From assembly GCA_964595645.1 (NCBI GenBank), contig CAZQQT010000007.1, positions 1 through 64,000 on the forward strand: a DNA stretch of 64,000 bases, read 5' to 3'. This document shows, one piece after another, positions 1 through 64,000 of the stretch (position 1 is its first letter; every line of letters starts with the position of its first letter). The stretch comes from an uncultured Thermococci archaeon. Lineage in GTDB: Archaea > Methanobacteriota_B > Thermococci > Methanofastidiosales > B48-G16. The position numbers and the translations under genes are program-made. Below the pieces are notes generated by a model. The model saw nothing but the letters and a program-made list of their open reading frames with translations, had not been told where the DNA came from and did not search any database.

Positions 1-3000
1 CATCGGCGTAGAACTCCGCCTCCTCCCGGGCCTTCTCCCGCTGGCGTTCAAGCTGTCTTCTCTCGGTGATGTCTCTGAGTGAAACTAACCCTGCCAATCT
101 CCCCTGATACCGGATCCTCTTACCAAGTGCGCTCACCCACTTTCGTTCTCCCTCTCGTGTCATCACTTGAAATTCCTTGACCTCTTGAAGATCCTTTTCA
201 AACATATCTTCTTTGATAATTTTCCGCGCCCGATCCAGCTCCTCCTCTGCAATGAAGTCAAGCACGTTTATTTCTCCTACTTTTTCTGGAGACTCGTAAC
301 CAAAAATATCTGCCGCCGCTTGGTTAACTTCCACTACCTTCATAGTTTCGGCATCGAGAATAAAGATGCCGTCGAGGTTACTCTCGAATAATGCCTTGTA
401 TTTACTTCTACTTTCCTTTAATTTCTCTTCCGCTTCTTTACGCTCGGTGATATCGTGGACGATAGCACCAACACCAATTTCTCCCCCCTGTAATTTTACC
501 GGAAATTTGTGAGTTTCATAAGTATGGTTGCCATCCGCTTCCTCGACAGTTATCATTTTTCTATCTTCTAACACTTTTTTATCACTTTTTCTGCACTGTG
601 CAGCTAGTTTTTTTGGCAAAAGTTCAAAATCGGTTCTCCCAATTATTTCTTTCTTATCTTTACCTAAAAAATCTTTATAAGCCTTATTAATAAGAATATG
701 TTTGAAGTTCTCATCTTTTAAAAAGGCGAAGTCCTGCAATGAATCAATAAACGCTCTGAACCGCTCCTCACTTTCTCTCAGATCTTTCTCTGTCCAAATT
801 CGTCTGAGAGCTTCGACTGTGTGAGACATCAATAATTCCGCCAACTCAATATCTTCTTCATCAAACGCCGCTTTTTTGGTAGATTCAGCTTGGAAAACAC
901 CAATATTGCCAATTGGTACACTTATACCAGACTTAAATTGCTTTTCAGTTGGTTTTGCGTCTTTATTCTTGTGAATATCCTTCACAAGATATGATGTTTT
1001 TGTTTTGTAGGTCTTCCCTGCTACCCCATCATCCACTGAGATAGAGTCACCCTTTGACATTTTTTCCTCTGTTGTAGCCTCCACCACAAGCCGATCGCCC
1101 TTTGCAATAGCCACACTGCAGATATCGAACTCAAGAATTTGTTGTGCAGTGGTGATAATAAGGTCGTATGTTTCTCTTTCCGAATTTACAGATCCCATTT
1201 TTGCTGCTATCCTATGAAGTTGCTCAATTTTCTTTTTATTATCTCGCAGCTTCTCCTCTGATCGCTTCCTATCTATAGAAACTGCAATTTGAGTCGATAC
1301 AAACTCGAGGATTTTCAGATCCTCTTCATCATATAGAGAAGAATCGGTGTAACTCTGAACTACCACTGCACCGATCACTGTATCCTCTATTTTCAATGGT
1401 ACTCCAAGCCAGATCTCCGATTTTGGTCCAAGAGACTTTATTTTCCCCTCCTGGACAAGCCTTTTCTTGCGTTCTTTGGTAGCAAGGAGTGATTTTTCAT
1501 TTTTTATTACATACGCTGTGAGTGTTTTTTTTGCTGGGAAAGGCTCGCCCTCATCTTTTCTATCTTTAAAATAGGGTAAAGATACAGTATCTGTGTCCTC
1601 ATTGTACAAAGCAATGTAAAAATTGGTTGTATCGAGGATTTCTCTTAGGTACTCCCGAATAGCGTCGAACAACTCGTTGAGATCCTTCGTGGTATTTACC
1701 GCGTTAGCAATTTTCTGGAGTACAGCTTGAATACTTTCTGACTGATTTCGTTCAACAATTTCACGCTGAGCCTGTTCATACAACTGTGCATTCCGAATGG
1801 CAATGGCAGCTTGATTGGCTATAGACGTGAGAAGAGCTTGATCATGCTCGTCGTATACTCCGGGTGCCGTATAATTCTGTACAGCTATTACTCCCAGTAC
1901 ACTATCGCTGACAATTAATGGGACACCAAGCCAGGACTGGGCTGCTTCTCCTACTAACGTGAGATCGTGCTCTTTCAGCCATGCAGTCATATCCTCCTTT
2001 ACAAGTACACTTGTTTGGTTATGAACGATATATTTGCTGATGCCGCTTACTGGAAACGTAGCGACCTTTTTGTCGATTTTTGATTCGGTAACCTGAAAGG
2101 AAACGTTGAATACATTCTTTTCTTCATCATAAAAAGCGATGAAAAAGTTGCTGGTATCTATCAGTCGAGAAGCTTGACGGTACGTTTCTTCCAGTACCTC
2201 TTTCACGCTCAGATGTGTTGTGAGGTTCTGAGCCAAATCATACAGCACAGCCTGTTCCTCCGCACGACGATTCGCCTCAATCTCTGCCTTTTTTCTCTCG
2301 GTGATATCGTTGAAGATCAACACCGCACCCGTGAACGTTCCGTCCTCCATGAGGGGAACCCCGCGGATTTTGAGGTAGCCTCGCTCTCCCGTGGGCGTTG
2401 AGAAGGACGCTTCTTCCTCAATAGTCTCCCCCTGTTCGAGATCCTCACAGAAGGATATCTCGAGTTCCTCAATCAACGGGATCTCCTCGAGATCCATCCA
2501 GAGGACATCGTACTCCTTCCCGAAGGGCAACGAGAGGATCCGTTCCATCTCCGGGTTCGTGTACTCCACCTTCATCGTTTCGTTGATGTTCATGATCCCC
2601 ACGGGTGTATGTTCTAACAGCTCCTCGTTGTACTCGGAGAGGGATCTGTAGAGCTTCTCCGATTCTTTCTGTTCGGCAATATCTACTATCACACCCATGG
2701 TTCCCGTGAATGTTCCCTTGTCGAAGAGAGGAGTGGTGGAGATAAGAACAGGGATCCGTTCTCCCGTTTTTGAGAGGAGTACTGATTCATAGGATGATTC
2801 AGTTCCGTCTTTTCGGGAAGCAGTTTCTTCCTTCATATGATCCTTCTCCTCCGGGGCGATGATCTCGCTCCAGTGCACGCCTTCAAGGCTTTCACGCCCC
2901 ACCATTCTCCTCATTCGTGTGTTCGCATAGGTACAGTAGCCTTCAGCATCCTCGATCCAGATTCCCTCATTCAACGAACTCACGATGGTCTCGTGGAACT

Positions 3001-3544
3001 CCTTCAGCTCAGAAAGTTCATTGAAGTGTCGGGCGTTCTCTATAGCAATGGCCGCCTGGGAGGCAAGTGTTTCCAGTAGTAGTTTATCTTCATCAGAAAA
3101 AAAATTAAATTCTGCGCTTTCCGCGTTCAGTACACCGATTACCTCATGTGATATTGTGATGGGTACAGTAATTTCAGATTTTGCGTCGACGTCCCCCATA
3201 GTATCCACAAACAGATCATCTTTCTCTGTATTATGTGTGAGATACGATTTTCCTTCCCGTGCAACCCACGGGATGATCCCTTTCTCTGCTTTTATCGAGA
3301 AACTATTTCCTGTGACATCGCTCTTAAATCCTGAAGCTTCGATTATATTGAGATCATTTCTATCGCGAAGAATAAAAAAAGCAGTATCAAACTTTAATAC
3401 CTTTTTCATAGCTTCAAAAGTGATTTTTGCAATTTTATTGATGTTTCTAGCTAAAGTTAGCTCTTTCGAAAGGTTGTAGAGGATAGAAAGTTTTTCTTCC
3501 CGTTTGTTCATCTCTTTAGGTTTTTTCTTTTTGTCGATACCCAT
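1..3544 (-). CDS. Multi-sensor histidine kinase (GAF-PAS-PAS-GAF-GAF-GAF-PAS-PAS-HisKA...), 3' end beyond the window
   Basis: Absent from the ORF track because there is no stop in the window. ATG at 3544 (MGIDKKKKPKEMNKREEKLSILY) is in frame with the window edge, which reads REKAREEAEFYAD, the same pre-His-box as the kinase at 36887-38986. Repeated DITER PAS ends and GAF segments (NFFIAFYD, GVIAVQ, AIAIRNAQLYE). Confidence 0.88.
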   Translation of the reverse strand, partial: MGIDKKKKPKEMNKREEKLSILYNLSKELTLARNINKIAKITFEAMKKVLKFDTAFFILRDRNDLNIIEASGFKSDVTGNSFSIKAEKGIIPWVAREGKSYLTHNTEKDDLFVDTMGDVDAKSEITVPITISHEVIGVLNAESAEFNFFSDEDKLLLETLASQAAIAIENARHFNELSELKEFHETIVSSLNEGIWIEDAEGYCTYANTRMRRMVGRESLEGVHWSEIIAPEEKDHMKEETASRKDGTESSYESVLLSKTGERIPVLISTTPLFDKGTFTGTMGVIVDIAEQKESEKLYRSLSEYNEELLEHTPVGIMNINETMKVEYTNPEMERILSLPFGKEYDVLWMDLEEIPLIEELEISFCEDLEQGETIEEEASFSTPTGERGYLKIRGVPLMEDGTFTGAVLIFNDITERKKAEIEANRRAEEQAVLYDLAQNLTTHLSVKEVLEETYRQASRLIDTSNFFIAFYDEEKNVFNVSFQVTESKIDKKVATFPVSGISKYIVHNQTSVLVKEDMTAWLKEHDLTLVGEAAQSWLGVPLIVSDSVLGVIAVQNYTAPGVYDEHDQALLTSIANQAAIAIRNAQLYEQAQREIVERNQSESIQAVLQKIANAVNTTKDLNELFDAIREYLREILDTTNFYIALYNEDTDTVSLPYFKDRKDEGEPFPAKKTLTAYVIKNEKSLLATKERKKRLVQEGKIKSLGPKSEIWLGVPLKIEDTVIGAVVVQSYTDSSLYDEEDLKILEFVSTQIAVSIDRKRSEEKLRDNKKKIEQLHRIAAKMGSVNSERETYDLIITTAQQILEFDICSVAIAKGDRLVVEATTEEKMSKGDSISVDDGVAGKTYKTKTSYLVKDIHKNKDAKPTEKQFKSGISVPIGNIGVFQAESTKKAAFDEEDIELAELLMSHTVEALRRIWTEKDLRESEERFRAFIDSLQDFAFLKDENFKHILINKAYKDFLGKDKKEIIGRTDFELLPKKLAAQCRKSDKKVLEDRKMITVEEADGNHTYETHKFPVKLQGGEIGVGAIVHDITERKEAEEKLKESRSKYKALFESNLDGIFILDAETMKVVEVNQAAADIFGYESPEKVGEINVLDFIAEEELDRARKIIKEDMFEKDLQEVKEFQVMTREGERKWVSALGKRIRYQGRLAGLVSLRDITERRQLERQREKAREEAEFYAD

Positions 3545-3576
3545 TGAAGTATACCTCACAGGGTCATAGTGGGATA

Positions 3577-4251
3577 TTACTGTCCTTTTTTCGAAATATA
3601 ATAGATGAGGGAGAAAAATACTACGATAACTACAAAAAGGACGAGCCCGTACTGCAGAAGAACGAACTGTGTTTTTAGGTTGGCATCATCGATCCGTGAT
3701 TTACAGTACTCTACTCTCTCTTCATCTTCCAGCTCCTGAAACTTGTTCAGCGCGGTGGTATAATACTGCTTTGCCTCACTGTACTCACCCTTTGCATAGA
3801 GTGAATCTGCCGTGGTCAGTGCTTGATACGCCTCATCCTTCAGTTTCGCTCGAAGCGCAGTGGCTTCAACTATCTGTCTCATTTCGTTGTAAAACTCATC
3901 TGTTGTTTTAAGTTTCTCGATTCTCCCTATCTCTTCCCCATACCGGTCTAAGAACAACACAGTGGGTGCATCATCAATATTATACTCCTGGCACAATGAT
4001 TTTGCATCCCCTCGATAAAACTTCATCGCATAAAAATTGGCATTTACATACGAAAAGACTTTTTGATGTTGAAAGATAGTCTCTGTATTCTCCGACCACT
4101 CATCGTACACATAAAGCAATACGAGTTTCTCATCTGCTTTTGCCATCTCATATACTTCACTCAGCTCCTCATCAAGGACCCACGAGACCTGTCCACTCAC
4201 CAACGGGAGCAGAAAAAGGACCAGTGGAAGTATCAATCCTTTCTTTCTCAT
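3577..4251 (-). CDS. Exported thioredoxin-fold protein with TPR-like helices and C-terminal membrane anchor
   Basis: Signal peptide, AKADEKLVLLYVY..W and PTVLFLD..GEEI thioredoxin-like pattern, TPR-like segment, C-terminal TM helix; no CxxC. Confidence 0.6.
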   Translation of the reverse strand: MRKKGLILPLVLFLLPLVSGQVSWVLDEELSEVYEMAKADEKLVLLYVYDEWSENTETIFQHQKVFSYVNANFYAMKFYRGDAKSLCQEYNIDDAPTVLFLDRYGEEIGRIEKLKTTDEFYNEMRQIVEATALRAKLKDEAYQALTTADSLYAKGEYSEAKQYYTTALNKFQELEDEERVEYCKSRIDDANLKTQFVLLQYGLVLFVVIVVFFSLIYYISKKGQ

Positions 4252-4283
4252 AATTCGATCGTATTTTTTAACATATTTATATT

Positions 4284-5108
4284 TTACGCGATAATTTCTA
4301 TGACTTTGGAGAGGAAAAATACGAAAAGCATGCCATACATCTCCAATTTCAGCGATTTTTGGGCACTCGCGATATTCTTCCTACTTATATAAAGTGTCCA
4401 TAGAACAGCTATATCGATCACCACAATCATGGCGAGATACTGAATCCCAAACACGTTGTAGATATATGGAAAAAATGTAGTAAGTACTGCTAATACTAAA
4501 AATATCTGTGCGAAAATAAGAGCTTTTTCCCGTCCGTACACAATAGGGAGGGTACGCGATCCCATCTCCTTATCTCCTTTCACATCCTCAATGTCCTTCA
4601 TTACTTCCCGAGCAACATTCGCAAGAAAGGCACAGAGAAAAAGCATGCCCACAGCCTCCATCTTATTTACGGCAGCACCGCCATAGAGAAAGGTGAGAGA
4701 GGTCAGGAAGCTTACAGTAATATTCCCTACAATACCCATTCGCTTCAGTTTATACGCATATAGACACATTGAAACACACGCCACCACACAAATGAAGAAC
4801 GCCGTAAGGTTGACGAAATACGCGATAATGCAGGCCGAGATAAAAAGAGAAATGGCATAAAAAAAGGCAGTTTTCAGCCCCATCTCTCCCCTGGGTAGTA
4901 CTCTATCCTTCCTATTTATCTTATCTATCTCGTAGTCAAAATAATCGTTGATTGTCATCCCCCCGGCACATGCCACAATCGAGACAATGCTCGCTAGCAC
5001 AACCTTGTAGGTGATTGGAATGCCTCCTGCGATGATTCCCGCAATGAATACTGCAAATCCTGACATTAGTGAATTCACCGGTCGCGTGATCCTGATGAAG
5101 GGATGCAT
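4284..5108 (-). CDS. Digeranylgeranylglyceryl phosphate synthase (UbiA prenyltransferase family)
   Basis: NDYFDYEIDKIN and REVMKDIEDVKGD aspartate-rich motifs; multi-TM. Confidence 0.9.
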   Translation of the reverse strand: MHPFIRITRPVNSLMSGFAVFIAGIIAGGIPITYKVVLASIVSIVACAGGMTINDYFDYEIDKINRKDRVLPRGEMGLKTAFFYAISLFISACIIAYFVNLTAFFICVVACVSMCLYAYKLKRMGIVGNITVSFLTSLTFLYGGAAVNKMEAVGMLFLCAFLANVAREVMKDIEDVKGDKEMGSRTLPIVYGREKALIFAQIFLVLAVLTTFFPYIYNVFGIQYLAMIVVIDIAVLWTLYISRKNIASAQKSLKLEMYGMLFVFFLSKVIEIIA

Positions 5109-5166
5109 AACTCTTTTAAGGGGAATATATAATAAAAAGATATAGTGCTATTGTGTATCTACCCAT

Positions 5167-5240
5167 GCCTCGATGGCTCAGCCTGGTAGAGCGGCTGCCT
5201 CGTAAGCAGCAAGTCGGGGGTTCGAATCCCCCTCGGGGCT
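5167..5240 (+). tRNA. tRNA-Thr(CGT)
   Basis: Cloverleaf: acceptor GCCTCGA/TCGGGGC, D arm GCTC/GAGC, anticodon arm GCTGC-CTCGTAA-GCAGC, T arm GGGGG-TTCGAAT-CCCCC; no encoded CCA; T-tract at 5269-5284. Confidence 0.97.
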
Positions 5241-5412
5241 TATTTACCCTCCGTTTAGTTCCCTCATGTTTTTTTCTTTTTTTTCCAGAAAAGATCTGCT
5301 TTCTATATGTTTTTGTGAGTATAGCTCTTAATAAAGCTTTGATATTACAGCATTCTCGGATGCTATCAGCACGTGTACCGAGAGAGATCATCCTGTATTC
5401 TCTCTTCAGTTA

Positions 5413-6393
5413 TTATTTTTGCTCGGATGCACCTCTCTGAACAGTACTACGCCATCCATGACCTGCGATACCTTCCACCGCAACAGCGTAGATCGAGACA
5501 CCCGACGCCGTCAACCGATGTGCCCACGGCTTTTCTATTGGTGCCTCACTTGATTTGCATACATGGCCATGACCATATAACACCAGTACCGGCGCGTTAT
5601 CTATCTCGTTTCGTATATACTGGATGTTTCGTGCGATTGTCTCCTCCCGACGTTCGATGGCTTTTTTCTTCTCATTCCCACTACTACTCATAGCGTAATA
5701 CACTAGGATAGACGTTTTTACTGTAGATAGTTCATGTATAACGGATTCTTCGTCTGTCGTTTCCATGAGAGTGTCCACAAGCTCCACCATCTCATTTTTA
5801 CTTTTGGCTTCGAACTCCTCTTCCGAGGAGAGCTCAATATCGGCCCCTATCTCTTCTTTCAGCTCTCTGATGTGCGTGTAGATATGTGAAGAGGGAAAGT
5901 CCACATCGACGAGATGCGCCCTGATCTTTTCATCCTTGGGAAGATCCTCGTTGATCTCGTGGATACCTTCGAGGACATCAAACCGATCCGGCCTGTTCCA
6001 GAGGACTTCAGCTGCGTCTTTGTCTCCTCCATGGACGTACGCATTGGCCTCTTCCTCAGCGACCTCATTAGCCTCCAGAATCACGTCTTGAAGGCCGATG
6101 GACTCGTGCAACATTGCAAGATACTCCAGAAAGAGCTGGTGGATTTCCTGTGTGCCGTGCTGTTCACCAATCAGATAGATATCGTATCCCGATGTCGCAA
6201 GGGGCAGTGCACTCACATCATTGGTGAGGTACACGCTTGGGTACTCCTCAAGCGTGACGAGCTCTTTCTCGGAGGGTGTAGTTGTTGTGGGTGCTGGCGT
6301 TGTCTCCTGTGTCGACTCCACACACCCGGAGAGTATCACGCCTCCAATGATGATCAGTAACCCCATGCCTTTCAAGATAGACTTTCTTTTCAT
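5413..6393 (-). CDS. Lipoprotein with erythromycin-esterase/ChaN-like (EreA/TIKI) domain, possibly 3'-truncated
   Basis: Lipobox LSGC, Thr/Pro linker, IGEQHGT, ILE, RE..IARNI and YGHGHV motifs. Confidence 0.6.
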   Translation of the reverse strand: MKRKSILKGMGLLIIIGGVILSGCVESTQETTPAPTTTTPSEKELVTLEEYPSVYLTNDVSALPLATSGYDIYLIGEQHGTQEIHQLFLEYLAMLHESIGLQDVILEANEVAEEEANAYVHGGDKDAAEVLWNRPDRFDVLEGIHEINEDLPKDEKIRAHLVDVDFPSSHIYTHIRELKEEIGADIELSSEEEFEAKSKNEMVELVDTLMETTDEESVIHELSTVKTSILVYYAMSSSGNEKKKAIERREETIARNIQYIRNEIDNAPVLVLYGHGHVCKSSEAPIEKPWAHRLTASGVSIYAVAVEGIAGHGWRSTVQRGASEQK

Positions 6394-7031
6394 GCCCCCA
6401 CACCTCTAATTACTATATCGTACTCAATTGTGCTTTTTATAAAATTTTCGATCTAATTTTAAACGATTGGAAAAATTGTATCTTTTCTTTTGAGATAATC
6501 TTAATATAAATTAGACAATGTTTAAAACTGACCCAGTACTTTGTCAAGATAGTTCCTCTATGGAGGGAGTTAGACCATTCCTTACCATCAATATAGAAAC
6601 CATTCCACCGCACTCCATTACAGACTTGTCTTCTCCTTAAGGAGGACACCAAATACTAACACAGGCCCAACAGCAACCACAATATCTCATAGGATGAGCG
6701 CAAGAAAGAGGTGAAGCCCCTCTTGAATCGTCTACTTCAGTCTCGATACCAACGATAGTACATGGAGGCACTCGCTTCTTCCATGCGGTAGGTACAGAGG
6801 GGTGTCTTGGGATTTTTCAGATTCCATTGCTGTAATAGCTGAAAATATAACAGATAGTACTATCATGCTCATAAGAATAAGTGCGCCCTTCTTATTTTTT
6901 TCAGGTTTAGAAATAAAAAGTAAATCCAAAAACTATTTTGTATGCTCATTCTGATCAACGTTTCATCTTTAAATATTGAAGATTCTACGAGACCGAAAAC
7001 TATAAGTAAAGAAACGTATTGTTTATTGAGT

Positions 7032-8234
7032 ATGAAAAACGCTGTTATTAAAAAATTGATAGAAACCACACTGATCATCGTATTGTTCGCTGGCTGTATA
7101 GGTACACAACCGGAAACGACCACGCCGCCTCCGACCACGGCAGCACCGACCACAACTGCACCTGCGGCGTTCGAGATCACGGACCTCCGTGTCTCTCCCA
7201 CCACTCCCACGATAGGCGACACGCTGACCGTCCTCGTCGACGTGAAGAACACCGGGGAGACCTCGGGGAGCTACACGGTCCTCATCACCGTGGGGAACAG
7301 CTCACAGACCAAGAACATTGAGCTGGACGGACAAAGTACCACCACCGTGGACTTCCAGGTGGAACTCCAGAATGAGGGGACCATCGAGATCGCCACGGGA
7401 AACTTCGCGAAAACGATTGTCGTCTCGCCGAAAGAAACGCCGGCACCGACGACCGCTGCGCCGACTACGACGGCAGCGCCTACCACAGCGCCACCAACGA
7501 CCCCGCAACCTACCGCTCCACCGGAGGAACGGAACAGGATCGATCGTCCCGCGTACGAGCTGGGGACACGGCTAAACTATCTGGTTACCGCTGGCGGTAA
7601 CGAGTGGGGAACGACCTTCTCCTACAACAGATCCTACGAAGTGGATAGAACACCTTGGTTCAGGTGGGGGGTAACCGACTGGTGGGAACCCGATCCGGAG
7701 GACACGTACTGGCGCGGTGATTACACCTACGTGTATGACGGTGGCTGGAATCTTGCTGGAGTATGGAGTACTAAAATTGGGGGGACAACGGCTGGTTTCA
7801 ACCTCTACCTACTCGATTACGAGCCTAACCTGTCCTCTATATACCCTCTTGTCAAAGGAGATGAAAACGTCGATACAGGACAAATTGAGAGGATGGTTAT
7901 GGTTGGAATAACATGGGCTGCCGCAGGTTTTCCAGAAGGACGGGGAAATTACGAACGACGAATCTACACTGAAGAGTTCGAGGAGATTGAAGCAGGCGGT
8001 GAGATGTATCGATGTGCGAAGGTCAAGTACTATATGAAGCACACCGTGGAGTTCCTCTCGCCACACTACAACGAAGACTGGGGAAAAACGACGTGGATAG
8101 AGGAAGGATACCACTGGTACGCAGAAGAGGTAGGACTCGTCAAAGCGGATGTCACCATCAAAACGTACTGGTGGGATGAACTCGAAGAAACAGATAGGTT
8201 CCAAGTAGAACTCACTGCCGCGACACTACCGTAA
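7032..8234 (+). CDS. Surface lipoprotein with CARDB/Ig-like domain and Pro/Thr linkers
   Basis: Lipobox FAGC; V.VKNTG..SG CARDB pattern; PTTAAPTT linkers; likely start ATG 7032. Confidence 0.75.
   Translation: MKNAVIKKLIETTLIIVLFAGCIGTQPETTTPPPTTAAPTTTAPAAFEITDLRVSPTTPTIGDTLTVLVDVKNTGETSGSYTVLITVGNSSQTKNIELDGQSTTTVDFQVELQNEGTIEIATGNFAKTIVVSPKETPAPTTAAPTTTAAPTTAPPTTPQPTAPPEERNRIDRPAYELGTRLNYLVTAGGNEWGTTFSYNRSYEVDRTPWFRWGVTDWWEPDPEDTYWRGDYTYVYDGGWNLAGVWSTKIGGTTAGFNLYLLDYEPNLSSIYPLVKGDENVDTGQIERMVMVGITWAAAGFPEGRGNYERRIYTEEFEEIEAGGEMYRCAKVKYYMKHTVEFLSPHYNEDWGKTTWIEEGYHWYAEEVGLVKADVTIKTYWWDELEETDRFQVELTAATLP
7440..7522 (+). repeat. Degenerate coding tandem repeat (PTT[A/T]AP linker)
   Basis: Repeated ccgacgaccgctgcg/ccgactacgacggcagcg/cctaccacagcg units. 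Confidence 0.6.
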
Positions 8235-8288
8235 CCTTTCCTTCGTTCTCTCCTATTTTTTATTATACTAGTCTCTATAACGCTTTTC

Positions 8289-8855
8289 TCAGAAAATATA
8301 GAACAATAATCCGAGAATGGGGAAGAATACAGCACCCCACCATACAGGATTGTACTTCAGCACCTTCGATCCGTCCAATGGAGGGAAGGGGAGAAGGTTG
8401 AAGAGGGCGAGAAACAGGTTGAAGTACACCAAGAAATGGAGGAAGTTATCAATGTCCTGTAATACTACAGAGAGGCTAAGAGCTGTTATAGCCACGGCGA
8501 GATTTGCGACTGGACCTGAAATAGATGTTTTTGCAGCCGTTTTTTCATCTGTGTATCCAAAAATATGAACAGCTCCCGGTGCAGCAAATAATATTCCGAA
8601 AAAAGAGGATCCGAGTGCCAAAAGCAATCCAATGTTCCACCTGCGGAACTCCGCTGGAAGTCCGTACCGTTGTGCCGTATATTTATGTGCCAGCTCGTGG
8701 AGTGCAAACCCAGTGCCCACGGCAATTAAACTTCGTGGCAGCATCTTCAGTGCCAGGAACGGACGATCGTAGCCCCACCAAAGAATACTCAGTGCAATAC
8801 TGAGCACTACCCATGCGATTAAAAGATCCTCTACTTCCTGCCGTGTAAATCTCAT
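8289..8855 (-). CDS. Site-2 protease (peptidase M50)
   Basis: HELAH zinc motif and NLLPFPPLDG. Confidence 0.92.
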   Translation of the reverse strand: MRFTRQEVEDLLIAWVVLSIALSILWWGYDRPFLALKMLPRSLIAVGTGFALHELAHKYTAQRYGLPAEFRRWNIGLLLALGSSFFGILFAAPGAVHIFGYTDEKTAAKTSISGPVANLAVAITALSLSVVLQDIDNFLHFLVYFNLFLALFNLLPFPPLDGSKVLKYNPVWWGAVFFPILGLLFYIF

Positions 8856-8878
8856 GGTGTGTCCCTTCTCACGCACGT

Positions 8879-9499
8879 TTATAAGGTTTCTTCCTCATCT
8901 TCCCACGCACTGTGAAGGAGTATTTCGTTCAACGAGCGTTTTGGGGGAGGACTGGGCCACTCCTCGGGAACACCAAGGGGTGTCACACAGATAAGAGCGT
9001 AGCGATCCGGAATACCGAAGAATTCCTTGACCTTCGCTTCGGGAAAAAATGTTGTGTAAAATCCGGTGCCGTACCCCAGAGCCCGGGCAGCGATCATGAG
9101 CGAGGCAACGGCCAGTGCTCCGTCATATGCTACGTACTGGGGATATCGTTTGGTGGTGTCAACCAGCACCACGATGAATATCGGGGCAGAAAACGCATTT
9201 TCTAACATAGTTTTCGCTTTTTTTCGAACGCCACCAGATTCATCCTCGGTTCCGTATTTTTCCATATACCATGAAAGTGTTTTCTCTTTCAGTTGAGTAC
9301 GTTTTTCTTTGTTTCGTATCACGAGAAACTTCCACGGCTGCTGATTACCAGCTGAAGGCGCGAACCGAGCAGCGTTAAGAATTTTCAGAAGGTGTCTTTC
9401 CGGTACGGGATCCGATGTAAACTTGCGTACCGTGCGGCGGGTGCGAAGTACCGTAAAAAGATACTCCTGCTTTTGAGTTATCTCCATTGAACGGCTCAT
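8879..9499 (-). CDS. Nitroreductase family protein
   Basis: RRTVRKF, APSAGNQQPWKF, AARALGYGT. Confidence 0.9.
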   Translation of the reverse strand: MSRSMEITQKQEYLFTVLRTRRTVRKFTSDPVPERHLLKILNAARFAPSAGNQQPWKFLVIRNKEKRTQLKEKTLSWYMEKYGTEDESGGVRKKAKTMLENAFSAPIFIVVLVDTTKRYPQYVAYDGALAVASLMIAARALGYGTGFYTTFFPEAKVKEFFGIPDRYALICVTPLGVPEEWPSPPPKRSLNEILLHSAWEDEEETL

Positions 9500-9574
9500 C
9501 TTGTGTATTTGCGTATGAAACAATAAAAAAATTTCGATTGGAGTATGAAAAAGATACGTTTTTATGTTCATAGC

Positions 9575-10316
<742 letters not shown>

Positions 10317-10321
10317 CAGGG

Positions 10322-10831
10322 CTACGTGACATCAATATAGAAGTGTATTTCCTCTCCTGTTGAAAGTCGTATGGACACCTTGTGTCGCCCCGGAGAGTCG
10401 ATACGAAGTGATTCCTGTATTACTCTTTTTTCAGTATTCTCGGCTGAGAGTGTCCCTTCCTCCACTATTTCCTCATCCACAACCACAGAGTAGCGGTACT
10501 CCCATGCATGTCCGAGATGGTTGGTGATCTCGAAGGAGAAGGTGAACTGTTCATTGCTCGCTATTTTTTTGGGATACGCTGCGAGAAGTGCTGTTTCTTT
10601 AGAGTACTCAAGAATCGTATACCACTCGTTGTTGTACGAAAACACCCGATCCTCTGTTTTCACAGGCGTATCAAAATAGATTGTATACCCATCATTCGTC
10701 ACTGCCTCTTTTTTCACACAGACGAAGTTCAGCTCTGTGTACTCATTGGGATCGTTTTTGAACTCGTAGATAAAGAGTTGTGTAACAACGAGTCCGAGAA
10801 TGGATGCCAGAATAATTATTTTATACTTCAT
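10322..10831 (-). CDS. Membrane-anchored hypothetical protein (DUF1616-like C-terminus)
   Basis: N-terminal TM, YTEL motif, Ig-like beta-rich C-terminus. Confidence 0.5.
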   Translation of the reverse strand: MKYKIIILASILGLVVTQLFIYEFKNDPNEYTELNFVCVKKEAVTNDGYTIYFDTPVKTEDRVFSYNNEWYTILEYSKETALLAAYPKKIASNEQFTFSFEITNHLGHAWEYRYSVVVDEEIVEEGTLSAENTEKRVIQESLRIDSPGRHKVSIRLSTGEEIHFYIDVT

Positions 10832-10852
10832 GGTGTGAGTTGGATTCCATGG

Positions 10853-11236
10853 TTAAAAATCTTCTTCCACTGTACTGGGTGCGATACGATCGATGAGATC
10901 CTGAATATTGTCACTTTCAATCTCCACGTGGATTACACCAAGTTTTGCTTCATCGATGAAGTTCACCACGCCGACAAAGGCTGTCTGTTTGTTGATACAA
11001 AATTTGAGCGTGGTTCCGTAAATGCTGTGACGCAGCACAGCGCGGGCGGTGTCCCGTATTTTCTGGTACCTAAGCCTCTCTTCCAGAATATCGAGGCTTC
11101 GTTCCTCGGTGGACTCGCCGCTGAGATGATCGTCTTGTCGTGTGAGAGGGATATCAAATATATTCTGTACAGCCCGCCGTACCTTCTCCTCACTTTCTGT
11201 TGGGTATATGGGTACCGTGACACGCAGAGAGAACAT
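10853..11236 (-). CDS. UPF0201/DUF54 archaeal RNA-binding-domain protein
   Basis: YPTESEEKV..AV.NIF, QKIRDTAR, NKQTAFVG. Confidence 0.85.
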   Translation of the reverse strand: MFSLRVTVPIYPTESEEKVRRAVQNIFDIPLTRQDDHLSGESTEERSLDILEERLRYQKIRDTARAVLRHSIYGTTLKFCINKQTAFVGVVNFIDEAKLGVIHVEIESDNIQDLIDRIAPSTVEEDF

Positions 11237-11310
11237 GCTCCAGTTATGACTCCTTAGTAAAAAAGGTTATGCCATCATAATATTTAAGAGTTCTTCTGAG
11301 AAGGAAACGT

Positions 11311-11745
11311 ATGAACCAGTTAGAAGAGAGAGTGGCAGGATACGATACAGAATTTATTAAGTTCGAAGAAAACGTGAAGACAGTGGCACAGGCAGAGAAC
11401 CTCCTCGACGTCTCATCGGAAGAGATAGTAAAAAGTCTGGTGGTCATAGGTGAAGAACCCCTCCTCTGCATTGTGCCGGGAAATAGATCGGTGGATTTCA
11501 CCAAACTAACGGAAATGTATGGAGACACACGACTAGCCACACCGAAAGAGGTGAAGGATGTCACAGGCTATGAGATCGGTGGTGTGCCGCCTATCGCGGA
11601 TATAAAAGTGCTGATTGATGAACGGATCATGGAAAAACGGTACGTATATGGAGGGGGAGGAAACGAACGGACGCTTCTGAAGATATCACCTGAGGATATT
11701 CTGAAGATAAACAAAGAGACTGAGGTAGTGGATATCGCTGAGTAA
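11311..11745 (+). CDS. ybaK: YbaK/EbsC aminoacyl-tRNA editing domain protein
   Basis: IVKSLV, TGYEIGGVPP, GGG motifs. Confidence 0.9.
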   Translation: MNQLEERVAGYDTEFIKFEENVKTVAQAENLLDVSSEEIVKSLVVIGEEPLLCIVPGNRSVDFTKLTEMYGDTRLATPKEVKDVTGYEIGGVPPIADIKVLIDERIMEKRYVYGGGGNERTLLKISPEDILKINKETEVVDIAE

Positions 11746-11746
11746 T

Positions 11747-13201
11747 ATGCCATACTGTATCATCGACTGCTACACCGATGAGCCATCGGGCCTTGGCGTG
11801 CCTCCGTACCTCGGTACCTACCCACGATACATTGCGGGGGCAGTAGAAAATGCGTACTACCTCACCATCGATGATGTACGATTCTGGAAACACAAGAAAA
11901 AGAAAAGAAGAACACGACTGAACGAGAAAACGAATATCAAAACCTACAATCACACCCGAAACTACGAAGATGTAGGAAAAATCCTCAACGCGTCAACGCT
12001 CATCGTGGTACTCGGGGTGCAGACACCGGGTAAATACCTTCGTGCCGTGCCGGGAACATTGCGAGAGATCTGTACGCTCCTCGAGAATGTAAAATCTCCC
12101 AAGGTTCTCACCGGGCCAGCCGCAGGGGTGGGAACGCAGAAAACAGGTGGGAGAAAAATTGAAAGGCTGAAAGAGGATTTTTTTGATGATATAAATCAAA
12201 ATCCAGCAGGAATACATAATTACAACAAAGTGAGAGAGTATGCAGTGAGAGGAGCATACATCATGGATCAGATTCCGGACAGACGAATCATTGAGATAGA
12301 GACGGGAAGGGGTTGCCGTGGGAACTGCAGCTTCTGTGTTGAGTCGTTGAAAGAGGTAGAGTTTCGGGATGTCGAAGATATCGTGGACGAGGTAAGAACG
12401 TTCTACAATAGAGGATGCAGGCACTTCAGGCTCGGAAAACAACCGTGTTTTTACTCCTATAAAACACCTGAAGAAATAGAAAAACTGCTGAAAGCCTTGC
12501 ACAAGATGAACCTAAAGACACTCCATATCGACAACGTGAACCCCAACAGAGTTGTCACCGATACCGGAATAAAGATCACGAAAATGATTGTAAAGTACTG
12601 TACGCCGGGAAATGTCGCCGCCTTCGGCATGGAAAGTTTCGATGAGCGAGTAATCGGAGAGAACAGCCTCAATACCCACCCTGGGACATTGTATGAAGCG
12701 GTAAAGATCCTCAATAAGTACGGAAAACAGAGGGGAGACAACGGAATGCCAACATTTCTGCCGGGGATCAACATCGTCCTGGGGCTAAAGGGAGAGACAG
12801 AAGAGACCCTTGAGAGAAACTACCAATGGCTGCAACGATTTCTGGATGAGGGCCTTCTACTTCGGCGGATCAATATCCGAAAGGTCGTGCCATACCCTGG
12901 TACAGAAATGGCAGAACATGGATTAAAAACATTGAAAACCAACAATAAGCTTTACTACAGCTGGAGAGAGAAAATACGGGAGGAGGTTGATGCAGAAATG
13001 TTGCGAAAAGTTGTGCCCGAAGATACTCTATTGAAAAATGTGTACGCTGAAATATACGAAGGAAAAACAACGTTTGGAAGACAGTTTGGATCGTACCCAC
13101 TGGTCGTCGGAATACGGAAGCGAGTGCCGTTGAAGGAGGGGTACGATATCACGGTGAAGGAGTATGGGAGGAGAAGTGTCACCGGTACTATAGTGCAGTG
13201 A
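11747..13201 (+). CDS. Radical SAM protein (archaeal COG1031-like) with C-terminal TRAM-like domain
   Basis: IDCYTDEPSGLGVPPY N-terminus, ETGRGCRGNCSFC cluster motif, RQFGSYPLVVG. Confidence 0.85.
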   Translation: MPYCIIDCYTDEPSGLGVPPYLGTYPRYIAGAVENAYYLTIDDVRFWKHKKKKRRTRLNEKTNIKTYNHTRNYEDVGKILNASTLIVVLGVQTPGKYLRAVPGTLREICTLLENVKSPKVLTGPAAGVGTQKTGGRKIERLKEDFFDDINQNPAGIHNYNKVREYAVRGAYIMDQIPDRRIIEIETGRGCRGNCSFCVESLKEVEFRDVEDIVDEVRTFYNRGCRHFRLGKQPCFYSYKTPEEIEKLLKALHKMNLKTLHIDNVNPNRVVTDTGIKITKMIVKYCTPGNVAAFGMESFDERVIGENSLNTHPGTLYEAVKILNKYGKQRGDNGMPTFLPGINIVLGLKGETEETLERNYQWLQRFLDEGLLLRRINIRKVVPYPGTEMAEHGLKTLKTNNKLYYSWREKIREEVDAEMLRKVVPEDTLLKNVYAEIYEGKTTFGRQFGSYPLVVGIRKRVPLKEGYDITVKEYGRRSVTGTIVQ

Positions 13202-13203
13202 TC

Positions 13204-14625
13204 TTACTTCAACAACGATTGTCCTAGGGCTATAATTTTTTTCTTCAGCTCACTACTTAATTCGGTTTTCGTCTCTTTGGATGTAATATACGCAGTGAAA
13301 AACGCCGGAGTCCCCTGCTGCAAGATTTCTCCTAGACGGGAGGGATGATCTTTCACCACTGTTGCAATTATATGGTTGCCTAAGGAGTAAAAGGGCCCAG
13401 TGGACTGCAACCCCTCTACCAGGATCTGTTCTGCGGCATCTATGTTTTTTTCAATGTAAATCTCTTTGTACGCTCTTTCTAAAAGCTCGACTCCTTTACC
13501 TACCTCTTCTTCTCCTCTTCGTTCGGCAAACTGACGCGTAATAAACTCACCCGATCCTTCAAGCAAAATATATGTGAGTAGCTCATACAGTTTGTTATCC
13601 TGTACATTATCAAAAGGACCAGCGATCAGTCCCTCAAAACTCTTCGTGTCCTCAGCTCCATATCTGGGGCATATCACTGTTTGTAATCGGTGAAAAAGCT
13701 CATGAGCCATCACAGCATGTAATGCCTCAAAATCGTCTTTGACGTACTCGATATTCACGCCACACATCGCATTTGTTGCCCAGCCTCGAATGGCAAAGCC
13801 TATGGTGAAGGCAAATGTCTCCTCAAAGTCAGTATCTTTTCGTACGTAGGAATAGAGTGTTCCCAACACCTCTTCTTTCATCTCTTCTGTACGTGTTTCC
13901 AGCTGGGTAAGAACAGTATCGTACTCATCAAGATGCATAAAAATATCAGCGAAATCAAAGAAATTCATCGGATTGAGCCATTTCCAGATCATTTCAACCG
14001 GCGACCTGCGCTGTGCGCAAAGAAGAAGGGCGGCCAGACTCTCCAGAGTCACCATCGGCTCAGGAAGGTACCCGAGACTCGTACGGTGGGTGATCATTTC
14101 TTTGTTTGCTGGTAGCTGTGCAATGGTAAGGGCGTCCTCATAAGTCGCTTCTTCTTCTTTTAAAAATTCTATCGTTCTTTTCAGCACGGATAAATCGATT
14201 TCAAGTATCCAATTGTCAGGATAGTTCATATCTCTTTTCTTTTTATAGGGCTCTCCTTTAAATTTCAGTGGATATGCCCCCAATTTTTTAATAGCTTCTA
14301 TATTCTTCTTTTTTTGTTGTGTGAGTTGCCATAGTGAACGCACCATGCCTGAAAATTCCTTGGGGATAATGATCTCCTCATCGAGAAATTGATCCGGGAG
14401 CAGTCCCTCCACCCATGCACCCTTTTCCTTCTGCAGTTCCTGGTACTCAGCCAGCTGTTGCAGATCCTCTGGATCTTCTAAAAGATGTAACTGTGTACAG
14501 ATAAACTGTGCCTCCTGGTGGGAAATGGTTTCTTCTACCTTCTTTATTTTGGTGAGAAGTGATTCATTATCAATATATGCTCTGAGATCATTCCATGTCC
14601 AGTCTTTCGAAAAATCAAATGTCAT
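13204..14625 (-). CDS. Putative zinc-dependent peptidase (DUF5700-like)
   Basis: HELFH motif with a downstream EG motif. Confidence 0.6.
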   Translation of the reverse strand: MTFDFSKDWTWNDLRAYIDNESLLTKIKKVEETISHQEAQFICTQLHLLEDPEDLQQLAEYQELQKEKGAWVEGLLPDQFLDEEIIIPKEFSGMVRSLWQLTQQKKKNIEAIKKLGAYPLKFKGEPYKKKRDMNYPDNWILEIDLSVLKRTIEFLKEEEATYEDALTIAQLPANKEMITHRTSLGYLPEPMVTLESLAALLLCAQRRSPVEMIWKWLNPMNFFDFADIFMHLDEYDTVLTQLETRTEEMKEEVLGTLYSYVRKDTDFEETFAFTIGFAIRGWATNAMCGVNIEYVKDDFEALHAVMAHELFHRLQTVICPRYGAEDTKSFEGLIAGPFDNVQDNKLYELLTYILLEGSGEFITRQFAERRGEEEVGKGVELLERAYKEIYIEKNIDAAEQILVEGLQSTGPFYSLGNHIIATVVKDHPSRLGEILQQGTPAFFTAYITSKETKTELSSELKKKIIALGQSLLK

Positions 14626-14760
14626 GGTATCGTTCCTCTACCTTTCTTTACGATTGTGTGCTCTACGATTTTTTATACTTATTCTTTTAGCATCATAAGA
14701 GAAAAACTTAAAAAGAGTGAGAATATAATAGAGTATATATAAAAATTAAGGAGGATTTTC

Positions 14761-15498
14761 ATGCCGATCTTCGGTAGTGATGAAAAAAAGAAAAAGATTG
14801 AGGCATTAAAACGGCAGGTAAACAATCTACAAAAACAAAACCAACATTTAACAAGCCAGATAAAAAAGTACGAAGGACAGTTTGAAGACGTTAAAGAGAT
14901 GAAAAATATCATCGATCGATTAAAATCGGAGAATCAAAACTTAGTGAACAAACTTGAAAAATTTGTAGTAGAAAGACAGCAAATGAAAGAAACAATTGAA
15001 GATCTCAAAAAGAACCTGAGAACAAAAAAAGAACAGATAGAGATGAAGACCTTCGCTATCAACTCTGAAGATACCGACGTCCACGTCTCCAAGGGAGTCA
15101 CCATCAATGGGGGAATCAATACCAAAAAAAATGTGATGATAGAAGATGAAGCTGTGATAAATGGGGATATAAAAGCATCTGGAGATGTCACCATCGGGAA
15201 CAACGCCCATGCGAAGGGATTTATTGAAGCGAATAGAATAAAAATGGGGGATACCGTCACCGTCGATGACAGTGTGCGGGGAAAAGATGACATAGAGACA
15301 GGTGCAGGATGCACATTGAACCTCGTGATGAGTGAGGGTGACCTCACACTTGGAAACGGCACAGAAGTAATGAAAGCTGTTGGAAAAGAGGTAATATTGG
15401 GCAATGGTGTGGTAGTAAAGGATGGTATCGAATACTCAGACACCATGAAAATCGGAAGTAATGTTACCGTACACGGTGAGATAAAAACACGGCCTTAA
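14761..15498 (+). CDS. Coiled-coil plus bactofilin-like beta-helix protein
   Basis: About 95-aa heptad-rich N-terminus followed by repeated ~17-aa I.G.I.A...V.IG rungs. Confidence 0.65.
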   Translation: MPIFGSDEKKKKIEALKRQVNNLQKQNQHLTSQIKKYEGQFEDVKEMKNIIDRLKSENQNLVNKLEKFVVERQQMKETIEDLKKNLRTKKEQIEMKTFAINSEDTDVHVSKGVTINGGINTKKNVMIEDEAVINGDIKASGDVTIGNNAHAKGFIEANRIKMGDTVTVDDSVRGKDDIETGAGCTLNLVMSEGDLTLGNGTEVMKAVGKEVILGNGVVVKDGIEYSDTMKIGSNVTVHGEIKTRP

Positions 15499-16791
15499 TC
15501 ACATTTCATCTTTGAGTGCTTCCAGTGAATCGAACGATTTAGAGAGCTCCAACCGTGCCTTTTGGAGCTCTGCTTGAGGAATCACATCTCGTCTTACCAG
15601 ATTAGAGTACGTATCTCTGAGCCTGTTAAACTTGTTGTACAACTGAAAGTACTGGTGCGGCCTTGCCTTTTCCACGTTCTTTTTAAAATTCTGAACCTCT
15701 TTCATATATGTGTTCCAGTAGATTTTCATGCCTTGAACTTCATGTCTAGTTGCTCTAGACTTCTTTTCCTCTTCTACTTGTTTCTTCGTCCTTCTCTTCT
15801 TTTTCAGTGATTGAATAACTCTTTTACATTCAGAAAGTTTGTTTTTTATCCTTTCACTAACTTGTTTCGGGACATTCTTTGATATGGATTCGTATCGATT
15901 CACGCAATTTTTGTAATCGCTCACCACCCCTTCTGTGTTTCCTTTTTTTGCTCTTTCGAGGATGCCATTAGCGAGCTTCATAATCGCGATGCTCTCTTTT
16001 TTGAGCTCTTTGCTTTTTTCCACAGAATCTATTCTTTCTCGTAGTCGCTGAATCCTCTTTTCTATCACTTCTTTTGACTGCGGTGAACCTGGCCCCAGAT
16101 CCTTTTTCTCGTCTAACAACTGGAGGTACTCTCGTCGTACTTCCTCGGGATGGGCTGCGATATACTTCTTTGTGTACTCCCGCAGTACCCTATCAAGTTT
16201 GTTTATAAAGGCATCATACGTTTTTCTTTCCTTTCGATCCTCTTTTCTCTTTTCTACTTTCCCTATCCTTTTTTTTATCTGCTGAAGATTCTTATCCAGT
16301 CTCTCCAGTATGTAGGGGTTCTTATCGGCGAGCTTATTCCTTTTATCCAGGAGCTGGAGGTACTTGGATTTGACCTTGTCAAGGTTGTGGGTGATATAGG
16401 TAGTATCATACAGTCTGTTCACTTCTTCAACATCCCTCAGGAGATCTCGAGTTTTGGGGGATATCTCCTCCTCGTGTTCCGGTGGTCGAGATTCTTTAGG
16501 AAGGGGAAACTCTCTTTTTGGAGCCTTTACCTCGGGCATGGAGACTTCAATAGGGCGAGGAACATCTTCAAAGAGCTTGAGAGGATCTTCCTCCTCTTCC
16601 CTCTCCTCTCTTTCTATTGATTCCTCCTTTGGTACCTCTTCTTCAGGCTCTATGATAAAATACTTGTCATATACCCAGGATTTATCTCTCTCCTCAGATG
16701 TAGAGGCTAATTTTCCCAGCGCATCTCCTTTTATCTCAATGAGTTCTTCTTCGTCCAGGACATCTTTCAAGTACTTTTTCAGATCTTCCAT
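15499..16791 (-). CDS. Hypothetical highly charged alpha-helical/coiled-coil protein
   Basis: Long K/E-rich ORF downstream of the NIF3-like gene; likely start MEDLKK at 16791. Confidence 0.7.
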   Translation of the reverse strand: MEDLKKYLKDVLDEEELIEIKGDALGKLASTSEERDKSWVYDKYFIIEPEEEVPKEESIEREEREEEEDPLKLFEDVPRPIEVSMPEVKAPKREFPLPKESRPPEHEEEISPKTRDLLRDVEEVNRLYDTTYITHNLDKVKSKYLQLLDKRNKLADKNPYILERLDKNLQQIKKRIGKVEKRKEDRKERKTYDAFINKLDRVLREYTKKYIAAHPEEVRREYLQLLDEKKDLGPGSPQSKEVIEKRIQRLRERIDSVEKSKELKKESIAIMKLANGILERAKKGNTEGVVSDYKNCVNRYESISKNVPKQVSERIKNKLSECKRVIQSLKKKRRTKKQVEEEKKSRATRHEVQGMKIYWNTYMKEVQNFKKNVEKARPHQYFQLYNKFNRLRDTYSNLVRRDVIPQAELQKARLELSKSFDSLEALKDEM

Positions 16792-16855
16792 TCTCTTCCC
16801 TCTAACCTCTGGTAGAACTTCCTTTCTTTCTATATTTAAAATTTTCTGTGAGATA

Positions 16856-17671
16856 TCACAATAAACTCTCCGGATAGATCCCACTTATCCTTATAATCTC
16901 TATGTTTTCTTTCTCTAAGGCCTGAAGAAAAGGATTTATACCTACAGAATCACTCGCTACGTGTCCTGAAACAATCAGGCTCCCTTCCTCCTCTTTGAGT
17001 TTCGCATAGTCATTGGGACGGAGATGGATGTACACAACACAACATCCATGCTTGAAATACGTTTTTGCTACATCTGCACCTCCATTGGTGCCCGCACCGT
17101 GTGCAACAACTGTTTTGCTTGCGTTTCCATCCACAGAACCCACGGCTATCTCTATCTCGGTGAGTGCATCCTGAAACTCCGGAAGTGTATACAGTGCATC
17201 CACTACGTCTTGAACATTTTCCGGCTGCGCAGTATCAATGGTCTCCTGCATTATCCTCCGACCTATCTCATCCAGTGGATTATGAATGTTCATCAGAGGC
17301 ATCCCCATGTTCTCTGCCACCGATGGAAGGTGTGTGTAGTTTCGTGCGTGATTTTTTATTTTTAGAGTATTTTTTAGCTTTTTTATGGATTCGTATGCCT
17401 CTTTCTCCGGAATGCCATTTTTTATCATGATGTCCGCATGTTTATCAATCACTTTGTGGAAATTGAGAACAGCATTGTTTCCCAACGGATGATGAGCGAT
17501 TACACAATCACATTCATACTTCTGCGCGAGAAAGAGTTCTGATGTGGAGATATCGATGCCAAAGAGGATTCTGGTAAGATCCTCTCCGGTTACGTATATT
17601 TCAGAATCCGCGGGTACCTCTTCTTGGTTCGCCAGCTCCAGTGCGAGTTCCATTATCTTGTTAGTATTCAT
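16856..17671 (-). CDS. NIF3-like dinuclear metal protein
   Basis: GID, IAHHP, IHNPLD and GHVASDSVG motifs. Confidence 0.8.
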   Translation of the reverse strand: MNTNKIMELALELANQEEVPADSEIYVTGEDLTRILFGIDISTSELFLAQKYECDCVIAHHPLGNNAVLNFHKVIDKHADIMIKNGIPEKEAYESIKKLKNTLKIKNHARNYTHLPSVAENMGMPLMNIHNPLDEIGRRIMQETIDTAQPENVQDVVDALYTLPEFQDALTEIEIAVGSVDGNASKTVVAHGAGTNGGADVAKTYFKHGCCVVYIHLRPNDYAKLKEEEGSLIVSGHVASDSVGINPFLQALEKENIEIIRISGIYPESLL

Positions 17672-18870
17672 ACAATCTTTCCCTCTTTTATGACGTGCTC
17701 AATGGTATCTTTTTCTCTCAGTACTGTGATATTATCCAGTGGGCTCTTGCTCACAATGATAAGATCCGCTGTTTTTCCTTCCTCCACTGTTCCGAGATCT
17801 TCTCGTCCCATGGTCTTGGCCCCATATTTCGTTGCTGCTGTAATCGCTTCCATTGCTGAAATTCCTATTTTTTCCACCAAAAGCTCCAGTTCCAGGGCGT
17901 TCTCACCATGGGGTACCAGTACGGGTCCAATAAAATCTGTTCCTGTCGCAATGGGGACGTCCATCTTATACGCCAGTGCAATGCTCTCTATATGTGCCTC
18001 TGATGTCCTTTTAATCTTTTTCAGGCCATACTCAGGAACTCCAAATTTCTCTCCCTCAGTGAAGAGCTTGTGGTTCACGGAAAGGGTAGGAATGTACACA
18101 CAGTCGTTTTCTATCATCATTCTGCACGTCTCTTTATCCAGGTAAAATCCATGAACGATATTTTTCACTCCTGCTTTTATAGAGTTCCGTATTCCCTCAG
18201 TGCCCTGGGAGTGTGTATCTACCAGTTTGTTCACCCGCTCTGCCTCCGCTACCACTGCTCGTATCTCTTCCACTGTAAACTGTGATTGTTCCGGGGCATC
18301 CTTTTCCGAGAGCACGCCGCCTGTTGTACACATTTTAACGAAATCCACGCCGTCCCGAATGAGCTCTCTGGCTGCCTTCCTGCACTCGTCCACGCCATCA
18401 ACAATACACGACAATCCAGTATCTTTGGCCCAGTTCAACGGGAGCATGTGAAAATCTCCATGACCGCCAGTCTGGCTCAATGTTTTCCCTGCAGCCTGGA
18501 TTCGAGGCCCATGTATCACTCCTTCATCCACGGCATCGCGGAGCGCTAAGGAATGCGGACTCACTCCAGCACACCGTACGCTGGTGAATCCAGCTTCTAT
18601 CAAACTCTCTACATCCTTCACTGCGCGGATAGTCTTCAGCGCAGTGCTTTCAAGAACCCAGTCCAACGGGTCCATACTGCGGGTCCCAACGAGATGAAGA
18701 TGGGCGTCTATCAGTCCTGGAAGCACATACATGTCAGTAGCATCGATAACTTTTCCTTTTTCTTCAGGGGCTCCTATTTCTTTTATTTTCCCTTCTTCAA
18801 TAAGAATGGATACCTCTTCCTCAAAATTTCCATCGCCATCGATAATAGAACAGTTTTTTATTGTCAGCAT
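17668..18870 (-). CDS. Amidohydrolase family protein (prolidase-like)
   Basis: PGLIDAHLH, GFTSVR, GGHGD, GTD motifs. Confidence 0.9.
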   Translation of the reverse strand: MLTIKNCSIIDGDGNFEEEVSILIEEGKIKEIGAPEEKGKVIDATDMYVLPGLIDAHLHLVGTRSMDPLDWVLESTALKTIRAVKDVESLIEAGFTSVRCAGVSPHSLALRDAVDEGVIHGPRIQAAGKTLSQTGGHGDFHMLPLNWAKDTGLSCIVDGVDECRKAARELIRDGVDFVKMCTTGGVLSEKDAPEQSQFTVEEIRAVVAEAERVNKLVDTHSQGTEGIRNSIKAGVKNIVHGFYLDKETCRMMIENDCVYIPTLSVNHKLFTEGEKFGVPEYGLKKIKRTSEAHIESIALAYKMDVPIATGTDFIGPVLVPHGENALELELLVEKIGISAMEAITAATKYGAKTMGREDLGTVEEGKTADLIIVSKSPLDNITVLREKDTIEHVIKEGKIV

Positions 18871-18983
18871 GGAAAGTATCTTTACTTTATCTTTTTAATT
18901 CTTTCTCCCGTTTTTGGCGTCTCAATAAAGTCGTATAGATAAGTATTTAAAGTCTTTTTCTAAGGGAAAGAAGGTGATGTAAC

Positions 18984-19777
18984 GTGACAAAATACTGCAA
19001 AGAGTGTGGAGCACCAAATGATGATGATGCACGATTCTGTGAAGAGTGCGGTGCACGTCTTGAAATGGGAATTCCAGAAGGTGCACGAGGAAAAAAAGAC
19101 ATTGAAGTATACTCTCAGAAGCATTGGATACAATCTCAGCGAACCCTATAATTATTGTCCCCTATCTCGCAGTGATGGCGTTATCGCTAATAGGAAAATT
19201 TGTCACATGGGGGCAGGTAGTAGCACCAATGAGAGGGCTAAGAGATGTAAGTGATGTCACCAGCTATGATTGGGAGATATACTGGAAAAATGCAATGGCT
19301 GCCGCCGGAGTATCCTCGGTAATCGGCATTATCTCATGGATTGTGGGGATAGTGGCAGCAGCATTTGCCATTCATATGACATACCGAGCTGTTAAAGGAG
19401 AAAGAGTGGATCTCAACGAAACCTGGAACGCCATCAAAGGAAAACTTCTCATCGTGATAATCGCCACAATCATCGCAGGAATACTCACATTCCTCGGAGT
19501 GTTCGCGCTGTGTATCGGTGCGATAATCGTTGCGATACTCCTGATATTCGTGAAACAGGGAATTATCATCGATGATCTCGATATTGGTGGCACCTTCCGC
19601 AATAGCTACCATATGGCAAGGGATAACTTCCTCGACATCGTTATCATCGGAATAGTGTACATCGTCCTGGGGATTATTGTAGGGATTATTCCCTATCTCA
19701 ACGCAATCCTGATGCCACTCGTAGAGCTATACAGCACCGTAGCATTTACAATCCTCTACCTCAGTAGAAAACAGTGA
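18984..19777 (+). pseudogene. Zinc-ribbon domain membrane protein split by a 1-nt frameshift near 19104
   Basis: GTG 18984 after a GGTGA SD site encodes YCKECG...FCEECG; the multi-TM body continues in the -1 frame (ORF 19124-19777). Confidence 0.75.
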
Positions 19778-19789
19778 CTCTTTTCTTTT

Positions 19790-20224
19790 TTATTTTAATT
19801 TTTGAAAAAATTTGGGCATGAAATAGAACGGGAGGATTATCCCGAGAAGAAATCCGGTGAGCGCCCGTGTCTCATTGGTACTCTCTCTCCACAGCAGCTG
19901 TGATACCCCATCGAGTATCAGCGGCACTGCAAACAGTACCACCACAGTGAATCTCACACCCTTCCCGAATACCAGTGGATACAAAAGCATTCCACTGAGA
20001 ACGCCGATGTAAATGAGAGTACACCGAGCGCAGACCGCCAGTGGATATTTCCAGAGAAAAAGGCATCGTTCCAGTCGCTGGTGACAGAAGTAAGAAAATA
20101 CGCGGTAAAAATAGTTTGAAAGGTAGGTATGGTTTTTGGAAGCGAGGTACGGTGTCAAAAATATAAGGAATACCCACACTGTCACGAGAGAAAGCATCAG
20201 GAGGTATACTTTTTTTGGAGTCAT
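19790..20224 (-). CDS. DUF2085 membrane protein
   Basis: CHQ..ER, CARC, LDG..Q, RALTG. Confidence 0.85.
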   Translation of the reverse strand: MTPKKVYLLMLSLVTVWVFLIFLTPYLASKNHTYLSNYFYRVFSYFCHQRLERCLFLWKYPLAVCARCTLIYIGVLSGMLLYPLVFGKGVRFTVVVLFAVPLILDGVSQLLWRESTNETRALTGFLLGIILPFYFMPKFFQKLK

Positions 20225-21216
20225 TTTACAACATTTTTTATACTCTTTTTATACGGTGGAGCGAGAATTCCCTCCTCCGTGATAATCCCAGTGATGTGAT
20301 CGGCCGGCGTAATATCAAATGCCGGATTTAACGCAGGGATATCGGCTGCAACACTTTTTCCGTAAAGTGTGAGCACCTCATCTTCACCTCGATACTCCAC
20401 GGGAATGTCATCGCCCGTTGCAGTATCGGGATCGAAGGTGGAGAGAGGAGCTGCGATATAGAAGGGAATATCATGCGTTTTCGCCAGGACAGACAATGTG
20501 TAGGTTCCTATTTTATTGGCTATGTCACCGTTCATGGCGATCCTGTCCGCCCCCGTCACCACAAGATCCACCTTTCCCTGCAACATCACAAACCCTGCCG
20601 CTGAGTCCGGTATCAATGTGGCAGGAATTCCTTCCTGTTCGAGTTCCCAGGCAGTGAGCCGGGAACCCTGACAGAGTGGGCGAGTTTCATCGACGTACAC
20701 ATGTATTTTCTTCCCGTTCGTCCACGCCGCACGGATCACACCAAGGGCGGTACCGTAGCCTCCCGTCGCCAGTGCTCCTGCGTTGCAGTGGGTGAGAATC
20801 GAATCTCCCTCTTTTACTACCGTATCGCCATGAGCACCGATCCGTTTATTTTGCTGTATATCATCGCGATGGATTTTCTTCGCGATCTCTCTCATTCTTT
20901 CCACGTTTTTATAAGAACCTACCTGAGAAAGGACTGTTTCTACTCCCCAGGAAAGATTTACTGCGGTTGGTCGTGCATGCTTTATCGTGGTGATCTTCTC
21001 GTTGAACTCCTCTTTATTCGTGGATTCCAGTGCTGCAATCACAACACCGTAGGCCCCTGCAACACCGAGTGCTGGAGCTCCCCGTATCTGTAACGACTGG
21101 ATTGCCTCCACCAGCGTCGCCGTGTCCCTGCACGTGATGTATGTTTCTTCCTGGGGAAGACGGGTCTGATCGAGCAGGGTTAACGTGTCATTAGAAAATG
21201 TAATATGGTTGATCAC
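20221..21216 (-). CDS. mtnA: S-methyl-5-thioribose-1-phosphate isomerase
   Basis: LLDQT.LP, IRGAPA, RPTAVNL, THCNAGALAT, DETRP, NKIGTY. Confidence 0.95.
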   Translation of the reverse strand: MINHITFSNDTLTLLDQTRLPQEETYITCRDTATLVEAIQSLQIRGAPALGVAGAYGVVIAALESTNKEEFNEKITTIKHARPTAVNLSWGVETVLSQVGSYKNVERMREIAKKIHRDDIQQNKRIGAHGDTVVKEGDSILTHCNAGALATGGYGTALGVIRAAWTNGKKIHVYVDETRPLCQGSRLTAWELEQEGIPATLIPDSAAGFVMLQGKVDLVVTGADRIAMNGDIANKIGTYTLSVLAKTHDIPFYIAAPLSTFDPDTATGDDIPVEYRGEDEVLTLYGKSVAADIPALNPAFDITPADHITGIITEEGILAPPYKKSIKNVVK

Positions 21217-22518
21217 TCAATCACCGATGTACACGTGTTGGCCGTTTCTCCTCACAAATATGTCCTCCTCTATTCTGTACCCTTCCTCTTCCGCCATCTC
21301 TGCCCAAGCTACCAGCATGGTGTACTGACCGTGGGCGGGAACAACGTTCTCTGGATTCACAATGCGCAAAAGTTCCCTGAGATCCTCTTTAGAGGCGTGG
21401 CCTGAAACGTGGACATTCTTCATCATCCGTACACCCTGCATCTTCAGCTTTGTTTCAAGCTTGTATCTGTTTGCCCGGTTAATTGGGTTGGGAATTGTCG
21501 ATGTTGAAAATAAGACAGTATCCTCCTTGTCAAGCCGGAGAGACGTGTCTTTGTCCGCAATCCGAGAGAGCATAGCCTCCGGTTCTCCCTGGGATCCCGT
21601 GACGATTACAAGGTACTTCTCCTTGTTCTTATTTACTTTTTTGAGATTTCTCTGAACAGGATCCCATCTTCTCACCATTTTTGGCTGGTTGTCCACAATA
21701 CCGAGCTCCAGTGCCTTACCGTAGTACTTACACAGCGATCGTCCGATGAGAATCGGCGTTCTTCCCATTTTCTCCGCCGCTTCCAACAGCGTCTTCAACC
21801 GTGCGATATGGGACGCGAAGCTCGTGGCAACGATTCCATCCTTCCTGTCGTACTCATCGAGCAGGAAGTCCTGGAGCATGATCTTCGCCACCTTCTCCGA
21901 CGGCGTCTTTGTGCCTTCTGGTGCCCGGGTAGAATCGGCGATCATTACCTTGGGGTTCAGGTTACTTAATCGTTTGAAGTCCGGTTTCTCCCCTATTGTT
22001 GGATGCATATCCAGTTTAAAATCGCTGGTGTAGAGTATTGTTCCTTCAGGGGAATGTAATGCTGTAAAATTTGATTCAGGGATGGAATGTGTGGAATTGA
22101 TAAACTCGATCTCGTATTCACCCATTTTGATCCCTTTGTCAATAGTAACGAGCTCATTTTCTCGTTTGGATACAGGCTCCTCACTGATCAGTGAAGATAC
22201 AAGACTCATGGTATACTTCGTCCCGACAATCGGACATCGGTAGTTGTGCGCCATCTTCGGTACCGCACCAATATGATCTAAATGGCCATGGGAAAGAATA
22301 ATTGCCTTTACATTTTTTCCCTTTAGCGCCCGATCGTTTGGAATGGCACCGAGCTTTCGTAGACCCTGAGGACTCATGTTCTGCAGGTTCGTGTCCTCAT
22401 GGATCATTACTCTGTCAAGCTTGATACCCATATCAAAGATAAATACGTCATTATCAACCTCAACAGCAGTCATATTATTTCCTATTTCTTCGTATCCTCC
22501 AATCGTATAAATTTTCAT
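21217..22518 (-). CDS. rnj: Ribonuclease J (archaeal)
   Basis: GGYEEIG, SHGHLDH, HSIPE, HVSGHA, PAHG; adjacent to fni as is usual in Euryarchaeota. Confidence 0.92.
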   Translation of the reverse strand: MKIYTIGGYEEIGNNMTAVEVDNDVFIFDMGIKLDRVMIHEDTNLQNMSPQGLRKLGAIPNDRALKGKNVKAIILSHGHLDHIGAVPKMAHNYRCPIVGTKYTMSLVSSLISEEPVSKRENELVTIDKGIKMGEYEIEFINSTHSIPESNFTALHSPEGTILYTSDFKLDMHPTIGEKPDFKRLSNLNPKVMIADSTRAPEGTKTPSEKVAKIMLQDFLLDEYDRKDGIVATSFASHIARLKTLLEAAEKMGRTPILIGRSLCKYYGKALELGIVDNQPKMVRRWDPVQRNLKKVNKNKEKYLVIVTGSQGEPEAMLSRIADKDTSLRLDKEDTVLFSTSTIPNPINRANRYKLETKLKMQGVRMMKNVHVSGHASKEDLRELLRIVNPENVVPAHGQYTMLVAWAEMAEEEGYRIEEDIFVRRNGQHVYIGD

Positions 22519-22522
22519 ATAA

Positions 22523-23599
22523 TCATCTCGTAATAAATTCTTCTAACTGTTTTTCATATCCTCGTATACTCAAAATTTCTCTCGTTTTTCCTTTTACTAT
22601 AATTTTTGATTTTTTTAACTTTTCTATACTGTCACAGGCCACCAAAAACATCGTCTTTCTAAATTCAGTGAGAATGTCACGGATGGTGGACTCAAGATCA
22701 CTGTAATTCTCTGCCGTTGTAAGAACGGGATGTGCAATTCCACAACAGTCCGCACCCAGTGCGATGGACTTTGCCATATCGATCCCGGTCCGTACACCGC
22801 CGGTGGCTATCAGCGTTTCTGTATACGGTCGTGTTTCCACAATGCTCTGTACCGTGGGGATTCCCCAATCCCAGAACAACGCCGCTGTCTTTTTTTGTGC
22901 ATCCTCAACTCGATAGTACTCCACAGCGCTAAAAGATGTTCCACCAAGTCCCCCAACATCGATACCATCCATGAATTGAAGATTTTCCGCTGTCTCCTTT
23001 GAGATTCCCGCACCTGTTTCTTTGGCAACTACGGGGAACTCTAAAGATTTTTTCAGAGATTGAAGCGTTTCAATTCCATTTTTAAAGTTGGTATCACCTT
23101 CGGGCTGCACAATCTCCTGAAGAGCATTTAGATGCACGGCTAACACATCCGCCTCAATGGCATCAACAGCATTTCTTGCCTCTTCTTCTGTGTAGCCAAG
23201 GATAAACTGCGGCAGTCCAAGGTTGCCGAGAAGAAGAATCTCTCCGGCGTCCTCCCTTGTCACGTAGGTATCTGCCAAGGAAGGATCCTCTATCATTGGT
23301 CTCTGACTTCCGACACCCATGCCAATATTAAATTTTTTACATGCTTTCGCAATATTTCTATTTATTTTTCGTGCCCTCTCGGTGCCTCCGGTAATTGCTG
23401 AGATAATAAGAGGATAATCGAGGCGTTTTCCAAAAAGTGTGATTTTCGTATCAATTTCCTCAAAATTCACTTCCGGAAGGGCAAGGTGAATAAAATCCAC
23501 ATTTTCAAATCCTGTTGTCTTAAAACTCTGCACATTTTCATTTAAAGAGTAATTAATGTGTTCATTTTTTCTCTTTTTCGTTTCTCTTGCGTCTGTCAT
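22523..23599 (-). CDS. fni: Type 2 isopentenyl-diphosphate delta-isomerase
   Basis: RKNEHI, TGG, GVGSQR, HLNALQE..QPEGD, KETGAG. Confidence 0.95.
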   Translation of the reverse strand: MTDARETKKRKNEHINYSLNENVQSFKTTGFENVDFIHLALPEVNFEEIDTKITLFGKRLDYPLIISAITGGTERARKINRNIAKACKKFNIGMGVGSQRPMIEDPSLADTYVTREDAGEILLLGNLGLPQFILGYTEEEARNAVDAIEADVLAVHLNALQEIVQPEGDTNFKNGIETLQSLKKSLEFPVVAKETGAGISKETAENLQFMDGIDVGGLGGTSFSAVEYYRVEDAQKKTAALFWDWGIPTVQSIVETRPYTETLIATGGVRTGIDMAKSIALGADCCGIAHPVLTTAENYSDLESTIRDILTEFRKTMFLVACDSIEKLKKSKIIVKGKTREILSIRGYEKQLEEFITR

Positions 23600-23607
23600 C
23601 GGATCAC

Positions 23608-24099
23608 CTACACATCAAACTCCCAGAACTCATCCCCCGCGTAGTGTACCGTCTTTACTACCTTTCCTTCTTCTTTACCGGAAATTTTCCCACTCCCCAT
23701 TAACGCAACGCCGATACTCAGGATCTTTCCATGTTCTTCATCCCCCACAAACACAAACTCATCACTTTCGAACTCACCGATCTCCACGATACCCGGTGCC
23801 ATCACATCGGCTCCATTTGCGATATGTGGAACAGCCCCCATGTCAACAATCACGTAGTTTGTAAAGTCCTTGATGCTCTTTTCTGTGAACATCTTGAGAG
23901 AAGGAATGATTGTAGCGTCCTGAATCCAAAATTGTGGCGAACGATCCACGAGTATTACCTCATCTCCACCGGTAAGTTTACACGTTTCATACTCGCCGTC
24001 TGGTACGAGATCCTCTGTAAAATTCTCTTTAATGTAGTTTTTTATTTTTCTGATATCTCTTTTTCGTAATGAATGTCTTTTCTTTATTTTCCACTTCAT
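23608..24099 (-). CDS. PUA-domain RNA-binding protein (DUF1947+PUA)
   Basis: [25 protein letters not shown]. Confidence 0.9.
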
Positions 24100-24176
24100 T
24101 CAATGCTCCTCTTCCACAGATTGATTTTCCGATAACTTTAAATATCCTTTGGTACATGAGTGGCAAAGGTGTTCAA

Positions 24177-24404
24177 ATGGCAGAAAAACCACTTGATATT
24201 ATACATAGATCGTTGGACGAAGCAGTGTTAATAGAGTTAAAGGGAGGAAGGAACTTTAGAGGAACACTGAAGGGCTATGACACCCACATGAATCTCGTAC
24301 TTCACAAAGCAGAAGAACTTCACGATGGAGAGGTAGTACGGAACTTTGAGTATGTCGTGATTAGAGGCGACAGTGTAGTATTTGTCTCTCCAAACATAAG
24401 GTGA
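24177..24404 (+). CDS. Sm/Lsm-like protein (SmAP1)
   Basis: [14 protein letters not shown] (Sm1) and IRGDSV (Sm2); ATG at 24177. Confidence 0.95.
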
Positions 24405-24408
24405 GAGG

Positions 24409-24576
24409 ATGAGTAAAGGCACAACATCGCAGGGAAAACGAAACAGAAAAACACATATTACCTGCAGGAGATGCGGTAACCATTCCTACAATGTGAAGAA
24501 GGGATACTGTGCCTCCTGCGGCTACGGAAAATCTTCAAAACGGAGAAAGTACAACTGGGCGAAGAGAGGGACATGA
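24409..24576 (+). CDS. rpl37e: 50S ribosomal protein L37e (55 aa, missed by the ORF track)
   Basis: [23 protein letters not shown]...CASCGYG; follows the Sm gene. Confidence 0.96.
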
Positions 24577-25361
24577 AGGTAATCGTTGTATCGAAGAAGG
24601 ATATCGCTTCGTTGAATATCTTCTCGCATCTCTTACCGTATGGGTACCAAGAAATTTCTGAAGGGTATTACAGGAATAATGACGCAATTATAAAGATAAT
24701 TGATGGAGAATCGATATACACTGATTTCATTGGGGGTATGGTTGAAAAGGATCTCGGTATAGATGCCGATTCCATCATTTTTGCATCGAGACACTCCTCT
24801 GAAAAGGGCATCCCCTCCCTCACTGCACACACACCGGGGAACTTTGGAACGGCTGAGTACGGAGGAAGAGACGGGGAGCTCTGCCCTTCAATGCCTGAAG
24901 CAAACAAAAAGGCAATACAGATCATGGAGGAACGTTCCTCCGGGAGGTACACGGTCTCCATGGAAGCCACCCACCACGGTCCGCTCACAACAGTGCCGTC
25001 GGTATTCGTTGAAATAGGGAGTGCAAAGGAAAACTGGAGAGATGAGAGGGCCGGAGAGATACTGGCAGAGGTCGTTCAATCACTTCTCGATCTCGGGTCG
25101 AAAAAAAAGGCTGTGGGTATCGGTGGAACGCATTACTGCCCAAAATTTACCAAGGTGGCGTTACATACTGATATCGCCGTCGGTCATGTCATTCCTAAAT
25201 ACATAACAATAACAGAAACAACAGTAAAAAAGGCCATAGAAAAAAATTCGGGAACGGATCTCGTGGTAATGGACTGGAAAGGCACGCCAAAGCGATCTAC
25301 AGTAAGAGAAATGGTAGAAGATCTTGGATACGACGTTGTAAAGGCCAAGGACCTACTTTAG
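24573..25361 (+). CDS. dtdA: D-aminoacyl-tRNA deacylase (DTD2)
   Basis: [29 protein letters not shown]. Confidence 0.93.
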
Positions 25362-25910
25362 CTTTGCAAAAGCGATGAGTGCAAGTAACCCCGCTACAAC
25401 AGCAATGCCGTAGGGGGTAAGATTCTTCTCATTATCCGTCGATTTCCACATGCCTCTGTTCTCTTGTTTGGCCTCTTTTTCAAGCTGTACAAACTCTTCT
25501 TTGTATTTAAACGAAAATTCCGGTGTGGCGCGGGCGTAACCCTCTTCAACCATCGTTCGGTTGATCATCTCATCGCCGACATATACGTATGCCAAAATAC
25601 GTCCATACTCATCGCGTCTTTCCCAGTCGTATGCAAGAGAAATTTCTTCATGGAGTACTTTGTTCTCTAAATAGAGCTTTGCCTTTACTGCCCACTCGTA
25701 GAGATGATCCTCATTTAATCCTCCAAATTCAGCTGGATCTGTAACCGAAGAGCACTCTGGAGCATCGATACCAATGAGTCGTACCTTCTCCCCATTGTCC
25801 AAGAGAAGTGTATCCCCATCGAACACCATCTCTACCTCCTCGGACAGCCCCGATGGTATCAGAAACAGTATCACCACAATAACCCACGCCTTTTTCATGA
25901 GTTTTTTCAC
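25353..25910 (-). CDS. Membrane-anchored thermonuclease (SNase family)
   Basis: DGDT, VRLIGIDAPE, DEYGRILAYV, RGMW; signal peptide and C-terminal TM. Confidence 0.92.
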   Translation of the reverse strand: MKKLMKKAWVIVVILFLIPSGLSEEVEMVFDGDTLLLDNGEKVRLIGIDAPECSSVTDPAEFGGLNEDHLYEWAVKAKLYLENKVLHEEISLAYDWERRDEYGRILAYVYVGDEMINRTMVEEGYARATPEFSFKYKEEFVQLEKEAKQENRGMWKSTDNEKNLTPYGIAVVAGLLALIAFAKLK

Positions 25911-26040
25911 ATATCTATGTTTATAAATGTTTTGAATCTCTTCTCATATGAATTTTTTTCTGGTTCTACTCCAATCACCGAAACGTTTATAAATCCCTTA
26001 GATCACCAAGGTGTTTGACAAACGTAAAGTTGACCTAGCC

Positions 26041-26062
26041 TTTAAATATAACGGCGTTATAT
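26041..26062 (+). promoter_or_regulatory. TATA box overlapped by a perfect 17-bp palindrome upstream of the aconitase-cit operon
   Basis: TTTAAATA at 26041-26048; ATATAACG-G-CGTTATAT at 26046-26062. Confidence 0.5.
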
Positions 26063-26092
26063 ATAATAACACAACGTCAAAAAGGTGAGTTT

Positions 26093-28036
26093 ATGGGGAA
26101 AAACATCGTAGAAAAAATTTTAGAAAACCATGCTGTTGATGGAGAAACAAAAAAGGGAGAGGAAATTGGAATAAAAATAGATCAAACACTGACACAAGAT
26201 GCTACGGGAACAATGGCATATCTCCAGTTTGAAACACTCGGATTTTCCGAAGTGAAAACAGAGCTCTCGGTGAGCTATATCGATCATAACACAACGCAGA
26301 TAGGGTTTGAGAACTTTGACGATCATAAATACCTCAAGAGTGTTGCAAAAAAGTATGGAATCGTACTTTCCAGGCCTGGAAATGGCATCTGCCACCAGGT
26401 GCATCTGGAACGGTTTGCCCGACCCGGAAAGACACTCATCGGGAGTGACAGCCACACTCCCACCGCCGGTGGGATAGGAAGCCTGGCCATCGGTGCGGGA
26501 GGACTGGACGTTGCTGTGGCAATGGGAGGGGGTCCATTCTACATCGCGTATCCAAAAATCGTGAAGGTAACTCTCCGAGGAGAGCTCCAGCCATGGATCT
26601 CCGCCAAAGATGTCGTACTTACAGTGCTTGAAAAACTTGGTACAAAGGGAAATGTGGGCTGCATTCTCGAGTATGGAGGGGACGGTGTAAAAACGCTCAC
26701 GGTACCGGAGAGAGCCACTATCACAAACATGGGGGCAGAGACAGGAGTGACCACCTCTATATTCCCCAGCGATGAAATTACACGAGAGTTCATGAAAGCA
26801 CAGGGGAGAGAGGATCAATGGACAGAACTCACAGCGGATCCCGATGCAGAGTACGATGAGGAAATCGAGATAGATCTGAGTGCGGTGGAACCAATGGTCG
26901 CATGTCCCCACAGTCCTGGAAACGTGAAACGTGTGAAAGATATTGCGGGGATGAAGATCGATCAGGTAGCAATCGGTTCGTGCACAAATTCATCGCTTCA
27001 AGATCTTGAAACGGTCGCAGCAATTCTAAAGGGAAAAACAGCCCATGAGGGAATTGAGTTCGGTGTAGCACCGGGATCCAGACAGGTATTAGAGATGATC
27101 AGCGAATCAGGAGCACTGGAAGAGCTCATCAAAAGCGGTGCCAGAATTCTCGAGAGCACCTGTGGATTCTGTATAGGAAACTGTTTTGCTCCCGGTACTG
27201 ACTGCGTCTCCCTGCGAACAAACAACAGGAACTTCAAAGGACGATCCGGGACGGAAAGTGCACAGGTATACCTTGTATCGCCTGAGACTGCTGCTGCAGG
27301 AGTGATCACTGGAGAACTCACCGATCCCCGAAATTTAGGGATGAACTACCCGAAAAACACGCTTCCGGAAACATTCCTGATAGATGACTCGATGTTTATC
27401 TTCCCGCTTTCAAAAGAGGCACGGAAAGATGTGGAGATATTCAGGGGGCCAAATATCAAGCCTGCACCTAAAAATACCCCTCTGCCTTCAGCCATCAGTG
27501 GAGAAGTGATGATAAAGGTGGAAAACAAAATCACCACGGATCACATCATGCCCGCAGGATCCCGGATGAAGTACCGATCCAACGTACCGAAGTACGCGGA
27601 GTACGTCTTCGAGAACATTGATTCCACCTTCCCGGAGAAATGTCTGAAAAACAAGAAAGACGGCGTCCACAATATTATCGTCGCCGGTGAAAGCTATGGT
27701 CAAGGATCTTCAAGGGAACACGCCGCACTCTGCCCGATGTACCTCGGTGTGAAGGTGGTACTCGCCAAGTCTATTGAGCGGATCCACAACGCGAATCTCG
27801 TAAACTTCGGAATTCTTCCACTCGCGTTCAAGAACAATGAAGAGTATAACGGGATAGATCAAAACGATGCCCTTGAGATGCCAAATGTGATAGAGGAAAT
27901 AAAAAGCGGAAAGGATGTCACAGTACGGAATACAACGAAAAATAAAGAGTTTAAGGTGACATACCACCTCTCTGACAGAGAGAAGGAAATATTATTTGCT
28001 GGAGGGCTTCTTCCCCTCACAGCACAAAATAAGTGA
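26093..28036 (+). CDS. acn: Aconitate hydratase
   Basis: QDATG, DHN, GICHQ, DSHT, GSCTN, CGFCIG, TTDHI, GSSREHA; single-chain, 647 aa. Confidence 0.92.
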   Translation: MGKNIVEKILENHAVDGETKKGEEIGIKIDQTLTQDATGTMAYLQFETLGFSEVKTELSVSYIDHNTTQIGFENFDDHKYLKSVAKKYGIVLSRPGNGICHQVHLERFARPGKTLIGSDSHTPTAGGIGSLAIGAGGLDVAVAMGGGPFYIAYPKIVKVTLRGELQPWISAKDVVLTVLEKLGTKGNVGCILEYGGDGVKTLTVPERATITNMGAETGVTTSIFPSDEITREFMKAQGREDQWTELTADPDAEYDEEIEIDLSAVEPMVACPHSPGNVKRVKDIAGMKIDQVAIGSCTNSSLQDLETVAAILKGKTAHEGIEFGVAPGSRQVLEMISESGALEELIKSGARILESTCGFCIGNCFAPGTDCVSLRTNNRNFKGRSGTESAQVYLVSPETAAAGVITGELTDPRNLGMNYPKNTLPETFLIDDSMFIFPLSKEARKDVEIFRGPNIKPAPKNTPLPSAISGEVMIKVENKITTDHIMPAGSRMKYRSNVPKYAEYVFENIDSTFPEKCLKNKKDGVHNIIVAGESYGQGSSREHAALCPMYLGVKVVLAKSIERIHNANLVNFGILPLAFKNNEEYNGIDQNDALEMPNVIEEIKSGKDVTVRNTTKNKEFKVTYHLSDREKEILFAGGLLPLTAQNK

Positions 28037-28047
28037 AGGAGAATCCC

Positions 28048-28323
28048 ATGACAAAAAAAATTGTAAAAGAAGGAGTGGCCGGCACAGACAACAAGATGGA
28101 TCTCATCGTCCGTATATATCCCGGAGAGGGAATCGATATCGACGTAGAGGGCAAGGATGTAGCAATTTTTGGTGATGACATACGCACTGTGGCTGCGACA
28201 ACCCTACAAAAAATAGGCATTGAAGACGCCACAGTGAAGATTGCACAGCAAAGACCGCTTGATTTTGTTATCAGAGCACGAATAAAGGCCGCAGCTCGAC
28301 GGGCTAGGGGGGTGGAAAAATGA
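28048..28323 (+). CDS. citD: Citrate lyase acyl-carrier (gamma) subunit homolog lacking the attachment serine
   Basis: AGT..D..V.I.P, FG..I, LD.VIRARI.AA..RA; directly upstream of citE. Confidence 0.8.
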   Translation: MTKKIVKEGVAGTDNKMDLIVRIYPGEGIDIDVEGKDVAIFGDDIRTVAATTLQKIGIEDATVKIAQQRPLDFVIRARIKAAARRARGVEK

Positions 28324-29213
28324 AACTCCGACGCAGTCGTCTGTACGTGCCTGGAAACAACCCCTCCATGTTGGTGAACAGCAGTGTATCAGACGCAGAT
28401 GTTGTGACATTCGACCTCGAAGACGCGGTAGCTCCACGGGACAAACTGCCAGCTCGTGTATTGGTAGGTGAGATCCTCCGGGATGAACAGATCGATTTGG
28501 GAACCTCCGAGATCACCGTGAGGATAAATCCCCTCTCCACACCCTACGGAGAAAAGGACATAGAGGAGATCGTCTGCAAAAGACTCGACGGTATCTACCT
28601 GCCCAAAACAGAGGATCCAAAAGACGTAGAGAAAGTAGATACAATACTCACAAAATTAGAGAAAAAAATGGGGCTTGAAAATGGCAAAATCCATATATTT
28701 GCGCTTATAGAGACAGCGAGAGGCGTATTCAACGCACAGGAAATCGCAACAGCTTCACCACGGATCGAGGGCATTACTATTGGTGGCGAAGACCTCACCG
28801 CGGATCTTGGAGGGGAGAGAACATCGGACGGCTCCACAATTTTTACCGCACGACAGCTGATCCTTCTCACAGCAAAGGCTGCAGGAGTCCAAGCAATGGA
28901 CACCGTATACGCCGATATTGATGACATGGATGGCCTTTATGAAGAAGCAGTGAAGGTGCGAAAAATGGGCTACGATGGAAAGGCAGCAATTCATCCCTCG
29001 CAGATAGAGGTAATTCACAGAGCATTCACCCCATCAGAAGAAGAGATTGCGTACGCTCGGAAAGTAATATCAGCATTGAAGGAGGCTGAAGCCTCCGGGT
29101 CCGGCGTGGCATCTGTGGGAAACAAAATGATAGACAAGCCCATCGCAACACGAGCAAAGAGAATACTTGCCAGGGCGTCAGCCGCTGGACTAATAGAGGA
29201 GGAAGAACTATGA
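28320..29213 (+). CDS. citE: Citryl-CoA lyase (citrate lyase beta subunit)
   Basis: RRSRLYVPGN, DLEDAV, VRIN, IETARG, GK..IHPSQI, MIDKP. Confidence 0.93.
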   Translation: MKLRRSRLYVPGNNPSMLVNSSVSDADVVTFDLEDAVAPRDKLPARVLVGEILRDEQIDLGTSEITVRINPLSTPYGEKDIEEIVCKRLDGIYLPKTEDPKDVEKVDTILTKLEKKMGLENGKIHIFALIETARGVFNAQEIATASPRIEGITIGGEDLTADLGGERTSDGSTIFTARQLILLTAKAAGVQAMDTVYADIDDMDGLYEEAVKVRKMGYDGKAAIHPSQIEVIHRAFTPSEEEIAYARKVISALKEAEASGSGVASVGNKMIDKPIATRAKRILARASAAGLIEEEEL

Positions 29214-30763
29214 GATGGATAGAGAATAATGTCGGAAGAAAGATACCCTCTGAGATAAACGGTGAAAAACTGCGACCGTATCGGGGACCATTTGCAACCC
29301 CACCAATGAAAGAGAGGAGACATAGCCCCAGACTGTATCCTTCACCTCCTGATCGAAAAAAGGTGATCGCTTCTCTCGAGGAAGCAATAAAGAAGGTTGG
29401 ATTGACAGATGGGATGACCATCTCGTTCCACCACCATTTCAGGAATGGAGACATGGTCATGAATATGGTGCTTGAAACCATCGAAAAAATGGGCATCAAA
29501 AATATCACCATTGCGCCCTCATCACTCTTCCCCTGTCAGGAGGATGTACTCCTCAGATGCCTAAAAAACGGTGTGGTGAGCCATATTGAAGGAGGGAGTG
29601 CTAGGGGGAAGATCGGAGAGTACATCTCTCACGGGGACATGGAGAGACCCGTAAAAATACGAAGCCACGGTGGGCGTGTGAGGGCAATTGAGTCAGGAGA
29701 ACTGCCAATAGATGTTGCATTCGTCGGTGCACCGACTGCCGATACTATGGGGAATCTCACAGGCCTGTACGGCCCCTCCGCCTGCGGACCGCTGGGATAC
29801 GCAGTGGCAGATGCCATGTACGCGGACAGAACGATCGCTATCACCGACAACGTAGTGCCATTCCCGCTTGATCGGCACCCAGTGTCAATGGAGTACGTGG
29901 ACTACGTGGTACAGGTTGACAAAATAGGTAATCCTGAGGATATTGTGTTTGGTGCATTGAGAATCACCTCATCGCCGAGACGACGGAAGATCGCAAAGGA
30001 TGCCGTGCAGCTGACCCATGAGCTCGGCTATGTGAAGGATGGTTTCACATTTCAGGCCGGTGCTGGTGGTATCTCATTAGCTTTCGTCGATTTCCTGGGC
30101 AATCTAATGAGAGAGAAGGAAATAAAAGCGAAATGGGCAATGGGCGGTACAACAAAATATCTCGTCTCTCTATTAAGAGAGGGACTTGTAGACTGCCTCA
30201 CCACAGGACAGGCTTTCGATTTGGAAGCAATCGAGTCCATGAGAACGGATAAGAATCACCTTGAAATCTCCATAGGACAGTATGCGAATCCCCACACCAA
30301 AGGGACACTGGTGGATCTGCTCGACGTAGCGGTCCTCGGTGCCACGGAGGTCGATGTGAACTTCAATGTGAATACCGTTACCTACTCCTCCGGAATGCTC
30401 GCCGGACCGATAGGAGGACATGCCGATGTCGCCGCCGGATCGGACCTGACGATTATCACAGTCCCATTAATCCGCACCCGATTCCCGGCAATCGTGGACG
30501 ATGTCACGACGGTAGTGACACCGGGAGAGACGGTGGATGTGGTGGCAACGGAGAAGGGTATCGCCATCAATCCGAAGAGAGATGATCTAATCGATGCACT
30601 CAAGAAAACAGATTTAGTGATAAAAAACATTGAAGATCTCAAAAATGAAGCCTATAAACTTACAGGCGGCAAAAAATCCCCGAGATGGGGTGAAAACGTG
30701 GCCGCCCTTATCGAGTATAGAGATGGAACAATTATTGATACTGTACGAGAAGTAACAATATGA
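29210..30763 (+). CDS. citF: Citrate CoA-transferase (citrate lyase alpha subunit)
   Basis: DGMTISFHHHFRNGD, SHGGR, FQAGAGG, GGHAD, EYRDGTIID. Confidence 0.95.
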   Translation: MRWIENNVGRKIPSEINGEKLRPYRGPFATPPMKERRHSPRLYPSPPDRKKVIASLEEAIKKVGLTDGMTISFHHHFRNGDMVMNMVLETIEKMGIKNITIAPSSLFPCQEDVLLRCLKNGVVSHIEGGSARGKIGEYISHGDMERPVKIRSHGGRVRAIESGELPIDVAFVGAPTADTMGNLTGLYGPSACGPLGYAVADAMYADRTIAITDNVVPFPLDRHPVSMEYVDYVVQVDKIGNPEDIVFGALRITSSPRRRKIAKDAVQLTHELGYVKDGFTFQAGAGGISLAFVDFLGNLMREKEIKAKWAMGGTTKYLVSLLREGLVDCLTTGQAFDLEAIESMRTDKNHLEISIGQYANPHTKGTLVDLLDVAVLGATEVDVNFNVNTVTYSSGMLAGPIGGHADVAAGSDLTIITVPLIRTRFPAIVDDVTTVVTPGETVDVVATEKGIAINPKRDDLIDALKKTDLVIKNIEDLKNEAYKLTGGKKSPRWGENVAALIEYRDGTIIDTVREVTI

Positions 30764-30766
30764 GGT

Positions 30767-31975
30767 GTGAGACATATGTATGAAAAAGAAATGGAAAAAG
30801 CAAAGGAACATTTCGGTAATATCCTCACTGAACAGCTTGAACGGGTAGACCGGATGAAGGAAGGTGAGGACTGGATCGATTATACGACGCTCAAACCGAT
30901 AATTATCGGATTTGTGGGTGGAGACGGCATCGGACCGTTCATTGCGAAAGAAGCGAAACGCGTACTGGAACTGCTACTTGAAGATGAGATCAATAACAGA
31001 AAGATCGAAATGCGGACCATAGAAGGACTGACCATCGAGAACAGGGCCAAAGTTGGAAAGGCTATTCCCAATGATGTTCTGGAGGAAATAAAGAAATGTC
31101 ATGTACTTCTGAAAGGTCCCACCACCACACCCAAAAAAGGAGACAAATGGCCTAATATAGAGAGCGCCAATGTGGCAATGCGCCGTGAACTCGATCTTTT
31201 TGCCAACGTGAGGCCGGTGAAAGTTCCTGAAGAAGATATTGACTGGGTATTCTTCAGGGAGAACACGGAAGGTGCCTATATTCTCGGAAGGAAGGGTATC
31301 ACCGTGGCCGAGGATCTCGCAATCGACTTTGCAGTCGCCACGACACCCGGTGCAGAACGAATTCTCAGAATGGCGTTTAACTACGCCAGAGACAACGATA
31401 TCAACAGAGTGACCGTGGTCACTAAGGCGAACGTGGTCAAAGCATCCGACGGGATGTTCCTAGATATCGCAAAGGACGTGGCAAAGGATTTCCCAGAAGT
31501 AGAGTGGGACGACTGGTTTGTCGATATCATGGCAGCAAAACTCCTCGATCCGGCGAGACGCAGTCAGTTCCGGGTAATTGTGGCACCGAACCTCTTCGGA
31601 GATATCCTCACCGATGAAGCAGCACAACTGCAGGGGGGCGTCGGCACTGCAGGAAGTGCGAACATCGGTAAACGGTACGCCATGTTCGAGGCTATTCACG
31701 GCTCCGCTCCGCGAATGGTAGAAGAAGGACGGGCGAAGTACGCCGATCCCTCCAGTATGATGCGGGCTGCAGCCATGCTGCTCAACCACATTGGTTATCC
31801 GGAAAGAGCAAAGAAACTCGAGATGGCACTGGATGTCTGTGGCCAGTATGAGAGAAAGATCAGGGTCACTGGGCACGACGACGGCGCCACCGGTGCAGAG
31901 TTTGCGGACTACGTAATGGACACCGTGCAGGATCCGAATCTCGAAGAAAGGTGGGAATCCTGCCGGAAAAAGTAA
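30767..31975 (+). CDS. icd: Isocitrate dehydrogenase (isocitrate/isopropylmalate dehydrogenase family)
   Basis: GDGIGP, KGPTTTP, isocitrate-type SANVAMR, RENTEGAY, TKAN, FEAIHGSAP. Confidence 0.85.
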   Translation: MRHMYEKEMEKAKEHFGNILTEQLERVDRMKEGEDWIDYTTLKPIIIGFVGGDGIGPFIAKEAKRVLELLLEDEINNRKIEMRTIEGLTIENRAKVGKAIPNDVLEEIKKCHVLLKGPTTTPKKGDKWPNIESANVAMRRELDLFANVRPVKVPEEDIDWVFFRENTEGAYILGRKGITVAEDLAIDFAVATTPGAERILRMAFNYARDNDINRVTVVTKANVVKASDGMFLDIAKDVAKDFPEVEWDDWFVDIMAAKLLDPARRSQFRVIVAPNLFGDILTDEAAQLQGGVGTAGSANIGKRYAMFEAIHGSAPRMVEEGRAKYADPSSMMRAAAMLLNHIGYPERAKKLEMALDVCGQYERKIRVTGHDDGATGAEFADYVMDTVQDPNLEERWESCRKK

Positions 31976-31981
31976 AACCTA

Positions 31982-32005
31982 CTTTTTTTCTCTTTTTTAT
32001 TCTTT
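31982..32005. terminator. T-rich terminator between convergent icd and the lipoprotein gene
   Basis: cttttttctcttttttattcttt directly after the icd stop. Confidence 0.5.
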
Positions 32006-32012
32006 AACCTGT

Positions 32013-34532
32013 TCACATCATTGATTTCACTGTATTCCAGTATATCTGTGCTACCCATTCTCTCCGTTCCGGTGATACCTCCTCAGAAGTAATGTATTTC
32101 TTCAGTCGTCGTGCACAGCCTCGTTTCGTCTCGGTCACACTGGGGTGCGTGCTCGCGATACAGATATTCAGCTCATCCACCATCTCAGCGATGTACTCCC
32201 CGTCGGAGATCGCCAGGATGCGCTCCCGTGCTTCGGGATCTTCTCTGTACTCCATCGCCGTACTTATTGCCAGCATGGAAACACAGTCAATGAGCCAGTC
32301 ACCTCCCCTTTCTGCGATGGTGTAGCCGAGATCGGTACTGTGCTCATCGAGAAGATCAATTCGCATCTGTGGGAGGCCTGTGGGAGCATCTATCCAGAAA
32401 CTGAGAAATCCAGAGGGGAAGGCGTTACTCCGCTCCAGTCCGATCCCTCCGAGTACTTCAGGTGCTGAAAATCCAGAAGGTCGTGTGATGACACTTCCTT
32501 CATCCCATTGGGGCTGCTGCAGTCCGAAGAGAATCTCAATCCTGTAGACCTGCCCTTCCAGTTCCTCAGGAATATCAAAAGCAAGAAGAAGACCGCTTTC
32601 ATCCTCGAAAAAAATAGACTCTGAGTGATACACAGTTTTTGTTACCTTTGTATGCTTGTTCTTATGGTCATCGTAGTACCCACGTGGTTTTCCTGGGTTG
32701 TTGTTCTTCCACTCTTTCCATTTATCCTCATCTTTTTTCTTTGCTTTCTCGAAAGCGTCATCCCAGCTATCCTTATCCAGACCGTTGAGCTTGTCTGCGA
32801 ACTCCTTCTCAAAATGGTCGTGTTCCTTTTTATTGGAGTCTGGATACGCGTATGAGTGGCTGTCCTCATCTGTCGCGGTGTAGACACCCTCCACATGCTC
32901 CTCGATATTGGCCGCGACTCCTCCTGAGAAACACTGCATCATCTCAACGAAGATATGGATCCCTGCCTCATCGATGGACTTCAAGATGTCTGCAAACTCA
33001 TCGTCCCAGAGCACCTCGCCACCCCAGAGGGTGATACCCTCGTGAAATCCGACCTCATCGTCCTTGTCACCGTCGTTGTTCCAGTCGACACCTCCATCAT
33101 CCTTATCGATATCGCCATCACCATCGGTATCCTCTCCGATCTTGTCCCATCCTCCGTTGTTCTTTTTGTAGGCGACAAACTTCGATCCGTCCCATTCCAC
33201 CTTTGTATCGTTGGTACCGTCACCGTCGGTGTCCCATTCATTGGTCTCGTACTGCCACGGGCCAAGGTTATTCATTTCCCAGCCCATGTGATCCTTGTCA
33301 CCGTCGTTATCAACATCCTGTCCCGTCTCGTACTCTTCGACACGGCCGTCACCGTTGAGATCGCTGCCCTTCAGCACCCAGGTACCATTCTCCCGCTTGT
33401 ACAGCTGGAGCCTGTTCGTCTGTTTGTCCAGATGGACGAACCAGGCCTCTCCCTTGTTATTTACCCACTGTTGGCTCTCTCGATGTGCTTTCTTTCTGCA
33501 GTCGATCCGTATTTCTTTTTCCGGATACGTTTTTCCTATACTCTCCGAGGATCGTCCCCCGGTGTAGCCAGCGGCGGGATTATACCCTGCGCCGTGATCG
33601 GTGACAAATACTGCCAGCGTGGAACTCGGGGACATCTTATCTGGATATCCTCCCATAACCTCCTCAATTTTATCCTTCGTTGCCGGGTAATCCACGATAT
33701 TTTTTCCATCGAGGATGATTGGCTCGCCGTTGTTATAGAATACATCGATTTCGTCATCCGAAAGCCCAAGCTCTCGAAGTTTCTTGTATTTCGCTTTAAT
33801 ATCCTCCTCGTACCGCTCTTTTTGGTTGTTGTCATCGGCAGTGCCACAGATAATTGTTCCCCTGTCACCTCCGCTGTCTGAGCCTTCTCCATTCAGCGCA
33901 AATCCTAGTGATCCTTCTTGCACGATAGAGGATGGAAACAACATGCTTTTCCCTCCGTAGTCCTCTGTGAGCACATGGTATCGCTCTACGGTGATCAGTG
34001 GCGTGGGGTGGAGAGTAAATGTACCGTATGTGTCAGAAAAGTTCTTTACCTCGCCGTACACAAGAATCTCTGCACCGTCCATTGTATACGGAGGCAGTTC
34101 TCCATCGAGTCTAATAAACGAATGGGCAGGAAGTATTGTGTTCGCAAGAAGAGAGCTGTAATCCAGGACTAAAAATCCAACGCCATCATTGGTCGTTCTC
34201 TCGTCGCCGTACACCCCTAACGTCCAGGTTTTCGTTCCGAAATACTCATCGAGCATGAACGTGAGTCGAGGAACAGAGGTAATCTCTTCTAGGGTTAACG
34301 GTGGCAACTCCGTAGGTTTCGAAGGCTCCTCAGATTCTTCTTCCACGGCCGGTTGAGTCTGTTCGGGTTGTGCTGCTTTCTGTGGTGTTTCAGTCTGTCC
34401 AGGCTCCGCTGTTTTTTCGGGTGTGTCAGTGATTGTTGGTTCTATCGTTTCCGATGGTTCTCCTCCGATGCATCCTACGACAATTATTACAAGAAACAGT
34501 GGCATTATAAGATTAATGTATCTCTTTTGCAT
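32013..34532 (-). CDS. Lipoprotein with clan CD (caspase/legumain-like) cysteine peptidase domain and DxDGDG Ca-binding loops
   Basis: Lipobox VVGC; ATK..I, VFVTDHG and MQCFSGG catalytic motifs; five Dx[DN]xDG motifs. Confidence 0.7.
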   Translation of the reverse strand: MQKRYINLIMPLFLVIIVVGCIGGEPSETIEPTITDTPEKTAEPGQTETPQKAAQPEQTQPAVEEESEEPSKPTELPPLTLEEITSVPRLTFMLDEYFGTKTWTLGVYGDERTTNDGVGFLVLDYSSLLANTILPAHSFIRLDGELPPYTMDGAEILVYGEVKNFSDTYGTFTLHPTPLITVERYHVLTEDYGGKSMLFPSSIVQEGSLGFALNGEGSDSGGDRGTIICGTADDNNQKERYEEDIKAKYKKLRELGLSDDEIDVFYNNGEPIILDGKNIVDYPATKDKIEEVMGGYPDKMSPSSTLAVFVTDHGAGYNPAAGYTGGRSSESIGKTYPEKEIRIDCRKKAHRESQQWVNNKGEAWFVHLDKQTNRLQLYKRENGTWVLKGSDLNGDGRVEEYETGQDVDNDGDKDHMGWEMNNLGPWQYETNEWDTDGDGTNDTKVEWDGSKFVAYKKNNGGWDKIGEDTDGDGDIDKDDGGVDWNNDGDKDDEVGFHEGITLWGGEVLWDDEFADILKSIDEAGIHIFVEMMQCFSGGVAANIEEHVEGVYTATDEDSHSYAYPDSNKKEHDHFEKEFADKLNGLDKDSWDDAFEKAKKKDEDKWKEWKNNNPGKPRGYYDDHKNKHTKVTKTVYHSESIFFEDESGLLLAFDIPEELEGQVYRIEILFGLQQPQWDEGSVITRPSGFSAPEVLGGIGLERSNAFPSGFLSFWIDAPTGLPQMRIDLLDEHSTDLGYTIAERGGDWLIDCVSMLAISTAMEYREDPEARERILAISDGEYIAEMVDELNICIASTHPSVTETKRGCARRLKKYITSEEVSPERREWVAQIYWNTVKSMM

Positions 34533-34970
34533 TTAACCACTTTTATAGCCAATTATTTCTATATTTAACTTGCGTATATTTATACTTTTCTGTTTCTAAA
34601 AATATAAAAATCTGCAAACACTCTTTGTAAAATATAAGGGGAAATAATAACCGAAGAAGTATCAAATTCTCCCAAAAGATGTTTTGGCCCAAAAATGGGA
34701 GAGAAAGGCCTACATAACGAGTGTTAACGTGAAAATACTCCTAAAAAGTAAATGATAATTTTTTATTCTTTCAAAAATCTTCTCAGAAGTACAGATACTA
34801 TCAGAAGCGAAACTGTGTAACTTGCAAGGTACCCTATGAAGTTCTGAGTGAGGTATAACGGTAGTGTCGCCAAAGTACTTGTAGATCGCTGTTACCTCGA
34901 TCATCCACTCACCGTACGCAAATGAGATGGTATGTTTATAAAATCTATTGGCTATATAAAAAAGAGTTAG

Positions 34971-36410
34971 TTAAGCTGCCTTCTTTAACCTCACATCAAA
35001 CCGTGCACCACCCATCCCGGAATCCTTAACCTCAATGCTCCCACCATACTTCTCAGCTATGTCCTTCGCAATGTACGTCCCTAAGCCGGATCCGGATTTC
35101 TCACCTTTTTTGAACCCTTGTTCAAATATCTTCTCTTTCATCTCATCAGATATTCCCTTCCCGTCATCTTCCACAGTGATAATACAACAATCTCCTTTGC
35201 TCTTCGTGCTTACTCTTATTTTATGACAGACGGCATGTGTTATCGCGTTTTCGATCAAGTTAGAAAAGAGCTCATCTAACAAACTCCCTCCTTTGACTGT
35301 ACATGGTAAAATTTGCACTTCAATCTCGATATCCTGGTCATGCAATCGATCAACGTGCTTCGAGACAACACTCTCTACCACACGGCGTATCTCAACTGCC
35401 CCTATTTCTTCTTGTGCCTCAATTTTACGCAGTGTGCTCACTTTTTCTATTATCTCTACAGCAGCGTTGATAGCCTTCGATATCTTTTCATGATATGTTT
35501 TTTCATTATCTGATTCTTTCTCCATTAGCTGTACGTATCCTTTCGCGACCTGCAGTTTGTTCTTCACATCGTGACGTAAAATAGAATGTAAGAATTCTTC
35601 TCTTTTTTCTGCTTGTTTGCGACGTTCAAGTTCCCTATTCGCTTTTTGAAGTTCACTACGCACCTCTTCCACCTTTCTGAGGATAGCTAAGACGGGGCGA
35701 TTTTCGATCCTCACTCCTCTCTTACGACTCTGCCAATTGAGATAAAAATACAGAAAGGGGAAGGCAAACACCGACAGAACGAGACGACTCAGTAACGTAC
35801 CTTGCATAATACTCAGATAGTTGGGAGTCCCGAAAAATGCGCCTGTGTTGAACAACGCGACGTCAAGCACCATAACTCCCAGAAGTGTCAGATACGCTCT
35901 AAGCCATGTTGTGATTTTTAGTTTCGGTTTGCCCAGCACCTCCCACATCATCGCCAAGAAAACGAGATCGATGATGGTCGTGAGTACAGATGCCGTGTTA
36001 ATACGTAAACTGGGGGTTGGAATATAGTTAAGAAGTGCACTACTCGAAAGATCCATCTGTAGGTGTAACGCTGCCGCGATGATAGGAACGAGAGCAGAGA
36101 TTCCAGCGACTGTGAGAATTGCACACTGCGTTGATCGCGGTCCATCAAACACGTACACGACAAAGACCCCAAGCAGAAGTGCGGTGTAGAACACGGTGGA
36201 ACCTACCATGAACGTAATGCCAGCTACTTCCACTTGCACACCGGCATCAGTCGTCCAGGACATAATCGCTGTAATACCACCCAATAGCGCATAGAAAGGT
36301 CCTAACCCAGCACGGTGACGGAGTGAATGAACCCATAGAAACAATAAATAAACTGAAATAGCCTCGATGATCAGGATAATAAGAGCGATATTCAAAAGGA
36401 TCCCTCCCAA
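34971..36410 (-). CDS. Membrane histidine kinase with Vut_1/YhhQ-like sensor domain
   Basis: Multi-TM N-terminal half; ILRHDVKN H-box, NLIENAI, EDDGKGI, GSGLG. Confidence 0.88.
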   Translation of the reverse strand: MGGILLNIALIILIIEAISVYLLFLWVHSLRHRAGLGPFYALLGGITAIMSWTTDAGVQVEVAGITFMVGSTVFYTALLLGVFVVYVFDGPRSTQCAILTVAGISALVPIIAAALHLQMDLSSSALLNYIPTPSLRINTASVLTTIIDLVFLAMMWEVLGKPKLKITTWLRAYLTLLGVMVLDVALFNTGAFFGTPNYLSIMQGTLLSRLVLSVFAFPFLYFYLNWQSRKRGVRIENRPVLAILRKVEEVRSELQKANRELERRKQAEKREEFLHSILRHDVKNKLQVAKGYVQLMEKESDNEKTYHEKISKAINAAVEIIEKVSTLRKIEAQEEIGAVEIRRVVESVVSKHVDRLHDQDIEIEVQILPCTVKGGSLLDELFSNLIENAITHAVCHKIRVSTKSKGDCCIITVEDDGKGISDEMKEKIFEQGFKKGEKSGSGLGTYIAKDIAEKYGGSIEVKDSGMGGARFDVRLKKAA

Positions 36411-36548
36411 TATCTATGATAATAACTTCTACCAAAATAGACAGATACCATACACGTATTCATCTTTAAATTTTCTATCTCACTATCAACGACGTTTGTA
36501 GTAGGTTCTCTTTCTTTTGGGAGATTTTCTTCTTCGTACATTATCCAT

Positions 36549-36890
36549 TCACCCATACCGTTCCACTTCCTCCACCATCTCGTCGAGATCGAAGGGTTTG
36601 TGGAGGAATCCTACGGCCCCTTTCTCCAGCGCCTCCTCCCTGATGGTAGGATCCGCACTGGCGAACAGGATCTTCACATCGTCCATGGCCCAGATCTCCT
36701 CGGCAACCTGGATTCCATCCTTCCCGTGCATCCGGTAGTCCATGACCACGAGATCGTACTCGTGTGCTGCCACCATCTCCAGGCCCGTCTCCCCGTCGAT
36801 GGCGATGTCCACCGCGTGGCCCACGGACTCGAGGATATCCTTGAAGAGGGTGAGTACCTCCATCTCGTCGTCGATAATGAGGATTCTCAT
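36549..36890 (-). CDS. Stand-alone response regulator receiver
   Basis: ILIIDD, MDYRM, DG, SA, KPF. Confidence 0.93.
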   Translation of the reverse strand: MRILIIDDEMEVLTLFKDILESVGHAVDIAIDGETGLEMVAAHEYDLVVMDYRMHGKDGIQVAEEIWAMDDVKILFASADPTIREEALEKGAVGFLHKPFDLDEMVEEVERYG

Positions 36891-38986
36891 TCACTCACCG
36901 TCGGGATACTGAGGATGACCTCAGTTCCATTCTCGTGGGAGTGGATATCGAGCTCTCCGCCGTAGTGATCGAGGATCTTCTTCACGAGGTAGAGCCCCAT
37001 GCCCGTGCGTTTGGAGAGGGTCTCGAGGTTCTCGAGGATATCGGTTCGTTTCTGCTCCGAGATGCCGATGCCGTAATCACGGATGTTGATATCGTACATT
37101 CCATCTCTCTTCTTCACGGAAATGTCAATCCGTACCGGTTCGTGAAATGTATACTCCACAGCGTTCTCAAGCACGCTAAAAAGTACCTCGTCGAGGTAGA
37201 CGTTGGCATTCACTTCGGGCTCATCCACCTTCACATTGATCTCGAGTTCCCGATCAAAATGCTCATGGACTCGTTCGATGGATCGTTCCAGCACATCATC
37301 GAGGCGTATTCTCTCTGTAGGTTTCTCTTTGATATTTTTCAGTATCTGAATGCTTTCTGCCAGTCGTTTTGCCTTCATGACCGCTTTTTTTGCATTCTCT
37401 ACATTCTTTTCTATGGTTTCTTTATCTTCCGCTTCCCTGAGAAGATGAAGGTACCCGAGCATGACCTGATTGAGGTTCCCCATATCATGAGCGAGGACAT
37501 CTGCGTAGAACTCCGCTTCCTCTCGTGCCTTTTTTCGTTCCGTAATGTCCATAATATTCCCAATCACTCGTACTATCTGACCATCTTTTATTATCGCTTG
37601 ACTAATTGTCCGTACCCACATGTCACGACCCTGGGCATTCTGGAACCGTACCTCGAGATCATAACCTTCTCCGGTATCTAATAAATGCTCAAAGGCATTC
37701 TTAACCTTGGAACGATCTTCGGGATGATAACATTTCAAACTTTCTTCGATATTATCTATTGAACCAGCTACAGGAAAGCCATGGATGCGGTAAACTTCAT
37801 CGGTCCATACCATAGTTTTGGTCTTCAGATCGTACTCCCATCCCCCTATCTTGGATATCTTCTGGGTCCGTTTGAGCAGATCGCGATTCTTTTGTAGCTC
37901 CTGTTCAGCCTTTTTTCGCTCGGTGATATCCATTCCAGAACTTAATGTTCCTATAATTTCCCTCTGTTCATCTTTTAGAATGGAATTGTGCCATACAATA
38001 ATTTTCTCCTTGCCGTTTTTAGTTAGAACTGGATTTTCGAAATATTCAAAACCATCAGTAATGTTGGTGATAATTTCTTGAAAAACATTCCAAATTTCTT
38101 CTCTTTCCCGTTCAGGGATAAAATTTTCAAACCAGTTCTTCCCGATAATCTCTTCCTTGTCGTACCCCAGAACTTCGGATGCTTTCCTATTGGCCTGTAT
38201 AACGTTGCCATTCCGATCTATAACTACCATCATTACCTCTGCAGTTTCCAGATAGTTCTGTGCTCTATCCCTCTCCCTCGTTAATTTTCTTTTGGCCTCC
38301 TTTTCTCTCCGTTTCATCTGCGTTCGTCGAATTATTTCTTTCTTCATTTTTTCACAGTGTTCCCACGTCACCTTTCCTCTCAATTTGGCAGTAAAGAGGG
38401 AAGGAGGCATGTAGTATGGGTTCCAATGTAGGTCATCGTAAATAATCACATAAGGGTGTGTTCGGATCACGTCCACCAGTATCTCAGGTGAGAACTTCTT
38501 CTCATTGTACTGACAAAGCGCTACAACTTTACTGTCAGGAAGAAACTCATTAAGTTTAGACTCATACTCCATCAGCCTTTCAACTCCGGGCATATCGCTA
38601 AAGAACCACGTCATCTCACCGGTTAGTCTCAGCCCGGCATACCCCTCCTCTAATGCTTCATTCTGGGCATTTTCCAGTAACCTAATCATTTTATGAGGAT
38701 CAAAATAACCGTTCTTTAGATAAGACTCGCTTTTAGTCATGAACACAAACTGATCTGATTTCCTCCATTCTTCCACATTAAATCCTTCACGCTTAAATGC
38801 GTCCACAATCTCCTCTTTAGTCCTATCATCGACGATATAAAGACATTTCTCGTTTTTCTTTATACCCAAAGACATGAACAACGAGAGTATGGAGAGTTGT
38901 TCCTCTTTATTTCTATAGATATTGCACATGTGGCTGCCTAAATCCTGTTTTTCAAACTCTTTTCGCAGCTCCTCACTAACTTCCAT
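36887..38986 (-). CDS. MEDS-PAS-PAS histidine kinase
   Basis: MEDS (H.CNIY, RLTGEMTW, LCQY, RTHP), two PAS ending DITERK, LAHDMGN H-box, DYGIGI, GMGL. Confidence 0.92.
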   Translation of the reverse strand: MEVSEELRKEFEKQDLGSHMCNIYRNKEEQLSILSLFMSLGIKKNEKCLYIVDDRTKEEIVDAFKREGFNVEEWRKSDQFVFMTKSESYLKNGYFDPHKMIRLLENAQNEALEEGYAGLRLTGEMTWFFSDMPGVERLMEYESKLNEFLPDSKVVALCQYNEKKFSPEILVDVIRTHPYVIIYDDLHWNPYYMPPSLFTAKLRGKVTWEHCEKMKKEIIRRTQMKRREKEAKRKLTRERDRAQNYLETAEVMMVVIDRNGNVIQANRKASEVLGYDKEEIIGKNWFENFIPEREREEIWNVFQEIITNITDGFEYFENPVLTKNGKEKIIVWHNSILKDEQREIIGTLSSGMDITERKKAEQELQKNRDLLKRTQKISKIGGWEYDLKTKTMVWTDEVYRIHGFPVAGSIDNIEESLKCYHPEDRSKVKNAFEHLLDTGEGYDLEVRFQNAQGRDMWVRTISQAIIKDGQIVRVIGNIMDITERKKAREEAEFYADVLAHDMGNLNQVMLGYLHLLREAEDKETIEKNVENAKKAVMKAKRLAESIQILKNIKEKPTERIRLDDVLERSIERVHEHFDRELEINVKVDEPEVNANVYLDEVLFSVLENAVEYTFHEPVRIDISVKKRDGMYDINIRDYGIGISEQKRTDILENLETLSKRTGMGLYLVKKILDHYGGELDIHSHENGTEVILSIPTVSE

Positions 38987-39224
38987 GATTCACCTCTTCT
39001 CCGTAAATAGTGGTAGCATAATAATAATTATTACGAAGTATACCTTTAAAATTCTTTTGGTAGTGTCCTCTCTACAGTATGCCGCATTTAATTGAGAAAA
39101 TGATCTTAGAGACATTTTTTAAACTTAAAGAATTTCGATTTGAAAAATATCACCTTTGAATTCATGCTATTTTTGAAGCAAGATGATTCGTAATGTTTTA
39201 GTATATAGATGTAGTAGTTTTCTC

Positions 39225-39710
39225 ATGTTACGAGAATTCTTACTGCACTTTATTCCCGCACGGATAAAGTGGAAAAAATCTGTGAGCGGTATCGGCGAGA
39301 TGTATGAGGAAATTCTCAATACGCTCGTAGAGAAGCATGGAAACGAAGCGGTGAAGGATCTCGCAGAGGCGATGTACGCAATTGGATCCCGCCAGGGAAA
39401 GGAGATTCAGCAGACAATACGGGTAAAGGACAACGCCTACGGCTGTGCGCTGGCATTGCTGACCATGCATAGAATCTTCGATATAAAAAGTAAAATTGTT
39501 GAAAAAAATGAGAAAAGAGCGGTAATTCATATCGCTGAATGTCCATGGAAGGAGAAAGAGGGATGGAGCTCGAAATGCTGTATGTCACTGGCAGCCTACG
39601 AGCGGGGCGTGGTGGAGAGCATCAACCCGCAGATCGCCCACCGATATACAAAGACACGATCGCTTGACGCTCCCTTCTGCGAGATTATCGTGGAACGGAG
39701 GGATTTATAA
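39225..39710 (+). CDS. V4R/ATC-hydrolase-like small-ligand-binding protein
   Basis: ECPW...CC...G...INP...CE pattern. Confidence 0.6.
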   Translation: MLREFLLHFIPARIKWKKSVSGIGEMYEEILNTLVEKHGNEAVKDLAEAMYAIGSRQGKEIQQTIRVKDNAYGCALALLTMHRIFDIKSKIVEKNEKRAVIHIAECPWKEKEGWSSKCCMSLAAYERGVVESINPQIAHRYTKTRSLDAPFCEIIVERRDL

Positions 39711-39732
39711 ATCGTTGAAGAAAAATTTTAGT

Positions 39733-40065
39733 ATGAGGACGATCGAGCTCGGAGCCACCGGAGAGAAGATACCCTTAATGGGACAGGGAGCCTGGGGCAT
39801 CAAGACGTGGGGATCGCAGGAACACTGCGAACAGTGGAAACGTTCTCTCCGACGAGGAATTGAACTCGGAATGACACATATCGATACCGCCGATGCCCAC
39901 GACGCAACGATCCAACAGATTGCCATCGCCTGGCTCATCAACCACGAGAACGTGATCACGATCCCGAAGGCGTTTCACGTCGAGCATGTGGAGGCCAACG
40001 CTGAAGCTGCAGATATCACTCTTTCCAAAAAGGAAATGGAGCTCCTGAACACTGTTTCAACATGA
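39733..40065 (+). pseudogene. Aldo/keto reductase with a large in-frame internal deletion
   Basis: N-terminal GQGAW...GMTHIDTA joined directly to C-terminal QIAIAWL...TIPKA...N; only ~110 aa. Confidence 0.85.
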
Positions 40066-40142
40066 CAAGATAGTAATAAAAAATGTGTGAATATCTGTAG
40101 AGGCATCCGAAATCTTTTAAGTGAAATTTCCAAAGTGTTGGT

Positions 40143-40625
40143 ATGGTAGATGAAGAGGAGAAGTACAAAAAAAGAGCAGAGGCTGTCACCGATACGCTCA
40201 ACGAGTTCGTCCGTTCCGTGAACATCTTCAGTAGAAGCTATTTTAACAATGACATTATCGCCCAGAAAATCTTCATAGAAGCCATCCGGTTCGGAATCGA
40301 GAAGGCGAAGATCCCCCTTCCTGAAGCAGACACACCGCTTGGTGCATGTGAGTCGTACATCGAGGTTCTCGATAAGGTAGGACTTATGCCAGAGGATCAG
40401 TTTAAGCTCAAAAAAGAAGGCGATGCAATTACATGCAGAATCAAGCCTCCCTGCCTGTACTCCGCCGGCTGTGCCTACACGGATGAGGAAGGTGTGACCC
40501 CTACCTGCATCCGAGGGCTGGTATTTCACGTGATGATTAAGGATACTGTGGATGAAAACTACCGTCTGAAGGTAAAGGAATTCAATCCAGAAGAAGGGTG
40601 CATTGTCGAGCTGTCACCAGTATAA
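40143..40625 (+). CDS. Hypothetical protein, V4R/methanogen-output-domain-like
   Basis: CLY..C...C and terminal GCIVEL cysteine pattern. Confidence 0.55.
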   Translation: MVDEEEKYKKRAEAVTDTLNEFVRSVNIFSRSYFNNDIIAQKIFIEAIRFGIEKAKIPLPEADTPLGACESYIEVLDKVGLMPEDQFKLKKEGDAITCRIKPPCLYSAGCAYTDEEGVTPTCIRGLVFHVMIKDTVDENYRLKVKEFNPEEGCIVELSPV

Positions 40626-40653
40626 AAAAAGATAAGAAATAAAAAAAGATAGA

Positions 40654-41832
40654 TTATTTTAATCTAGATTTAATGACCTTTGCCAGTCGTTTCACTCCTT
40701 CCTCTATATCCTCATCGCTCGGGTAGGAGAAGTTAATTCTCATTGTATTCTTTCCACCCATGAAGGCGGAACCGATGACATAGGCAACGTTCTGTTCGAT
40801 GGCATCCTCAAACATCTCCTTGGTATCGATATACTCCGGAAGCGTCACCCAAAGGAACAGTCCTCCACCCGGCTCCGTCCAAGAGACCTCCTTCGGGAAG
40901 TACTTCTCCATGGCACTAATCATGAGATCCCGCTTCCGCTTGTACATTGTTCGGATGCGTTTGAGGTTCTCCTCGAGATATCCTCGCTTGCAGTACTGAT
41001 ACGTGATCCGCTGAGCGAGGACGTTGGTACAAAGATCTGTCGACTGTTTGGCTATCGTGATTTTCCGGATAATATCCTCAGGACCGCATATCCACGCAGT
41101 TCTCAATCCGGGCGAAAACAGCTTTGAGAACGTTCCCAGATAAAGTACATTCTCCTGTGAGTACGCGATCACCGGTTTCGGCGGCTCGCCGCTGAAGGCA
41201 AGTGCGGAGTAGGGGTTGTCCTCCACCACCGGAACATCGTACTTCAGTGATATCTCCACTAGCTTCTTTCGTTTCTCCTCGGACATGCAGATTCCTGCAG
41301 GGTTTTGGAACGTGGAAACGCAGTAGATAAATTTCGGCTTTTTCTCTGATTTCAGTCGCTTTTCTAAGGCATCAAGATCCATTCCATCTTCCTGTAAGGG
41401 AACAGTCTCTATATCGGCCTGATACGCTCTGAATGCTCCCAGTCCTCCAAGGTAGGATGGTGACTCGGTAATAACGATATCCCCTTTCTCGAGGAAGACT
41501 TTGCTCACAAGATCAAGCCCCTGTTGCGAACCGGAGGTGATGAGAAAATTGTCGGGAGAGGAATCGTAACCCCGTCCTGTCATCCAGTCCGCTAAATACT
41601 CTCTGAGCTTCGTGTACCCCTCGGTTGTTCCATACTGAAGCGCTTTCTCAGCTTCATGATCCATTACGTAGTCCACGCACTCTTTTATTCTCTTGACATC
41701 GTACGATTTTGGATTCGGCAATCCACCGGCAAAAGAGATGATCTCTGGTTTTTGTGTCAGTTTCAGCAGCTCACGGATCTCAGACGCTGTGAGACCCTGT
41801 GCTCGCTCTGAGTAGAATTTCTCCCAATCCAT
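40654..41832 (-). CDS. PLP-dependent class I aminotransferase (LysN/ARO8-like)
   Basis: ISFAGGLP, LQYG, GSQQ, FQNPAG, EDNPY, TFSK..PGLR. Confidence 0.92.
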   Translation of the reverse strand: MDWEKFYSERAQGLTASEIRELLKLTQKPEIISFAGGLPNPKSYDVKRIKECVDYVMDHEAEKALQYGTTEGYTKLREYLADWMTGRGYDSSPDNFLITSGSQQGLDLVSKVFLEKGDIVITESPSYLGGLGAFRAYQADIETVPLQEDGMDLDALEKRLKSEKKPKFIYCVSTFQNPAGICMSEEKRKKLVEISLKYDVPVVEDNPYSALAFSGEPPKPVIAYSQENVLYLGTFSKLFSPGLRTAWICGPEDIIRKITIAKQSTDLCTNVLAQRITYQYCKRGYLEENLKRIRTMYKRKRDLMISAMEKYFPKEVSWTEPGGGLFLWVTLPEYIDTKEMFEDAIEQNVAYVIGSAFMGGKNTMRINFSYPSDEDIEEGVKRLAKVIKSRLK

Positions 41833-41933
41833 GTAGACACCAATCGATCTCTGAATATGAATATAAAAATGTTATGTTAATTATAACACCTTTATACCGA
41901 TAACTTTTTAAATTTCTTTCCCAAATAAGATTT

Positions 41934-42503
41934 ATGGAACAAAAAATAGTTTATTTCGAAAAAAAGGGGAAAGAAAACACAGGAACCGCAATAAACCTCG
42001 CAATGCAACGGGCTGAAGAGCTTGGAATAGATACATTTGTACTGGCTTCAACGCGGGGAGTGACCGCCGAAAAATTTGTGGATCGTGCTCCGAAGGAATG
42101 CAAAGCGATTGTTGTGACCCATCAAGCAGGATTTAGAGAAAAAGGAAAAACAGAAATGAGCGACGAAACAAAAGAAAAACTGAAAAAAGGAGGAATGGAA
42201 ATCCTCACGATGACACATGCACTCTCCGGTGTGGGAAGAGGTGTGTCACGGAAGTTTGATGGTGTCACGCCGCCAGAACTCATGGCGAGTACACTGAGGA
42301 TGTTCTCTCAGGGGATGAAAGTCTGTGTGGAGATAGCAGTAATGGCAGCCGATGCAGGAATCATTGATATGAGCAGTGAAATCATGACAATTGGTGGAAC
42401 GGGAAAAGGTGCAGATACCGTTGCAGTAATAAAGCCGGCACACTCATTTGATATCTTCGATCTTGATGTGAAAGAGATAGTAGCTATGCCGAGAGATAAG
42501 TAA
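41934..42503 (+). CDS. Pyruvate kinase C-terminal-like domain protein (COG1751)
   Basis: YFEKKGKENT, VTHQAG, HALSG, QGMKVCVE, GADT. Confidence 0.85.
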   Translation: MEQKIVYFEKKGKENTGTAINLAMQRAEELGIDTFVLASTRGVTAEKFVDRAPKECKAIVVTHQAGFREKGKTEMSDETKEKLKKGGMEILTMTHALSGVGRGVSRKFDGVTPPELMASTLRMFSQGMKVCVEIAVMAADAGIIDMSSEIMTIGGTGKGADTVAVIKPAHSFDIFDLDVKEIVAMPRDK

Positions 42504-42582
42504 ATGGACTAAAAGTTTAATTTCATATACCTTAAGTGCATAGACCGGAACATTTATAAAGAGGGGTGTGTATAGAGAAGTG

Positions 42583-42999
42583 ATGAATGACATAGACGAT
42601 CTCAGAGAGGAACTGAGGAACGAGTTGAAGGAAGAGATGCAGAAACTGCGAGATGAGATCCTCACGAAAGGGGAAGAAGAGATAGCTGAGCTTATCCCCG
42701 AAAAAAAAGAAAAATCTACTTTCGACGAGGAATTTGCAGAGGAAATACTGAAGGCCCTTGCAAACAAGGAACGACTGAAAATATTGAAAGAACTTTACGG
42801 AAACGCCAAGTATTTCTCCGATCTTCTCGAATGTACAGGACTCGACAACTCCCCACTACGATTCCACCTAAACAGCCTCAGGGACGCGAGATTCATCGAA
42901 CAGGAACGGTACAGGGGAAAGTATCTCATCACCACGCAGGGAAAAATCGCTGTGAGAGTCATCGAGTTTCTCTGTTCTAAATGTGAGGTGAAAGAATGA
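42583..42999 (+). CDS. ArsR-type winged-helix transcription regulator
   Basis: LKALANKERLKIL...LRFHL..L...GKYLIT..G. Confidence 0.85.
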   Translation: MNDIDDLREELRNELKEEMQKLRDEILTKGEEEIAELIPEKKEKSTFDEEFAEEILKALANKERLKILKELYGNAKYFSDLLECTGLDNSPLRFHLNSLRDARFIEQERYRGKYLITTQGKIAVRVIEFLCSKCEVKE

Positions 43000-43373
43000 A
43001 GATTAGAAAAAGTATAGATGAGCTGCAAAAAATAGACCTTAGTGTGGAATGTCCCGAATGCGGGAGAAAAATACGAATTAAAGAGGAAATCGATCTTGAA
43101 GAGGGCTTTCAGGATCCAACATCAATCACAGACATATTCGAATCAATGCTGCTCCAGTGTTCCTGTGGAAATGAGTTTTTTGGAGCGGAAACAAAGGAAA
43201 GTGATCTCATAGATGACCTCGTGGATATACTCATCGAACTCAAGCATGACGGGAAAGTCTCTTACGACGATGGAATATTTTGTCTTGATATAGGCATGAT
43301 TGAAGGCCTGAAATATCTGAAAAAGCTGAAAGATCTTGGAGAAAAATACGACAGGGGTGATATCTTTGAGTAA
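42996..43373 (+). CDS. Hypothetical zinc-binding protein
   Basis: CPECG and CSCG motifs; ATGA overlap with the regulator gene. Confidence 0.65.
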   Translation: MKIRKSIDELQKIDLSVECPECGRKIRIKEEIDLEEGFQDPTSITDIFESMLLQCSCGNEFFGAETKESDLIDDLVDILIELKHDGKVSYDDGIFCLDIGMIEGLKYLKKLKDLGEKYDRGDIFE

Positions 43374-44919
43374 CGCAAAAATCGCAGAAAAACTCTGCAA
43401 CAGAGTAGCATTTGTGTTTCTAGCACTCTGGTTTATTGTCCAGGTGACGGATATACTCGGAACGTACGAGTATCCTGCGTACTTCCTTGGGCTTGTGTTC
43501 CTGTTCTTCCTCGCAGGTTCTATCTTCGGAGGCATGAAATACAGAGCAACGGTGAAAAAGGTAGCGTACGGCATCGCCAAGGCCACCTTCCTTATCTGGC
43601 TGTTCATAAAAATTGGCGGCCATTTTGACTGGGTGGGATTCACCACACCGCTCATCCTTGGAGAGTGGTCATGGACATGGATCGAATACTCCCAGTACGT
43701 CATCATCGCGTTTTTCGCCTCGATACTCATCGGGTACACCGCTGGAAAACACAAGCGGGGCATCAGAACGGTGATGTATGGAATTGGCTTTGTGGGTATC
43801 GCGTTCTGGATCTTCGTAAAACTCCTGGATCTCATTCCAGAGTACCAGACGGCAATTCTCATTGGAAGCATCGGCGCCGTGGCCATCGGGTATGTTGCCG
43901 GTGTGTTTGAAGAAGAACGTCGGTTCCGATGGGTCCATGAAGTTGAGGAGGCTGAAGAGATCCACGAACCGAAGATACAGGAAGAAGCTCAGGTGCTCAC
44001 CGACGACTGCGAGATAAAAAAGGGAAAAACGACGTTTACTATGGATAAGGGTAGTATATTCGTGCCCATCGCCAACGGAGAGGAAATCGGTGGTGTGTTC
44101 TTTGGACAGGGATCCTACGTGGTTGATGCTGAGGTAAAAAAGTACATCAACGTCTTCCAGGGCATCACCGCCCTCACCGGAAAAAAGTGGAATGCCACGA
44201 AAAAGAACATCAAGCTGCAGAGTGCGGAAGACAAAGATTTTGATACTATGGGGCTGAAAAAAGAGGAAATCTTCGATCTCGCGCGGATACAAATAGAAGA
44301 ACGAGAATGGAAGAAAATAGGGAAGAAATTCAAGAAAAATGTAACAAACTTTGAAATGCCCTTCATCAAGGTACGAGAATCCGAAGACGGAGAGTACGTG
44401 AAGGTAGGACCCATCGAGGTAGTCGGGAAAGGAAAAGGATCGAGAGTGAAGATGGGCCCCTTCACCTTCAACGAAGGCATGGACATCGAATGGGAAAACA
44501 GACGACTCTACGATCTCTCCGCCAAGATACGTACAAAAGACAAGGAAATTTCGTTGAAAGTAAAGGATGACAGGGCAACGCTACGGGAAGACGACAGACT
44601 GGTGGTGTCCACACCGGGAAAAGTTATCGTCGAGGATGGTGACGTAAAACTGAAGATCAAGGGGGGCAAGAGGATCCTCAAAACGAATGATCTTAAAATA
44701 TACGAGCGCGAGGAGAAAACAATCCTCAAAACACCCAAAACAAAGATTGTGCTCAACGACGAGGTAAAGATCACACAGAACGGCAAGATGCGGACACTGA
44801 AAAATCCGAGAATGCGTAGAGAGCTGCAGGACGCGATTGACAAGCTCATACGAGATGCTTTAGACAAAAAAGAGATGGAAGAACTGGACGACCTCCTAAC
44901 ACGACTGGAAAAAGAGTAA
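43366..44919 (+). CDS. Membrane protein (about 6 TM) with long beta-rich cytoplasmic or external C-terminus
   Basis: Hydrophobic N-terminal third; TTG start after GGTGA. Confidence 0.7.
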   Translation: MSNAKIAEKLCNRVAFVFLALWFIVQVTDILGTYEYPAYFLGLVFLFFLAGSIFGGMKYRATVKKVAYGIAKATFLIWLFIKIGGHFDWVGFTTPLILGEWSWTWIEYSQYVIIAFFASILIGYTAGKHKRGIRTVMYGIGFVGIAFWIFVKLLDLIPEYQTAILIGSIGAVAIGYVAGVFEEERRFRWVHEVEEAEEIHEPKIQEEAQVLTDDCEIKKGKTTFTMDKGSIFVPIANGEEIGGVFFGQGSYVVDAEVKKYINVFQGITALTGKKWNATKKNIKLQSAEDKDFDTMGLKKEEIFDLARIQIEEREWKKIGKKFKKNVTNFEMPFIKVRESEDGEYVKVGPIEVVGKGKGSRVKMGPFTFNEGMDIEWENRRLYDLSAKIRTKDKEISLKVKDDRATLREDDRLVVSTPGKVIVEDGDVKLKIKGGKRILKTNDLKIYEREEKTILKTPKTKIVLNDEVKITQNGKMRTLKNPRMRRELQDAIDKLIRDALDKKEMEELDDLLTRLEKE

Positions 44920-45002
44920 TCATCTTTTCTTCTTTTCTTTTTTGTATCTCTTCTGAGAATAGAGGAGACAAGATTTAAATATCTCCGAATGTTCATGTGC
45001 GT

Positions 45003-45704
45003 ATGAAGAAGATAACTGCAGTGCTCATGATTTTCTCGATGCTTGCGGTGGGCTGTATCGGTGGGGGAGATGAACAGACCACCACGACAGCACCATCGAC
45101 TACTCCAGCCGTTCCTACTACTACTGCGGCTCCCACAGAAAAGTCGTTGGAGGATGTATTCACACCATTATACAAGGATAAAATGTGGGCAAAGCACATG
45201 GCGGCATCTGAGGGGCAGGAAATTCCTATTATCATGAGAATGTTCGATGAGGACGAGATGTACATTTTTGAAACAGAAGCGCCAGTACAGGGGATAAGAG
45301 CGGTAATCCAGGTATGGTACTCCGCAACAGGAGAGAGCATTCTGGAGGGCGAGCTGGTAAAATATGCGGTGAAGATGGATGAAACCGTATACTGTACGAA
45401 AGCGACCACAGCCCCGGCCCCGCTCCAGTATCCCGAAAAGTACAGCATGTATAGCGTTGTCAGGGAAACGACGTACACCACTCCCACGGGAAAAGAAGTA
45501 CCGGTTTTTGTGGTGAAGGATGGAACGGAGGAGTACTGGTTTTCCAGTGAGGTACCGTTCTCCATTGTAAAAATTATCTCCGACGGAGAAGAAATCCTGA
45601 TACTCAATGATTTTGGGTTCGATGCAGAAAGGGAAATATCACGAGAAGAAATAGAACACTGCCAGCCCATGGAGACACCTCCTCAGCAGACAACGAGTCC
45701 GTGA
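45003..45704 (+). CDS. Hypothetical lipoprotein
   Basis: Lipobox AVGC and Thr/Pro linker. Confidence 0.75.
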   Translation: MKKITAVLMIFSMLAVGCIGGGDEQTTTTAPSTTPAVPTTTAAPTEKSLEDVFTPLYKDKMWAKHMAASEGQEIPIIMRMFDEDEMYIFETEAPVQGIRAVIQVWYSATGESILEGELVKYAVKMDETVYCTKATTAPAPLQYPEKYSMYSVVRETTYTTPTGKEVPVFVVKDGTEEYWFSSEVPFSIVKIISDGEEILILNDFGFDAEREISREEIEHCQPMETPPQQTTSP

Positions 45705-45989
45705 TTCTATACTATAAAGATCGGCATGTACTAATCCATAATCTTTTTTCTTTTATGATGCTTACTCTTCTCCCAATGTTTCTATGGGGCTCACATCTCT
45801 GAAGATACCAAGACCATTGAAGTACTTCTTTACCCGTACAGGTATGTGGACCTTGGAGATACCACTCGCCTCTTCCGTAACGTCCACCGATCGGTTGGCA
45901 TCATGGGTGAAATCAATGTAGACAATGTTGTACTCCGGATTCTCATCAAAACCATCGCCCGGGCGCTACCATCAGGAGATGATGTAGTC

Positions 45990-46057
45990 GAGGATGAGAC
46001 ACCAGTAATTTTTTAATCTATTTTATTACTTCCTTTTTTATATATTCCAGAAAAAGA
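45990..46057. repeat. Direct repeat copy A (68 bp; partner at 47095-47162)
   Basis: gaggatgagacaccagtaattttttaatctattttattacttccttttttatatattccagaaaaaga; 6 mismatches to copy B. Confidence 0.85.
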
Positions 46058-46168
46058 TGGAAAGAGTTCTAACACTCTTAGGAGATCCTTCTCCAATACA
46101 TGCCTAAAAATTCTATTAAGAATTTATTAAGAATTGTGGAACGTTATTAAATAGTTCATACACCGTTT

Positions 46169-46648
46169 CTACGGTGTCATTACAGTTATGAACTCCACTC
46201 TCCTAAAGTCGTTGTCGAAGGTAGCAATATCAGTTATTCCATACTTTTTCATCGTTGCAACATGGAAAGCATCAGTTGTAAGCAGTCCATACTTCCACGA
46301 AATCTCCACTGCGCTTTCGAGAAGCTGGCTTGATACCTCAACAATTCGCAACCCTCTGATAGCTGTGATCTCTTGTATGTTTTTTCTGGTTCTATGTAAT
46401 GTAGAGATTGCTTCAGGTTTCTTTCTCAAATATTGTATCGCCTGTCCCATATCTTTGTTATATTTTTTACAGACCTCTAACATCATCATTTTATGGAGAA
46501 CTTCATTGAGCACGAAGAGTGAGCTCATTCCACTAACCTCTCCTTTGTCCATCTTCTCTATAAGTTTCTCACACGAATCAACAAATTGAGGATGCTCTGT
46601 GACGTAATATATAAATATATTCGCATCTATGAAAACAGAACTACTCAC
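46169..46648 (-). CDS. vapC: PIN-domain (VapC) toxin
   Basis: FIDANIF, NE, DAFHVA, IATFDNDF. Confidence 0.92.
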   Translation of the reverse strand: MSSSVFIDANIFIYYVTEHPQFVDSCEKLIEKMDKGEVSGMSSLFVLNEVLHKMMMLEVCKKYNKDMGQAIQYLRKKPEAISTLHRTRKNIQEITAIRGLRIVEVSSQLLESAVEISWKYGLLTTDAFHVATMKKYGITDIATFDNDFRRVEFITVMTP

Positions 46649-46833
46649 AACGACACCCATAACTCATCCTCGATAATTTCATCGACAACTCGAGGATCAA
46701 CCTTTAAACTTCCTTTCATCGATTTCACATCTTTTTGTTCTGTTATCTCTATCTCCACCTCTTCACCCTCCTTTAAATTTAATTTTTCCATTGGTTTTAA
46801 CACTTTGTTTTTGTATATAGCTTTTATTTTCAT
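46645..46833 (-). CDS. DUF104/AF2212-type antitoxin
   Basis: IKAIYKNKVLKPM..LKEGEEV; overlaps vapC. Confidence 0.9.
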   Translation of the reverse strand: MKIKAIYKNKVLKPMEKLNLKEGEEVEIEITEQKDVKSMKGSLKVDPRVVDEIIEDELWVSL

Positions 46834-47094
46834 GAATATTCCTTGTCTTTTGACTTAATAAATCTTTTCCATACACTATCTGTCTCTTGGAAAAAAATTA
46901 TTTAAGCATGGAAACAGTACTGAATGACGGATAAACAGATTGCAAAGAAAAATAAACCACTCTTAGGGGATAACGCTTGAAAAAATTCTATATTTTGTGA
47001 TTATGAAAACAATTGTTGTTTCCTAGAATTGGAGGATCGGTATATGCGAGATGTGACTGATCCTGGCTATGAAATTCCATAAACACGAATTCAT

Positions 47095-47162
47095 GGGGAT
47101 GGGACATCAGCAATTTTTTAATCTATTTTATTACTTCTTTTTTTATATACTCCAGAAAAAGA
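47095..47162. repeat. Direct repeat copy B, overlapping the 3' end of the DUF6884-like gene
   Basis: ggggatgggacatcagcaattttttaatctattttattacttctttttttatatactccagaaaaaga. Confidence 0.85.
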
Positions 47163-47641
47163 CTGCCTTTCAGAGAAATCACGGGGGCGTGATGCTGTTT
47201 TGCCTCGTTAATCCCGCAGGGTATCGTCTCTGCACCCTGTATTTCTCTGTTCGTGAAAAACACTGACGGAATTGGAATATCTATTAAGAATTTTTCGATG
47301 GCAGTGAGATAATCTTCGCCGAGCAGAAAAAATACCTTTTCGTAGGTGTTTGTCTCGATTATTGATCGCAGTTGCTCCTCGATACCGAGATCCTCACTTC
47401 TTCTCCGTATCGCGTCTCTCCGCATCGTAGTGAAGCTCAGATCGTACGGTTCAATTCCCGTATCCTCATGAATGAGCCCGTACTTCGCAGAGAGAATGTA
47501 CCAGTCCACACTGTGGTAGTTCCGCAGAAGCTCGGTGCCTTGCTTCGTGAGGAGATGCTGGGTTCCCTGGTACAGCTCCGCAGCCCTCTCTTTTCCCTCT
47601 TTTTTCTTCTTGGTGCAGGATGAGACAACGAGAATATTCAT
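47123..47641 (-). CDS. DUF6884/YaaA-like protein
   Basis: MNILVVSSCTKKK, A.ELYQG, YILSAKYGLI, IEPYD; ATG 1 nt after the queC stop. Confidence 0.75.
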   Translation of the reverse strand: MNILVVSSCTKKKKEGKERAAELYQGTQHLLTKQGTELLRNYHSVDWYILSAKYGLIHEDTGIEPYDLSFTTMRRDAIRRRSEDLGIEEQLRSIIETNTYEKVFFLLGEDYLTAIEKFLIDIPIPSVFFTNREIQGAETIPCGINEAKQHHAPVISLKGSLFLEYIKKEVIK

Positions 47642-47642
47642 A

Positions 47643-48287
47643 TCACTCGTACTCGATGGGATCCTCGCACCCTGCCTTCTCAAACCCTTCCAGCCGGAGT
47701 GTACATGACTCGCACTCACCGCAGGCCTTGTCCGTGGCAAAGTAACAGCTCCACGTGTGTTCAAAGGGCACGCCGAGTTCTATCCCCTTTTGAATGATCT
47801 CCTGTTTACTCATCTCGGCCAGCGGTGTCTTCAAGGTGATATCCCCCCGTTTCGTTCCTTTCTCAATCAACTGTTGGAATGCCTCGAAGTACTGAGGCCG
47901 GCAGTCCGGATATCCAGAGAAATCCACGTAGTTTGCGCCGTAGAAAATGGCCTCTGCACCCACCACCTCGGCCCACGCCACGGCCAGTGAGAGGAAGATT
48001 GAGTTCCTGAAGGGCACGTAGGTACTCGGAATACCTGTGTCATCCCGCGTGACCTCGAGGTCATCTGTCAGCGCGGATCCACCTATCTCCTTTAGAAAGG
48101 CGAGATCGATGATCTTCAACTCTGCGTTGAAATGATCGGCGAGATGGGTGACGCACGCTTCTTCTTTTTCTACGGTGTTCTGCCCGTACGTGATAAAAAG
48201 CGCGTAGAGATCGTACCTTTCCCTCTGCGCGATGGCTGCGCAGACGGTAGAATCAAGTCCGCCCGACATCAACACAACAGCCTTCAA
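47643..48287 (-). CDS. queC: 7-cyano-7-deazaguanine synthase
   Basis: SGGLDS, YGQ, TYVPFRN, GYPDCR, TWSCY, CGECESC. Confidence 0.96.
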   Translation of the reverse strand: MKAVVLMSGGLDSTVCAAIAQRERYDLYALFITYGQNTVEKEEACVTHLADHFNAELKIIDLAFLKEIGGSALTDDLEVTRDDTGIPSTYVPFRNSIFLSLAVAWAEVVGAEAIFYGANYVDFSGYPDCRPQYFEAFQQLIEKGTKRGDITLKTPLAEMSKQEIIQKGIELGVPFEHTWSCYFATDKACGECESCTLRLEGFEKAGCEDPIEYE

Positions 48288-49057
48288 ATTGATCCCTCCG
48301 AGTAGACGTTATGGCGGTGAATGGACTCGTAGCTCGTGCAGGTAGCTGTTGCGTGACACCCGAACCGTTTTGACCGTTCGAGGATGCCGCGGGTCACATC
48401 CTCCACGAACTTCGGGTTTTCATGCATATCGCGGATAATCTTCGCCTCGTCCTCTGTTTTGAGCAGCGTGTAGACCCGGGAAGAGAAACTCTCCTCCACA
48501 ATGGATATCATCTCCTCAAGGGAGATCTCCTTCTCTAACGCACATGGGATCTCCAGTGTCGCCTTGGCCCGCTGTATATGCGTCTTCCCCGAGGTCTCCA
48601 GTGCGTGGGGGCAGAGCGTGTTGCCGATAACCTCGACCCGCAGGATTTTTCGCCACTCACCATTGTAGATCACGGTTACCTGGATATCGTGGACCTCGAT
48701 AGTGCACTTCTTCGACCGCGGTGTCTCCTCCTCGAGAGGAAGTGTTGAACTAAATGAGATCTCCGCCTTCTCGTACGGATGCTTCTCTCGCACCCGCTGG
48801 AGAATATCTCTGCCGAGATCCTCGAGAGAGTAGTGCTCCTCTTCGATCTCCTCCTCGAGACACGCAGTGATGGACTCAATCAGTCGGGACATATGGATTC
48901 CCTTTCTGTCCTCGGCAAGATCGATGTAGATATCGATCTCAGGGATATGTCTGTACTTCTTCCCGTCCCGCTTTATCTTAATGAGCGTTTTTAATTCTGT
49001 AATTCCAACTTTGTTGAGTTTTATCCGTTGATCCGGTGGTTTGTCCTGTGTATTCAT
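48284..49057 (-). CDS. folE2: GTP cyclohydrolase FolE2/MptA
   Basis: KGIHMSR, CP, H.QR, LLK..DE, PKFVED, ESIH.HN. Confidence 0.9.
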   Translation of the reverse strand: MNTQDKPPDQRIKLNKVGITELKTLIKIKRDGKKYRHIPEIDIYIDLAEDRKGIHMSRLIESITACLEEEIEEEHYSLEDLGRDILQRVREKHPYEKAEISFSSTLPLEEETPRSKKCTIEVHDIQVTVIYNGEWRKILRVEVIGNTLCPHALETSGKTHIQRAKATLEIPCALEKEISLEEMISIVEESFSSRVYTLLKTEDEAKIIRDMHENPKFVEDVTRGILERSKRFGCHATATCTSYESIHRHNVYSEGSI

Positions 49058-49674
49058 CTGAGATCACCTAATTTATGGAGCTGGGTGAGTATCCTAAGAT
49101 CGTGATCGATGGGATCTTCACGATAAATGGAAAAAAGCTTTTTGTACTGGAGCTCGTGGAAGTTTGGCTGCAGGATAAGCGGCACATCGAGATCTATCTG
49201 CCTCAGCACGTTTTTCACAAAGAGGTAGTCGTCTCTATCAGAGATAACGGCCTTGAGCTGTCCCTCCTCCATAGTGTCCAAAATTTTTTGAAGAATGGGA
49301 AGATCAATCTGCATCCCGCTACTCGGCGTCTTGAGATCCACGCTAACAAACTCGACATCTTTGATAACATCTTTATATATTGTTCCATTCGTCTCAAGTG
49401 CAACGTTATGGGGCAATGCCTCAACGAGAGGCGCAATATCCTGGAGAAGCGGCTCTCCACCGGTGATACATATCCAGTTCGTGGAGAAATCCTCTATTTC
49501 GTCCACGATATCGTCCAATGACACCTGATCTTCCCGGGTTCTTGCATAGGAGGTGTCACACCAGTTGCACCGAAGATTACACCCGGCGAGCCGTATGAAG
49601 CCCGTGGGCATGCCGCTCTGGAGTCCTTCACCGTTGAGAGAAAAGAAGATCTCACTCAGAAAGTACTTCTGCAT
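49054..49674 (-). CDS. queE: 7-carboxy-7-deazaguanine synthase (radical SAM)
   Basis: EIFFSLNGEG, CNLRCNWCDT, TGGEP, ETNG, QLHK. Confidence 0.95.
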   Translation of the reverse strand: MQKYFLSEIFFSLNGEGLQSGMPTGFIRLAGCNLRCNWCDTSYARTREDQVSLDDIVDEIEDFSTNWICITGGEPLLQDIAPLVEALPHNVALETNGTIYKDVIKDVEFVSVDLKTPSSGMQIDLPILQKILDTMEEGQLKAVISDRDDYLFVKNVLRQIDLDVPLILQPNFHELQYKKLFSIYREDPIDHDLRILTQLHKLGDLR

Positions 49675-50005
49675 AGTTGTGTCTCCCCTCCCAAACTTGT
49701 ACCGCGACCACCTTCTCCGTGTTTTTTCTGATCTCGTCGTAGATAGATCGCGCGATGTTCTCTACAGTAGGTGTATCGAAATACTCGTTGAGATCTGCGT
49801 GATCGTACCGTTCTACAATGGGGTTCACGATCTTTTTGACTTCATCAAAATCCATAACCATTCCCGATGCCACCTTTCCCTCCAAGGTAACCACGAGTTT
49901 GTACGTGTGACCGTGAAGGTTCTTGCACTTCCCTGCATGTTCCTTCACTCTATGGGCAGCATCAAAATAGAATACCTTGCTTACCTTCGTTCGCATATAA
50001 ATCAT
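49652..50005 (-). CDS. queD: 6-carboxytetrahydropterin synthase
   Basis: FDAAH, C.NLHGH, MVMDF, DH, PTVEN. Confidence 0.95.
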   Translation of the reverse strand: MIYMRTKVSKVFYFDAAHRVKEHAGKCKNLHGHTYKLVVTLEGKVASGMVMDFDEVKKIVNPIVERYDHADLNEYFDTPTVENIARSIYDEIRKNTEKVVAVQVWEGRHNYAEVLSE

Positions 50006-50103
50006 TTATTCTGTCACTTAAAAAAGGTATTTGTGATCTCTAGCGCAGTGCGCCGAAGATGGTGGAGAGGAATGTATTTAAAATATCACGGAAAGAGTAC
50101 TGT

Positions 50104-53100
50104 ATGAAAAACAAAATGCGACTAATTTTATGTGTACTTATTATAAGCGGGAGCATCATCAGCGGCTGTCTTCAAGAGGAGCCGACAACAATGTCTCCTG
50201 CAACAGAGACGCTGCAAGAGCCAAAAACACCATCAAAAATTCCTTTTTTTGGGATTGAAGAAGATTTCATCAGAGAAAATGATCTGGTCAGCCTCACTGC
50301 TACAGACATCCGCGAGCTGGGCGTGGGCATCGCTCGAACCCATGGTGGTCCCTTCGTCTGGGAAAACGTGGAGCCTGAGAAGGGACGAATGGATTTTACC
50401 CTGACCGATGAAGTGGTGAAACGGGCTGCTGAAGCAGAGGTCACCCTACTCGCCAGCCTCTGGCCCTACGCCATCTGGGATCAGGACGAGTCCTGTAAGG
50501 TCTGTGGGGAGATTGACGCAATGCGCGGGAGAATTCCCGACTACCGATGTCCTCCACAGGATATGGAGGCATATACCTCCTTCGTAACGGAAATGGTGGA
50601 ACGGTACGACGGCGATGAAAACTTCGGATCCCATCCTATTACCGAGGAGATGAAAATCACGATACGTGAGAACCCAGTGATCTACTGGGAGATCGCCAAT
50701 GAAGTCGACGCCGGTGACAACGTGTCTACCGCACGATTCTTCCAAGGGAGTATCGAAGAATATGTCACACTGTTGAAACGGTCGTATACTGCAATCAAGA
50801 CGGCGTGTGAAGAATGTCAGGTGATCATTGCCGCTCCTGCAGGTCCTGTTGATCTGTACTACTCAGGAATATTCTCCTTAGGTGGAAAGGAGTACTTTGA
50901 TATCTACAATATTCACTGTCCTGTGGAGGAACTCGAGAAGGCCCTCGGCACCATCAACAGACCAGTAGTACTCACCGAGGCTGGAGGACAGTCAGGTATC
51001 GCACTCATCAAGGAGACGGTGAGAATGGCTGCCACCGATGTTGCTTCCGCCATGCTCAGTATGACCATGGATCGGGCCAAAGCGGCGAGCACCAAGGATA
51101 CTGACGGATTCCTGCTGGACAGCGAAGGTGCGAGAACGGAGACCTACCGGGCACTCCAAATGGCAGCCCAAGAGCTCGGTGGATTCACCAGAGCAGAGAA
51201 ACTCACCATGAAGGAAGGAGTCATGGGTGTGCGTGTATACTTTGCACGTGAGAAGCCGACTACCGTCTTGTTCATGGACAAAGGTCCAGGAAAATCAGTG
51301 ACCGTCTCACTGGACGGAAATTTTGCCGTCAAGGACTACTACGGAAAGAAAATGCAGCACGTCAATGAACTTACACTAGAAGGAGAAAATGTGTACTTCC
51401 TCAAGCCCTCTAAAGAACCTGCACAGGGATATACGCTCTCCATTACCATTGAAGGGAAGGGGACAGTGGATCTCATGCCTGAGAAGGAGCGATATGAAGC
51501 AGGAGAGTCCGTCACCTTAAAGCCAGTGCCTGCCGAGGAATACCAGTTCGCCGCATGGATGGGACCAGACGGTGGAGAGGTAACACACAACACCCTTGTC
51601 ATGAATGAAGAAAAAGCGATTACCGCAGTATTTACACAGGTCCCCTCACGAGAGGATCTCGCTGTCCCTCGTTCTTCCATGCCCCCCTTCGATCCGAATA
51701 TTCAGGTAGCATCGGGCTGGGAGGGAACGTACTTCATTCCGCCGGGTAATTTGCTGACACCCGCACATCTGTTTATCGATTCGCAGGGACGATTCATCGT
51801 CAACGAAGTGGGACCTCGGACCGTTGCCCGTATCAAGGACGGGACGGTGACACGATATATCGATGCCGCAGAGTACGCACTGTTCACCATCGCCATGGAC
51901 GCAGAGGACAATATCTATATTTGGGATAACCATATCGATGACGATGCCGCCTCACTGTTTCAGGTGTCTCCCACAGGGGAGATGCGCACACTCGTGGAGA
52001 ACAGCCCAGTGATCGGCACGGACTGGGATACTGGGATCTTCACCGCCTCCCCTTCCGGCGAGATCTACATGTGTACCTTCCATGGGGAAACCTGTCAGCT
52101 GCTCAATATCACGCAAAATGGGGAGATTAAGATCCTCGATGAGAATTTTAAGATACGTCCCACGAACATGACATTCAGTGAGGATAGTACATTCTATATC
52201 ACGACGACAGAAGAGATATATCAGATAGACACGGCAACGGGCGAGGCGAAGCTCCTCATCGACAAACGGAAGTTCCCGGAGCTCGGGATGCATGCCATTA
52301 CCCATGGTGGGTTCTGTGTCCATGACGGATCCTTCTATATCACGGACGGATCCCGTCTCGCAGTGATCGGCGCCGATAGGAACGCACGGCTGCTCGCCCA
52401 GGGGTTCACCTGGGCGCAGGGAATCGCAGTGGATGAGGAGGGTGTCTATATTGTTTCCAGAGCGGACGGCGGCCTCTATAAAATTGCAAACAACACCATC
52501 GAGTGTCTCGTCCCCCCCACCATGCTCAGCACGCCGTACCGCATGGCGTTCAACGCAGAGGACGATCTGTACGTCTACCAGATGGAATCGTTGCGAGTCA
52601 GCCACTTTACCGCAGATGGTGAATTCGTCGAGTACTTCTCCCATCTCAACATCTTCCCGCCGCTAGGGGATCTCACCGTAGATCAGGATGGGAGCCTCTG
52701 GGTCACCTCATCAAAAATTCCGCACTGGCCGAACCTGCCCATGCAGCTGATCCGTATTGAAAAGAACGGCGAACGCACGGTGGTCATTGACGAGTTTGGT
52801 AAAGCCTCGGCTGTTGCATCCTACAATGAAGAGTGTTACGTGAGCGATACCGCATCGGAGACCATCTACCGCGTCTCTCCATCGGGGGAGAGAACACTGT
52901 ATATCACGAATATCCATACCCTAGTATTTGATTTCGATGCAGAAGGGACGGTGTATGCAATTACCGGTGAGAAACAGCACAATGTCCTTAAAATTCAAAA
53001 TGCGACAGAAGTCACACGGATATTCACGACTGATGACACACTCACCGATCTCGTGGTAACACCATCGGGACGGATCATCGTCGCCACGGCAGAGGCCGTA

Positions 53101-53250
53101 TACGAGATTACCGACACCGATACACGACGGGAGATCGTCTCCGGACTCCAAGGGGTAATGGGTACAGGGCTCGCCGTGGACAGTAATGGAGTGATATACG
53201 TGTGTAAAACAATGAAGGGGTATGTGCTCAGACTGGAGAAGACGCAGTAA
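50104..53250 (+). CDS. Large lipoprotein: clan GH-A-like TIM barrel, InlB-B/Flg_new-type repeat, and NHL/SMP-30-like beta-propellers
   Basis: Lipobox ISGC; WEIANE and LTEAG putative catalytic glutamates; YTLSITIEGKG...Y.F..W repeat; multiple G.AVD/NIY blades. Confidence 0.7.
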   Translation: MKNKMRLILCVLIISGSIISGCLQEEPTTMSPATETLQEPKTPSKIPFFGIEEDFIRENDLVSLTATDIRELGVGIARTHGGPFVWENVEPEKGRMDFTLTDEVVKRAAEAEVTLLASLWPYAIWDQDESCKVCGEIDAMRGRIPDYRCPPQDMEAYTSFVTEMVERYDGDENFGSHPITEEMKITIRENPVIYWEIANEVDAGDNVSTARFFQGSIEEYVTLLKRSYTAIKTACEECQVIIAAPAGPVDLYYSGIFSLGGKEYFDIYNIHCPVEELEKALGTINRPVVLTEAGGQSGIALIKETVRMAATDVASAMLSMTMDRAKAASTKDTDGFLLDSEGARTETYRALQMAAQELGGFTRAEKLTMKEGVMGVRVYFAREKPTTVLFMDKGPGKSVTVSLDGNFAVKDYYGKKMQHVNELTLEGENVYFLKPSKEPAQGYTLSITIEGKGTVDLMPEKERYEAGESVTLKPVPAEEYQFAAWMGPDGGEVTHNTLVMNEEKAITAVFTQVPSREDLAVPRSSMPPFDPNIQVASGWEGTYFIPPGNLLTPAHLFIDSQGRFIVNEVGPRTVARIKDGTVTRYIDAAEYALFTIAMDAEDNIYIWDNHIDDDAASLFQVSPTGEMRTLVENSPVIGTDWDTGIFTASPSGEIYMCTFHGETCQLLNITQNGEIKILDENFKIRPTNMTFSEDSTFYITTTEEIYQIDTATGEAKLLIDKRKFPELGMHAITHGGFCVHDGSFYITDGSRLAVIGADRNARLLAQGFTWAQGIAVDEEGVYIVSRADGGLYKIANNTIECLVPPTMLSTPYRMAFNAEDDLYVYQMESLRVSHFTADGEFVEYFSHLNIFPPLGDLTVDQDGSLWVTSSKIPHWPNLPMQLIRIEKNGERTVVIDEFGKASAVASYNEECYVSDTASETIYRVSPSGERTLYITNIHTLVFDFDAEGTVYAITGEKQHNVLKIQNATEVTRIFTTDDTLTDLVVTPSGRIIVATAEAVYEITDTDTRREIVSGLQGVMGTGLAVDSNGVIYVCKTMKGYVLRLEKTQ

Positions 53251-53340
53251 TGTGTCGGCAGGAGAAAGGATATCATGAGCGAAAGATACAGAGGGATAAA
53301 GCTGAAGGAAACAGTGCACCGCCATTCTTCTAGAGAAAAA

Positions 53341-53750
53341 TCACTCAAAATACTCGTAAATTTTTTCAACGAACTCCCTCACATCGTGAAGATCCTCTGC
53401 ACGTATTTCCATCAATCGCTCTTCATCAACTCTGTTATACCGGTGAACGAGAAAATTCCTAAATTTTGCCATTTCTGCCATTCGTGTGGAGAGATCGGCG
53501 GGAATCACACTGTATTTTGCCAGAGTGCTGAACATCTCAGCATAGCTAGAAGGTCGTTCAAACCCTTCTGTTGCAATAATATGACTTGCAATATCTATAA
53601 ACGCCTCAGTAACCTCTAACAAGCTATGTTTCACTGCTTGAATCTCTTCAAAGGACGCTGTATGGGGATCCATCTCTTTAGTTTCTAAGTAACGAATATT
53701 TTTCTCGATGATCTCTATTTTTCCTTGAATCGTCCTTTAGAGACTTTCAT
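53341..53750 (-). pseudogene. hepT: HepT/DUF86 (HEPN) toxin with a frameshift near its 5' end
   Basis: FRNFLVHRY motif; the ATG at 53750 overlapping the mntA stop reaches TAG after 11 codons and is 77 nt from the body ATG at 53673. Confidence 0.75.
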
Positions 53751-54151
53751 GCTGTGATTCTCCTTTTTACATTCTTATCATGCTCGCGGAGAAACTGTTT
53801 AAAATCGAGATAGGCGACCAGACTCCTCGCTTCAAAATCCTCCCTGATGCGCTCATCCGCGATATATACATGGTGGGCATCGGTGAGCACCTCGTAAATG
53901 AATCGCGGATCCCGTCCATTGAGCACGTGCAGATCGATATCCCTTCCAATCTCTTTTTCTATGATAAGAGAAAGTCGGGCGATCTCTCTAATAGTATACT
54001 CCTCACCCTCTGTGAGGACGAGCCCGATATCCACATCACTCTCTTCATGCTCTCTAGATCGAGCAAAGGGACTGAAAAGGTACGCAACCGCTATTTTCTT
54101 TTCTCTCCCCAATATCTTTTGAATTGCATCCCTCTGCTCTTCATTCAGCAT
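53747..54151 (-). CDS. mntA: MntA minimal nucleotidyltransferase antitoxin with degenerate GS motif
   Basis: AYLFSPFARS...SDVDIG (consensus FGS.ARG..SD.D), IDLHVLN. Confidence 0.75.
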   Translation of the reverse strand: MLNEEQRDAIQKILGREKKIAVAYLFSPFARSREHEESDVDIGLVLTEGEEYTIREIARLSLIIEKEIGRDIDLHVLNGRDPRFIYEVLTDAHHVYIADERIREDFEARSLVAYLDFKQFLREHDKNVKRRITA

Positions 54152-54371
54152 AAATATGTATAGTAATATAAGAATAAAAAGGTTTTGAACTGCACAGCCA
54201 GCTCGCTGGAAAAAAAGGATCATCGTGATATCAGATACGCCACCAAAATTTCTAGTGTATTTTCTCATCGAGTGTGATCTGAGAACTCTCTCGTGTTTGT
54301 CATGTAGTTCTCACTCTCGTTAAATTATTTCCTACAAAAAAATAATAAACAGAAGGTGACAAAGATATCGT

Positions 54372-54667
54372 ATGAGTAAAGAGCTGGAGAGGATCCGACG
54401 TTGTATTCATAAAAAAGAAGAAGAAATCAGAGAAAAATACAAAGCAGAGGCAGTGGGGGTGTTTGGGTCCTATGCGAGAGGTGAGCAAAAAAAGGATAGT
54501 GATTTGGATGTTCTCGTACGGTTTCATGAGGGGGAACACTATTTGATTTTGTCGGCCTTGCAAACTTTCTTGAAGAAGAATTGGACATGAACGTAGATGT
54601 CGTCTCGGAAAGGACCGTAAGGAAGGAGGTGAAAAAGAAGATACTCGCTGAGGTGACTCCACTGTGA
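54372..54667 (+). pseudogene. MNT nucleotidyltransferase antitoxin, frameshifted; partner HEPN gene deleted
   Basis: FGSYARGEQ..SDLD; frameshift at the G-run near 54530, after which TLFDFVGLANFLEEEL..VDVV continues; overlapping GTG-K-R-D stub stops after 6 codons. Confidence 0.8.
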
Positions 54668-54689
54668 AGAGAGATCTCATATAACGCGT

Positions 54690-56081
54690 CTAAAACAGCT
54701 CCGGATGTTCCGTGTGAATAGGGATCAGTTTATTTGGATTAATTGTCTCTACCATCTCCCGGATCTCTGGACCGGAAGCGTGTCCTGAGGCATGGGCGGC
54801 GCACTCTGGAATCCCGAAGTGATCCAACCAATGGTGTTTCCGGTCCTCATCGAGCTCCATTTCTTCCGAGAACGGCTCGCAGCTCGATTTTATCCAGAGC
54901 GCATTTGTCGGCTTAATATCCACCAGCTGGTTGATCTCCCAGAAACTCGTGGAAACCACGTAGCGTTCTGGATGTTCCCTCAACGTAGCGCAGGTGACGG
55001 TGTTCTCTCGGGTGAGAAACTCACGTTCCCATGTCCGGTAGTCCCGTTCTACCTGGTAGTCCGGCACATCCTCCCGCTCAATCAATCCCCAGCTCTTTTT
55101 GGGAATGAGTATCTGAGTGTCATCGACATGGAACGGCGAGAGATCGCCGAGCTTCTCGAGGAGGTACGCGAGCTTCATATCCACAACGAACTCCCGCTCA
55201 TTCTCTTTCGTCGCGTCGTAAATGGTCTGCACTCTGTCGATGTCCTTTTTCGGATGCTCGACGAAGACGAGACCATCTGTTCGTGTGAGGTGGTGGATCA
55301 TCTCATCACGTACCTTGGTTTCACTATCCTGCCGTATCTCATTGATCCGTGTGCCCTCGCAGAGGAAAATGTCCGGTGCTGCGGCTTGTGCACGCTCAAC
55401 GAACGACTCAGTTTTCTCGCCGTGGTGGCCATGGAAACGGAGATCGCCCGAATACACAACAGTTTCGTCGTCGGAGTAAATGATATAGCCGCAGGCACCA
55501 GGGAGCGAGTGATCCACAGGAACCATCTCCACCTCCAGCGATCCGATCCGTACAGGAGTATTCTGGTCCATCACGTGGTACGTCCGCTGCGTTACGTACT
55601 CGCTCTTGCGCCGTGAGACTCTGCTAAGATCGCCCCGTCTGTTCTCGTAGAAGGTGAAGGTTTCGCAGTGGGTAAAGAAGTCCGCGAATGAGCTACTGCC
55701 CGTCTCTTCAATGTATTGAAGCAGGATCTTCGTAGGCTCCGTGCAGTAGATGGGGATATCCTTCCGCAGGAAGTGGATGTACGCGGCGTGATCCATATGC
55801 GCGTGGCTCAAGAACACTGCATCCACCCTCGTGTCCGCGGGATCACGTCCCATGTGGGTGAGATAGTCCCGTCGGTAAATACCGGGAATATCGGGGAGCA
55901 GATCGAACTCGAAGAAATCCCGGAGAGAGGCACACTTCCGCGGCTGCAGAAACTCGGAGAAGTACCAACCTGTCTGCGAGAAGCTCATCCCGAAGTCGAG
56001 AAGTATCCGTGTATCGTTATGAGAGAGGAGGATCTTGTTGCCGCCGATCTCGTCTTGTCCGCCGAAGATCTCGATCTTCAT
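54690..56081 (-). CDS. Metallo-beta-lactamase/beta-CASP nuclease (RNase J-like paralog)
   Basis: GG..EIGGN, DFG, SHAHMDH, DHS, SGD, EGT, HASGH, PIH. Confidence 0.88.
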   Translation of the reverse strand: MKIEIFGGQDEIGGNKILLSHNDTRILLDFGMSFSQTGWYFSEFLQPRKCASLRDFFEFDLLPDIPGIYRRDYLTHMGRDPADTRVDAVFLSHAHMDHAAYIHFLRKDIPIYCTEPTKILLQYIEETGSSSFADFFTHCETFTFYENRRGDLSRVSRRKSEYVTQRTYHVMDQNTPVRIGSLEVEMVPVDHSLPGACGYIIYSDDETVVYSGDLRFHGHHGEKTESFVERAQAAAPDIFLCEGTRINEIRQDSETKVRDEMIHHLTRTDGLVFVEHPKKDIDRVQTIYDATKENEREFVVDMKLAYLLEKLGDLSPFHVDDTQILIPKKSWGLIEREDVPDYQVERDYRTWEREFLTRENTVTCATLREHPERYVVSTSFWEINQLVDIKPTNALWIKSSCEPFSEEMELDEDRKHHWLDHFGIPECAAHASGHASGPEIREMVETINPNKLIPIHTEHPELF

Positions 56082-56818
56082 GATGTTCCTCCACGGTAGA
56101 TCTCACCGACGCGGGTGAGTGCGAGTTTCGCCCGTTTGTCCTCACGTTCCTTCGTGATGAGACCCATCCTCTCAAGTTTCTCCAGACGGTACTGCACACT
56201 GGAACGCTGGATATCATCATCCATCGATTCTACGAGCTCTTTTATCGAGCTCACACCCTGTTTCTCGTGGAGAACATGGATGATATCCCGGTCGAGCTTG
56301 GTTATTTCTTCAATAGGGAACACGGGGATAGACTCGCAGGTCATTGTGCCAATAGCGCCTCCTTTATTCATGAACTCATCTTTCAAATCGCCCTTCGCCG
56401 AGTCGATAATCTTCGGGACGAGGTACTCCTCCGGCTTGGAGTAGAGGATCGCGATCTCGCCGTGATCCCGGAGGAAGAACACGGCGGACATCATAGCAAC
56501 TAACGCGAGTTTTGGTGCTGAGGAGATGTTGACATAGACCTTCCTCCCGTTCTCCAGCTCCTGTCTGATAATCCTCAACGTCGTGAGAAAAACGTTGTCA
56601 AAATCGTAAATATCGACGGTTTCCCCCTCTATTTCCACTGGAAACTCTTTCAGTTTCTGGAGGAAATGATCCGCCAGTGTCGTTGAATGTGTGTAGGTCT
56701 CTCCACTGTGTCTGAGCACGATCACCTTCTCGGCGGGATATCCTTCGATAATGGGCTTCACGATCCGCTCGTACTCGAACCCAGCAGCAACGATATGCAC
56801 TCCCTTTTTCTGTTCCAT
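56078..56818 (-). CDS. DUF6293 (CARF-like Rossmann) plus winged-helix regulator
   Basis: HIVAAGFEYERIV.P, VYVNISSAPK, YSKPEEY, C-terminal wHTH; ATG 56818 lies 22 nt from a TATA box; ATGA overlap with the nuclease. Confidence 0.8.
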   Translation of the reverse strand: MEQKKGVHIVAAGFEYERIVKPIIEGYPAEKVIVLRHSGETYTHSTTLADHFLQKLKEFPVEIEGETVDIYDFDNVFLTTLRIIRQELENGRKVYVNISSAPKLALVAMMSAVFFLRDHGEIAILYSKPEEYLVPKIIDSAKGDLKDEFMNKGGAIGTMTCESIPVFPIEEITKLDRDIIHVLHEKQGVSSIKELVESMDDDIQRSSVQYRLEKLERMGLITKEREDKRAKLALTRVGEIYRGGTS

Positions 56819-56839
56819 ACGTACATATTGGTACATGTG

Positions 56840-56869
56840 TTTATAAATTTTTTCATCACGTAACGAAAA
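56840..56869. repeat. 30-bp direct repeat copy 1 (TATA/BRE-containing; partner at 62264-62293)
   Basis: tttataaattttttcatcacgtaacgaaaa; 29/30 identical to copy 2. Confidence 0.85.
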
Positions 56870-56964
56870 GGTTGTATATAAAATGTCACTGTTGACATGG
56901 TGCCCCAGCAGTATTACTTTATTAAACATGGATGAGTAGGTGAACCATACAGGAGTTGAGGACC

Positions 56965-57504
56965 ATGGATATCGTATATATCTCCGGTAGCCCGAGGAAA
57001 CAGAGCAACACAGATTATCTTTTGAAGACAACATTAGAAATTACCGGTGGAACGTTTATCAAATTGAGTGAATATCAGATTAATCCGTGTAAATCCTGTT
57101 GGGACTGTCTAGAAACGGGTAAATGTATAATAAATGATGATATGAGCGAAGAACTTATCCCACGTATTTCAAAATCGAAGGGAGTTGTACTGGGGAGTCC
57201 CGTGTACTTCAACAATGTCTCCGCTCAGCTCAAGAAGTTCCTCGATAGAACATGGTGTATCAAAGGGACGCTACGAAATAAGATCGGTGGTGCAGTTGTG
57301 GTAGGGAGGAGATACGGGGCAGAAAGTGCAATTACTGCTATGAACGCTTTCTTCCTTAAACATGAAATGATTCCAGCAAACAGAGGTGTATCGGGAATCG
57401 CGTATCGTCAAAACGAAATTAAAGAAGATCGAGAAGCAGTTGAAGCGGCAGAAAGACTTGGAAAGCGTATTACTGAACTTGGAAAAATAGTAGGTTCTCC
57501 ATAA
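56965..57504 (+). CDS. Iron-sulfur flavoprotein (Isf, flavodoxin-like)
   Basis: GSPR..NT, CKSCWDC...C, GSPVYF, LDR. Confidence 0.9.
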   Translation: MDIVYISGSPRKQSNTDYLLKTTLEITGGTFIKLSEYQINPCKSCWDCLETGKCIINDDMSEELIPRISKSKGVVLGSPVYFNNVSAQLKKFLDRTWCIKGTLRNKIGGAVVVGRRYGAESAITAMNAFFLKHEMIPANRGVSGIAYRQNEIKEDREAVEAAERLGKRITELGKIVGSP

Positions 57505-57653
57505 CGTGTGCTCTCCTTTCCGTCCATGTTACCGGTACCCATCAGCACGTACAAGGTGTTTTATGGAGGGTGTTAACTAAAGGAAGGGGTATCTTTAGCT
57601 TTACACAAATGGTAGTAGAAGTAGCGCAACAATCCTGGCCTTCATTTTGGAGA

Positions 57654-58025
57654 TCAGTCCGTATCAGTGTTAGGGGAAGAATCACGTTCTTCTCTTTCTC
57701 TCACCCATGAAACGAGAGGGAGAAGAGCGTTTCTCACGTCTTTTCCGTCGTCGGTGAGAGTATAGATAACTTTTGGTGGAGTCTCAGCTGTAACCTCCCG
57801 ATGAACGAATCCCTCCTCTTGCAGTTCTTTCAATCGGTCTGACAGGGATTTTGGGCTGATCCCATTCAACTTTCGCTGTAACTCGTTGAAATGATATCCT
57901 TCTTCCTTAGCACCGAGGAGACTCACGATGCATATCGCCCATTTCTTCGAGATTGTATTCAGTACCCCCTTCACGGAACAGAGGCATGCCCTCTCCTTCT
58001 CGCAACAGCCGTCTTCATGCTTCAT
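57654..58025 (-). CDS. HxlR-family winged-helix regulator
   Basis: C.V...L..ISKKW, FNEL, ISPKSLSDRLKEL, PPKVIYTLT. Confidence 0.92.
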   Translation of the reverse strand: MKHEDGCCEKERACLCSVKGVLNTISKKWAICIVSLLGAKEEGYHFNELQRKLNGISPKSLSDRLKELQEEGFVHREVTAETPPKVIYTLTDDGKDVRNALLPLVSWVREREERDSSPNTDTD

Positions 58026-58122
58026 GTAGATACACCTACTTACGTATGTCTTCGTAGCTACACTTCCTTAAACTGCCACGTTTAAATACTTTACTATTTG
58101 TAGTTAATTACGAGATGATAGT

Positions 58123-58329
58123 ATGTGTGAAGAATGTTGCGATACCAAAAAAAGGCATCATGGGATCCACAGACATGGAAGACACGGTCACCACCGATGC
58201 TGTTGCTGCCACGGTACATGGAGACGATTCACGTCGAGAGAAGAAAAAATAGAGATGGTCAAGAAATACAGAGAAGAACTGAAAAAAGAACTAAAAGCAG
58301 TGGACGAAAAAATAGAAGAACTTTCTTAA
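58123..58329 (+). CDS. Small Cys/His-rich protein with coiled-coil tail (DUF5320-like)
   Basis: MCEECC..HHGIHRHGRHGHHRCCCCH, RRF.SREE, coiled coil. Confidence 0.75.
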   Translation: MCEECCDTKKRHHGIHRHGRHGHHRCCCCHGTWRRFTSREEKIEMVKKYREELKKELKAVDEKIEELS

Positions 58330-58385
58330 ATTTTTTATTTTTCTATTTTTATATAGGAATATGTCCCAGAAGACACGTAGTTTAC

Positions 58386-58712
58386 TCATTTTTTGAGTAC
58401 ATTGTCGAGCCATTCCAGGTAGCGTTTACTACCGCTGATAGGCGTCGCAATTATCTCCGGTGTCTCGTAGGGGTGTATCGCTTCAATCGCTCTCTCGAGT
58501 TCGTCGTACATTGACCTCTTACTTTTGATAAGACATAGCCATTCCTCTGCCGTCTCCACGCCCTTTTTCCATCGGTAGGTGCTTACGATTGGCCCGACTA
58601 CCTGAACACATCCTGCCAGTCGCTTCTCCACCAGTGTTTCAGCTATTTTTTCGGCATCTTCCTTTTTCTCTACGGTGGTGAAGACCTGGATATACTCTTC
58701 CGTCATGATCAT
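58386..58712 (-). CDS. cutA: Divalent-cation tolerance protein CutA
   Basis: LVEKRLAGCVQ, S.YRW, HPYETPEI. Confidence 0.95.
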   Translation of the reverse strand: MIMTEEYIQVFTTVEKKEDAEKIAETLVEKRLAGCVQVVGPIVSTYRWKKGVETAEEWLCLIKSKRSMYDELERAIEAIHPYETPEIIATPISGSKRYLEWLDNVLKK

Positions 58713-58741
58713 GCCCTCTATAGCTCAGTCCCTCTCGCTAG

Positions 58742-58888
58742 TTATTTCTCCCGTTTGAGCTTCTCGAGAATTGCCTGATAGACGAAGTCACTCCTCGTCT
58801 TATAAAAACCCTCCTCTACCATCTCATCGATATCTTTCATGACCTGTGGGGCGACCGTGGTACCAATAGTTCTGTTTTTTCGTGCCAT
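58742..58888 (-). CDS. Ribbon-helix-helix (CopG-like) protein, 48 aa, missed by the ORF track
   Basis: MARKNRTIGTTVAPQVMKDIDEMVEEGFYKTRSDFVYQAILEKL; SD-like GGAGG upstream. Confidence 0.75.
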   Translation of the reverse strand: MARKNRTIGTTVAPQVMKDIDEMVEEGFYKTRSDFVYQAILEKLKREK

Positions 58889-58999
58889 GTGTATCCCTCT
58901 ACCTCCATATTTTTAAGGTATTCTCCTATAACTTCAGCAACGTATTCTTTAGTTCTTCCATTCTCTTCATCATAGCTCACGGAGTACGTAATGCACAAA

Positions 59000-59065
59000 G
59001 GATGTTTGCAGTGTAGGTTACACGCATTGGTGAAGTTCCAAACAACCGAAAACGGAGTGAAGGAA
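59000..59065 (-). pseudogene. Radical SAM gene fragment
   Basis: PFSVVWNFTNACNLHCKH, the start of a CxxxCxxC motif, truncated. Confidence 0.55.
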
Positions 59066-59205
59066 GCCAACAACCACCGGATGGAACCACAATGAAGACA
59101 TACCCCCCCTACAACACTTCCGGAGAGTTGGCAGATAGATACAGCTGGCAAAAAGTGTTAGATTTAATGAAAAAGTATAAATATCGGGAAACAAGATTAT
59201 TAAGT

Positions 59206-59502
59206 ATGAGCAACAAATCAAAGAGAATGAGAGAGTATGTTCGCAGATTTGGGGGAAAGGGATTCTACGAGATCCTCGTGTACATACGGGATCACGACCG
59301 CGTCATTCTCTCAGACTTCCTCCATATCGCAGGGCATGGTACCGTCATGGACAGACGGGAGGAGCTCCTCGATCTCGGACTGATCTCCGATAAAAAAATC
59401 AAAGAGGGGAGACGGAACTACATTGTCTACGAAATGACACCGAAGGGAGAGACGTTTCTGGAGAAACTGGAAAGACTGCTTGACATCATGGAGAAAGAGT
59501 AG
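59206..59502 (+). CDS. Small winged-helix protein
   Basis: EL..LGLI...GRR..VYEMTPKG wing pattern. Confidence 0.7.
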   Translation: MSNKSKRMREYVRRFGGKGFYEILVYIRDHDRVILSDFLHIAGHGTVMDRREELLDLGLISDKKIKEGRRNYIVYEMTPKGETFLEKLERLLDIMEKE

Positions 59503-59546
59503 TAACGAGAGTATCTCAACTGCCTCTCGCGTTCGTATTTCGGTAT

Positions 59547-59948
59547 TTATAGCCCTCTCTGCCTCTTTTTCTCCTGTAATTTCTCGTGGTAGTCTTCGCG
59601 GACAGGGTAGAAAATGTCGAGCATCACAAAGGGCTCGTCCCCGAGACAGGTGTCGCTGTGAGGGACATTGGCAGGGATACAGTAGAAATCTCCTTTCTGG
59701 ACGGTCCGTTCCTCATCGCCGATCCGTAACACCGCCCTCCCGCCGTAGACGATGCCCACCTGTTCGTGCGGGTGGGAGTGCGTCGGCACCGAGTGGCCGG
59801 GGAGCGTCCTGTTGAGAACCATCATCATGTTCTCTCCATGGAGTCCGGTGAGAATCGTGGTTTCTAAGCCGGGAAGCTGGGTGATGGTGGGGGCTTCGTC
59901 CGGATCGATAAAGTAGGGGATCGTCTGGTTGTTCTTTTTCTCTTCCAT
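59547..59948 (-). CDS. Cupin domain protein
   Basis: HSHPHEQ and GD...IPANVPH. Confidence 0.92.
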   Translation of the reverse strand: MEEKKNNQTIPYFIDPDEAPTITQLPGLETTILTGLHGENMMMVLNRTLPGHSVPTHSHPHEQVGIVYGGRAVLRIGDEERTVQKGDFYCIPANVPHSDTCLGDEPFVMLDIFYPVREDYHEKLQEKKRQRGL

Positions 59949-60092
59949 GTTTGTTATTCTCTCTTATAGCATAAAAACTTTTCAGTGCGACATGATCGCT
60001 TTGGTATTCTCTTCGTAAACCGGTTTTCCAAGACTGTACGCACCATGCACAGTTTCAGAAGCTTTTTATACTTTAGTAAACTATGTAATACC

Positions 60093-60299
60093 ATGTCCAA
60101 GGTCATCAGTTTTAAGGTCCCCGAAGATATGGCAGAGGAGATCGATAAAGAGGTCAAGGAGGGGAATTACCAGTCCCGTGGAGAGTTTTTGAGAGCGCTT
60201 ATTAGGAAACTAGAAAGAAAGAAGCTTTCAGAAAAAGCCAAAAAGGACATAGAAGAGGCCAGGAAACAGGAGGGACGTCCTATAGATGAGCTCCTATAA
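60093..60299 (+). CDS. Ribbon-helix-helix antitoxin
   Basis: VISFKVP....EID..V..G.YQSRGEFLRALIR; overlaps relE. Confidence 0.88.
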   Translation: MSKVISFKVPEDMAEEIDKEVKEGNYQSRGEFLRALIRKLERKKLSEKAKKDIEEARKQEGRPIDELL

Positions 60300-60561
60300 A
60301 ATAACCTACACGAAGAGATTTAAGGAGCGACTGGAGGAGCTTGATAAAACGGTCAAGGGACGAGTATTGAAGAAGATAGAGGAATTCTGCATTCATGTCA
60401 ACAAGTACGGCGTTGATCCGAGACAGCACGGCAGCACCAAATTCATCGCAGATGGAAGGACATGGCGTCTCAGGATAGGGAATTACAGGGTTTTTTTCGA
60501 TATAACTGACGGTGAGATAACGTTCACCACGATTCTCCATAGAGATGTAGCCTACAGGTAA
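60286..60561 (+). CDS. relE: RelE/ParE family toxin
   Basis: YKITYT..F, WRLRIGNYRVFF, HR..AY. Confidence 0.9.
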   Translation: MSSYKITYTKRFKERLEELDKTVKGRVLKKIEEFCIHVNKYGVDPRQHGSTKFIADGRTWRLRIGNYRVFFDITDGEITFTTILHRDVAYR

Positions 60562-60779
60562 CGAGATCATCCCATTCAATTATCTCCATTTTTTCCGTGT
60601 ATGTTAAAATTTCTATATATCTACACGAGCACAGGTACAAAAACTAACATCTCTATGGTCTAGAAATGGAATATGTACACTAGTTTCTATATAAGATAAA
60701 TTTTTTAGTCACATGACGAAAAGAGTGTATATAAAGCTAAAAAAAACAGTAAGTACATTGCCCCTTCCAATTCTCCTCT

Positions 60780-61158
60780 TCATTTATCGTTCCTATTGCA
60801 CAGTACTGTTCCCTCTTCTAGCGCCCTTGAAATCAATTGATTGTCCGATTTTTTCATCGTTTCAATCTCTTTTTCTGTATATGGAAAAATATCCACAGGG
60901 ATTGGAACGTTGGTGAAGTAATCTAAAAATTTAGGAATTCTATCAAAGAATCGTGTATACTCGCTCTCTGAGTACCAACAGAATGTCTGCATCACTGTAG
61001 AGACCAAAGCTATCGTTTGTTAGTGAACCGAAAAGGATAACGTGAGTAAGGGATGCGTGCTCCTCTATAAGTGTTGAAGCACTTTTTCGAAGTTCCTGGA
61101 GAATGAGTTCCTTATTCCTGTAAATGTTCTCTGCAGAACTCGATGATCTCAGTGGCAT
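60780..61158 (-). pseudogene. MNT nucleotidyltransferase, frameshifted
   Basis: LFGSL...SDADILLVL in one frame; VDIFPYT..E..ALEEG in another; shift near 60965. Confidence 0.8.
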
Positions 61159-61484
61159 ATCGTATCGCCTCTTTTGCTTCGTTTTCAGTAAAAAAATCTT
61201 TTTGATAAGGATATAAACTTTTTTAAATCCAGAATTATAGGTAACTAGGAACTTTAACACCTTTTTTTAAAATTACATCCATACCGCAAATTAACTAAAA
61301 ATTCATCCTCTTCAGGTAAACCCTACGCAGGTATGACCGTGTGGTCGTTTCTAATCTTCTAAGACGTGTAATTTGCATCGCTATATATTTCACGCTGTTA
61401 AGAAGTCCGTTTTGATCCATTTTAGCTCAAAAGGAGAACTTCAGAAGCTCGCTGAGTGGCAATCGGTGGATGGAGTTATACGTT

Positions 61485-61946
61485 TTATAATTTTACGACG
61501 GTGAGAGAATCTACTTGTCGAAAATCGTCATCAAATGTAGCAATATCCGTTACCCCATGTAATTGACAGGTAGCGGCGATGAGGGCATCGTTGGGGAGGA
61601 GATGGAACTGGTACATCATATCTGTCAATGATTGTATCTCAATTTTCACATCGAGAACACATATATCTAACTCGTTGATCATTGAAATGAATTTGGAGAG
61701 TTCTTTTTCTATCTTATTGTAACCTTCAGCTGAGACATATTTCCTTGCAGAATAAGTGCCTGAAATTCCTTTTTCTTCAAGAATCTCTCTTGTAAGAATG
61801 TACAATGTTTCTTCAATTACATTCATCGAGGTAACGAGAGCGTTTTCATCAGCAATTACCTTTTCCAGAAGCTTTTTTGCATCTTTAGATTTCTCAGATT
61901 GTGTTAAAAAGCTCACAAACACATTGGTATCAATAAATACTTCCAC
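61485..61946 (-). CDS. vapC: PIN-domain (VapC) toxin
   Basis: FIDTNVF, EE, LLPNDALIAA, IATFDDDF; GTG start at 61946. Confidence 0.92.
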   Translation of the reverse strand: MEVFIDTNVFVSFLTQSEKSKDAKKLLEKVIADENALVTSMNVIEETLYILTREILEEKGISGTYSARKYVSAEGYNKIEKELSKFISMINELDICVLDVKIEIQSLTDMMYQFHLLPNDALIAATCQLHGVTDIATFDDDFRQVDSLTVVKL

Positions 61947-62140
61947 TATCTCACCATGCTCTCTGTCCGCAGCGTTTCTATCTTCTCCTGATCGAGTGAG
62001 AGAGGTATCGACTGATAGTACTTTAACAACACCTTCTTTTGGTCTACTATCCTTATTTTTCCCTTCGATCCTTCTTTTAGGTCCACCTTCCTCACTGGTT
62101 TGAACACCCCATCCTCGTAGATGACCTCTATCTCTTCCAT
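61946..62140 (-). CDS. DUF104/AF2212-type antitoxin
   Basis: IEVIYEDGVFKP..VDLKEG. Confidence 0.9.
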   Translation of the reverse strand: MEEIEVIYEDGVFKPVRKVDLKEGSKGKIRIVDQKKVLLKYYQSIPLSLDQEKIETLRTESMVR

Positions 62141-62263
62141 GCACTCTCTTATTTCGGATGAATAAAAAGGTTTTGTAGATTTTATTCATACGGCGTGTCG
62201 CCGTATAATCTGGCGTAGTGCAGATGGTTACTCTTTCTCGTATCTCCCTTCCCATCTTCTATC

Positions 62264-62293
62264 TTTATAAATTTTTTCATCATGTAACGAAAA
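62264..62293. repeat. 30-bp direct repeat copy 2
   Basis: tttataaattttttcatcatgtaacgaaaa. Confidence 0.85.
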
Positions 62294-62324
62294 CTTTATA
62301 AATGAAGACTTGCATAATAAGTAT

Positions 62325-62699
62325 ATGAAACAAAAAATATTGTTTCGTAATAAAAAATATTGTCTTTTAGTGATCTGTCTCCTGCTTCTCCCAGTGGTGG
62401 GAGCAGAGGATGAGGTAGAGATAGAGACATTCTTCCTCTACCCGAACGGTGATGTCGTCAAACAGGAGGTGCCGACAGAGTCGTATACGGTCGATTTCAC
62501 CGAGAGTGATCTCGCACTCTGCAACGATCTTCTCCTCATGCTGGAGGAGACGTTACCGGATCAGCTGACGGCGAGACACATGCAGATGCTCGATCTGGCC
62601 CAGGAACACATCAACAGGGCAAACACTGCTGGAACTGGCGGAGACCTGGAGGAGGCGGTGACCCTCCTGAAAACGGTGTACTTTGAGGTTGCAGGGTGA
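62325..62699 (+). CDS. Hypothetical exported protein
   Basis: Signal peptide; TATA box about 23 nt upstream. Confidence 0.6.
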   Translation: MKQKILFRNKKYCLLVICLLLLPVVGAEDEVEIETFFLYPNGDVVKQEVPTESYTVDFTESDLALCNDLLLMLEETLPDQLTARHMQMLDLAQEHINRANTAGTGGDLEEAVTLLKTVYFEVAG

Positions 62700-62703
62700 G
62701 TTA

Positions 62704-63039
62704 ATGAGTATCGGCGATCTTATCAACGACGTGCTCGGCAGTGTCATCGGACGAAAATATACCACCTCCAAAGGAGAACAACGATTACAGGAACAGATCA
62801 GCGACCTCCGGCAGGAATACCGAGCCTCGTTGCTCGCGTTTGTGAAAAATCACTGGAACGAGTTCTCCCCCGAGGAACAGCGCTACTTCAAGGAAACCGT
62901 CGCGCGGGCGCACAGAAAAAAAAAGGAGAAAAACGAGTTTATCGAGGGGATGAAGTGGATCGGTGGGGTGATCGTCGTGTTGACTCTCGGGTTTTTCTTC
63001 TTCTTTTCGATGATGATGGTCGTGATGGCGGTCACATAA
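62704..63039 (+). CDS. Hypothetical protein with C-terminal TM helix
   Basis: GGTGA SD site; operon spacing. Confidence 0.6.
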   Translation: MSIGDLINDVLGSVIGRKYTTSKGEQRLQEQISDLRQEYRASLLAFVKNHWNEFSPEEQRYFKETVARAHRKKKEKNEFIEGMKWIGGVIVVLTLGFFFFFSMMMVVMAVT

Positions 63040-63061
63040 CATCTACCACAGAGGTGATACC

Positions 63062-63292
63062 ATGTGGACATACGATCTACCCAACGGTGAAGGATACATC
63101 GAACTCTCGTCATTCAGGGAGTGGAACGCGCTCTGGAAGGAGGTGACTGAGCTCTATCTTCTCGGCGACTTCGGCGTGTCGGAAGGAGTCATGACCGAAG
63201 AGCAAGTAGAGGAGATGATCGTGCAGAACCTCCGCAAAAAATATCAGGTGAAATCCTATACCGACGATCAATCGGAAGATCGTGAGGGGTAA
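63062..63292 (+). CDS. Hypothetical protein
   Basis: GAGGTGA SD site upstream of ATG. Confidence 0.6.
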   Translation: MWTYDLPNGEGYIELSSFREWNALWKEVTELYLLGDFGVSEGVMTEEQVEEMIVQNLRKKYQVKSYTDDQSEDREG

Positions 63293-63422
63293 TGTAGTGT
63301 GAACATTCCTTTCGGCACGATCAGTAGATGAAAGAAGGTTACATCCTTAGATTCTTTCCAAAGATGGTACGCATCGTGCACAGCTTGAAGCTTTTTTATA
63401 CTATCGTAAACGCTATAACACC

Positions 63423-63629
63423 ATGTCCAAGGTCATCAGTTTTAAGGTCCCCGAAGATATGGCAGAGGAGATCGATAAAGAGGTCAAGGAGGGGAATTAC
63501 CAGTCCCGTGGAGAGTTTTTGAGAGCGCTTATTAGGAAACTAGAAAGAAAGAAGCTTTCAGAAAAAGCCAAAAAGGACATAGAAGAGGCCAGGAAACAGG
63601 AGGGACGTCCTATAGATGAGCTCCTATGA
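63423..63629 (+). CDS. Duplicate RHH antitoxin (identical protein to 60093-60299); toxin partner lost
   Basis: Nucleotide-identical to copy 1 through ATGAGCTCCTAT of the relE start, then unrelated sequence. Confidence 0.88.
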   Translation: MSKVISFKVPEDMAEEIDKEVKEGNYQSRGEFLRALIRKLERKKLSEKAKKDIEEARKQEGRPIDELL

Positions 63630-63757
63630 AGTATATCTGTATCAAGAGGATACGGACAAGTACCTCTCCAGATCCATGAGTAACGAAGAACCCTGTCATT
63701 TTCTTTCCTTCAAACAGCAGCCCTGTATATCCCCTCTTGTGAACTCAATAGTGCAGA

Positions 63758-64000
63758 TTAATCTTTTAATTCCTTTTCAAGCAAGGGATGCAAAACTAAC
63801 GTAGAAAACACAAGTAGTACCGAGAATGTTATCCATACCAACCGATATCCTCCAGTATGTTCAATTACATATCCTCCCAAAAGTGAGGATAAAAATCCGC
63901 CGGACATGGCAACAGAATTGACAAACCCAATTGCCAGTCCTCTTGAACTCTGTTTTACTAATCTTGACACGACTGACAATAACGGTCCAAATGCCATAAA
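63758..64000 (-). CDS. MFS transporter, C-terminal part
   Basis: RGLAIGFVNS...GG..S..LGGYVIE.TGGY MFS C-terminal pattern; runs off the window. Confidence 0.75.
   Translation of the reverse strand, partial: FMAFGPLLSVVSRLVKQSSRGLAIGFVNSVAMSGGFLSSLLGGYVIEHTGGYRLVWITFSVLLVFSTLVLHPLLEKELKD

Follow-up and report, generated by a model that had tools for sequence, protein, structure and literature searches.

The acn-citDEF-icd locus

The window, by which we mean the whole stretch of 64,000 nucleotides that was analysed, carries five consecutive genes on its forward strand: acn (positions 26093–28036), citD (28048–28323), citE (28320–29213), citF (29210–30763) and icd (30767–31975). The successive junctions are a gap of 11 nt, two overlaps of 4 nt each and a gap of 3 nt, and we read the five genes as one translationally coupled operon. 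The intergenic region upstream of acn (25911–26092, forward strand) separates it from a divergently oriented SNase-like gene and contains A/T-rich boxes of the TTTATAAA type. This is presumed to be the archaeal promoter region of the operon, an inference for which function has not been shown. Several TTTATAAA-like boxes found there are candidate archaeal TATA elements for both divergent units, SNase-like and acn. A scan for sigma-70 promoters and terminators was uninformative, the organism being an archaeon. Downstream, an ORF of 839 aa on the reverse strand (32013–34532) converges with icd and had no Pfam match at E ≤ 0.01.

The acn product is a fused-type aconitate hydratase of 647 aa, scoring 942 bits with TIGR01342 and 940 bits with NF005558, each above the cut-off. 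It shares 83 % identity with the ortholog from the same genus, 77–81 % with the orthologs of the family and 60 % with that of L046, a locus in a Thermoplasmatota-labelled MAG. The icd gene encodes an isocitrate-dehydrogenase-type beta-decarboxylating dehydrogenase (PF00180, 234 bits), whose best solved relatives are the NAD-dependent isocitrate dehydrogenases 6lky, 6m3s and 6ltf. Its product is 82 % identical to the ortholog in G002, a genome of the same family, as against 73 % for L046. From these ortholog identities, we read both acn and icd as native to this lineage.

Between them, citE encodes a citryl-CoA-lyase-type beta subunit of 297 aa that matches PF03328 (216 bits) and the citE model TIGR01588, the latter with 311 bits and hence below the equivalog cut-off of 443. 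It also matches the RipC/Ccl and malyl-CoA lyase models, and the exact specificity of CitE is not settled by sequence, given the sub-cut-off score. The closest solved structures (5ugr, 5vxc, 4l9y, 1sgj and 1u5h) are all lyases of free CoA esters. The citF product, a citrate CoA-transferase alpha subunit of 517 aa, matches PF04223 with 566 bits and TIGR01584 with 612 bits (cut-off 501), and its PDB matches were 2hj0 and 1xr4, with E-values of 1e-141 to 1e-143.

A CitD subunit without serine

The citD gene, which has GGAG 7–8 nt 5' of its ATG, encodes a citrate-lyase gamma homolog of 91 aa whose translation contains no serine. Use of an alternative GTG start at 28033 would add none. With serine making up 4.7 % of the neighbouring proteins, the chance of a serine-free 91-mer is approximately 0.013. 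The protein matches PF06857 (58 bits, cut-off 25.1) and the NCBIfam model PRK13253, 'citrate lyase subunit gamma' (65.4, cut-off 65), while its score with TIGR01608 citD (62.5) falls marginally below the cut-off of 63.5. Ser14 of the Escherichia coli and Klebsiella CitD carries 2'-(5''-phosphoribosyl)-3'-dephospho-CoA. The corresponding loop of this CitD reads AGTDNKMD (residues 11–18, positions 28078–28101), and Lys16, with its codon at 28093–28095, lies in the column of the canonical Ser14.

For the alignment on which this rests, 1.84 billion cluster representatives were searched exhaustively with HMMER, with 150 CitD homologs listed and 139 usable; a word-indexed protein search with CitD returned only the self match. 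The attachment column was occupied by Ser in 76 of the 139 CitD-like domains, by Lys or Arg in 45 and by another residue (Ala, Pro, Asn, Thr or Asp) in 18, so a basic residue is not obligatory. The Ser-type domains follow the pattern A-G-T-L-E-S-(S/G/N)-D, with the Ser two residues ahead of an invariant Asp. Gly12 and Asp18 are invariant across the Ser, K/R and other types. The CitD from the window was the sole serine-free domain among the 150 listed. A tree of the 139 representatives was built for the origins of the loop types, but CitD proved too short to resolve them (26 state changes in the best tree, of which approximately 3 are forced by supported branches).

AF2 modelled CitD with high confidence (pLDDT 95.7), and the motif falls in a loop (residues 13–18) that joins strands 9–12 and 19–25. 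No PDB entry was matched in a sequence search with CitD. Its best true fold match was MdcC (5vit_C; TM 0.75, rmsd 2.4 Å over 85 columns), found by fold alone, and the loop position of Lys16 in the model corresponds to the loop tip that bears Ser25 in the published MdcC structure. A sequence-only reading of the window had claimed a CitD without serine and with the motif AGTDNKMD, flanked by acn, citEF and icd. Both parts held, the first in the translation and alignment and the second in the ORF map and the Pfam and NCBIfam models.

The acn-citDEF clade and the age of the replacement

A locus scan using one genome per species yielded 16 loci, of which 11 came from Thermoplasmatota-labelled MAGs. 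The order acn-citD-citE-citF was seen in nine of these 11, and the remaining two are partial loci on short contigs (citF-icd in L045 and citD-citE-citF in L049). L046 is the closest to the window, with identities of 64 % for CitD, 72 % for CitE, 75 % for CitF and 73 % for icd. In L046 (positions 4885–13985, JAOZQA010000005.1, Thermoplasmatota-labelled MAG) the genes form a single operon, acn-citD-citE-citF-icd-aclB-aclA.

The CitD loops of the clade have Lys or Arg throughout, with AGTDKKMD in L046 and AGTEERED, AGTDERED or AGTDEKED, that is AGT(D/E)E(R/K)ED, in the ten others. The basic column is kept down to approximately 40 % CitD identity, and a swap between Lys and Arg was found between CitDs that are 83 % identical. 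Pairwise dN/dS for CitD within the clade was 0.04–0.19, indicating purifying selection on CitD. Within the clustered library, the CitD nearest to that of the window (P0002; 49 % identity) is of the Ser type, which had suggested a recent decay of the Ser. This idea was overturned because the same operon type has Lys at 64 % identity and Lys or Arg at approximately 40–45 %.

In the CitF phylogeny, L045, L046 and the window form one group (support 100/99) nested in the acn-linked, Thermoplasmatota-labelled clade (100/99), and the stand-alone CitF of the organism's own family formed a separate clade. Consistent with this, the CitF from the window shares 75–76 % identity with proteins from Thermoplasmata- or Thermoplasmatota-labelled MAGs, as against 54–55 % with the stand-alone CitF found in its own family and 50 % with a second, fused-locus CitF. 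CitE is likewise 72 % identical to that of L046 and 37–39 % identical to the stand-alone CitE of the family.

The stand-alone citDEF of the family was found at L037–L040 (in G001, G002, G003 and G005). Its CitD loop is one residue longer (GESGTRNVKRD, GESGNPNSKND or GESGD(V/G)KSKND), with a Lys two residues ahead of the Asp and, in genus g2, an adjacent Ser. The genome that contains the window (G000) is without this family locus and has the Thermoplasmatota-type citDEF instead.

Cofactor-loading genes and a second CitD

The G000 assembly consists of 14 contigs and is 99.96 % complete. No match to CitG (PF01874), CitX (PF03802) or MdcG (PF10620) was found at E ≤ 1 anywhere in this genome. In control genomes the CitG and CitX searches gave matches above the cut-offs, while the MdcG model gave sub-threshold matches only. 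CitC was also absent from the whole genome, with no match to TIGR00124. A single match to the PF08218 'CitC' model (15–18 bits) was to a generic cytidylyltransferase of 168 aa and was rejected.

Contig C4 encodes a second CitD domain as part of a CitD-CitE fusion protein of 375 aa, with an intact CitF gene behind it. Here too the attachment column is occupied by Lys, in a loop with the sequence VSGTKGKAD. An in-frame TAG that appeared to interrupt this CitF was due to a match that overran the gene boundary. The genome also encodes, elsewhere, an ADP-forming acetyl-CoA synthetase (TIGR02717, 581, cut-off 567).

The loss of Ser was compared with the presence of loading genes in related and unrelated genomes. 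In the 11 Thermoplasmatota-labelled MAGs, all with K/R-type CitD, none had CitX, CitG or CitC (0/11 each). In three genomes of the organism's own family with K-type CitD (G000, G001 and G002), CitG and CitC were each absent from all three and CitX from G000, the only one of the three in which it was searched. All three loading genes were present in all four bacteria with Ser-type CitD (three Acidaminobacter, one Negativicutes; AGTMESSD or AGTVESSD). The pattern was without exception, in that 14/14 K/R archaea lack the loading genes (with CitX searched in G000 and the 11 MAGs, not in G001 or G002) and 4/4 Ser bacteria have them. As the compared genomes are related to one another, these counts are not independent.

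Among 41 related genomes, the six belonging to the organism's own family contain only K-type CitD domains and no CitG (0/6). Two sister families within the organism's order have a Ser-type MdcC (VVASGDLEV), and a CitG/MdcB gene was found a few kb away in 24/24 of their genomes, which gave the analysis a positive control among relatives. This indicates that the searches detect the machinery where the serine is present. In these sister families, f2 and f4 (L007–L031 and L033–L036), the CitG/MdcB gene lies approximately 4 kb from the Ser-type MdcC; the combination looks like a malonate-decarboxylase cluster in Methanofastidiosum-like archaea, which remains a possibility only. In a third loop type the Ser14 column holds Asp and the position after it Ser; it reads AGT(D/N)DDSD or GNEKDSD and was seen in L004 and L005 (family f3) and in L059 (Fusobacterium sp. 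MFO224). The Fusobacterium genome, with GNEKDSD, had no CitX, CitG or CitC (0/1 each).

The sequence-only reading had noted that the CitG, CitX and CitC genes are missing from the operon and the window, which held and now extends to the whole genome. Two findings that would have weakened its case were not made: the second CitD in the genome is of the Lys type and comes without loading genes, and the close relatives do not retain the Ser. Its expectation that Ser loss would coincide with genome-wide absence of citC, citX and citG also held.

Displacement of ATP-citrate lyase

Aconitase orthologs within the family are 77–83 % identical to acn. Upstream synteny extends to the same-genus genome (G001), where a PUA-domain gene, a D-aminoacyl-tRNA deacylase gene and the SNase-like gene precede acn, and the genes 3' of acn are an ORF of 427 aa and a truncated ORF of 530 aa. 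In G002 the order is acn, an ORF of 430 aa, an ORF of 619 aa and icd (82 % identity). Pfam identifies the ORFs between acn and icd as AclB (ATP-grasp and citrate-binding domains) and AclA (CoA-binding, CoA-ligase and citrate-synthase domains), the two subunits of ATP-citrate lyase (ACL). No ACL and no citrate-synthase domain was found in G000. In the family genomes and the L046 genome, citrate-synthase domains were found in AclA only. The citDEF operon and the second K-type locus are thus the only routes detected in G000 for cleaving or forming citrate. Two separate SucC/SucD-like pairs were observed in this ACL-less genome (C9:85282–86463 and C3:196533–197716).

We read this as a xenologous citDEF cassette of the Thermoplasmatota type occupying the lineage's ACL slot between acn and icd. 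Recombination within acn or icd was considered as the mechanism of the swap, but neither gene is a mosaic, and for both the family orthologs remain the nearest sequences as far as the junctions. No compositional trace of transfer was detected, as the GC and GC3 of citDEF are not anomalous. The position of citDEF in the ACL slot, between orthologous acn and icd, makes it likely that citrate is the substrate and that the step is one of central metabolism, although no enzyme assays are available. This refines the role first proposed for the operon, since citDEF stands in for ACL rather than merely lying beside aconitase and isocitrate dehydrogenase. The exchange of ACL for citDEF between the same flanking genes amounts to a natural experiment, in which evolution treats the two as functionally exchangeable. 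However, L046 encodes citDEF and aclBA together, so they are not simply interchangeable everywhere, and its K-type citrate lyase and ACL are likely to be non-redundant there.

Proposed mechanism and direction of flux

Citrate lyase has been described as strictly dependent on a covalent CoA-like arm and on three accessory enzymes. On balance, we prefer the reading that the window encodes a citrate lyase without the covalent arm, in which CitF and CitE work on free acetyl-CoA and citryl-CoA and CitD is kept for docking, but the margin is modest and there is no biochemistry on any K/R-type enzyme. In the CitF reaction, free acetyl-CoA would donate its CoA to citrate, with acetate and free (3S)-citryl-CoA as products. 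CitE would then split this citryl-CoA into oxaloacetate and acetyl-CoA, and the acetyl-CoA would serve for the next round. As the acetyl-CoA would be regenerated in each cycle, the proposal is that catalytic acetyl-CoA replaces CitC, CitG, CitX and the tethered thiol. CitD would keep its fold and act in docking or bridging CitF and CitE, with Lys (Arg in relatives) at the tip of its hairpin.

The use of free acetyl-CoA and citryl-CoA by CitE and CitF had already been proposed and is supported by the genomic evidence, with the activity on free CoA esters remaining an inference. The accompanying claim that CitD is only a scaffold probably understates its part because the loop keeps Gly12, Asp18 and a preference for Lys or Arg, and a role for the loop is likely to have been retained. 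One such role would be a contact between Lys16 and the phosphate of the free CoA nucleotide in the active site of a partner subunit, a salt bridge from the basic loop tip taking the place of the covalent phosphodiester. This is pure inference, held with low confidence, and we consider it rather more likely to be wrong than right.

Published work on these enzymes offers some parallels. The donors listed for EC 2.8.3.10, the CitF reaction, are acetyl-CoA, acetyl-dephospho-CoA and acetyl-ACP (PMC8085960). In malonate decarboxylase, MdcD-MdcE accepts free malonyl-CoA (PMC5534430). The crystallised tetramer of the Pseudomonas enzyme contains MdcC without its prosthetic group, and MdcC Ser25, at the tip of the beta2-beta3 loop, lies approximately 10 Å from the 2'-OH of the ribose of a CoA modelled in the transferase subunit (PMC5534430).

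In this archaeon, an anaerobe of the class Thermococci, the operon would connect the aconitase and isocitrate dehydrogenase steps with oxaloacetate and acetate. A citrate lyase combined with the ADP-forming acetyl-CoA synthetase would have a net chemistry equal to that of ACL. We lean, without being certain, towards the cleavage (reductive) direction, from 2-oxoglutarate via isocitrate and citrate to oxaloacetate and acetate, because no thioester is spent in condensing acetate with oxaloacetate, and the reaction is thermodynamically unfavourable. The equilibrium constant for acetate and oxaloacetate to citrate is near 1 per molar, which strongly disfavours the reaction at physiological concentrations. 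Genomes that lack citrate synthase and have only ACL, together with the reductive half-cycle, are typical of reverse TCA cycles.

A bolder reading, which we regard as unlikely, is that CitF is primed by a non-acetyl acyl-CoA such as succinyl-CoA, since CitF might take another primer once the thioester is no longer tethered. Citrate and succinyl-CoA would then give citryl-CoA and succinate, and CitE would release net acetyl-CoA. If true, this would be an ATP-independent equivalent of ACL for the reductive TCA cycle, and would explain both the clean displacement of ACL and a basic CitD tip that holds free CoA esters non-covalently.

Alternative explanations

The alternative that survives best shares the mechanism proposed here and reverses its physiology. 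The enzyme could run in the synthetic direction, from acetyl-CoA and oxaloacetate via citryl-CoA to citrate, as a substitute for citrate synthase that makes 2-oxoglutarate for glutamate. In its favour, there is no citrate synthase in G000, and the three steps that lead from oxaloacetate to 2-oxoglutarate are precisely those that the operon encodes. In Desulfobacter postgatei, ACL itself runs towards citrate (reference cited within PMC8085960). Against it stands the expected thermodynamic penalty of condensing acetate with oxaloacetate. The synthetic direction is possible and is not excluded.

A second alternative is that a covalent cofactor is still attached to CitD, via Thr13 of the conserved AGT or via Lys16, and is loaded by a system unrelated to CitX and CitG. 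The AGT...D loop is conserved despite the loss of Ser, and non-homologous loading enzymes would be invisible to homology searches, so this cannot be excluded. However, Lys and Arg swap freely within the close clade, which points to charge rather than covalent chemistry and counts against a covalently modified lysine. Thr13 is also conserved in Ser-type CitD, although the cofactor is not attached to it there. Nor do the operons share a candidate gene in their surroundings, the neighbours being acn, icd and acl only, and CitC, the enzyme that re-acetylates the thiol, is missing too. We consider this explanation very unlikely.

Equally improbable is that the substrate is not citrate but citramalate or a related hydroxy-acid CoA ester, with the acn- and icd-like genes belonging to a leucine- or isoleucine-type pathway. 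The score of CitE below the citE equivalog cut-off and its RipC/Ccl and malyl-CoA lyase matches would permit this, as would the membership of isopropylmalate and homoisocitrate enzymes in the dehydrogenase family. Against it, the orthologous acn and icd flank ACL in the sister genomes, acn passes the aconitate hydratase equivalog and CitF the citF equivalog cut-off, and among solved structures icd is best matched by isocitrate dehydrogenases.

The last alternative, in which CitD is a relic without function and free CoA esters are handled by CitE and CitF alone, finds support in stand-alone CitE-like lyases that work without CitD (Mycobacterium tuberculosis, human CLYBL; PMC6232273) but is likewise very unlikely, given the low CitD dN/dS, the presence of CitD in every acn-citDEF operon sampled, the 4-nt overlap of the citD stop with the citE start, the in-frame fusion of CitD to CitE at the paralogous locus and in many lineages, and the confident AF2 model.

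Comparison with known systems

The reading that remains preferred is a citrate lyase that uses free CoA esters. What we read as new here is a stand-alone, entirely serine-free archaeal CitD, a conserved acn-citDEF operon clade and the displacement of ACL in situ. A Ser-less CitD was not found described in the literature searched, which left most subscription-journal papers outside its scope. The Ignavibacterium genome paper noted a CitE-CitD fusion and suggested a role in the rTCA cycle (PMC3362086), and says nothing of the serine where it deals with citrate lyase. A citrate lyase that lacks both the anchoring Ser and the accessory genes, yet is conserved and widespread, would count as an enzyme subtype of its own. 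If this is true, 'citrate lyase' annotations in metagenome-based claims of the reverse TCA cycle would read differently, and three small genes without maturation factors would make a simple in vitro system for citrate cleavage or synthesis.

The classical citrate lyase, CitDEF with CitC, CitX and CitG (EC 4.1.3.6), is known from Klebsiella pneumoniae, E. coli and lactic acid bacteria. The system described here shares with it the three subunit families and their gene order, a CitF that passes the equivalog cut-off, the CitD fold and the loop frame A-G-T-x-x-X-x-D. It differs in that the attachment Ser is replaced by Lys (Arg or Lys in relatives) and the preceding L-E by D/E-x, and in that the genome is without citC, citX and citG. 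It also lacks the context of a citrate transporter or oxaloacetate decarboxylase, lying instead between aconitase and isocitrate dehydrogenase in an archaeal host.

ATP-citrate lyase (AclBA) of the reductive TCA cycle occupies the identical operon slot and the same metabolic step, but belongs to unrelated protein families. Unlike AclBA, citDEF uses no ATP, and its net yield should be acetate instead of acetyl-CoA, barring the use of another CoA donor. The CCS/CCL system of Hydrogenobacter thermophilus (PMC3362086) likewise cleaves citrate in two steps via free citryl-CoA, but makes the citryl-CoA with an ATP-dependent ligase, where the enzyme described here would use CoA transfer. CCL resembles citrate synthase, whereas CitE is a TIM barrel of the HpcH/HpaI type.

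The stand-alone CitE-like lyases (M. tuberculosis CitE, 1u5h; human CLYBL, 5vxc; malyl-CoA lyases, 5ugr and 4l9y) share the CitE fold and act on free CoA thioesters, but have no CitD or CitF partner, and their substrates are malyl-, citramalyl- and methylmalyl-CoA. MdcC (5VIT chain C) is the closest solved fold to the CitD described here, belongs to the same family (PF06857) and has its attachment residue at the tip of the same hairpin loop. MdcC, however, keeps Ser25 and depends on MdcB and MdcG, whereas the CitD from the window has Lys instead.

Follow-up and report, generated by a model that had tools for sequence, protein, structure and literature searches.

A VUPS-type sensor histidine kinase with a Vut_1/YhhQ-related membrane domain in an uncultured Methanofastidiosales archaeon

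The gene at positions 34,971..36,395 (minus strand) of a 64,000-nucleotide stretch of DNA from an uncultured Thermococci archaeon (order Methanofastidiosales; assembly GCA_964595645.1, contig CAZQQT010000007.1; hereafter the window) is likely to encode a class I sensor histidine kinase of a type already catalogued as VUPS, in which a receptor domain derived from Vut_1/YhhQ transporters would control a HisKA–HATPase_c kinase, and which is an accessory gene probably obtained from bacteria. The first-pass annotation of this DNA had proposed that the sensor was transporter-derived and that it might respond to 7-deazaguanines. The first of these proposals is upheld by several lines of sequence comparison, whereas the second finds no support.

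The open reading frame from 34,971 to 36,410 on the minus strand was confirmed in the window from the list of open reading frames. It offers two in-frame TTG codons as candidate starts, with 36,410 standing 15 nt upstream of 36,395. The start had previously been set at 36,410, and this is corrected here to the second TTG, the most likely start, on the basis of a Shine–Dalgarno-like GGAGG (36,403..36,407, minus strand) lying 7 nt upstream of it, a public gene call of 474 amino acids and the N-termini of the homologues. From 36,395, the gene comprises 474 codons and a stop. Two further signals were read from the same strand. An AT-rich TATA-like element, AAATTTAAAG, at 36,464..36,473 falls within the 153-nt spacer behind the preceding receiver gene and might conceivably be a promoter belonging to the kinase gene itself. 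A run of six T residues at 34,958..34,963, located 8 nt past the kinase stop codon, resembles an archaeal terminator. Downstream, the kinase gene is adjoined by an 839-aa secreted or lipoprotein-like ORF (32,013–34,532, minus strand) that contains many Asp-rich Dx[DN]xDG-like repeats, and for which no Pfam match was found at E ≤ 0.001.

The N-terminal part of the protein is matched by the Pfam model PF20973, “vitamin uptake-like sensor” (VUPS), over residues 24–224 (hmmscan; E 6.6e-17; 62.2 bits against a cut-off of 27; model positions 4–206 of 206), and the score in the genome-wide search was 63.7 bits. The protein is thus a VUPS member, with the cut-off passed over the full-length model and a membrane domain fused to a cytoplasmic output. 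The only other families matched by the sensor are TIGR00697 and Vut_1, both below their cut-offs. Polytopic membrane modules such as MASE, 5TMR-LYT and 7TMR-DISM follow the same logic, being placed directly upstream of a signaling helix and kinase. The window sensor is unrelated to them in sequence, and the Pfam scan returned no match to the MASE, 7TMR or 5TMR families, which the earlier annotation had named as possible refutations.

The kinase half is complete. In the Pfam hmmscan of the longer ORF (34,971–36,410), HisKA is matched at residues 276–332 and HATPase_c at residues 377–477. Counted from the start at 36,395, the membrane sensor occupies residues 1–225 (35,721..36,395), on the evidence of Pfam, AlphaFold models, hhalign and VIA-align. 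It is followed by a juxtamembrane hinge (RGVRIENRP) and signaling helix at residues 226–270 (35,586..35,720; alignments and model), the DHp/HisKA domain at residues 271–327 (35,415..35,585; Pfam E 1.7e-5; helical hairpin 234–293/298–327), and the HATPase_c catalytic domain at residues 372–472 (34,980..35,282; Pfam 79.9 bits; alpha/beta sandwich in the model), all on the minus strand. The position of the motif identifies His275 (35,571–35,573, minus strand) as the phospho-acceptor within the H-box RHDVKNK. All kinase boxes are intact: the H-box RH275DVKNK, N (NLIENA), G1 (DDGKG), F (FEQGF) and G2 (GSGLG). With HisKA and HATPase_c, every box, a DHp hairpin and a CA fold, the protein is a class I histidine kinase. 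A coiled coil had been reported as the link between sensor and kinase. The fusion itself is real, but the “coiled coil” is a single predicted helix of 60 residues (234–293). In alignments, R233 and P234 of the hinge are invariant, and the pattern VLAIL...E.R.EL..A..EI.RRK is common to VUPS proteins that carry different outputs.

The relationship of the sensor to the queuosine-precursor transporters is visible at several levels. The Vut_1-like motifs originally noted in the N-terminal ~225 amino acids are all present in the translation, where they can be read as VEVAGITFMVGSTVFYTALLLGVFVVYVFDGPR, LRINTAS, WLRAY and LDVALFNTGAFFG. Comparison with Vut_1 (PF02592) gave an end-to-end match (residues 72–222; model positions 5–151 of 152; E 9.6e-4) but one of 20.0 bits, below the cut-off of 27.2. 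Alignment of VUPS with the Vut_1 transporters of the archaeon’s relatives by hhalign gave a probability of 90.9% (E 1.1e-6, 164 columns), pairing the motifs RI..AS, WLR, D..F...AF.G and PF.Y. Some close VUPS homologs narrowly pass PF02592, at 28.9–31.1 bits. The queuosine-precursor transporter model of NCBIfam, TIGR00697, scores the window protein at 21.6 bits against a cut-off of 50.95; the real Vut_1 of a relative reaches 172. A protein-language-model look-up, in which VUPS clusters were excluded, returned Vut_1 for all three of the nearest clusters shown (scores 0.76–0.82), and serves as a lead only. Taken together, this evidence supports the sensor being a transporter-derived receptor domain and a remote homolog of Vut_1/YhhQ.

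The window protein shares with the QPTR/YhhQ transporters (Vut_1, PF02592; COG1738; TIGR00697) a homologous six-helix core that carries the same four motifs, and a cytoplasmic C-terminus (PMC5372724). It differs from them in lying below both family cut-offs, in possessing an extra N-terminal helix, and in the replacement of most of the polar residues that are invariant in Vut_1. In addition, it is a 474-aa fusion to a kinase, whereas the true Vut_1 proteins of the relatives are stand-alone proteins of 190–230 aa.

The predicted structure extends this comparison. The AlphaFold model of residues 1–235 has a pLDDT of 73 and the full-length model a mean pLDDT of 80.7. Both contain seven membrane helices, a beta hairpin after helix 2 and the short hinge RGVRIENRP. 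A continuous helix from 234 to 293 bears His275, and the second DHp helix and the CA domain follow. By the positive-inside rule, the N-terminus of the sensor would lie outside the cell and the C-terminus inside. When the sensor model was compared with 48,161 PDB chains using VIA-align, 12 of the 17 top matches (Z 7–10.3) were ECF S-components, BtuM or CbiM. These S-component-type matches comprise BtuM, RibU, BioY, FolT, ThiT, PanT and CbiM, with 152–173 residues aligned from model residue ~26 onwards. The leading Z scores were 10.3 for BtuM, 10.1 and 9.7 for RibU, 9.3 for BioY and 8.7 for FolT (152–167 aligned residues), all below the caution level of ~13 that the tool sets for helical bundles. 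Foldseek found no match in the PDB at E ≤ 0.001; its best E-value was 0.16, and its weak top matches were again S-components. As the Z scores fall below the caution line and the Foldseek result is not significant, the claim on the fold depends on its agreement with the sequence evidence. A phmmer search of the sensor against PDB sequences returned a chance antibody match alone (E 0.68), and a YhhQ structure was not found in the phmmer, Foldseek or VIA-align searches of the PDB. The predicted fold resembles that of the ECF S-components and their solitary relatives (RibU, BioY, FolT, ThiT, PanT, BtuM), the best structural matches at an rmsd of ~4 Å. It differs from them in being only 6–14% identical, in lacking an EcfT/EcfA context and in its probable role as a receptor instead of in transport. 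Since the matches begin at model residue ~26, helix 1 is an addition to a six-helix S-component-like core. On the preferred reading, the seven-helix domain split off anciently from the Vut_1/YhhQ branch of solute binders with an ECF-S-component-like fold and was re-used as a receptor.

From this ancestry, it can be proposed that a small molecule would lodge in the helical bundle and that its occupancy would move the last membrane helix. This movement would travel through the conserved hinge (IENRP) and the 60-residue helix into the DHp domain, and autophosphorylation at His275 would thereby be altered. The phosphoryl group would then pass to a receiver. The simplest candidate is the single-domain REC protein whose gene lies just upstream, although any other among the seven REC domains of the genome could take this part. 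A very unlikely alternative is that the domain is a transceptor, which has kept its ability to transport a solute and signals the flux to the kinase. In favor of this, the Vut_1 core is retained over its full length, including all four shared motifs, and there is no other Vut_1 gene in the five VUPS-bearing genomes checked nor in the window genome. Against this, VUPS is always fused to signaling outputs, and its extra N-terminal helix and remodeled polar residues are unlike those of the transporters.

The VUPS kinase gene comes last in a small signaling cluster, in which a MEDS-PAS-PAS kinase is followed by a single-domain receiver, the 153-nt spacer and the VUPS kinase. The first gene (36,887..38,986, minus strand) encodes a MEDS-PAS-PAS-histidine kinase of 699 aa (Pfam MEDS at 166.6 bits, PAS_3, PAS_9 and HATPase_c). 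The stand-alone receiver just upstream of the VUPS kinase, which the first-pass annotation had pointed out, is real: it is a 113-aa protein (36,549..36,890, minus strand; Response_reg at 83.5 bits) that keeps D7/D8, D51, S78 and K98 intact. Its gene shares 4 nt with the end of the MEDS-PAS-PAS kinase gene upstream, stop codon included, and is thus translationally coupled first to that kinase. The whole genome contains only seven receiver domains. The receiver is a candidate phosphoryl acceptor of the VUPS kinase, a pairing that is put forward as a guess. The composition of the receiver gene stands apart: its 342 nt have a GC content of 57.9% and a GC3 of 79.8%, compared with 43.2% GC for the genome and 43–45% for the flanking kinase genes, which is odd for a 342-nt gene that shares 4 nt with its neighbor. 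A MEDS partner common to the Hadarchaeota homolog was also considered and rejected. The 858-aa kinase upstream of that homolog matches the PAS-kinase part only and is devoid of MEDS.

The experimentally characterized members of Vut_1/COG1738 all transport preQ0/preQ1 or queuine (PMC5372724, PMC11130926). This raises the question of whether VUPS keeps the substrate specificity of YhhQ/QPTR and acts as a sensor for a 7-deazaguanine such as preQ0, preQ1, queuine or a related compound, thereby linking an external supply to gene regulation. Such a role is considered unlikely. It draws on the deazaguanine substrates of all characterized relatives and on VUPS being a true homolog of the Vut_1 family. 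The genome both makes and uses preQ0. The complete preQ0 operon that had been reported about 11 kb away does exist, at a distance of 11.2 kb from the kinase gene, and consists of queD (49,652–50,005), queE (49,054–49,674), folE2 (48,284–49,057) and queC (47,643–48,287); TGT-family genes are found on other contigs, including a 628-aa arcTGT-type TGT match. The genome also lacks a true Vut_1, while 19 of 33 order relatives have one above cut-off, and in one Desulfatiglandales-like lineage queC lies ~5 kb from the VUPS gene. Within the same region of the window, a DUF6884/YaaA-like gene (47,123–47,764, minus strand) directly follows queC in the preQ0 operon, and two ORFs of 527 and 225 aa (43,336–44,919, plus strand, and 44,993–45,670, minus strand) have no Pfam match.

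The evidence against deazaguanine sensing comes from gene context and from the sensor itself. Between the kinase and the operon lie nine or more unrelated genes, on both strands, including the MEDS kinase, an aminotransferase, a PIN toxin and others. Of the 34 genomes in the order, 23 encode a strong QueC and every one yields a match that is weak or better, with or without VUPS, which occurs in just one; the preQ0 operon is thus a housekeeping one. In 80 VUPS loci, taken with flanks of at most 10 kb, FolE2, QueE and QueD are absent and QueC is present in three only, which are syntenic and belong to one small clade. Co-occurrence with que genes over this distance is thus missing from 77 of the 80, the three exceptions being a single lineage. 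No neighbor family occurs in more than 8 of the 80 loci, other signaling proteins aside. Rfam gave no match around the window gene or in 20 VUPS loci, and hence no preQ1 riboswitch. Association with queuosine or archaeosine genes or with preQ1 riboswitches is typical of QPTR (PMC5372724), and, one lineage aside, these VUPS loci do not display it. Within the sensor, the residues T72, D73, S76, E77, N164 and N165, invariant in the Vut_1 transporters of the archaeon’s relatives, are replaced in VUPS, mostly by hydrophobic residues. The same is true of S171, Q172, Q200, Y201, D211 and T212, while the alignments give VUPS an invariant polar set of its own. Residues invariant in VUPS include E11, H23, R26, D50, S66, Y70, D84, H111, R131, N133, D143, E152, R166, D178 and R204. 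The score of the protein against TIGR00697, less than half of the cut-off and far below that of a relative’s real transporter, points the same way. It is improbable that the tight VUPS clade, 63–75% identical from Desulfobacterota to Hadarchaeota, serves as a receptor for one specific diffusible small molecule common to anaerobic communities, possibly a 7-deazaguanine base such as preQ0, preQ1 or queuine as a legacy of the YhhQ ancestor. If this were true, the proteins of this clade would be the first cell-surface receptors known to recognize a precursor of a tRNA modification.

Across the order, each of the six relatives whose QueC-like matches are no better than weak (E > 1e-7) has a true Vut_1 transporter, and in the window genome and its congener queC is present and Vut_1 absent. 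This pattern of queC and Vut_1 fits preQ0 salvage replacing synthesis.

The preferred reading, a receptor of the VUPS family derived from a solute binder, can be placed against the distribution of that family. The sensor has matches at E ≤ 0.001 in only 384 proteins among 1.84 billion cluster representatives. All of the matches scanned are VUPS domains fused to signaling domains (PAS, HisKA, HATPase_c, REC and Hpt), and fusions to PAS, GAF, HisKA, HisKA_3, REC, Hpt or a Cys-rich tail are found in hundreds of proteins. A word-index search returned 1021 relatives, many of them 66–75% identical across the sensor. The tight clade to which the window copy belongs is encoded in 234 of 185,579 species genomes. 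The majority are Thermodesulfobacteriota, with others in Verrucomicrobiota, Kiritimatiellota, Chloroflexota, Sumerlaeota, Hydrogenedentota, Acidobacteriota, Nitrospirota, Lentisphaerota, Bacteroidota and Hadarchaeota; a Thermoplasmata MAG protein represents a further archaeal lineage. Compared with the closest archaeal 475-aa kinases, the sensor half of the window protein is 68–72% identical and the kinase half 48–52%, which indicates that the sensor is under tighter constraint than the catalytic core.

The commonest VUPS form is a protein of ~340 aa that contains no kinase. It joins VUPS and the same hinge and helix to a Cys-rich tail (CxxC ... HxxCxxC), as in Desulfoferrobacter suflitae (positions 10,001–11,023 of the locus) and ~50 other loci. 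This tail reads LPICxxCKKIRDDxGYW...FSHGICPxC and was matched by no Pfam or NCBIfam model; it looks like a zinc-binding output module.

The degree of conservation invites another interpretation, that VUPS senses a property of the membrane (lipid composition, potential or a quinone-like carrier) or binds to another membrane protein as its partner, with conservation reflecting the interface. In the clade sensor, identity is 63–75% across 12 or more bacterial phyla and at least two archaeal lineages, a level that a ligand pocket by itself would not usually produce. The invariant residues are distributed among all seven helices and toward both faces of the membrane, and nearly all members of the family come from lineages of anaerobic sediments and digesters. 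Against this, clustering of the neighbors of 80 VUPS loci yielded no conserved gene that could encode a partner, the recurrent neighbors being only other signaling proteins, and the ancestry of the fold is one of solute binding; the interpretation is held to be unlikely.

Within its own order, the window gene is an isolated occurrence. VUPS is present in 1 of 34 genomes, i.e., the window genome only, and is absent from a 94%-complete genome of the same genus. A maximum likelihood tree was built from 91 sensor domains, with its root on long-branched and divergent members of the family that did not form one clean outgroup. It places the window copy in a kinase-type clade with 95% support. This clade consists of multi-domain proteins of Verrucomicrobiota, Chloroflexota, Sumerlaeota, Bacteroidota and Desulfomonile. 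Here, the window copy stands beside a group of archaeal 475-aa proteins from Hadarchaeota and Thermoplasmata MAGs that has 98% support, while the ~340-aa forms make up the other main clade. As the window copy nests among bacterial sequences, it was probably acquired by transfer, and its gene is probably an accessory one gained horizontally from bacteria. Transfer from bacteria into a few archaea is the most economical reading of the tree. The GC and GC3 of the kinase gene carry no signal of transfer (GC 44.7% against 43.2% for the genome).

In comparison with other VUPS-HisKA-HATPase_c proteins of PF20973, the window protein has the same N-terminal domain, the same seven-helix layout and the same conserved hinge and helix leading into the kinase, and its close homologs are the 475-aa proteins of the two archaeal groups named above. 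Nothing essential differs, apart from the window copy being alone in its order and falling in an unusually conserved sub-clade. Since Pfam already catalogs the VUPS domain and this architecture, the design is not new, and the window gene is an ordinary copy of an already catalogued family. A literature search found no paper on the VUPS domain, PF20973, its ligand, its binding pocket or its phosphotransfer partner. The HD-GYP preprint of Galperin names MASE9 and MASE10 and makes no mention of VUPS, and the YhhQ papers make none of kinase fusions.

The single copy in the window matters little alone, and it is the family that is of interest. VUPS represents a clean case of a solute-binding transporter module that has been turned into a receptor, and one in which conservation across bacteria and archaea is higher in the sensor than in the kinase. 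The ligand of VUPS would reveal a signal to which many of the sulfate reducers and syntrophs of anoxic sediments, together with some of the archaea there, respond.

Follow-up and report, generated by a model that had tools for sequence, protein, structure and literature searches.

Nearly all that is understood about CARF sensors concerns their role in receiving cyclic oligoadenylates made by Cas10. In Csm6, Can1/Can2 and Card1, the ancillary CARF effectors of type III CRISPR systems, the CARF domain is fused to a nuclease that is allosterically activated by a Cas10-made cyclic oligoadenylate. The locus analysed here likewise ties a CARF sensor to a nuclease, but its sensor carries a DNA-binding domain, its nuclease stands alone as a protein with a different fold, and a search for Cas10 found none. 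[quoted passage not shown] Unlike Csa3, the regulator has no cas genes beside it, and Cas10 was not found in its genome. The gene predicted to be controlled also differs, being a beta-CASP nuclease here and an adaptation cassette for Csa3. HFX_2341 of Haloferax mediterranei has the same Pfam N-domain family (PF19810) followed by a wHTH, and is also unlinked to CRISPR in its genome. This one characterised relative is vertically inherited in haloarchaea and acts as a broad repressor without a demonstrated ligand (PMC11434293).

On the nuclease side, RNase J and aRNase J (7WNT, 3BK1 and 5HAA) have in common with our protein the metallo-beta-lactamase (MBL) and beta-CASP fold, the seven motifs and H-x-SGH. 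RNase J is a core gene that is vertically inherited in Euryarchaeota, and a 2013 study set aside, unstudied, non-monophyletic beta-CASP groups with probable transfers to and from bacteria (PMC3553952). A full-text literature search, with the CARF census of Makarova et al. 2020 outside its scope, returned no description of a CARF-wHTH protein paired with an RNase J-like nuclease.

Such a pair lies on the minus strand of the window, by which we mean the whole 64,000-nt stretch of DNA analysed here, from an uncultured Thermococci archaeon of a microbial mat. In our preferred reading, to which we assign a probability of roughly 50%, a ligand-gated Csa3-type regulator would control an accessory end-processing nuclease from a leaderless, translationally coupled operon.

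The CARF-wHTH regulator

The first gene (positions 56078-56818, minus strand, 246 aa) was identified with Pfam, PADLOC and AlphaFold as a CARF3 regulator (Csa3-like, HFX_2341_N/DUF6293-type) with a CARF and a winged-helix domain. Its N-domain matched Pfam HFX_2341_N (PF19810, 1.2e-27), several wHTH families of Pfam matched residues 172-232, and the PADLOC CARF3 profile spanned the whole length of the protein (4e-48). In a structure search with the AlphaFold model (pLDDT 83), the top full-length matches were the Csa3 structures 2WTE, 6WXQ and 6W11, and the alignment took in the wHTH. Further fold matches included Csm6, Can2 and ring nucleases. Profile and fold matches agree that, as modelled, the N-domain is a true CARF fold in the Csa3 architecture, as the earlier note had proposed for a Rossmann-like, CARF-type N-domain joined to a wHTH. 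At the sequence level the regulator is set apart from both described relatives. Identity to Csa3 was about 12%, and the score of 26.1 bits on the Csa3 profile TIGR01884 missed the cut-off of 60.2. Since it scored 61 bits on the HFX_2341 equivalog NF051475, against a cut-off of 500, the regulator is not an orthologue of HFX_2341.

Of the Csa3 pocket motifs (described in PMC8699464), the regulator keeps the Gly-Phe of motif 1 (G13-F14, after beta1) and the motif 2 loop after beta4 (N97-I-S-S-A-P-K103). Motif 2 reads S-A-P-K here and G-h-R in Csa3, with Gly replaced by Ala and Arg by Lys. N97 was nearly invariant across the 29 sequences aligned, and the family-invariant residues fell on the loops after beta1, beta3, beta4 and beta5, which make up the CARF ligand face. 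The CARF signature is worded [DN]-x-[ST]-x-x-x-[RK]; NISSAPK fits it as N-x-S-x-x-x-K, and its proposed resemblance to the CARF motif II loop held.

With Ala and Lys in this subfamily at the Gly and Arg positions of Csa3 motif 2, the CARF domain could serve for dimerisation only and bind no ligand. The protein would then be an ordinary local regulator that happens to precede a spare RNA-turnover paralogue, whether it simply regulates itself or, in the manner of HFX_2341, represses broadly. Several orthologues of the regulator do precede unrelated genes, and the effects of HFX_2341 are global, with no ligand known for it (PMC11434293). We nevertheless consider this account unlikely, since the pocket-loop residues are the most conserved portion of the family, and repeated pairing with nucleases that share only 33% identity speaks for a functional link. 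We favour a ligand-gated protein, that is, a dimeric Csa3-type transcription factor whose CARF pocket probably takes a small nucleotide-like ligand from a source other than Cas10. The locus had been proposed to be a nucleotide-signal-controlled nuclease module. Control by such a signal is read from the fold, and no signal-making enzyme was found in a search that covered Cas10.

The RNase J-like nuclease

The second gene (54690-56081, minus strand, 463 aa) encodes an RNase J-like beta-CASP metallo-beta-lactamase nuclease, as judged from Pfam domains, motifs and fold, and belongs to an accessory family that is uncharacterised. Its Pfam domains are Lactamase_B_2 and RMMBL. MBL motifs 1-4 and beta-CASP motifs A-C are all present, and the family alignment shows no variation at D29, H93, H95, D97, H98, H191, D213, E242, H430 or H456, which substantiates the claim that the nuclease keeps all its metal motifs. 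The fold matches RNase J. By both sequence profile (2e-35) and fold (TM about 0.70-0.76), the closest solved relative is EF2904 of Enterococcus faecalis (2AZ4), with RNase J next. EF2904 is about 22% identical to the nuclease and is a structural-genomics protein with no assigned function, so it adds no mechanism.

The genome also encodes its own housekeeping aRNase J at 21217-22518 (minus strand), which scored 443 bits on the RNase J profile TIGR00649 (cut-off 400). The nuclease scored 83.5 bits, far under this cut-off, and the two proteins are 22% identical; they are distinct, as had been noted before. In addition, the nuclease family carries a conserved insert of its own (residues about 33-75, FSEFLQPRKC). 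Unlike core RNase J, the nuclease is patchily distributed across archaea and some bacteria. It was present in 7 of 101 sampled Methanosarcinales genomes and in 19 of 61 relatives, and its tree intermixes phyla, bacteria included. The nuclease is therefore an accessory gene and not a core, vertically inherited RNA-processing enzyme. Its family probably corresponds to the non-monophyletic beta-CASP groups of 2013 (PMC3553952), whose described distribution it matches.

The H-x-SGHAS stretch of the nuclease aligns with the genome's own RNase J. H-x-SGH belongs to the 5'-phosphate pocket in RNase J, and the second product may be an accessory RNase J-like 5'-end-dependent exo/endonuclease. MBL-fold enzymes also include cyclic-nucleotide phosphodiesterases, and the protein might instead degrade the oligonucleotide or cyclic nucleotide sensed by the CARF domain, as negative feedback, or feed nucleotide salvage together with a phosphatase. 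A HAD phosphatase adjoins the nuclease in four loci, and the nuclease gave a weak match to NF041851 (E 0.0098), but any MBL protein would be expected to match this well by chance. Polymer ends are the more fitting target for a protein with a full beta-CASP domain and a 5'-phosphate motif of the RNase J type, and most members of the family have no CARF partner. Signal clearance or nucleotide salvage is very unlikely on these grounds. An end-processing nuclease, as in our preferred reading, would most likely act on nucleic-acid ends (RNA or single-stranded DNA) under stress or damage. The substrate, RNA or DNA, is a guess from neighbours in other lineages, which are only 38-46% identical.

Operon structure and promoter

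Reading the sequence confirmed a two-gene operon in which both genes are intact and an ATGA joins the ATG of the nuclease to the TGA of the regulator (56078-56081, minus strand). GGAGGA lies at 56087-56092 on the same strand, 5 nt upstream of the nuclease ATG. An identical 4-nt overlap was found in orthologous loci L027 and L028, and both operon and coupling are kept across the organism's own family. The regulator start at 56818 fits the starts of its orthologues and the position of a TATA box, TTTATAAA (56840-56847, minus strand), both of which were at odds with a longer ORF reaching 57034 that we rejected. Because this TATA box sits 22 nt before the regulator ATG, the sequence suggests a leaderless regulator mRNA. 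All sequencing runs listed as containing the stretch are DNA runs from microbial-mat metagenomes, with no RNA run among them.

The TATA box at 56840-56847 belongs to a 43-nt bidirectional promoter module (56840-56882), which continues with an A-rich BRE, a central palindrome and a second TATA box facing the opposite way. The window carries the module three times, and a further copy lies at C7:74107. Orthologous loci from two genera also keep it ahead of the regulator gene. The palindrome TTACGTNA between the back-to-back TATA boxes is conserved. The candidate operator at this locus, TTACGTGA (56856-56863), is one mismatch from the palindrome TTACGTAA and is conserved at about -45 in every locus from the organism's own family. 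Sites like TTACGTAA (at most one mismatch) numbered 17 in 19 upstream regions from two phyla and 3.9 ± 2.0 in shuffles, a supportive comparison rather than proof given that the sequences are related. The candidate palindrome lies upstream of the BRE, as is reported for the CAPPa palindrome, the proposed Csa3a site (PMC8699464).

A different operator had been suggested in the earlier note, namely a GTACAT-N4-GTACAT direct repeat with an autoregulatory role. The repeat is indeed present at 56821-56836, but we rejected it as an operator. Allowing up to two mismatches, it occurs five times in the window against 3.4 expected, which is no excess over chance, and it is missing from the orthologous promoters despite a near-identical recognition helix, constant among orthologues except for V/I/L at one position. 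Judged from these alignments, TTACGTGA is the better operator candidate. [quoted passage not shown]

Recurrence of the pair and its possible role

Besides being kept in the organism's own family, the pair reappears in other phyla of archaea. Of 80 nuclease loci, 11 had a CARF3-wHTH gene no more than 3 kb away, a pattern that requires at least seven changes on the nuclease tree. Among about 20 loci with Thermoplasmata orthologues of the regulator (40-48% identity), the genes downstream were a 33%-identical beta-CASP nuclease in 11 and unrelated in about nine. Considering these nine, and the roughly 70 of 80 nuclease loci without a CARF3 neighbour, the link between regulator and nuclease is facultative. 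HFX_2341_N genes were few in the five pair-carrying genomes searched, with only one to three in each.

The proposed independence from CRISPR was upheld. No cas genes were seen among the ORFs examined at 50-60 kb, Cas1 sits on another contig, and Cas10 (Csm1/Cmr2) was not found in this genome, which is 99.96% complete. Across all six pair-carrying genomes searched (G000, G001-G003, G135 and G136), Cas10 was not found; among signal enzymes, this search covered Cas10. Since the pairing recurs in distant archaea in which Cas10, the usual CRISPR source of the signal for such sensors, was not found, the nuclease is probably switched on by some other signal. In these genomes a Csa3-type sensor is coupled time and again to a single nuclease family that is uncharacterised. 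The pair offers a testable way into what CARF domains sense outside CRISPR, and into the role of a large, unstudied family of RNase J-like/EF2904-like nucleases. These questions can go to the bench, as the family is represented in Methanosarcina and Methanolobus, and Methanosarcina species can be manipulated with available genetic tools.

The earlier note had presented the pair as a candidate defence or stress system. As a means of defence, a CRISPR-independent anti-virus module would have an infection-derived or host-made nucleotide signal bind the CARF domain, and the induced nuclease would degrade invader or host nucleic acids. The CARF-fold sensor matches CARF3 profiles that stand among the PADLOC candidate defence genes. 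Sporadic occurrence of the nuclease, together with about 60% identity across archaeal phyla and some bacteria, suggests horizontal transfer. PIN, DNA methylase or RhuM genes occur in a few homologous loci, and toxin-antitoxin genes flank the pair in the window. Three of these MNT/HEPN genes had been called damaged. The MNT gene at about 54372-54680 (plus strand) has a clear frameshift and the HepT ORF at 53341-53673 begins about 20 positions into the HepT profile, but the MNT gene at 53747-54268 reads through intact.

The recurrent neighbours elsewhere in the nuclease family are not defence genes but the repair and replication genes Rad50, Mre11-like, LigA and PolD, along with HAD, and for this reason a defence system is not the best-supported reading. 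The nuclease itself matched 0 families in PADLOC-DB 2.0, and a search of the six genomes for Cas10 as a signal source found none. Within the organism's own family, a membrane J-domain gene is the conserved divergent partner, and a transcriptional output would be slow for abortive infection. We regard a defence function as unsupported and an anti-virus module as unlikely. Set beside the regulated end-processing nuclease that we prefer, a broader proposal is more tentative and, in our view, improbable as a whole. It envisages an orphan CARF pathway across archaeal phyla, in which a nucleotide-like messenger not made by Cas10 would report DNA damage or infection, and a Csa3-type factor would induce the end-processing nuclease and, here, the J-domain protein on the common bidirectional promoter.

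When 105 other genes neighbouring close homologues were pooled and scanned with Pfam, no further dominant family emerged. Three other candidates were set aside. The CARF protein MM_0565 of M. mazei is encoded next to CRISPR and does not represent this pairing. As a partner, DUF488 was confined to the Methanofastidiosum loci read (L010 and L014). The DEAD/DUF5814 helicase downstream of the pair in L028 was limited to one lineage, and the genome's own copy lies on contig C10.

Operon layout and the CARF domain of the regulator

We consider the pair to be best read as an accessory RNase J-like nuclease that processes ends and is controlled by a ligand-gated regulator of the Csa3 type, with a probability of roughly one half. 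The regulator (56078-56818, minus strand, 246 aa) is the first of the two genes and is followed by the nuclease (54690-56081, minus strand, 463 aa). The regulator stop and nuclease start lie within the same four nucleotides, an ATGA overlap (56081-56078, minus strand), and GGAGGA is found 5 nt 5' of the nuclease start codon. Since the TATA box TTTATAAA (56847-56840) ends 22 nt ahead of the regulator ATG, the transcript is, judging from sequence, probably leaderless. A longer ORF up to 57034 was rejected as the regulator gene because orthologues begin at the Met that aligns with the shorter start and because the extension contains the TATA box.

The regulator matched the Pfam family HFX_2341_N (formerly DUF6293; 1.2e-27), many wHTH families at residues 172-232 and, over its full length, the PADLOC CARF3 profile (4e-48). 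It scored well under the cut-offs for Csa3 proper (26 versus 60 bits) and the HFX_2341 equivalog (61 versus 500 bits). The top whole-chain PDB matches of an AlphaFold model (input 29 homologues, pLDDT 83) were the Csa3 structures 2WTE, 6WXQ with cA4, and 6W11, followed by CARF domains of Csm6, Can2 and ring nucleases. The Csa3 pocket motifs, Gly-Phe after beta1 and a Gly-h-Arg loop after beta4 (PMC8699464), map to G13-F14 and N97-I-S-S-A-P-K103, and residues invariant across the regulator family are concentrated on the loops after beta1, beta3, beta4 and beta5. These profile and fold matches, corresponding motifs and invariant loop residues confirm the CARF domain that the earlier note had proposed, and make a conserved pocket likely. 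We infer that the regulator binds a ligand; that it is a plain regulator without one seems unlikely.

Neither Csm1 nor Cmr2 was found in the source genome, three pair-carrying relatives, or the Thaumarchaeota and Nanoarchaeota pair carriers. Any regulator ligand is therefore not made by Cas10 in these genomes, as searched with Csm1 and Cmr2. Considering that the source genome has a Cas1 gene on another contig (G000 C5:23797-24627) but no detectable Csm1 or Cmr2, it likely possesses a CRISPR-Cas system that does not use type III signalling.

The nuclease family, its distribution and its neighbours

All MBL and beta-CASP motif residues of the nuclease are invariant in an alignment covering archaea and bacteria, in line with the metal motifs noted earlier. 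RNase J is the best family model, but at only 83.5 bits versus a cut-off of 400. With 443 bits, the gene at 21217-22518 is the genome's real aRNase J. It is 22% identical to the nuclease, from which the earlier note had already distinguished it, but the two have the C-terminal H-x-SGHAS and P-x-H motifs in common. By profile (2e-35) and fold, the nearest solved structure is EF2904 (2AZ4), whose function is unknown, and RNase J structures rank after it. Residues about 33-75 (minus strand, about 55857-55985 of the window) form a conserved, family-specific insert that is modelled with low confidence; its consensus is FSEFLQPRKC, with F41, E43, P47, R48 and K49 invariant. This insert is absent from RNase J and might serve as a loop for a substrate or partner. 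It is improbable that the nuclease is a signal-clearing or salvage enzyme.

The nuclease was found in 19 of 61 relatives of the source genome (1.97 Mb, 99.96% complete, class Thermococci, near Methanofastidiosum), and its tight form in 7 of 101 Methanosarcinales sampled. Homologues of about 60% identity occur in Methanosarcinales, ANME, Nanoarchaeota, Bathyarchaeota, Nitrososphaerales and Lokiarchaeota, as well as in TM6 and Flavobacteriaceae, and phyla are intermixed in the nuclease tree. The nuclease is an accessory, apparently transferred gene rather than a core RNA-processing enzyme. It probably belongs to the archaeal beta-CASP clusters that Phung et al. (2013) left aside as non-monophyletic with suspected transfers to bacteria (PMC3553952). 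Another family of the class, probably Thermococcales, has homologues of about 35% identity (L017-L021; 519-547 aa) in 5 of 27 genomes; these carry an additional insert, located between query residues about 132 and about 172.

Bacterial members are suggested to act in DNA-end processing because they adjoin Rad50/SbcC-like genes, or Mre11-like and ligase genes. In nine Dehalococcoidia loci (among L066-L075, L083 and L087) a Rad50/SbcC-like ATPase with a zinc hook is directly 3' of the nuclease homologue, and in four unclassified bacterial loci (L098, L099, L102, L103) an Mre11-like phosphoesterase and an NAD-dependent DNA ligase lie on either side. The PolD large subunit is 3' of the homologue in six archaeal loci, and an HD-OB protein or a HAD phosphatase adjoins it in five and four loci, respectively. 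When 105 further neighbours were pooled and scanned, only scattered UvrD and SF1 helicases, AGOG, PIN, methylase and housekeeping genes turned up. This context favours nucleic-acid end processing over the defence role raised in the earlier note, which we regard as doubtful, although the inference is loose because identity to the nuclease here is only 38-46% in these lineages.

Conservation of the pair

In three relatives from the organism's own family (G001-G003) and in six of seven informative metagenomic loci of that family, the regulator is immediately 5' of the nuclease and shows the same overlap. In one own-family-type locus (L107:1499-2254 and downstream), the regulator and a divergent J-domain gene are kept, and a 226-aa ORF without Pfam match occupies the nuclease position. 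Two loci of the sister genus Methanofastidiosum contain a 59%-identical nuclease without an adjoining regulator, followed after 6 nt by a DUF488 gene (L010:2907-3368, L014:1022-1483).

Clustering the genes around the nuclease across 80 genome loci revealed a CARF3-wHTH gene within 3 kb in 11, in varying orientations. The carriers are the own family, Methanosarcina, two Methanolobus, another Methanosarcinaceae, Nanoarchaeota, Woesearchaeota, Micrarchaeota and Thaumarchaeota, and the adjacency requires at least seven changes on the nuclease tree. Since the five pair-carrying genomes searched have just one to three such CARF genes each, chance adjacency is very unlikely. A search from the regulator side agrees with this: its Thermoplasmata orthologues from soda-lake sediments (40-48% identical) have a beta-CASP nuclease, only 33% identical to the one here, 7-30 nt downstream in 11 of some 20 informative loci, and unrelated genes there in the others. 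The link is recurrent but facultative. We found no published description of the pairing in the literature covered, which did not include the CARF census paper.

A bidirectional promoter module and local rearrangement

The GTACAT-N4-GTACAT repeat earlier suggested as an autoregulatory operator is present at 56821-56836. We rejected it as operator, as it is not above chance and is missing from orthologous promoters even though the recognition helix, RSSxQYRLEKL, is the same among orthologues. A conserved 43-nt module instead contains, in order, a TATA box, an A-rich BRE, TTTCGTTACGTGATG and a second TATA box in the opposite direction. Across 19 regulator upstream regions from two phyla we counted 17 TTACGTAA-like palindromes (at most one mismatch), compared with 3.9 ± 2.0 after shuffling (0 of 1000 shuffles reached 17). 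Because the upstream sequences are related, this count supports but does not prove the palindrome as candidate operator. The candidate site lies immediately 5' of the BRE, the placement reported for the palindrome proposed as the Csa3a site (PMC8699464).

The genome contains four copies of the module (56849, 60702, 62273 and 74107), every one on this contig; the first three span 56840-56882, 60693-60735 and 62264-62306, and the fourth (C7:74107) lies beyond the window. In every other family locus showing the upstream flank, the gene divergent from the regulator encodes a small membrane protein with a J (DnaJ) domain at its C-terminus (L027:5655-6086 and L028:363-863, both minus strand; L107-L114). 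In the source genome this gene (C7:74214-74693) is behind the fourth module copy, about 17 kb from the operon, and each retains one copy. Hence, about 17 kb including a toxin-antitoxin block seems to have been inserted between the halves of an ancestral promoter.

Blocks of toxin-antitoxin genes and other cargo are flanked by the module copies, as if the ancestral promoter had been duplicated by insertions. Convergent with the nuclease, an MNT (nucleotidyltransferase antitoxin-type) gene (54372-54680, plus strand) is frameshifted near ...VRFHEG, and its C-terminal half goes on in another frame. A HepT-like ORF (53341-53673, minus strand) begins about 20 positions into the Pfam profile, and codons for the residues missing at its N-terminus are present upstream in the same frame, but behind a stop codon.
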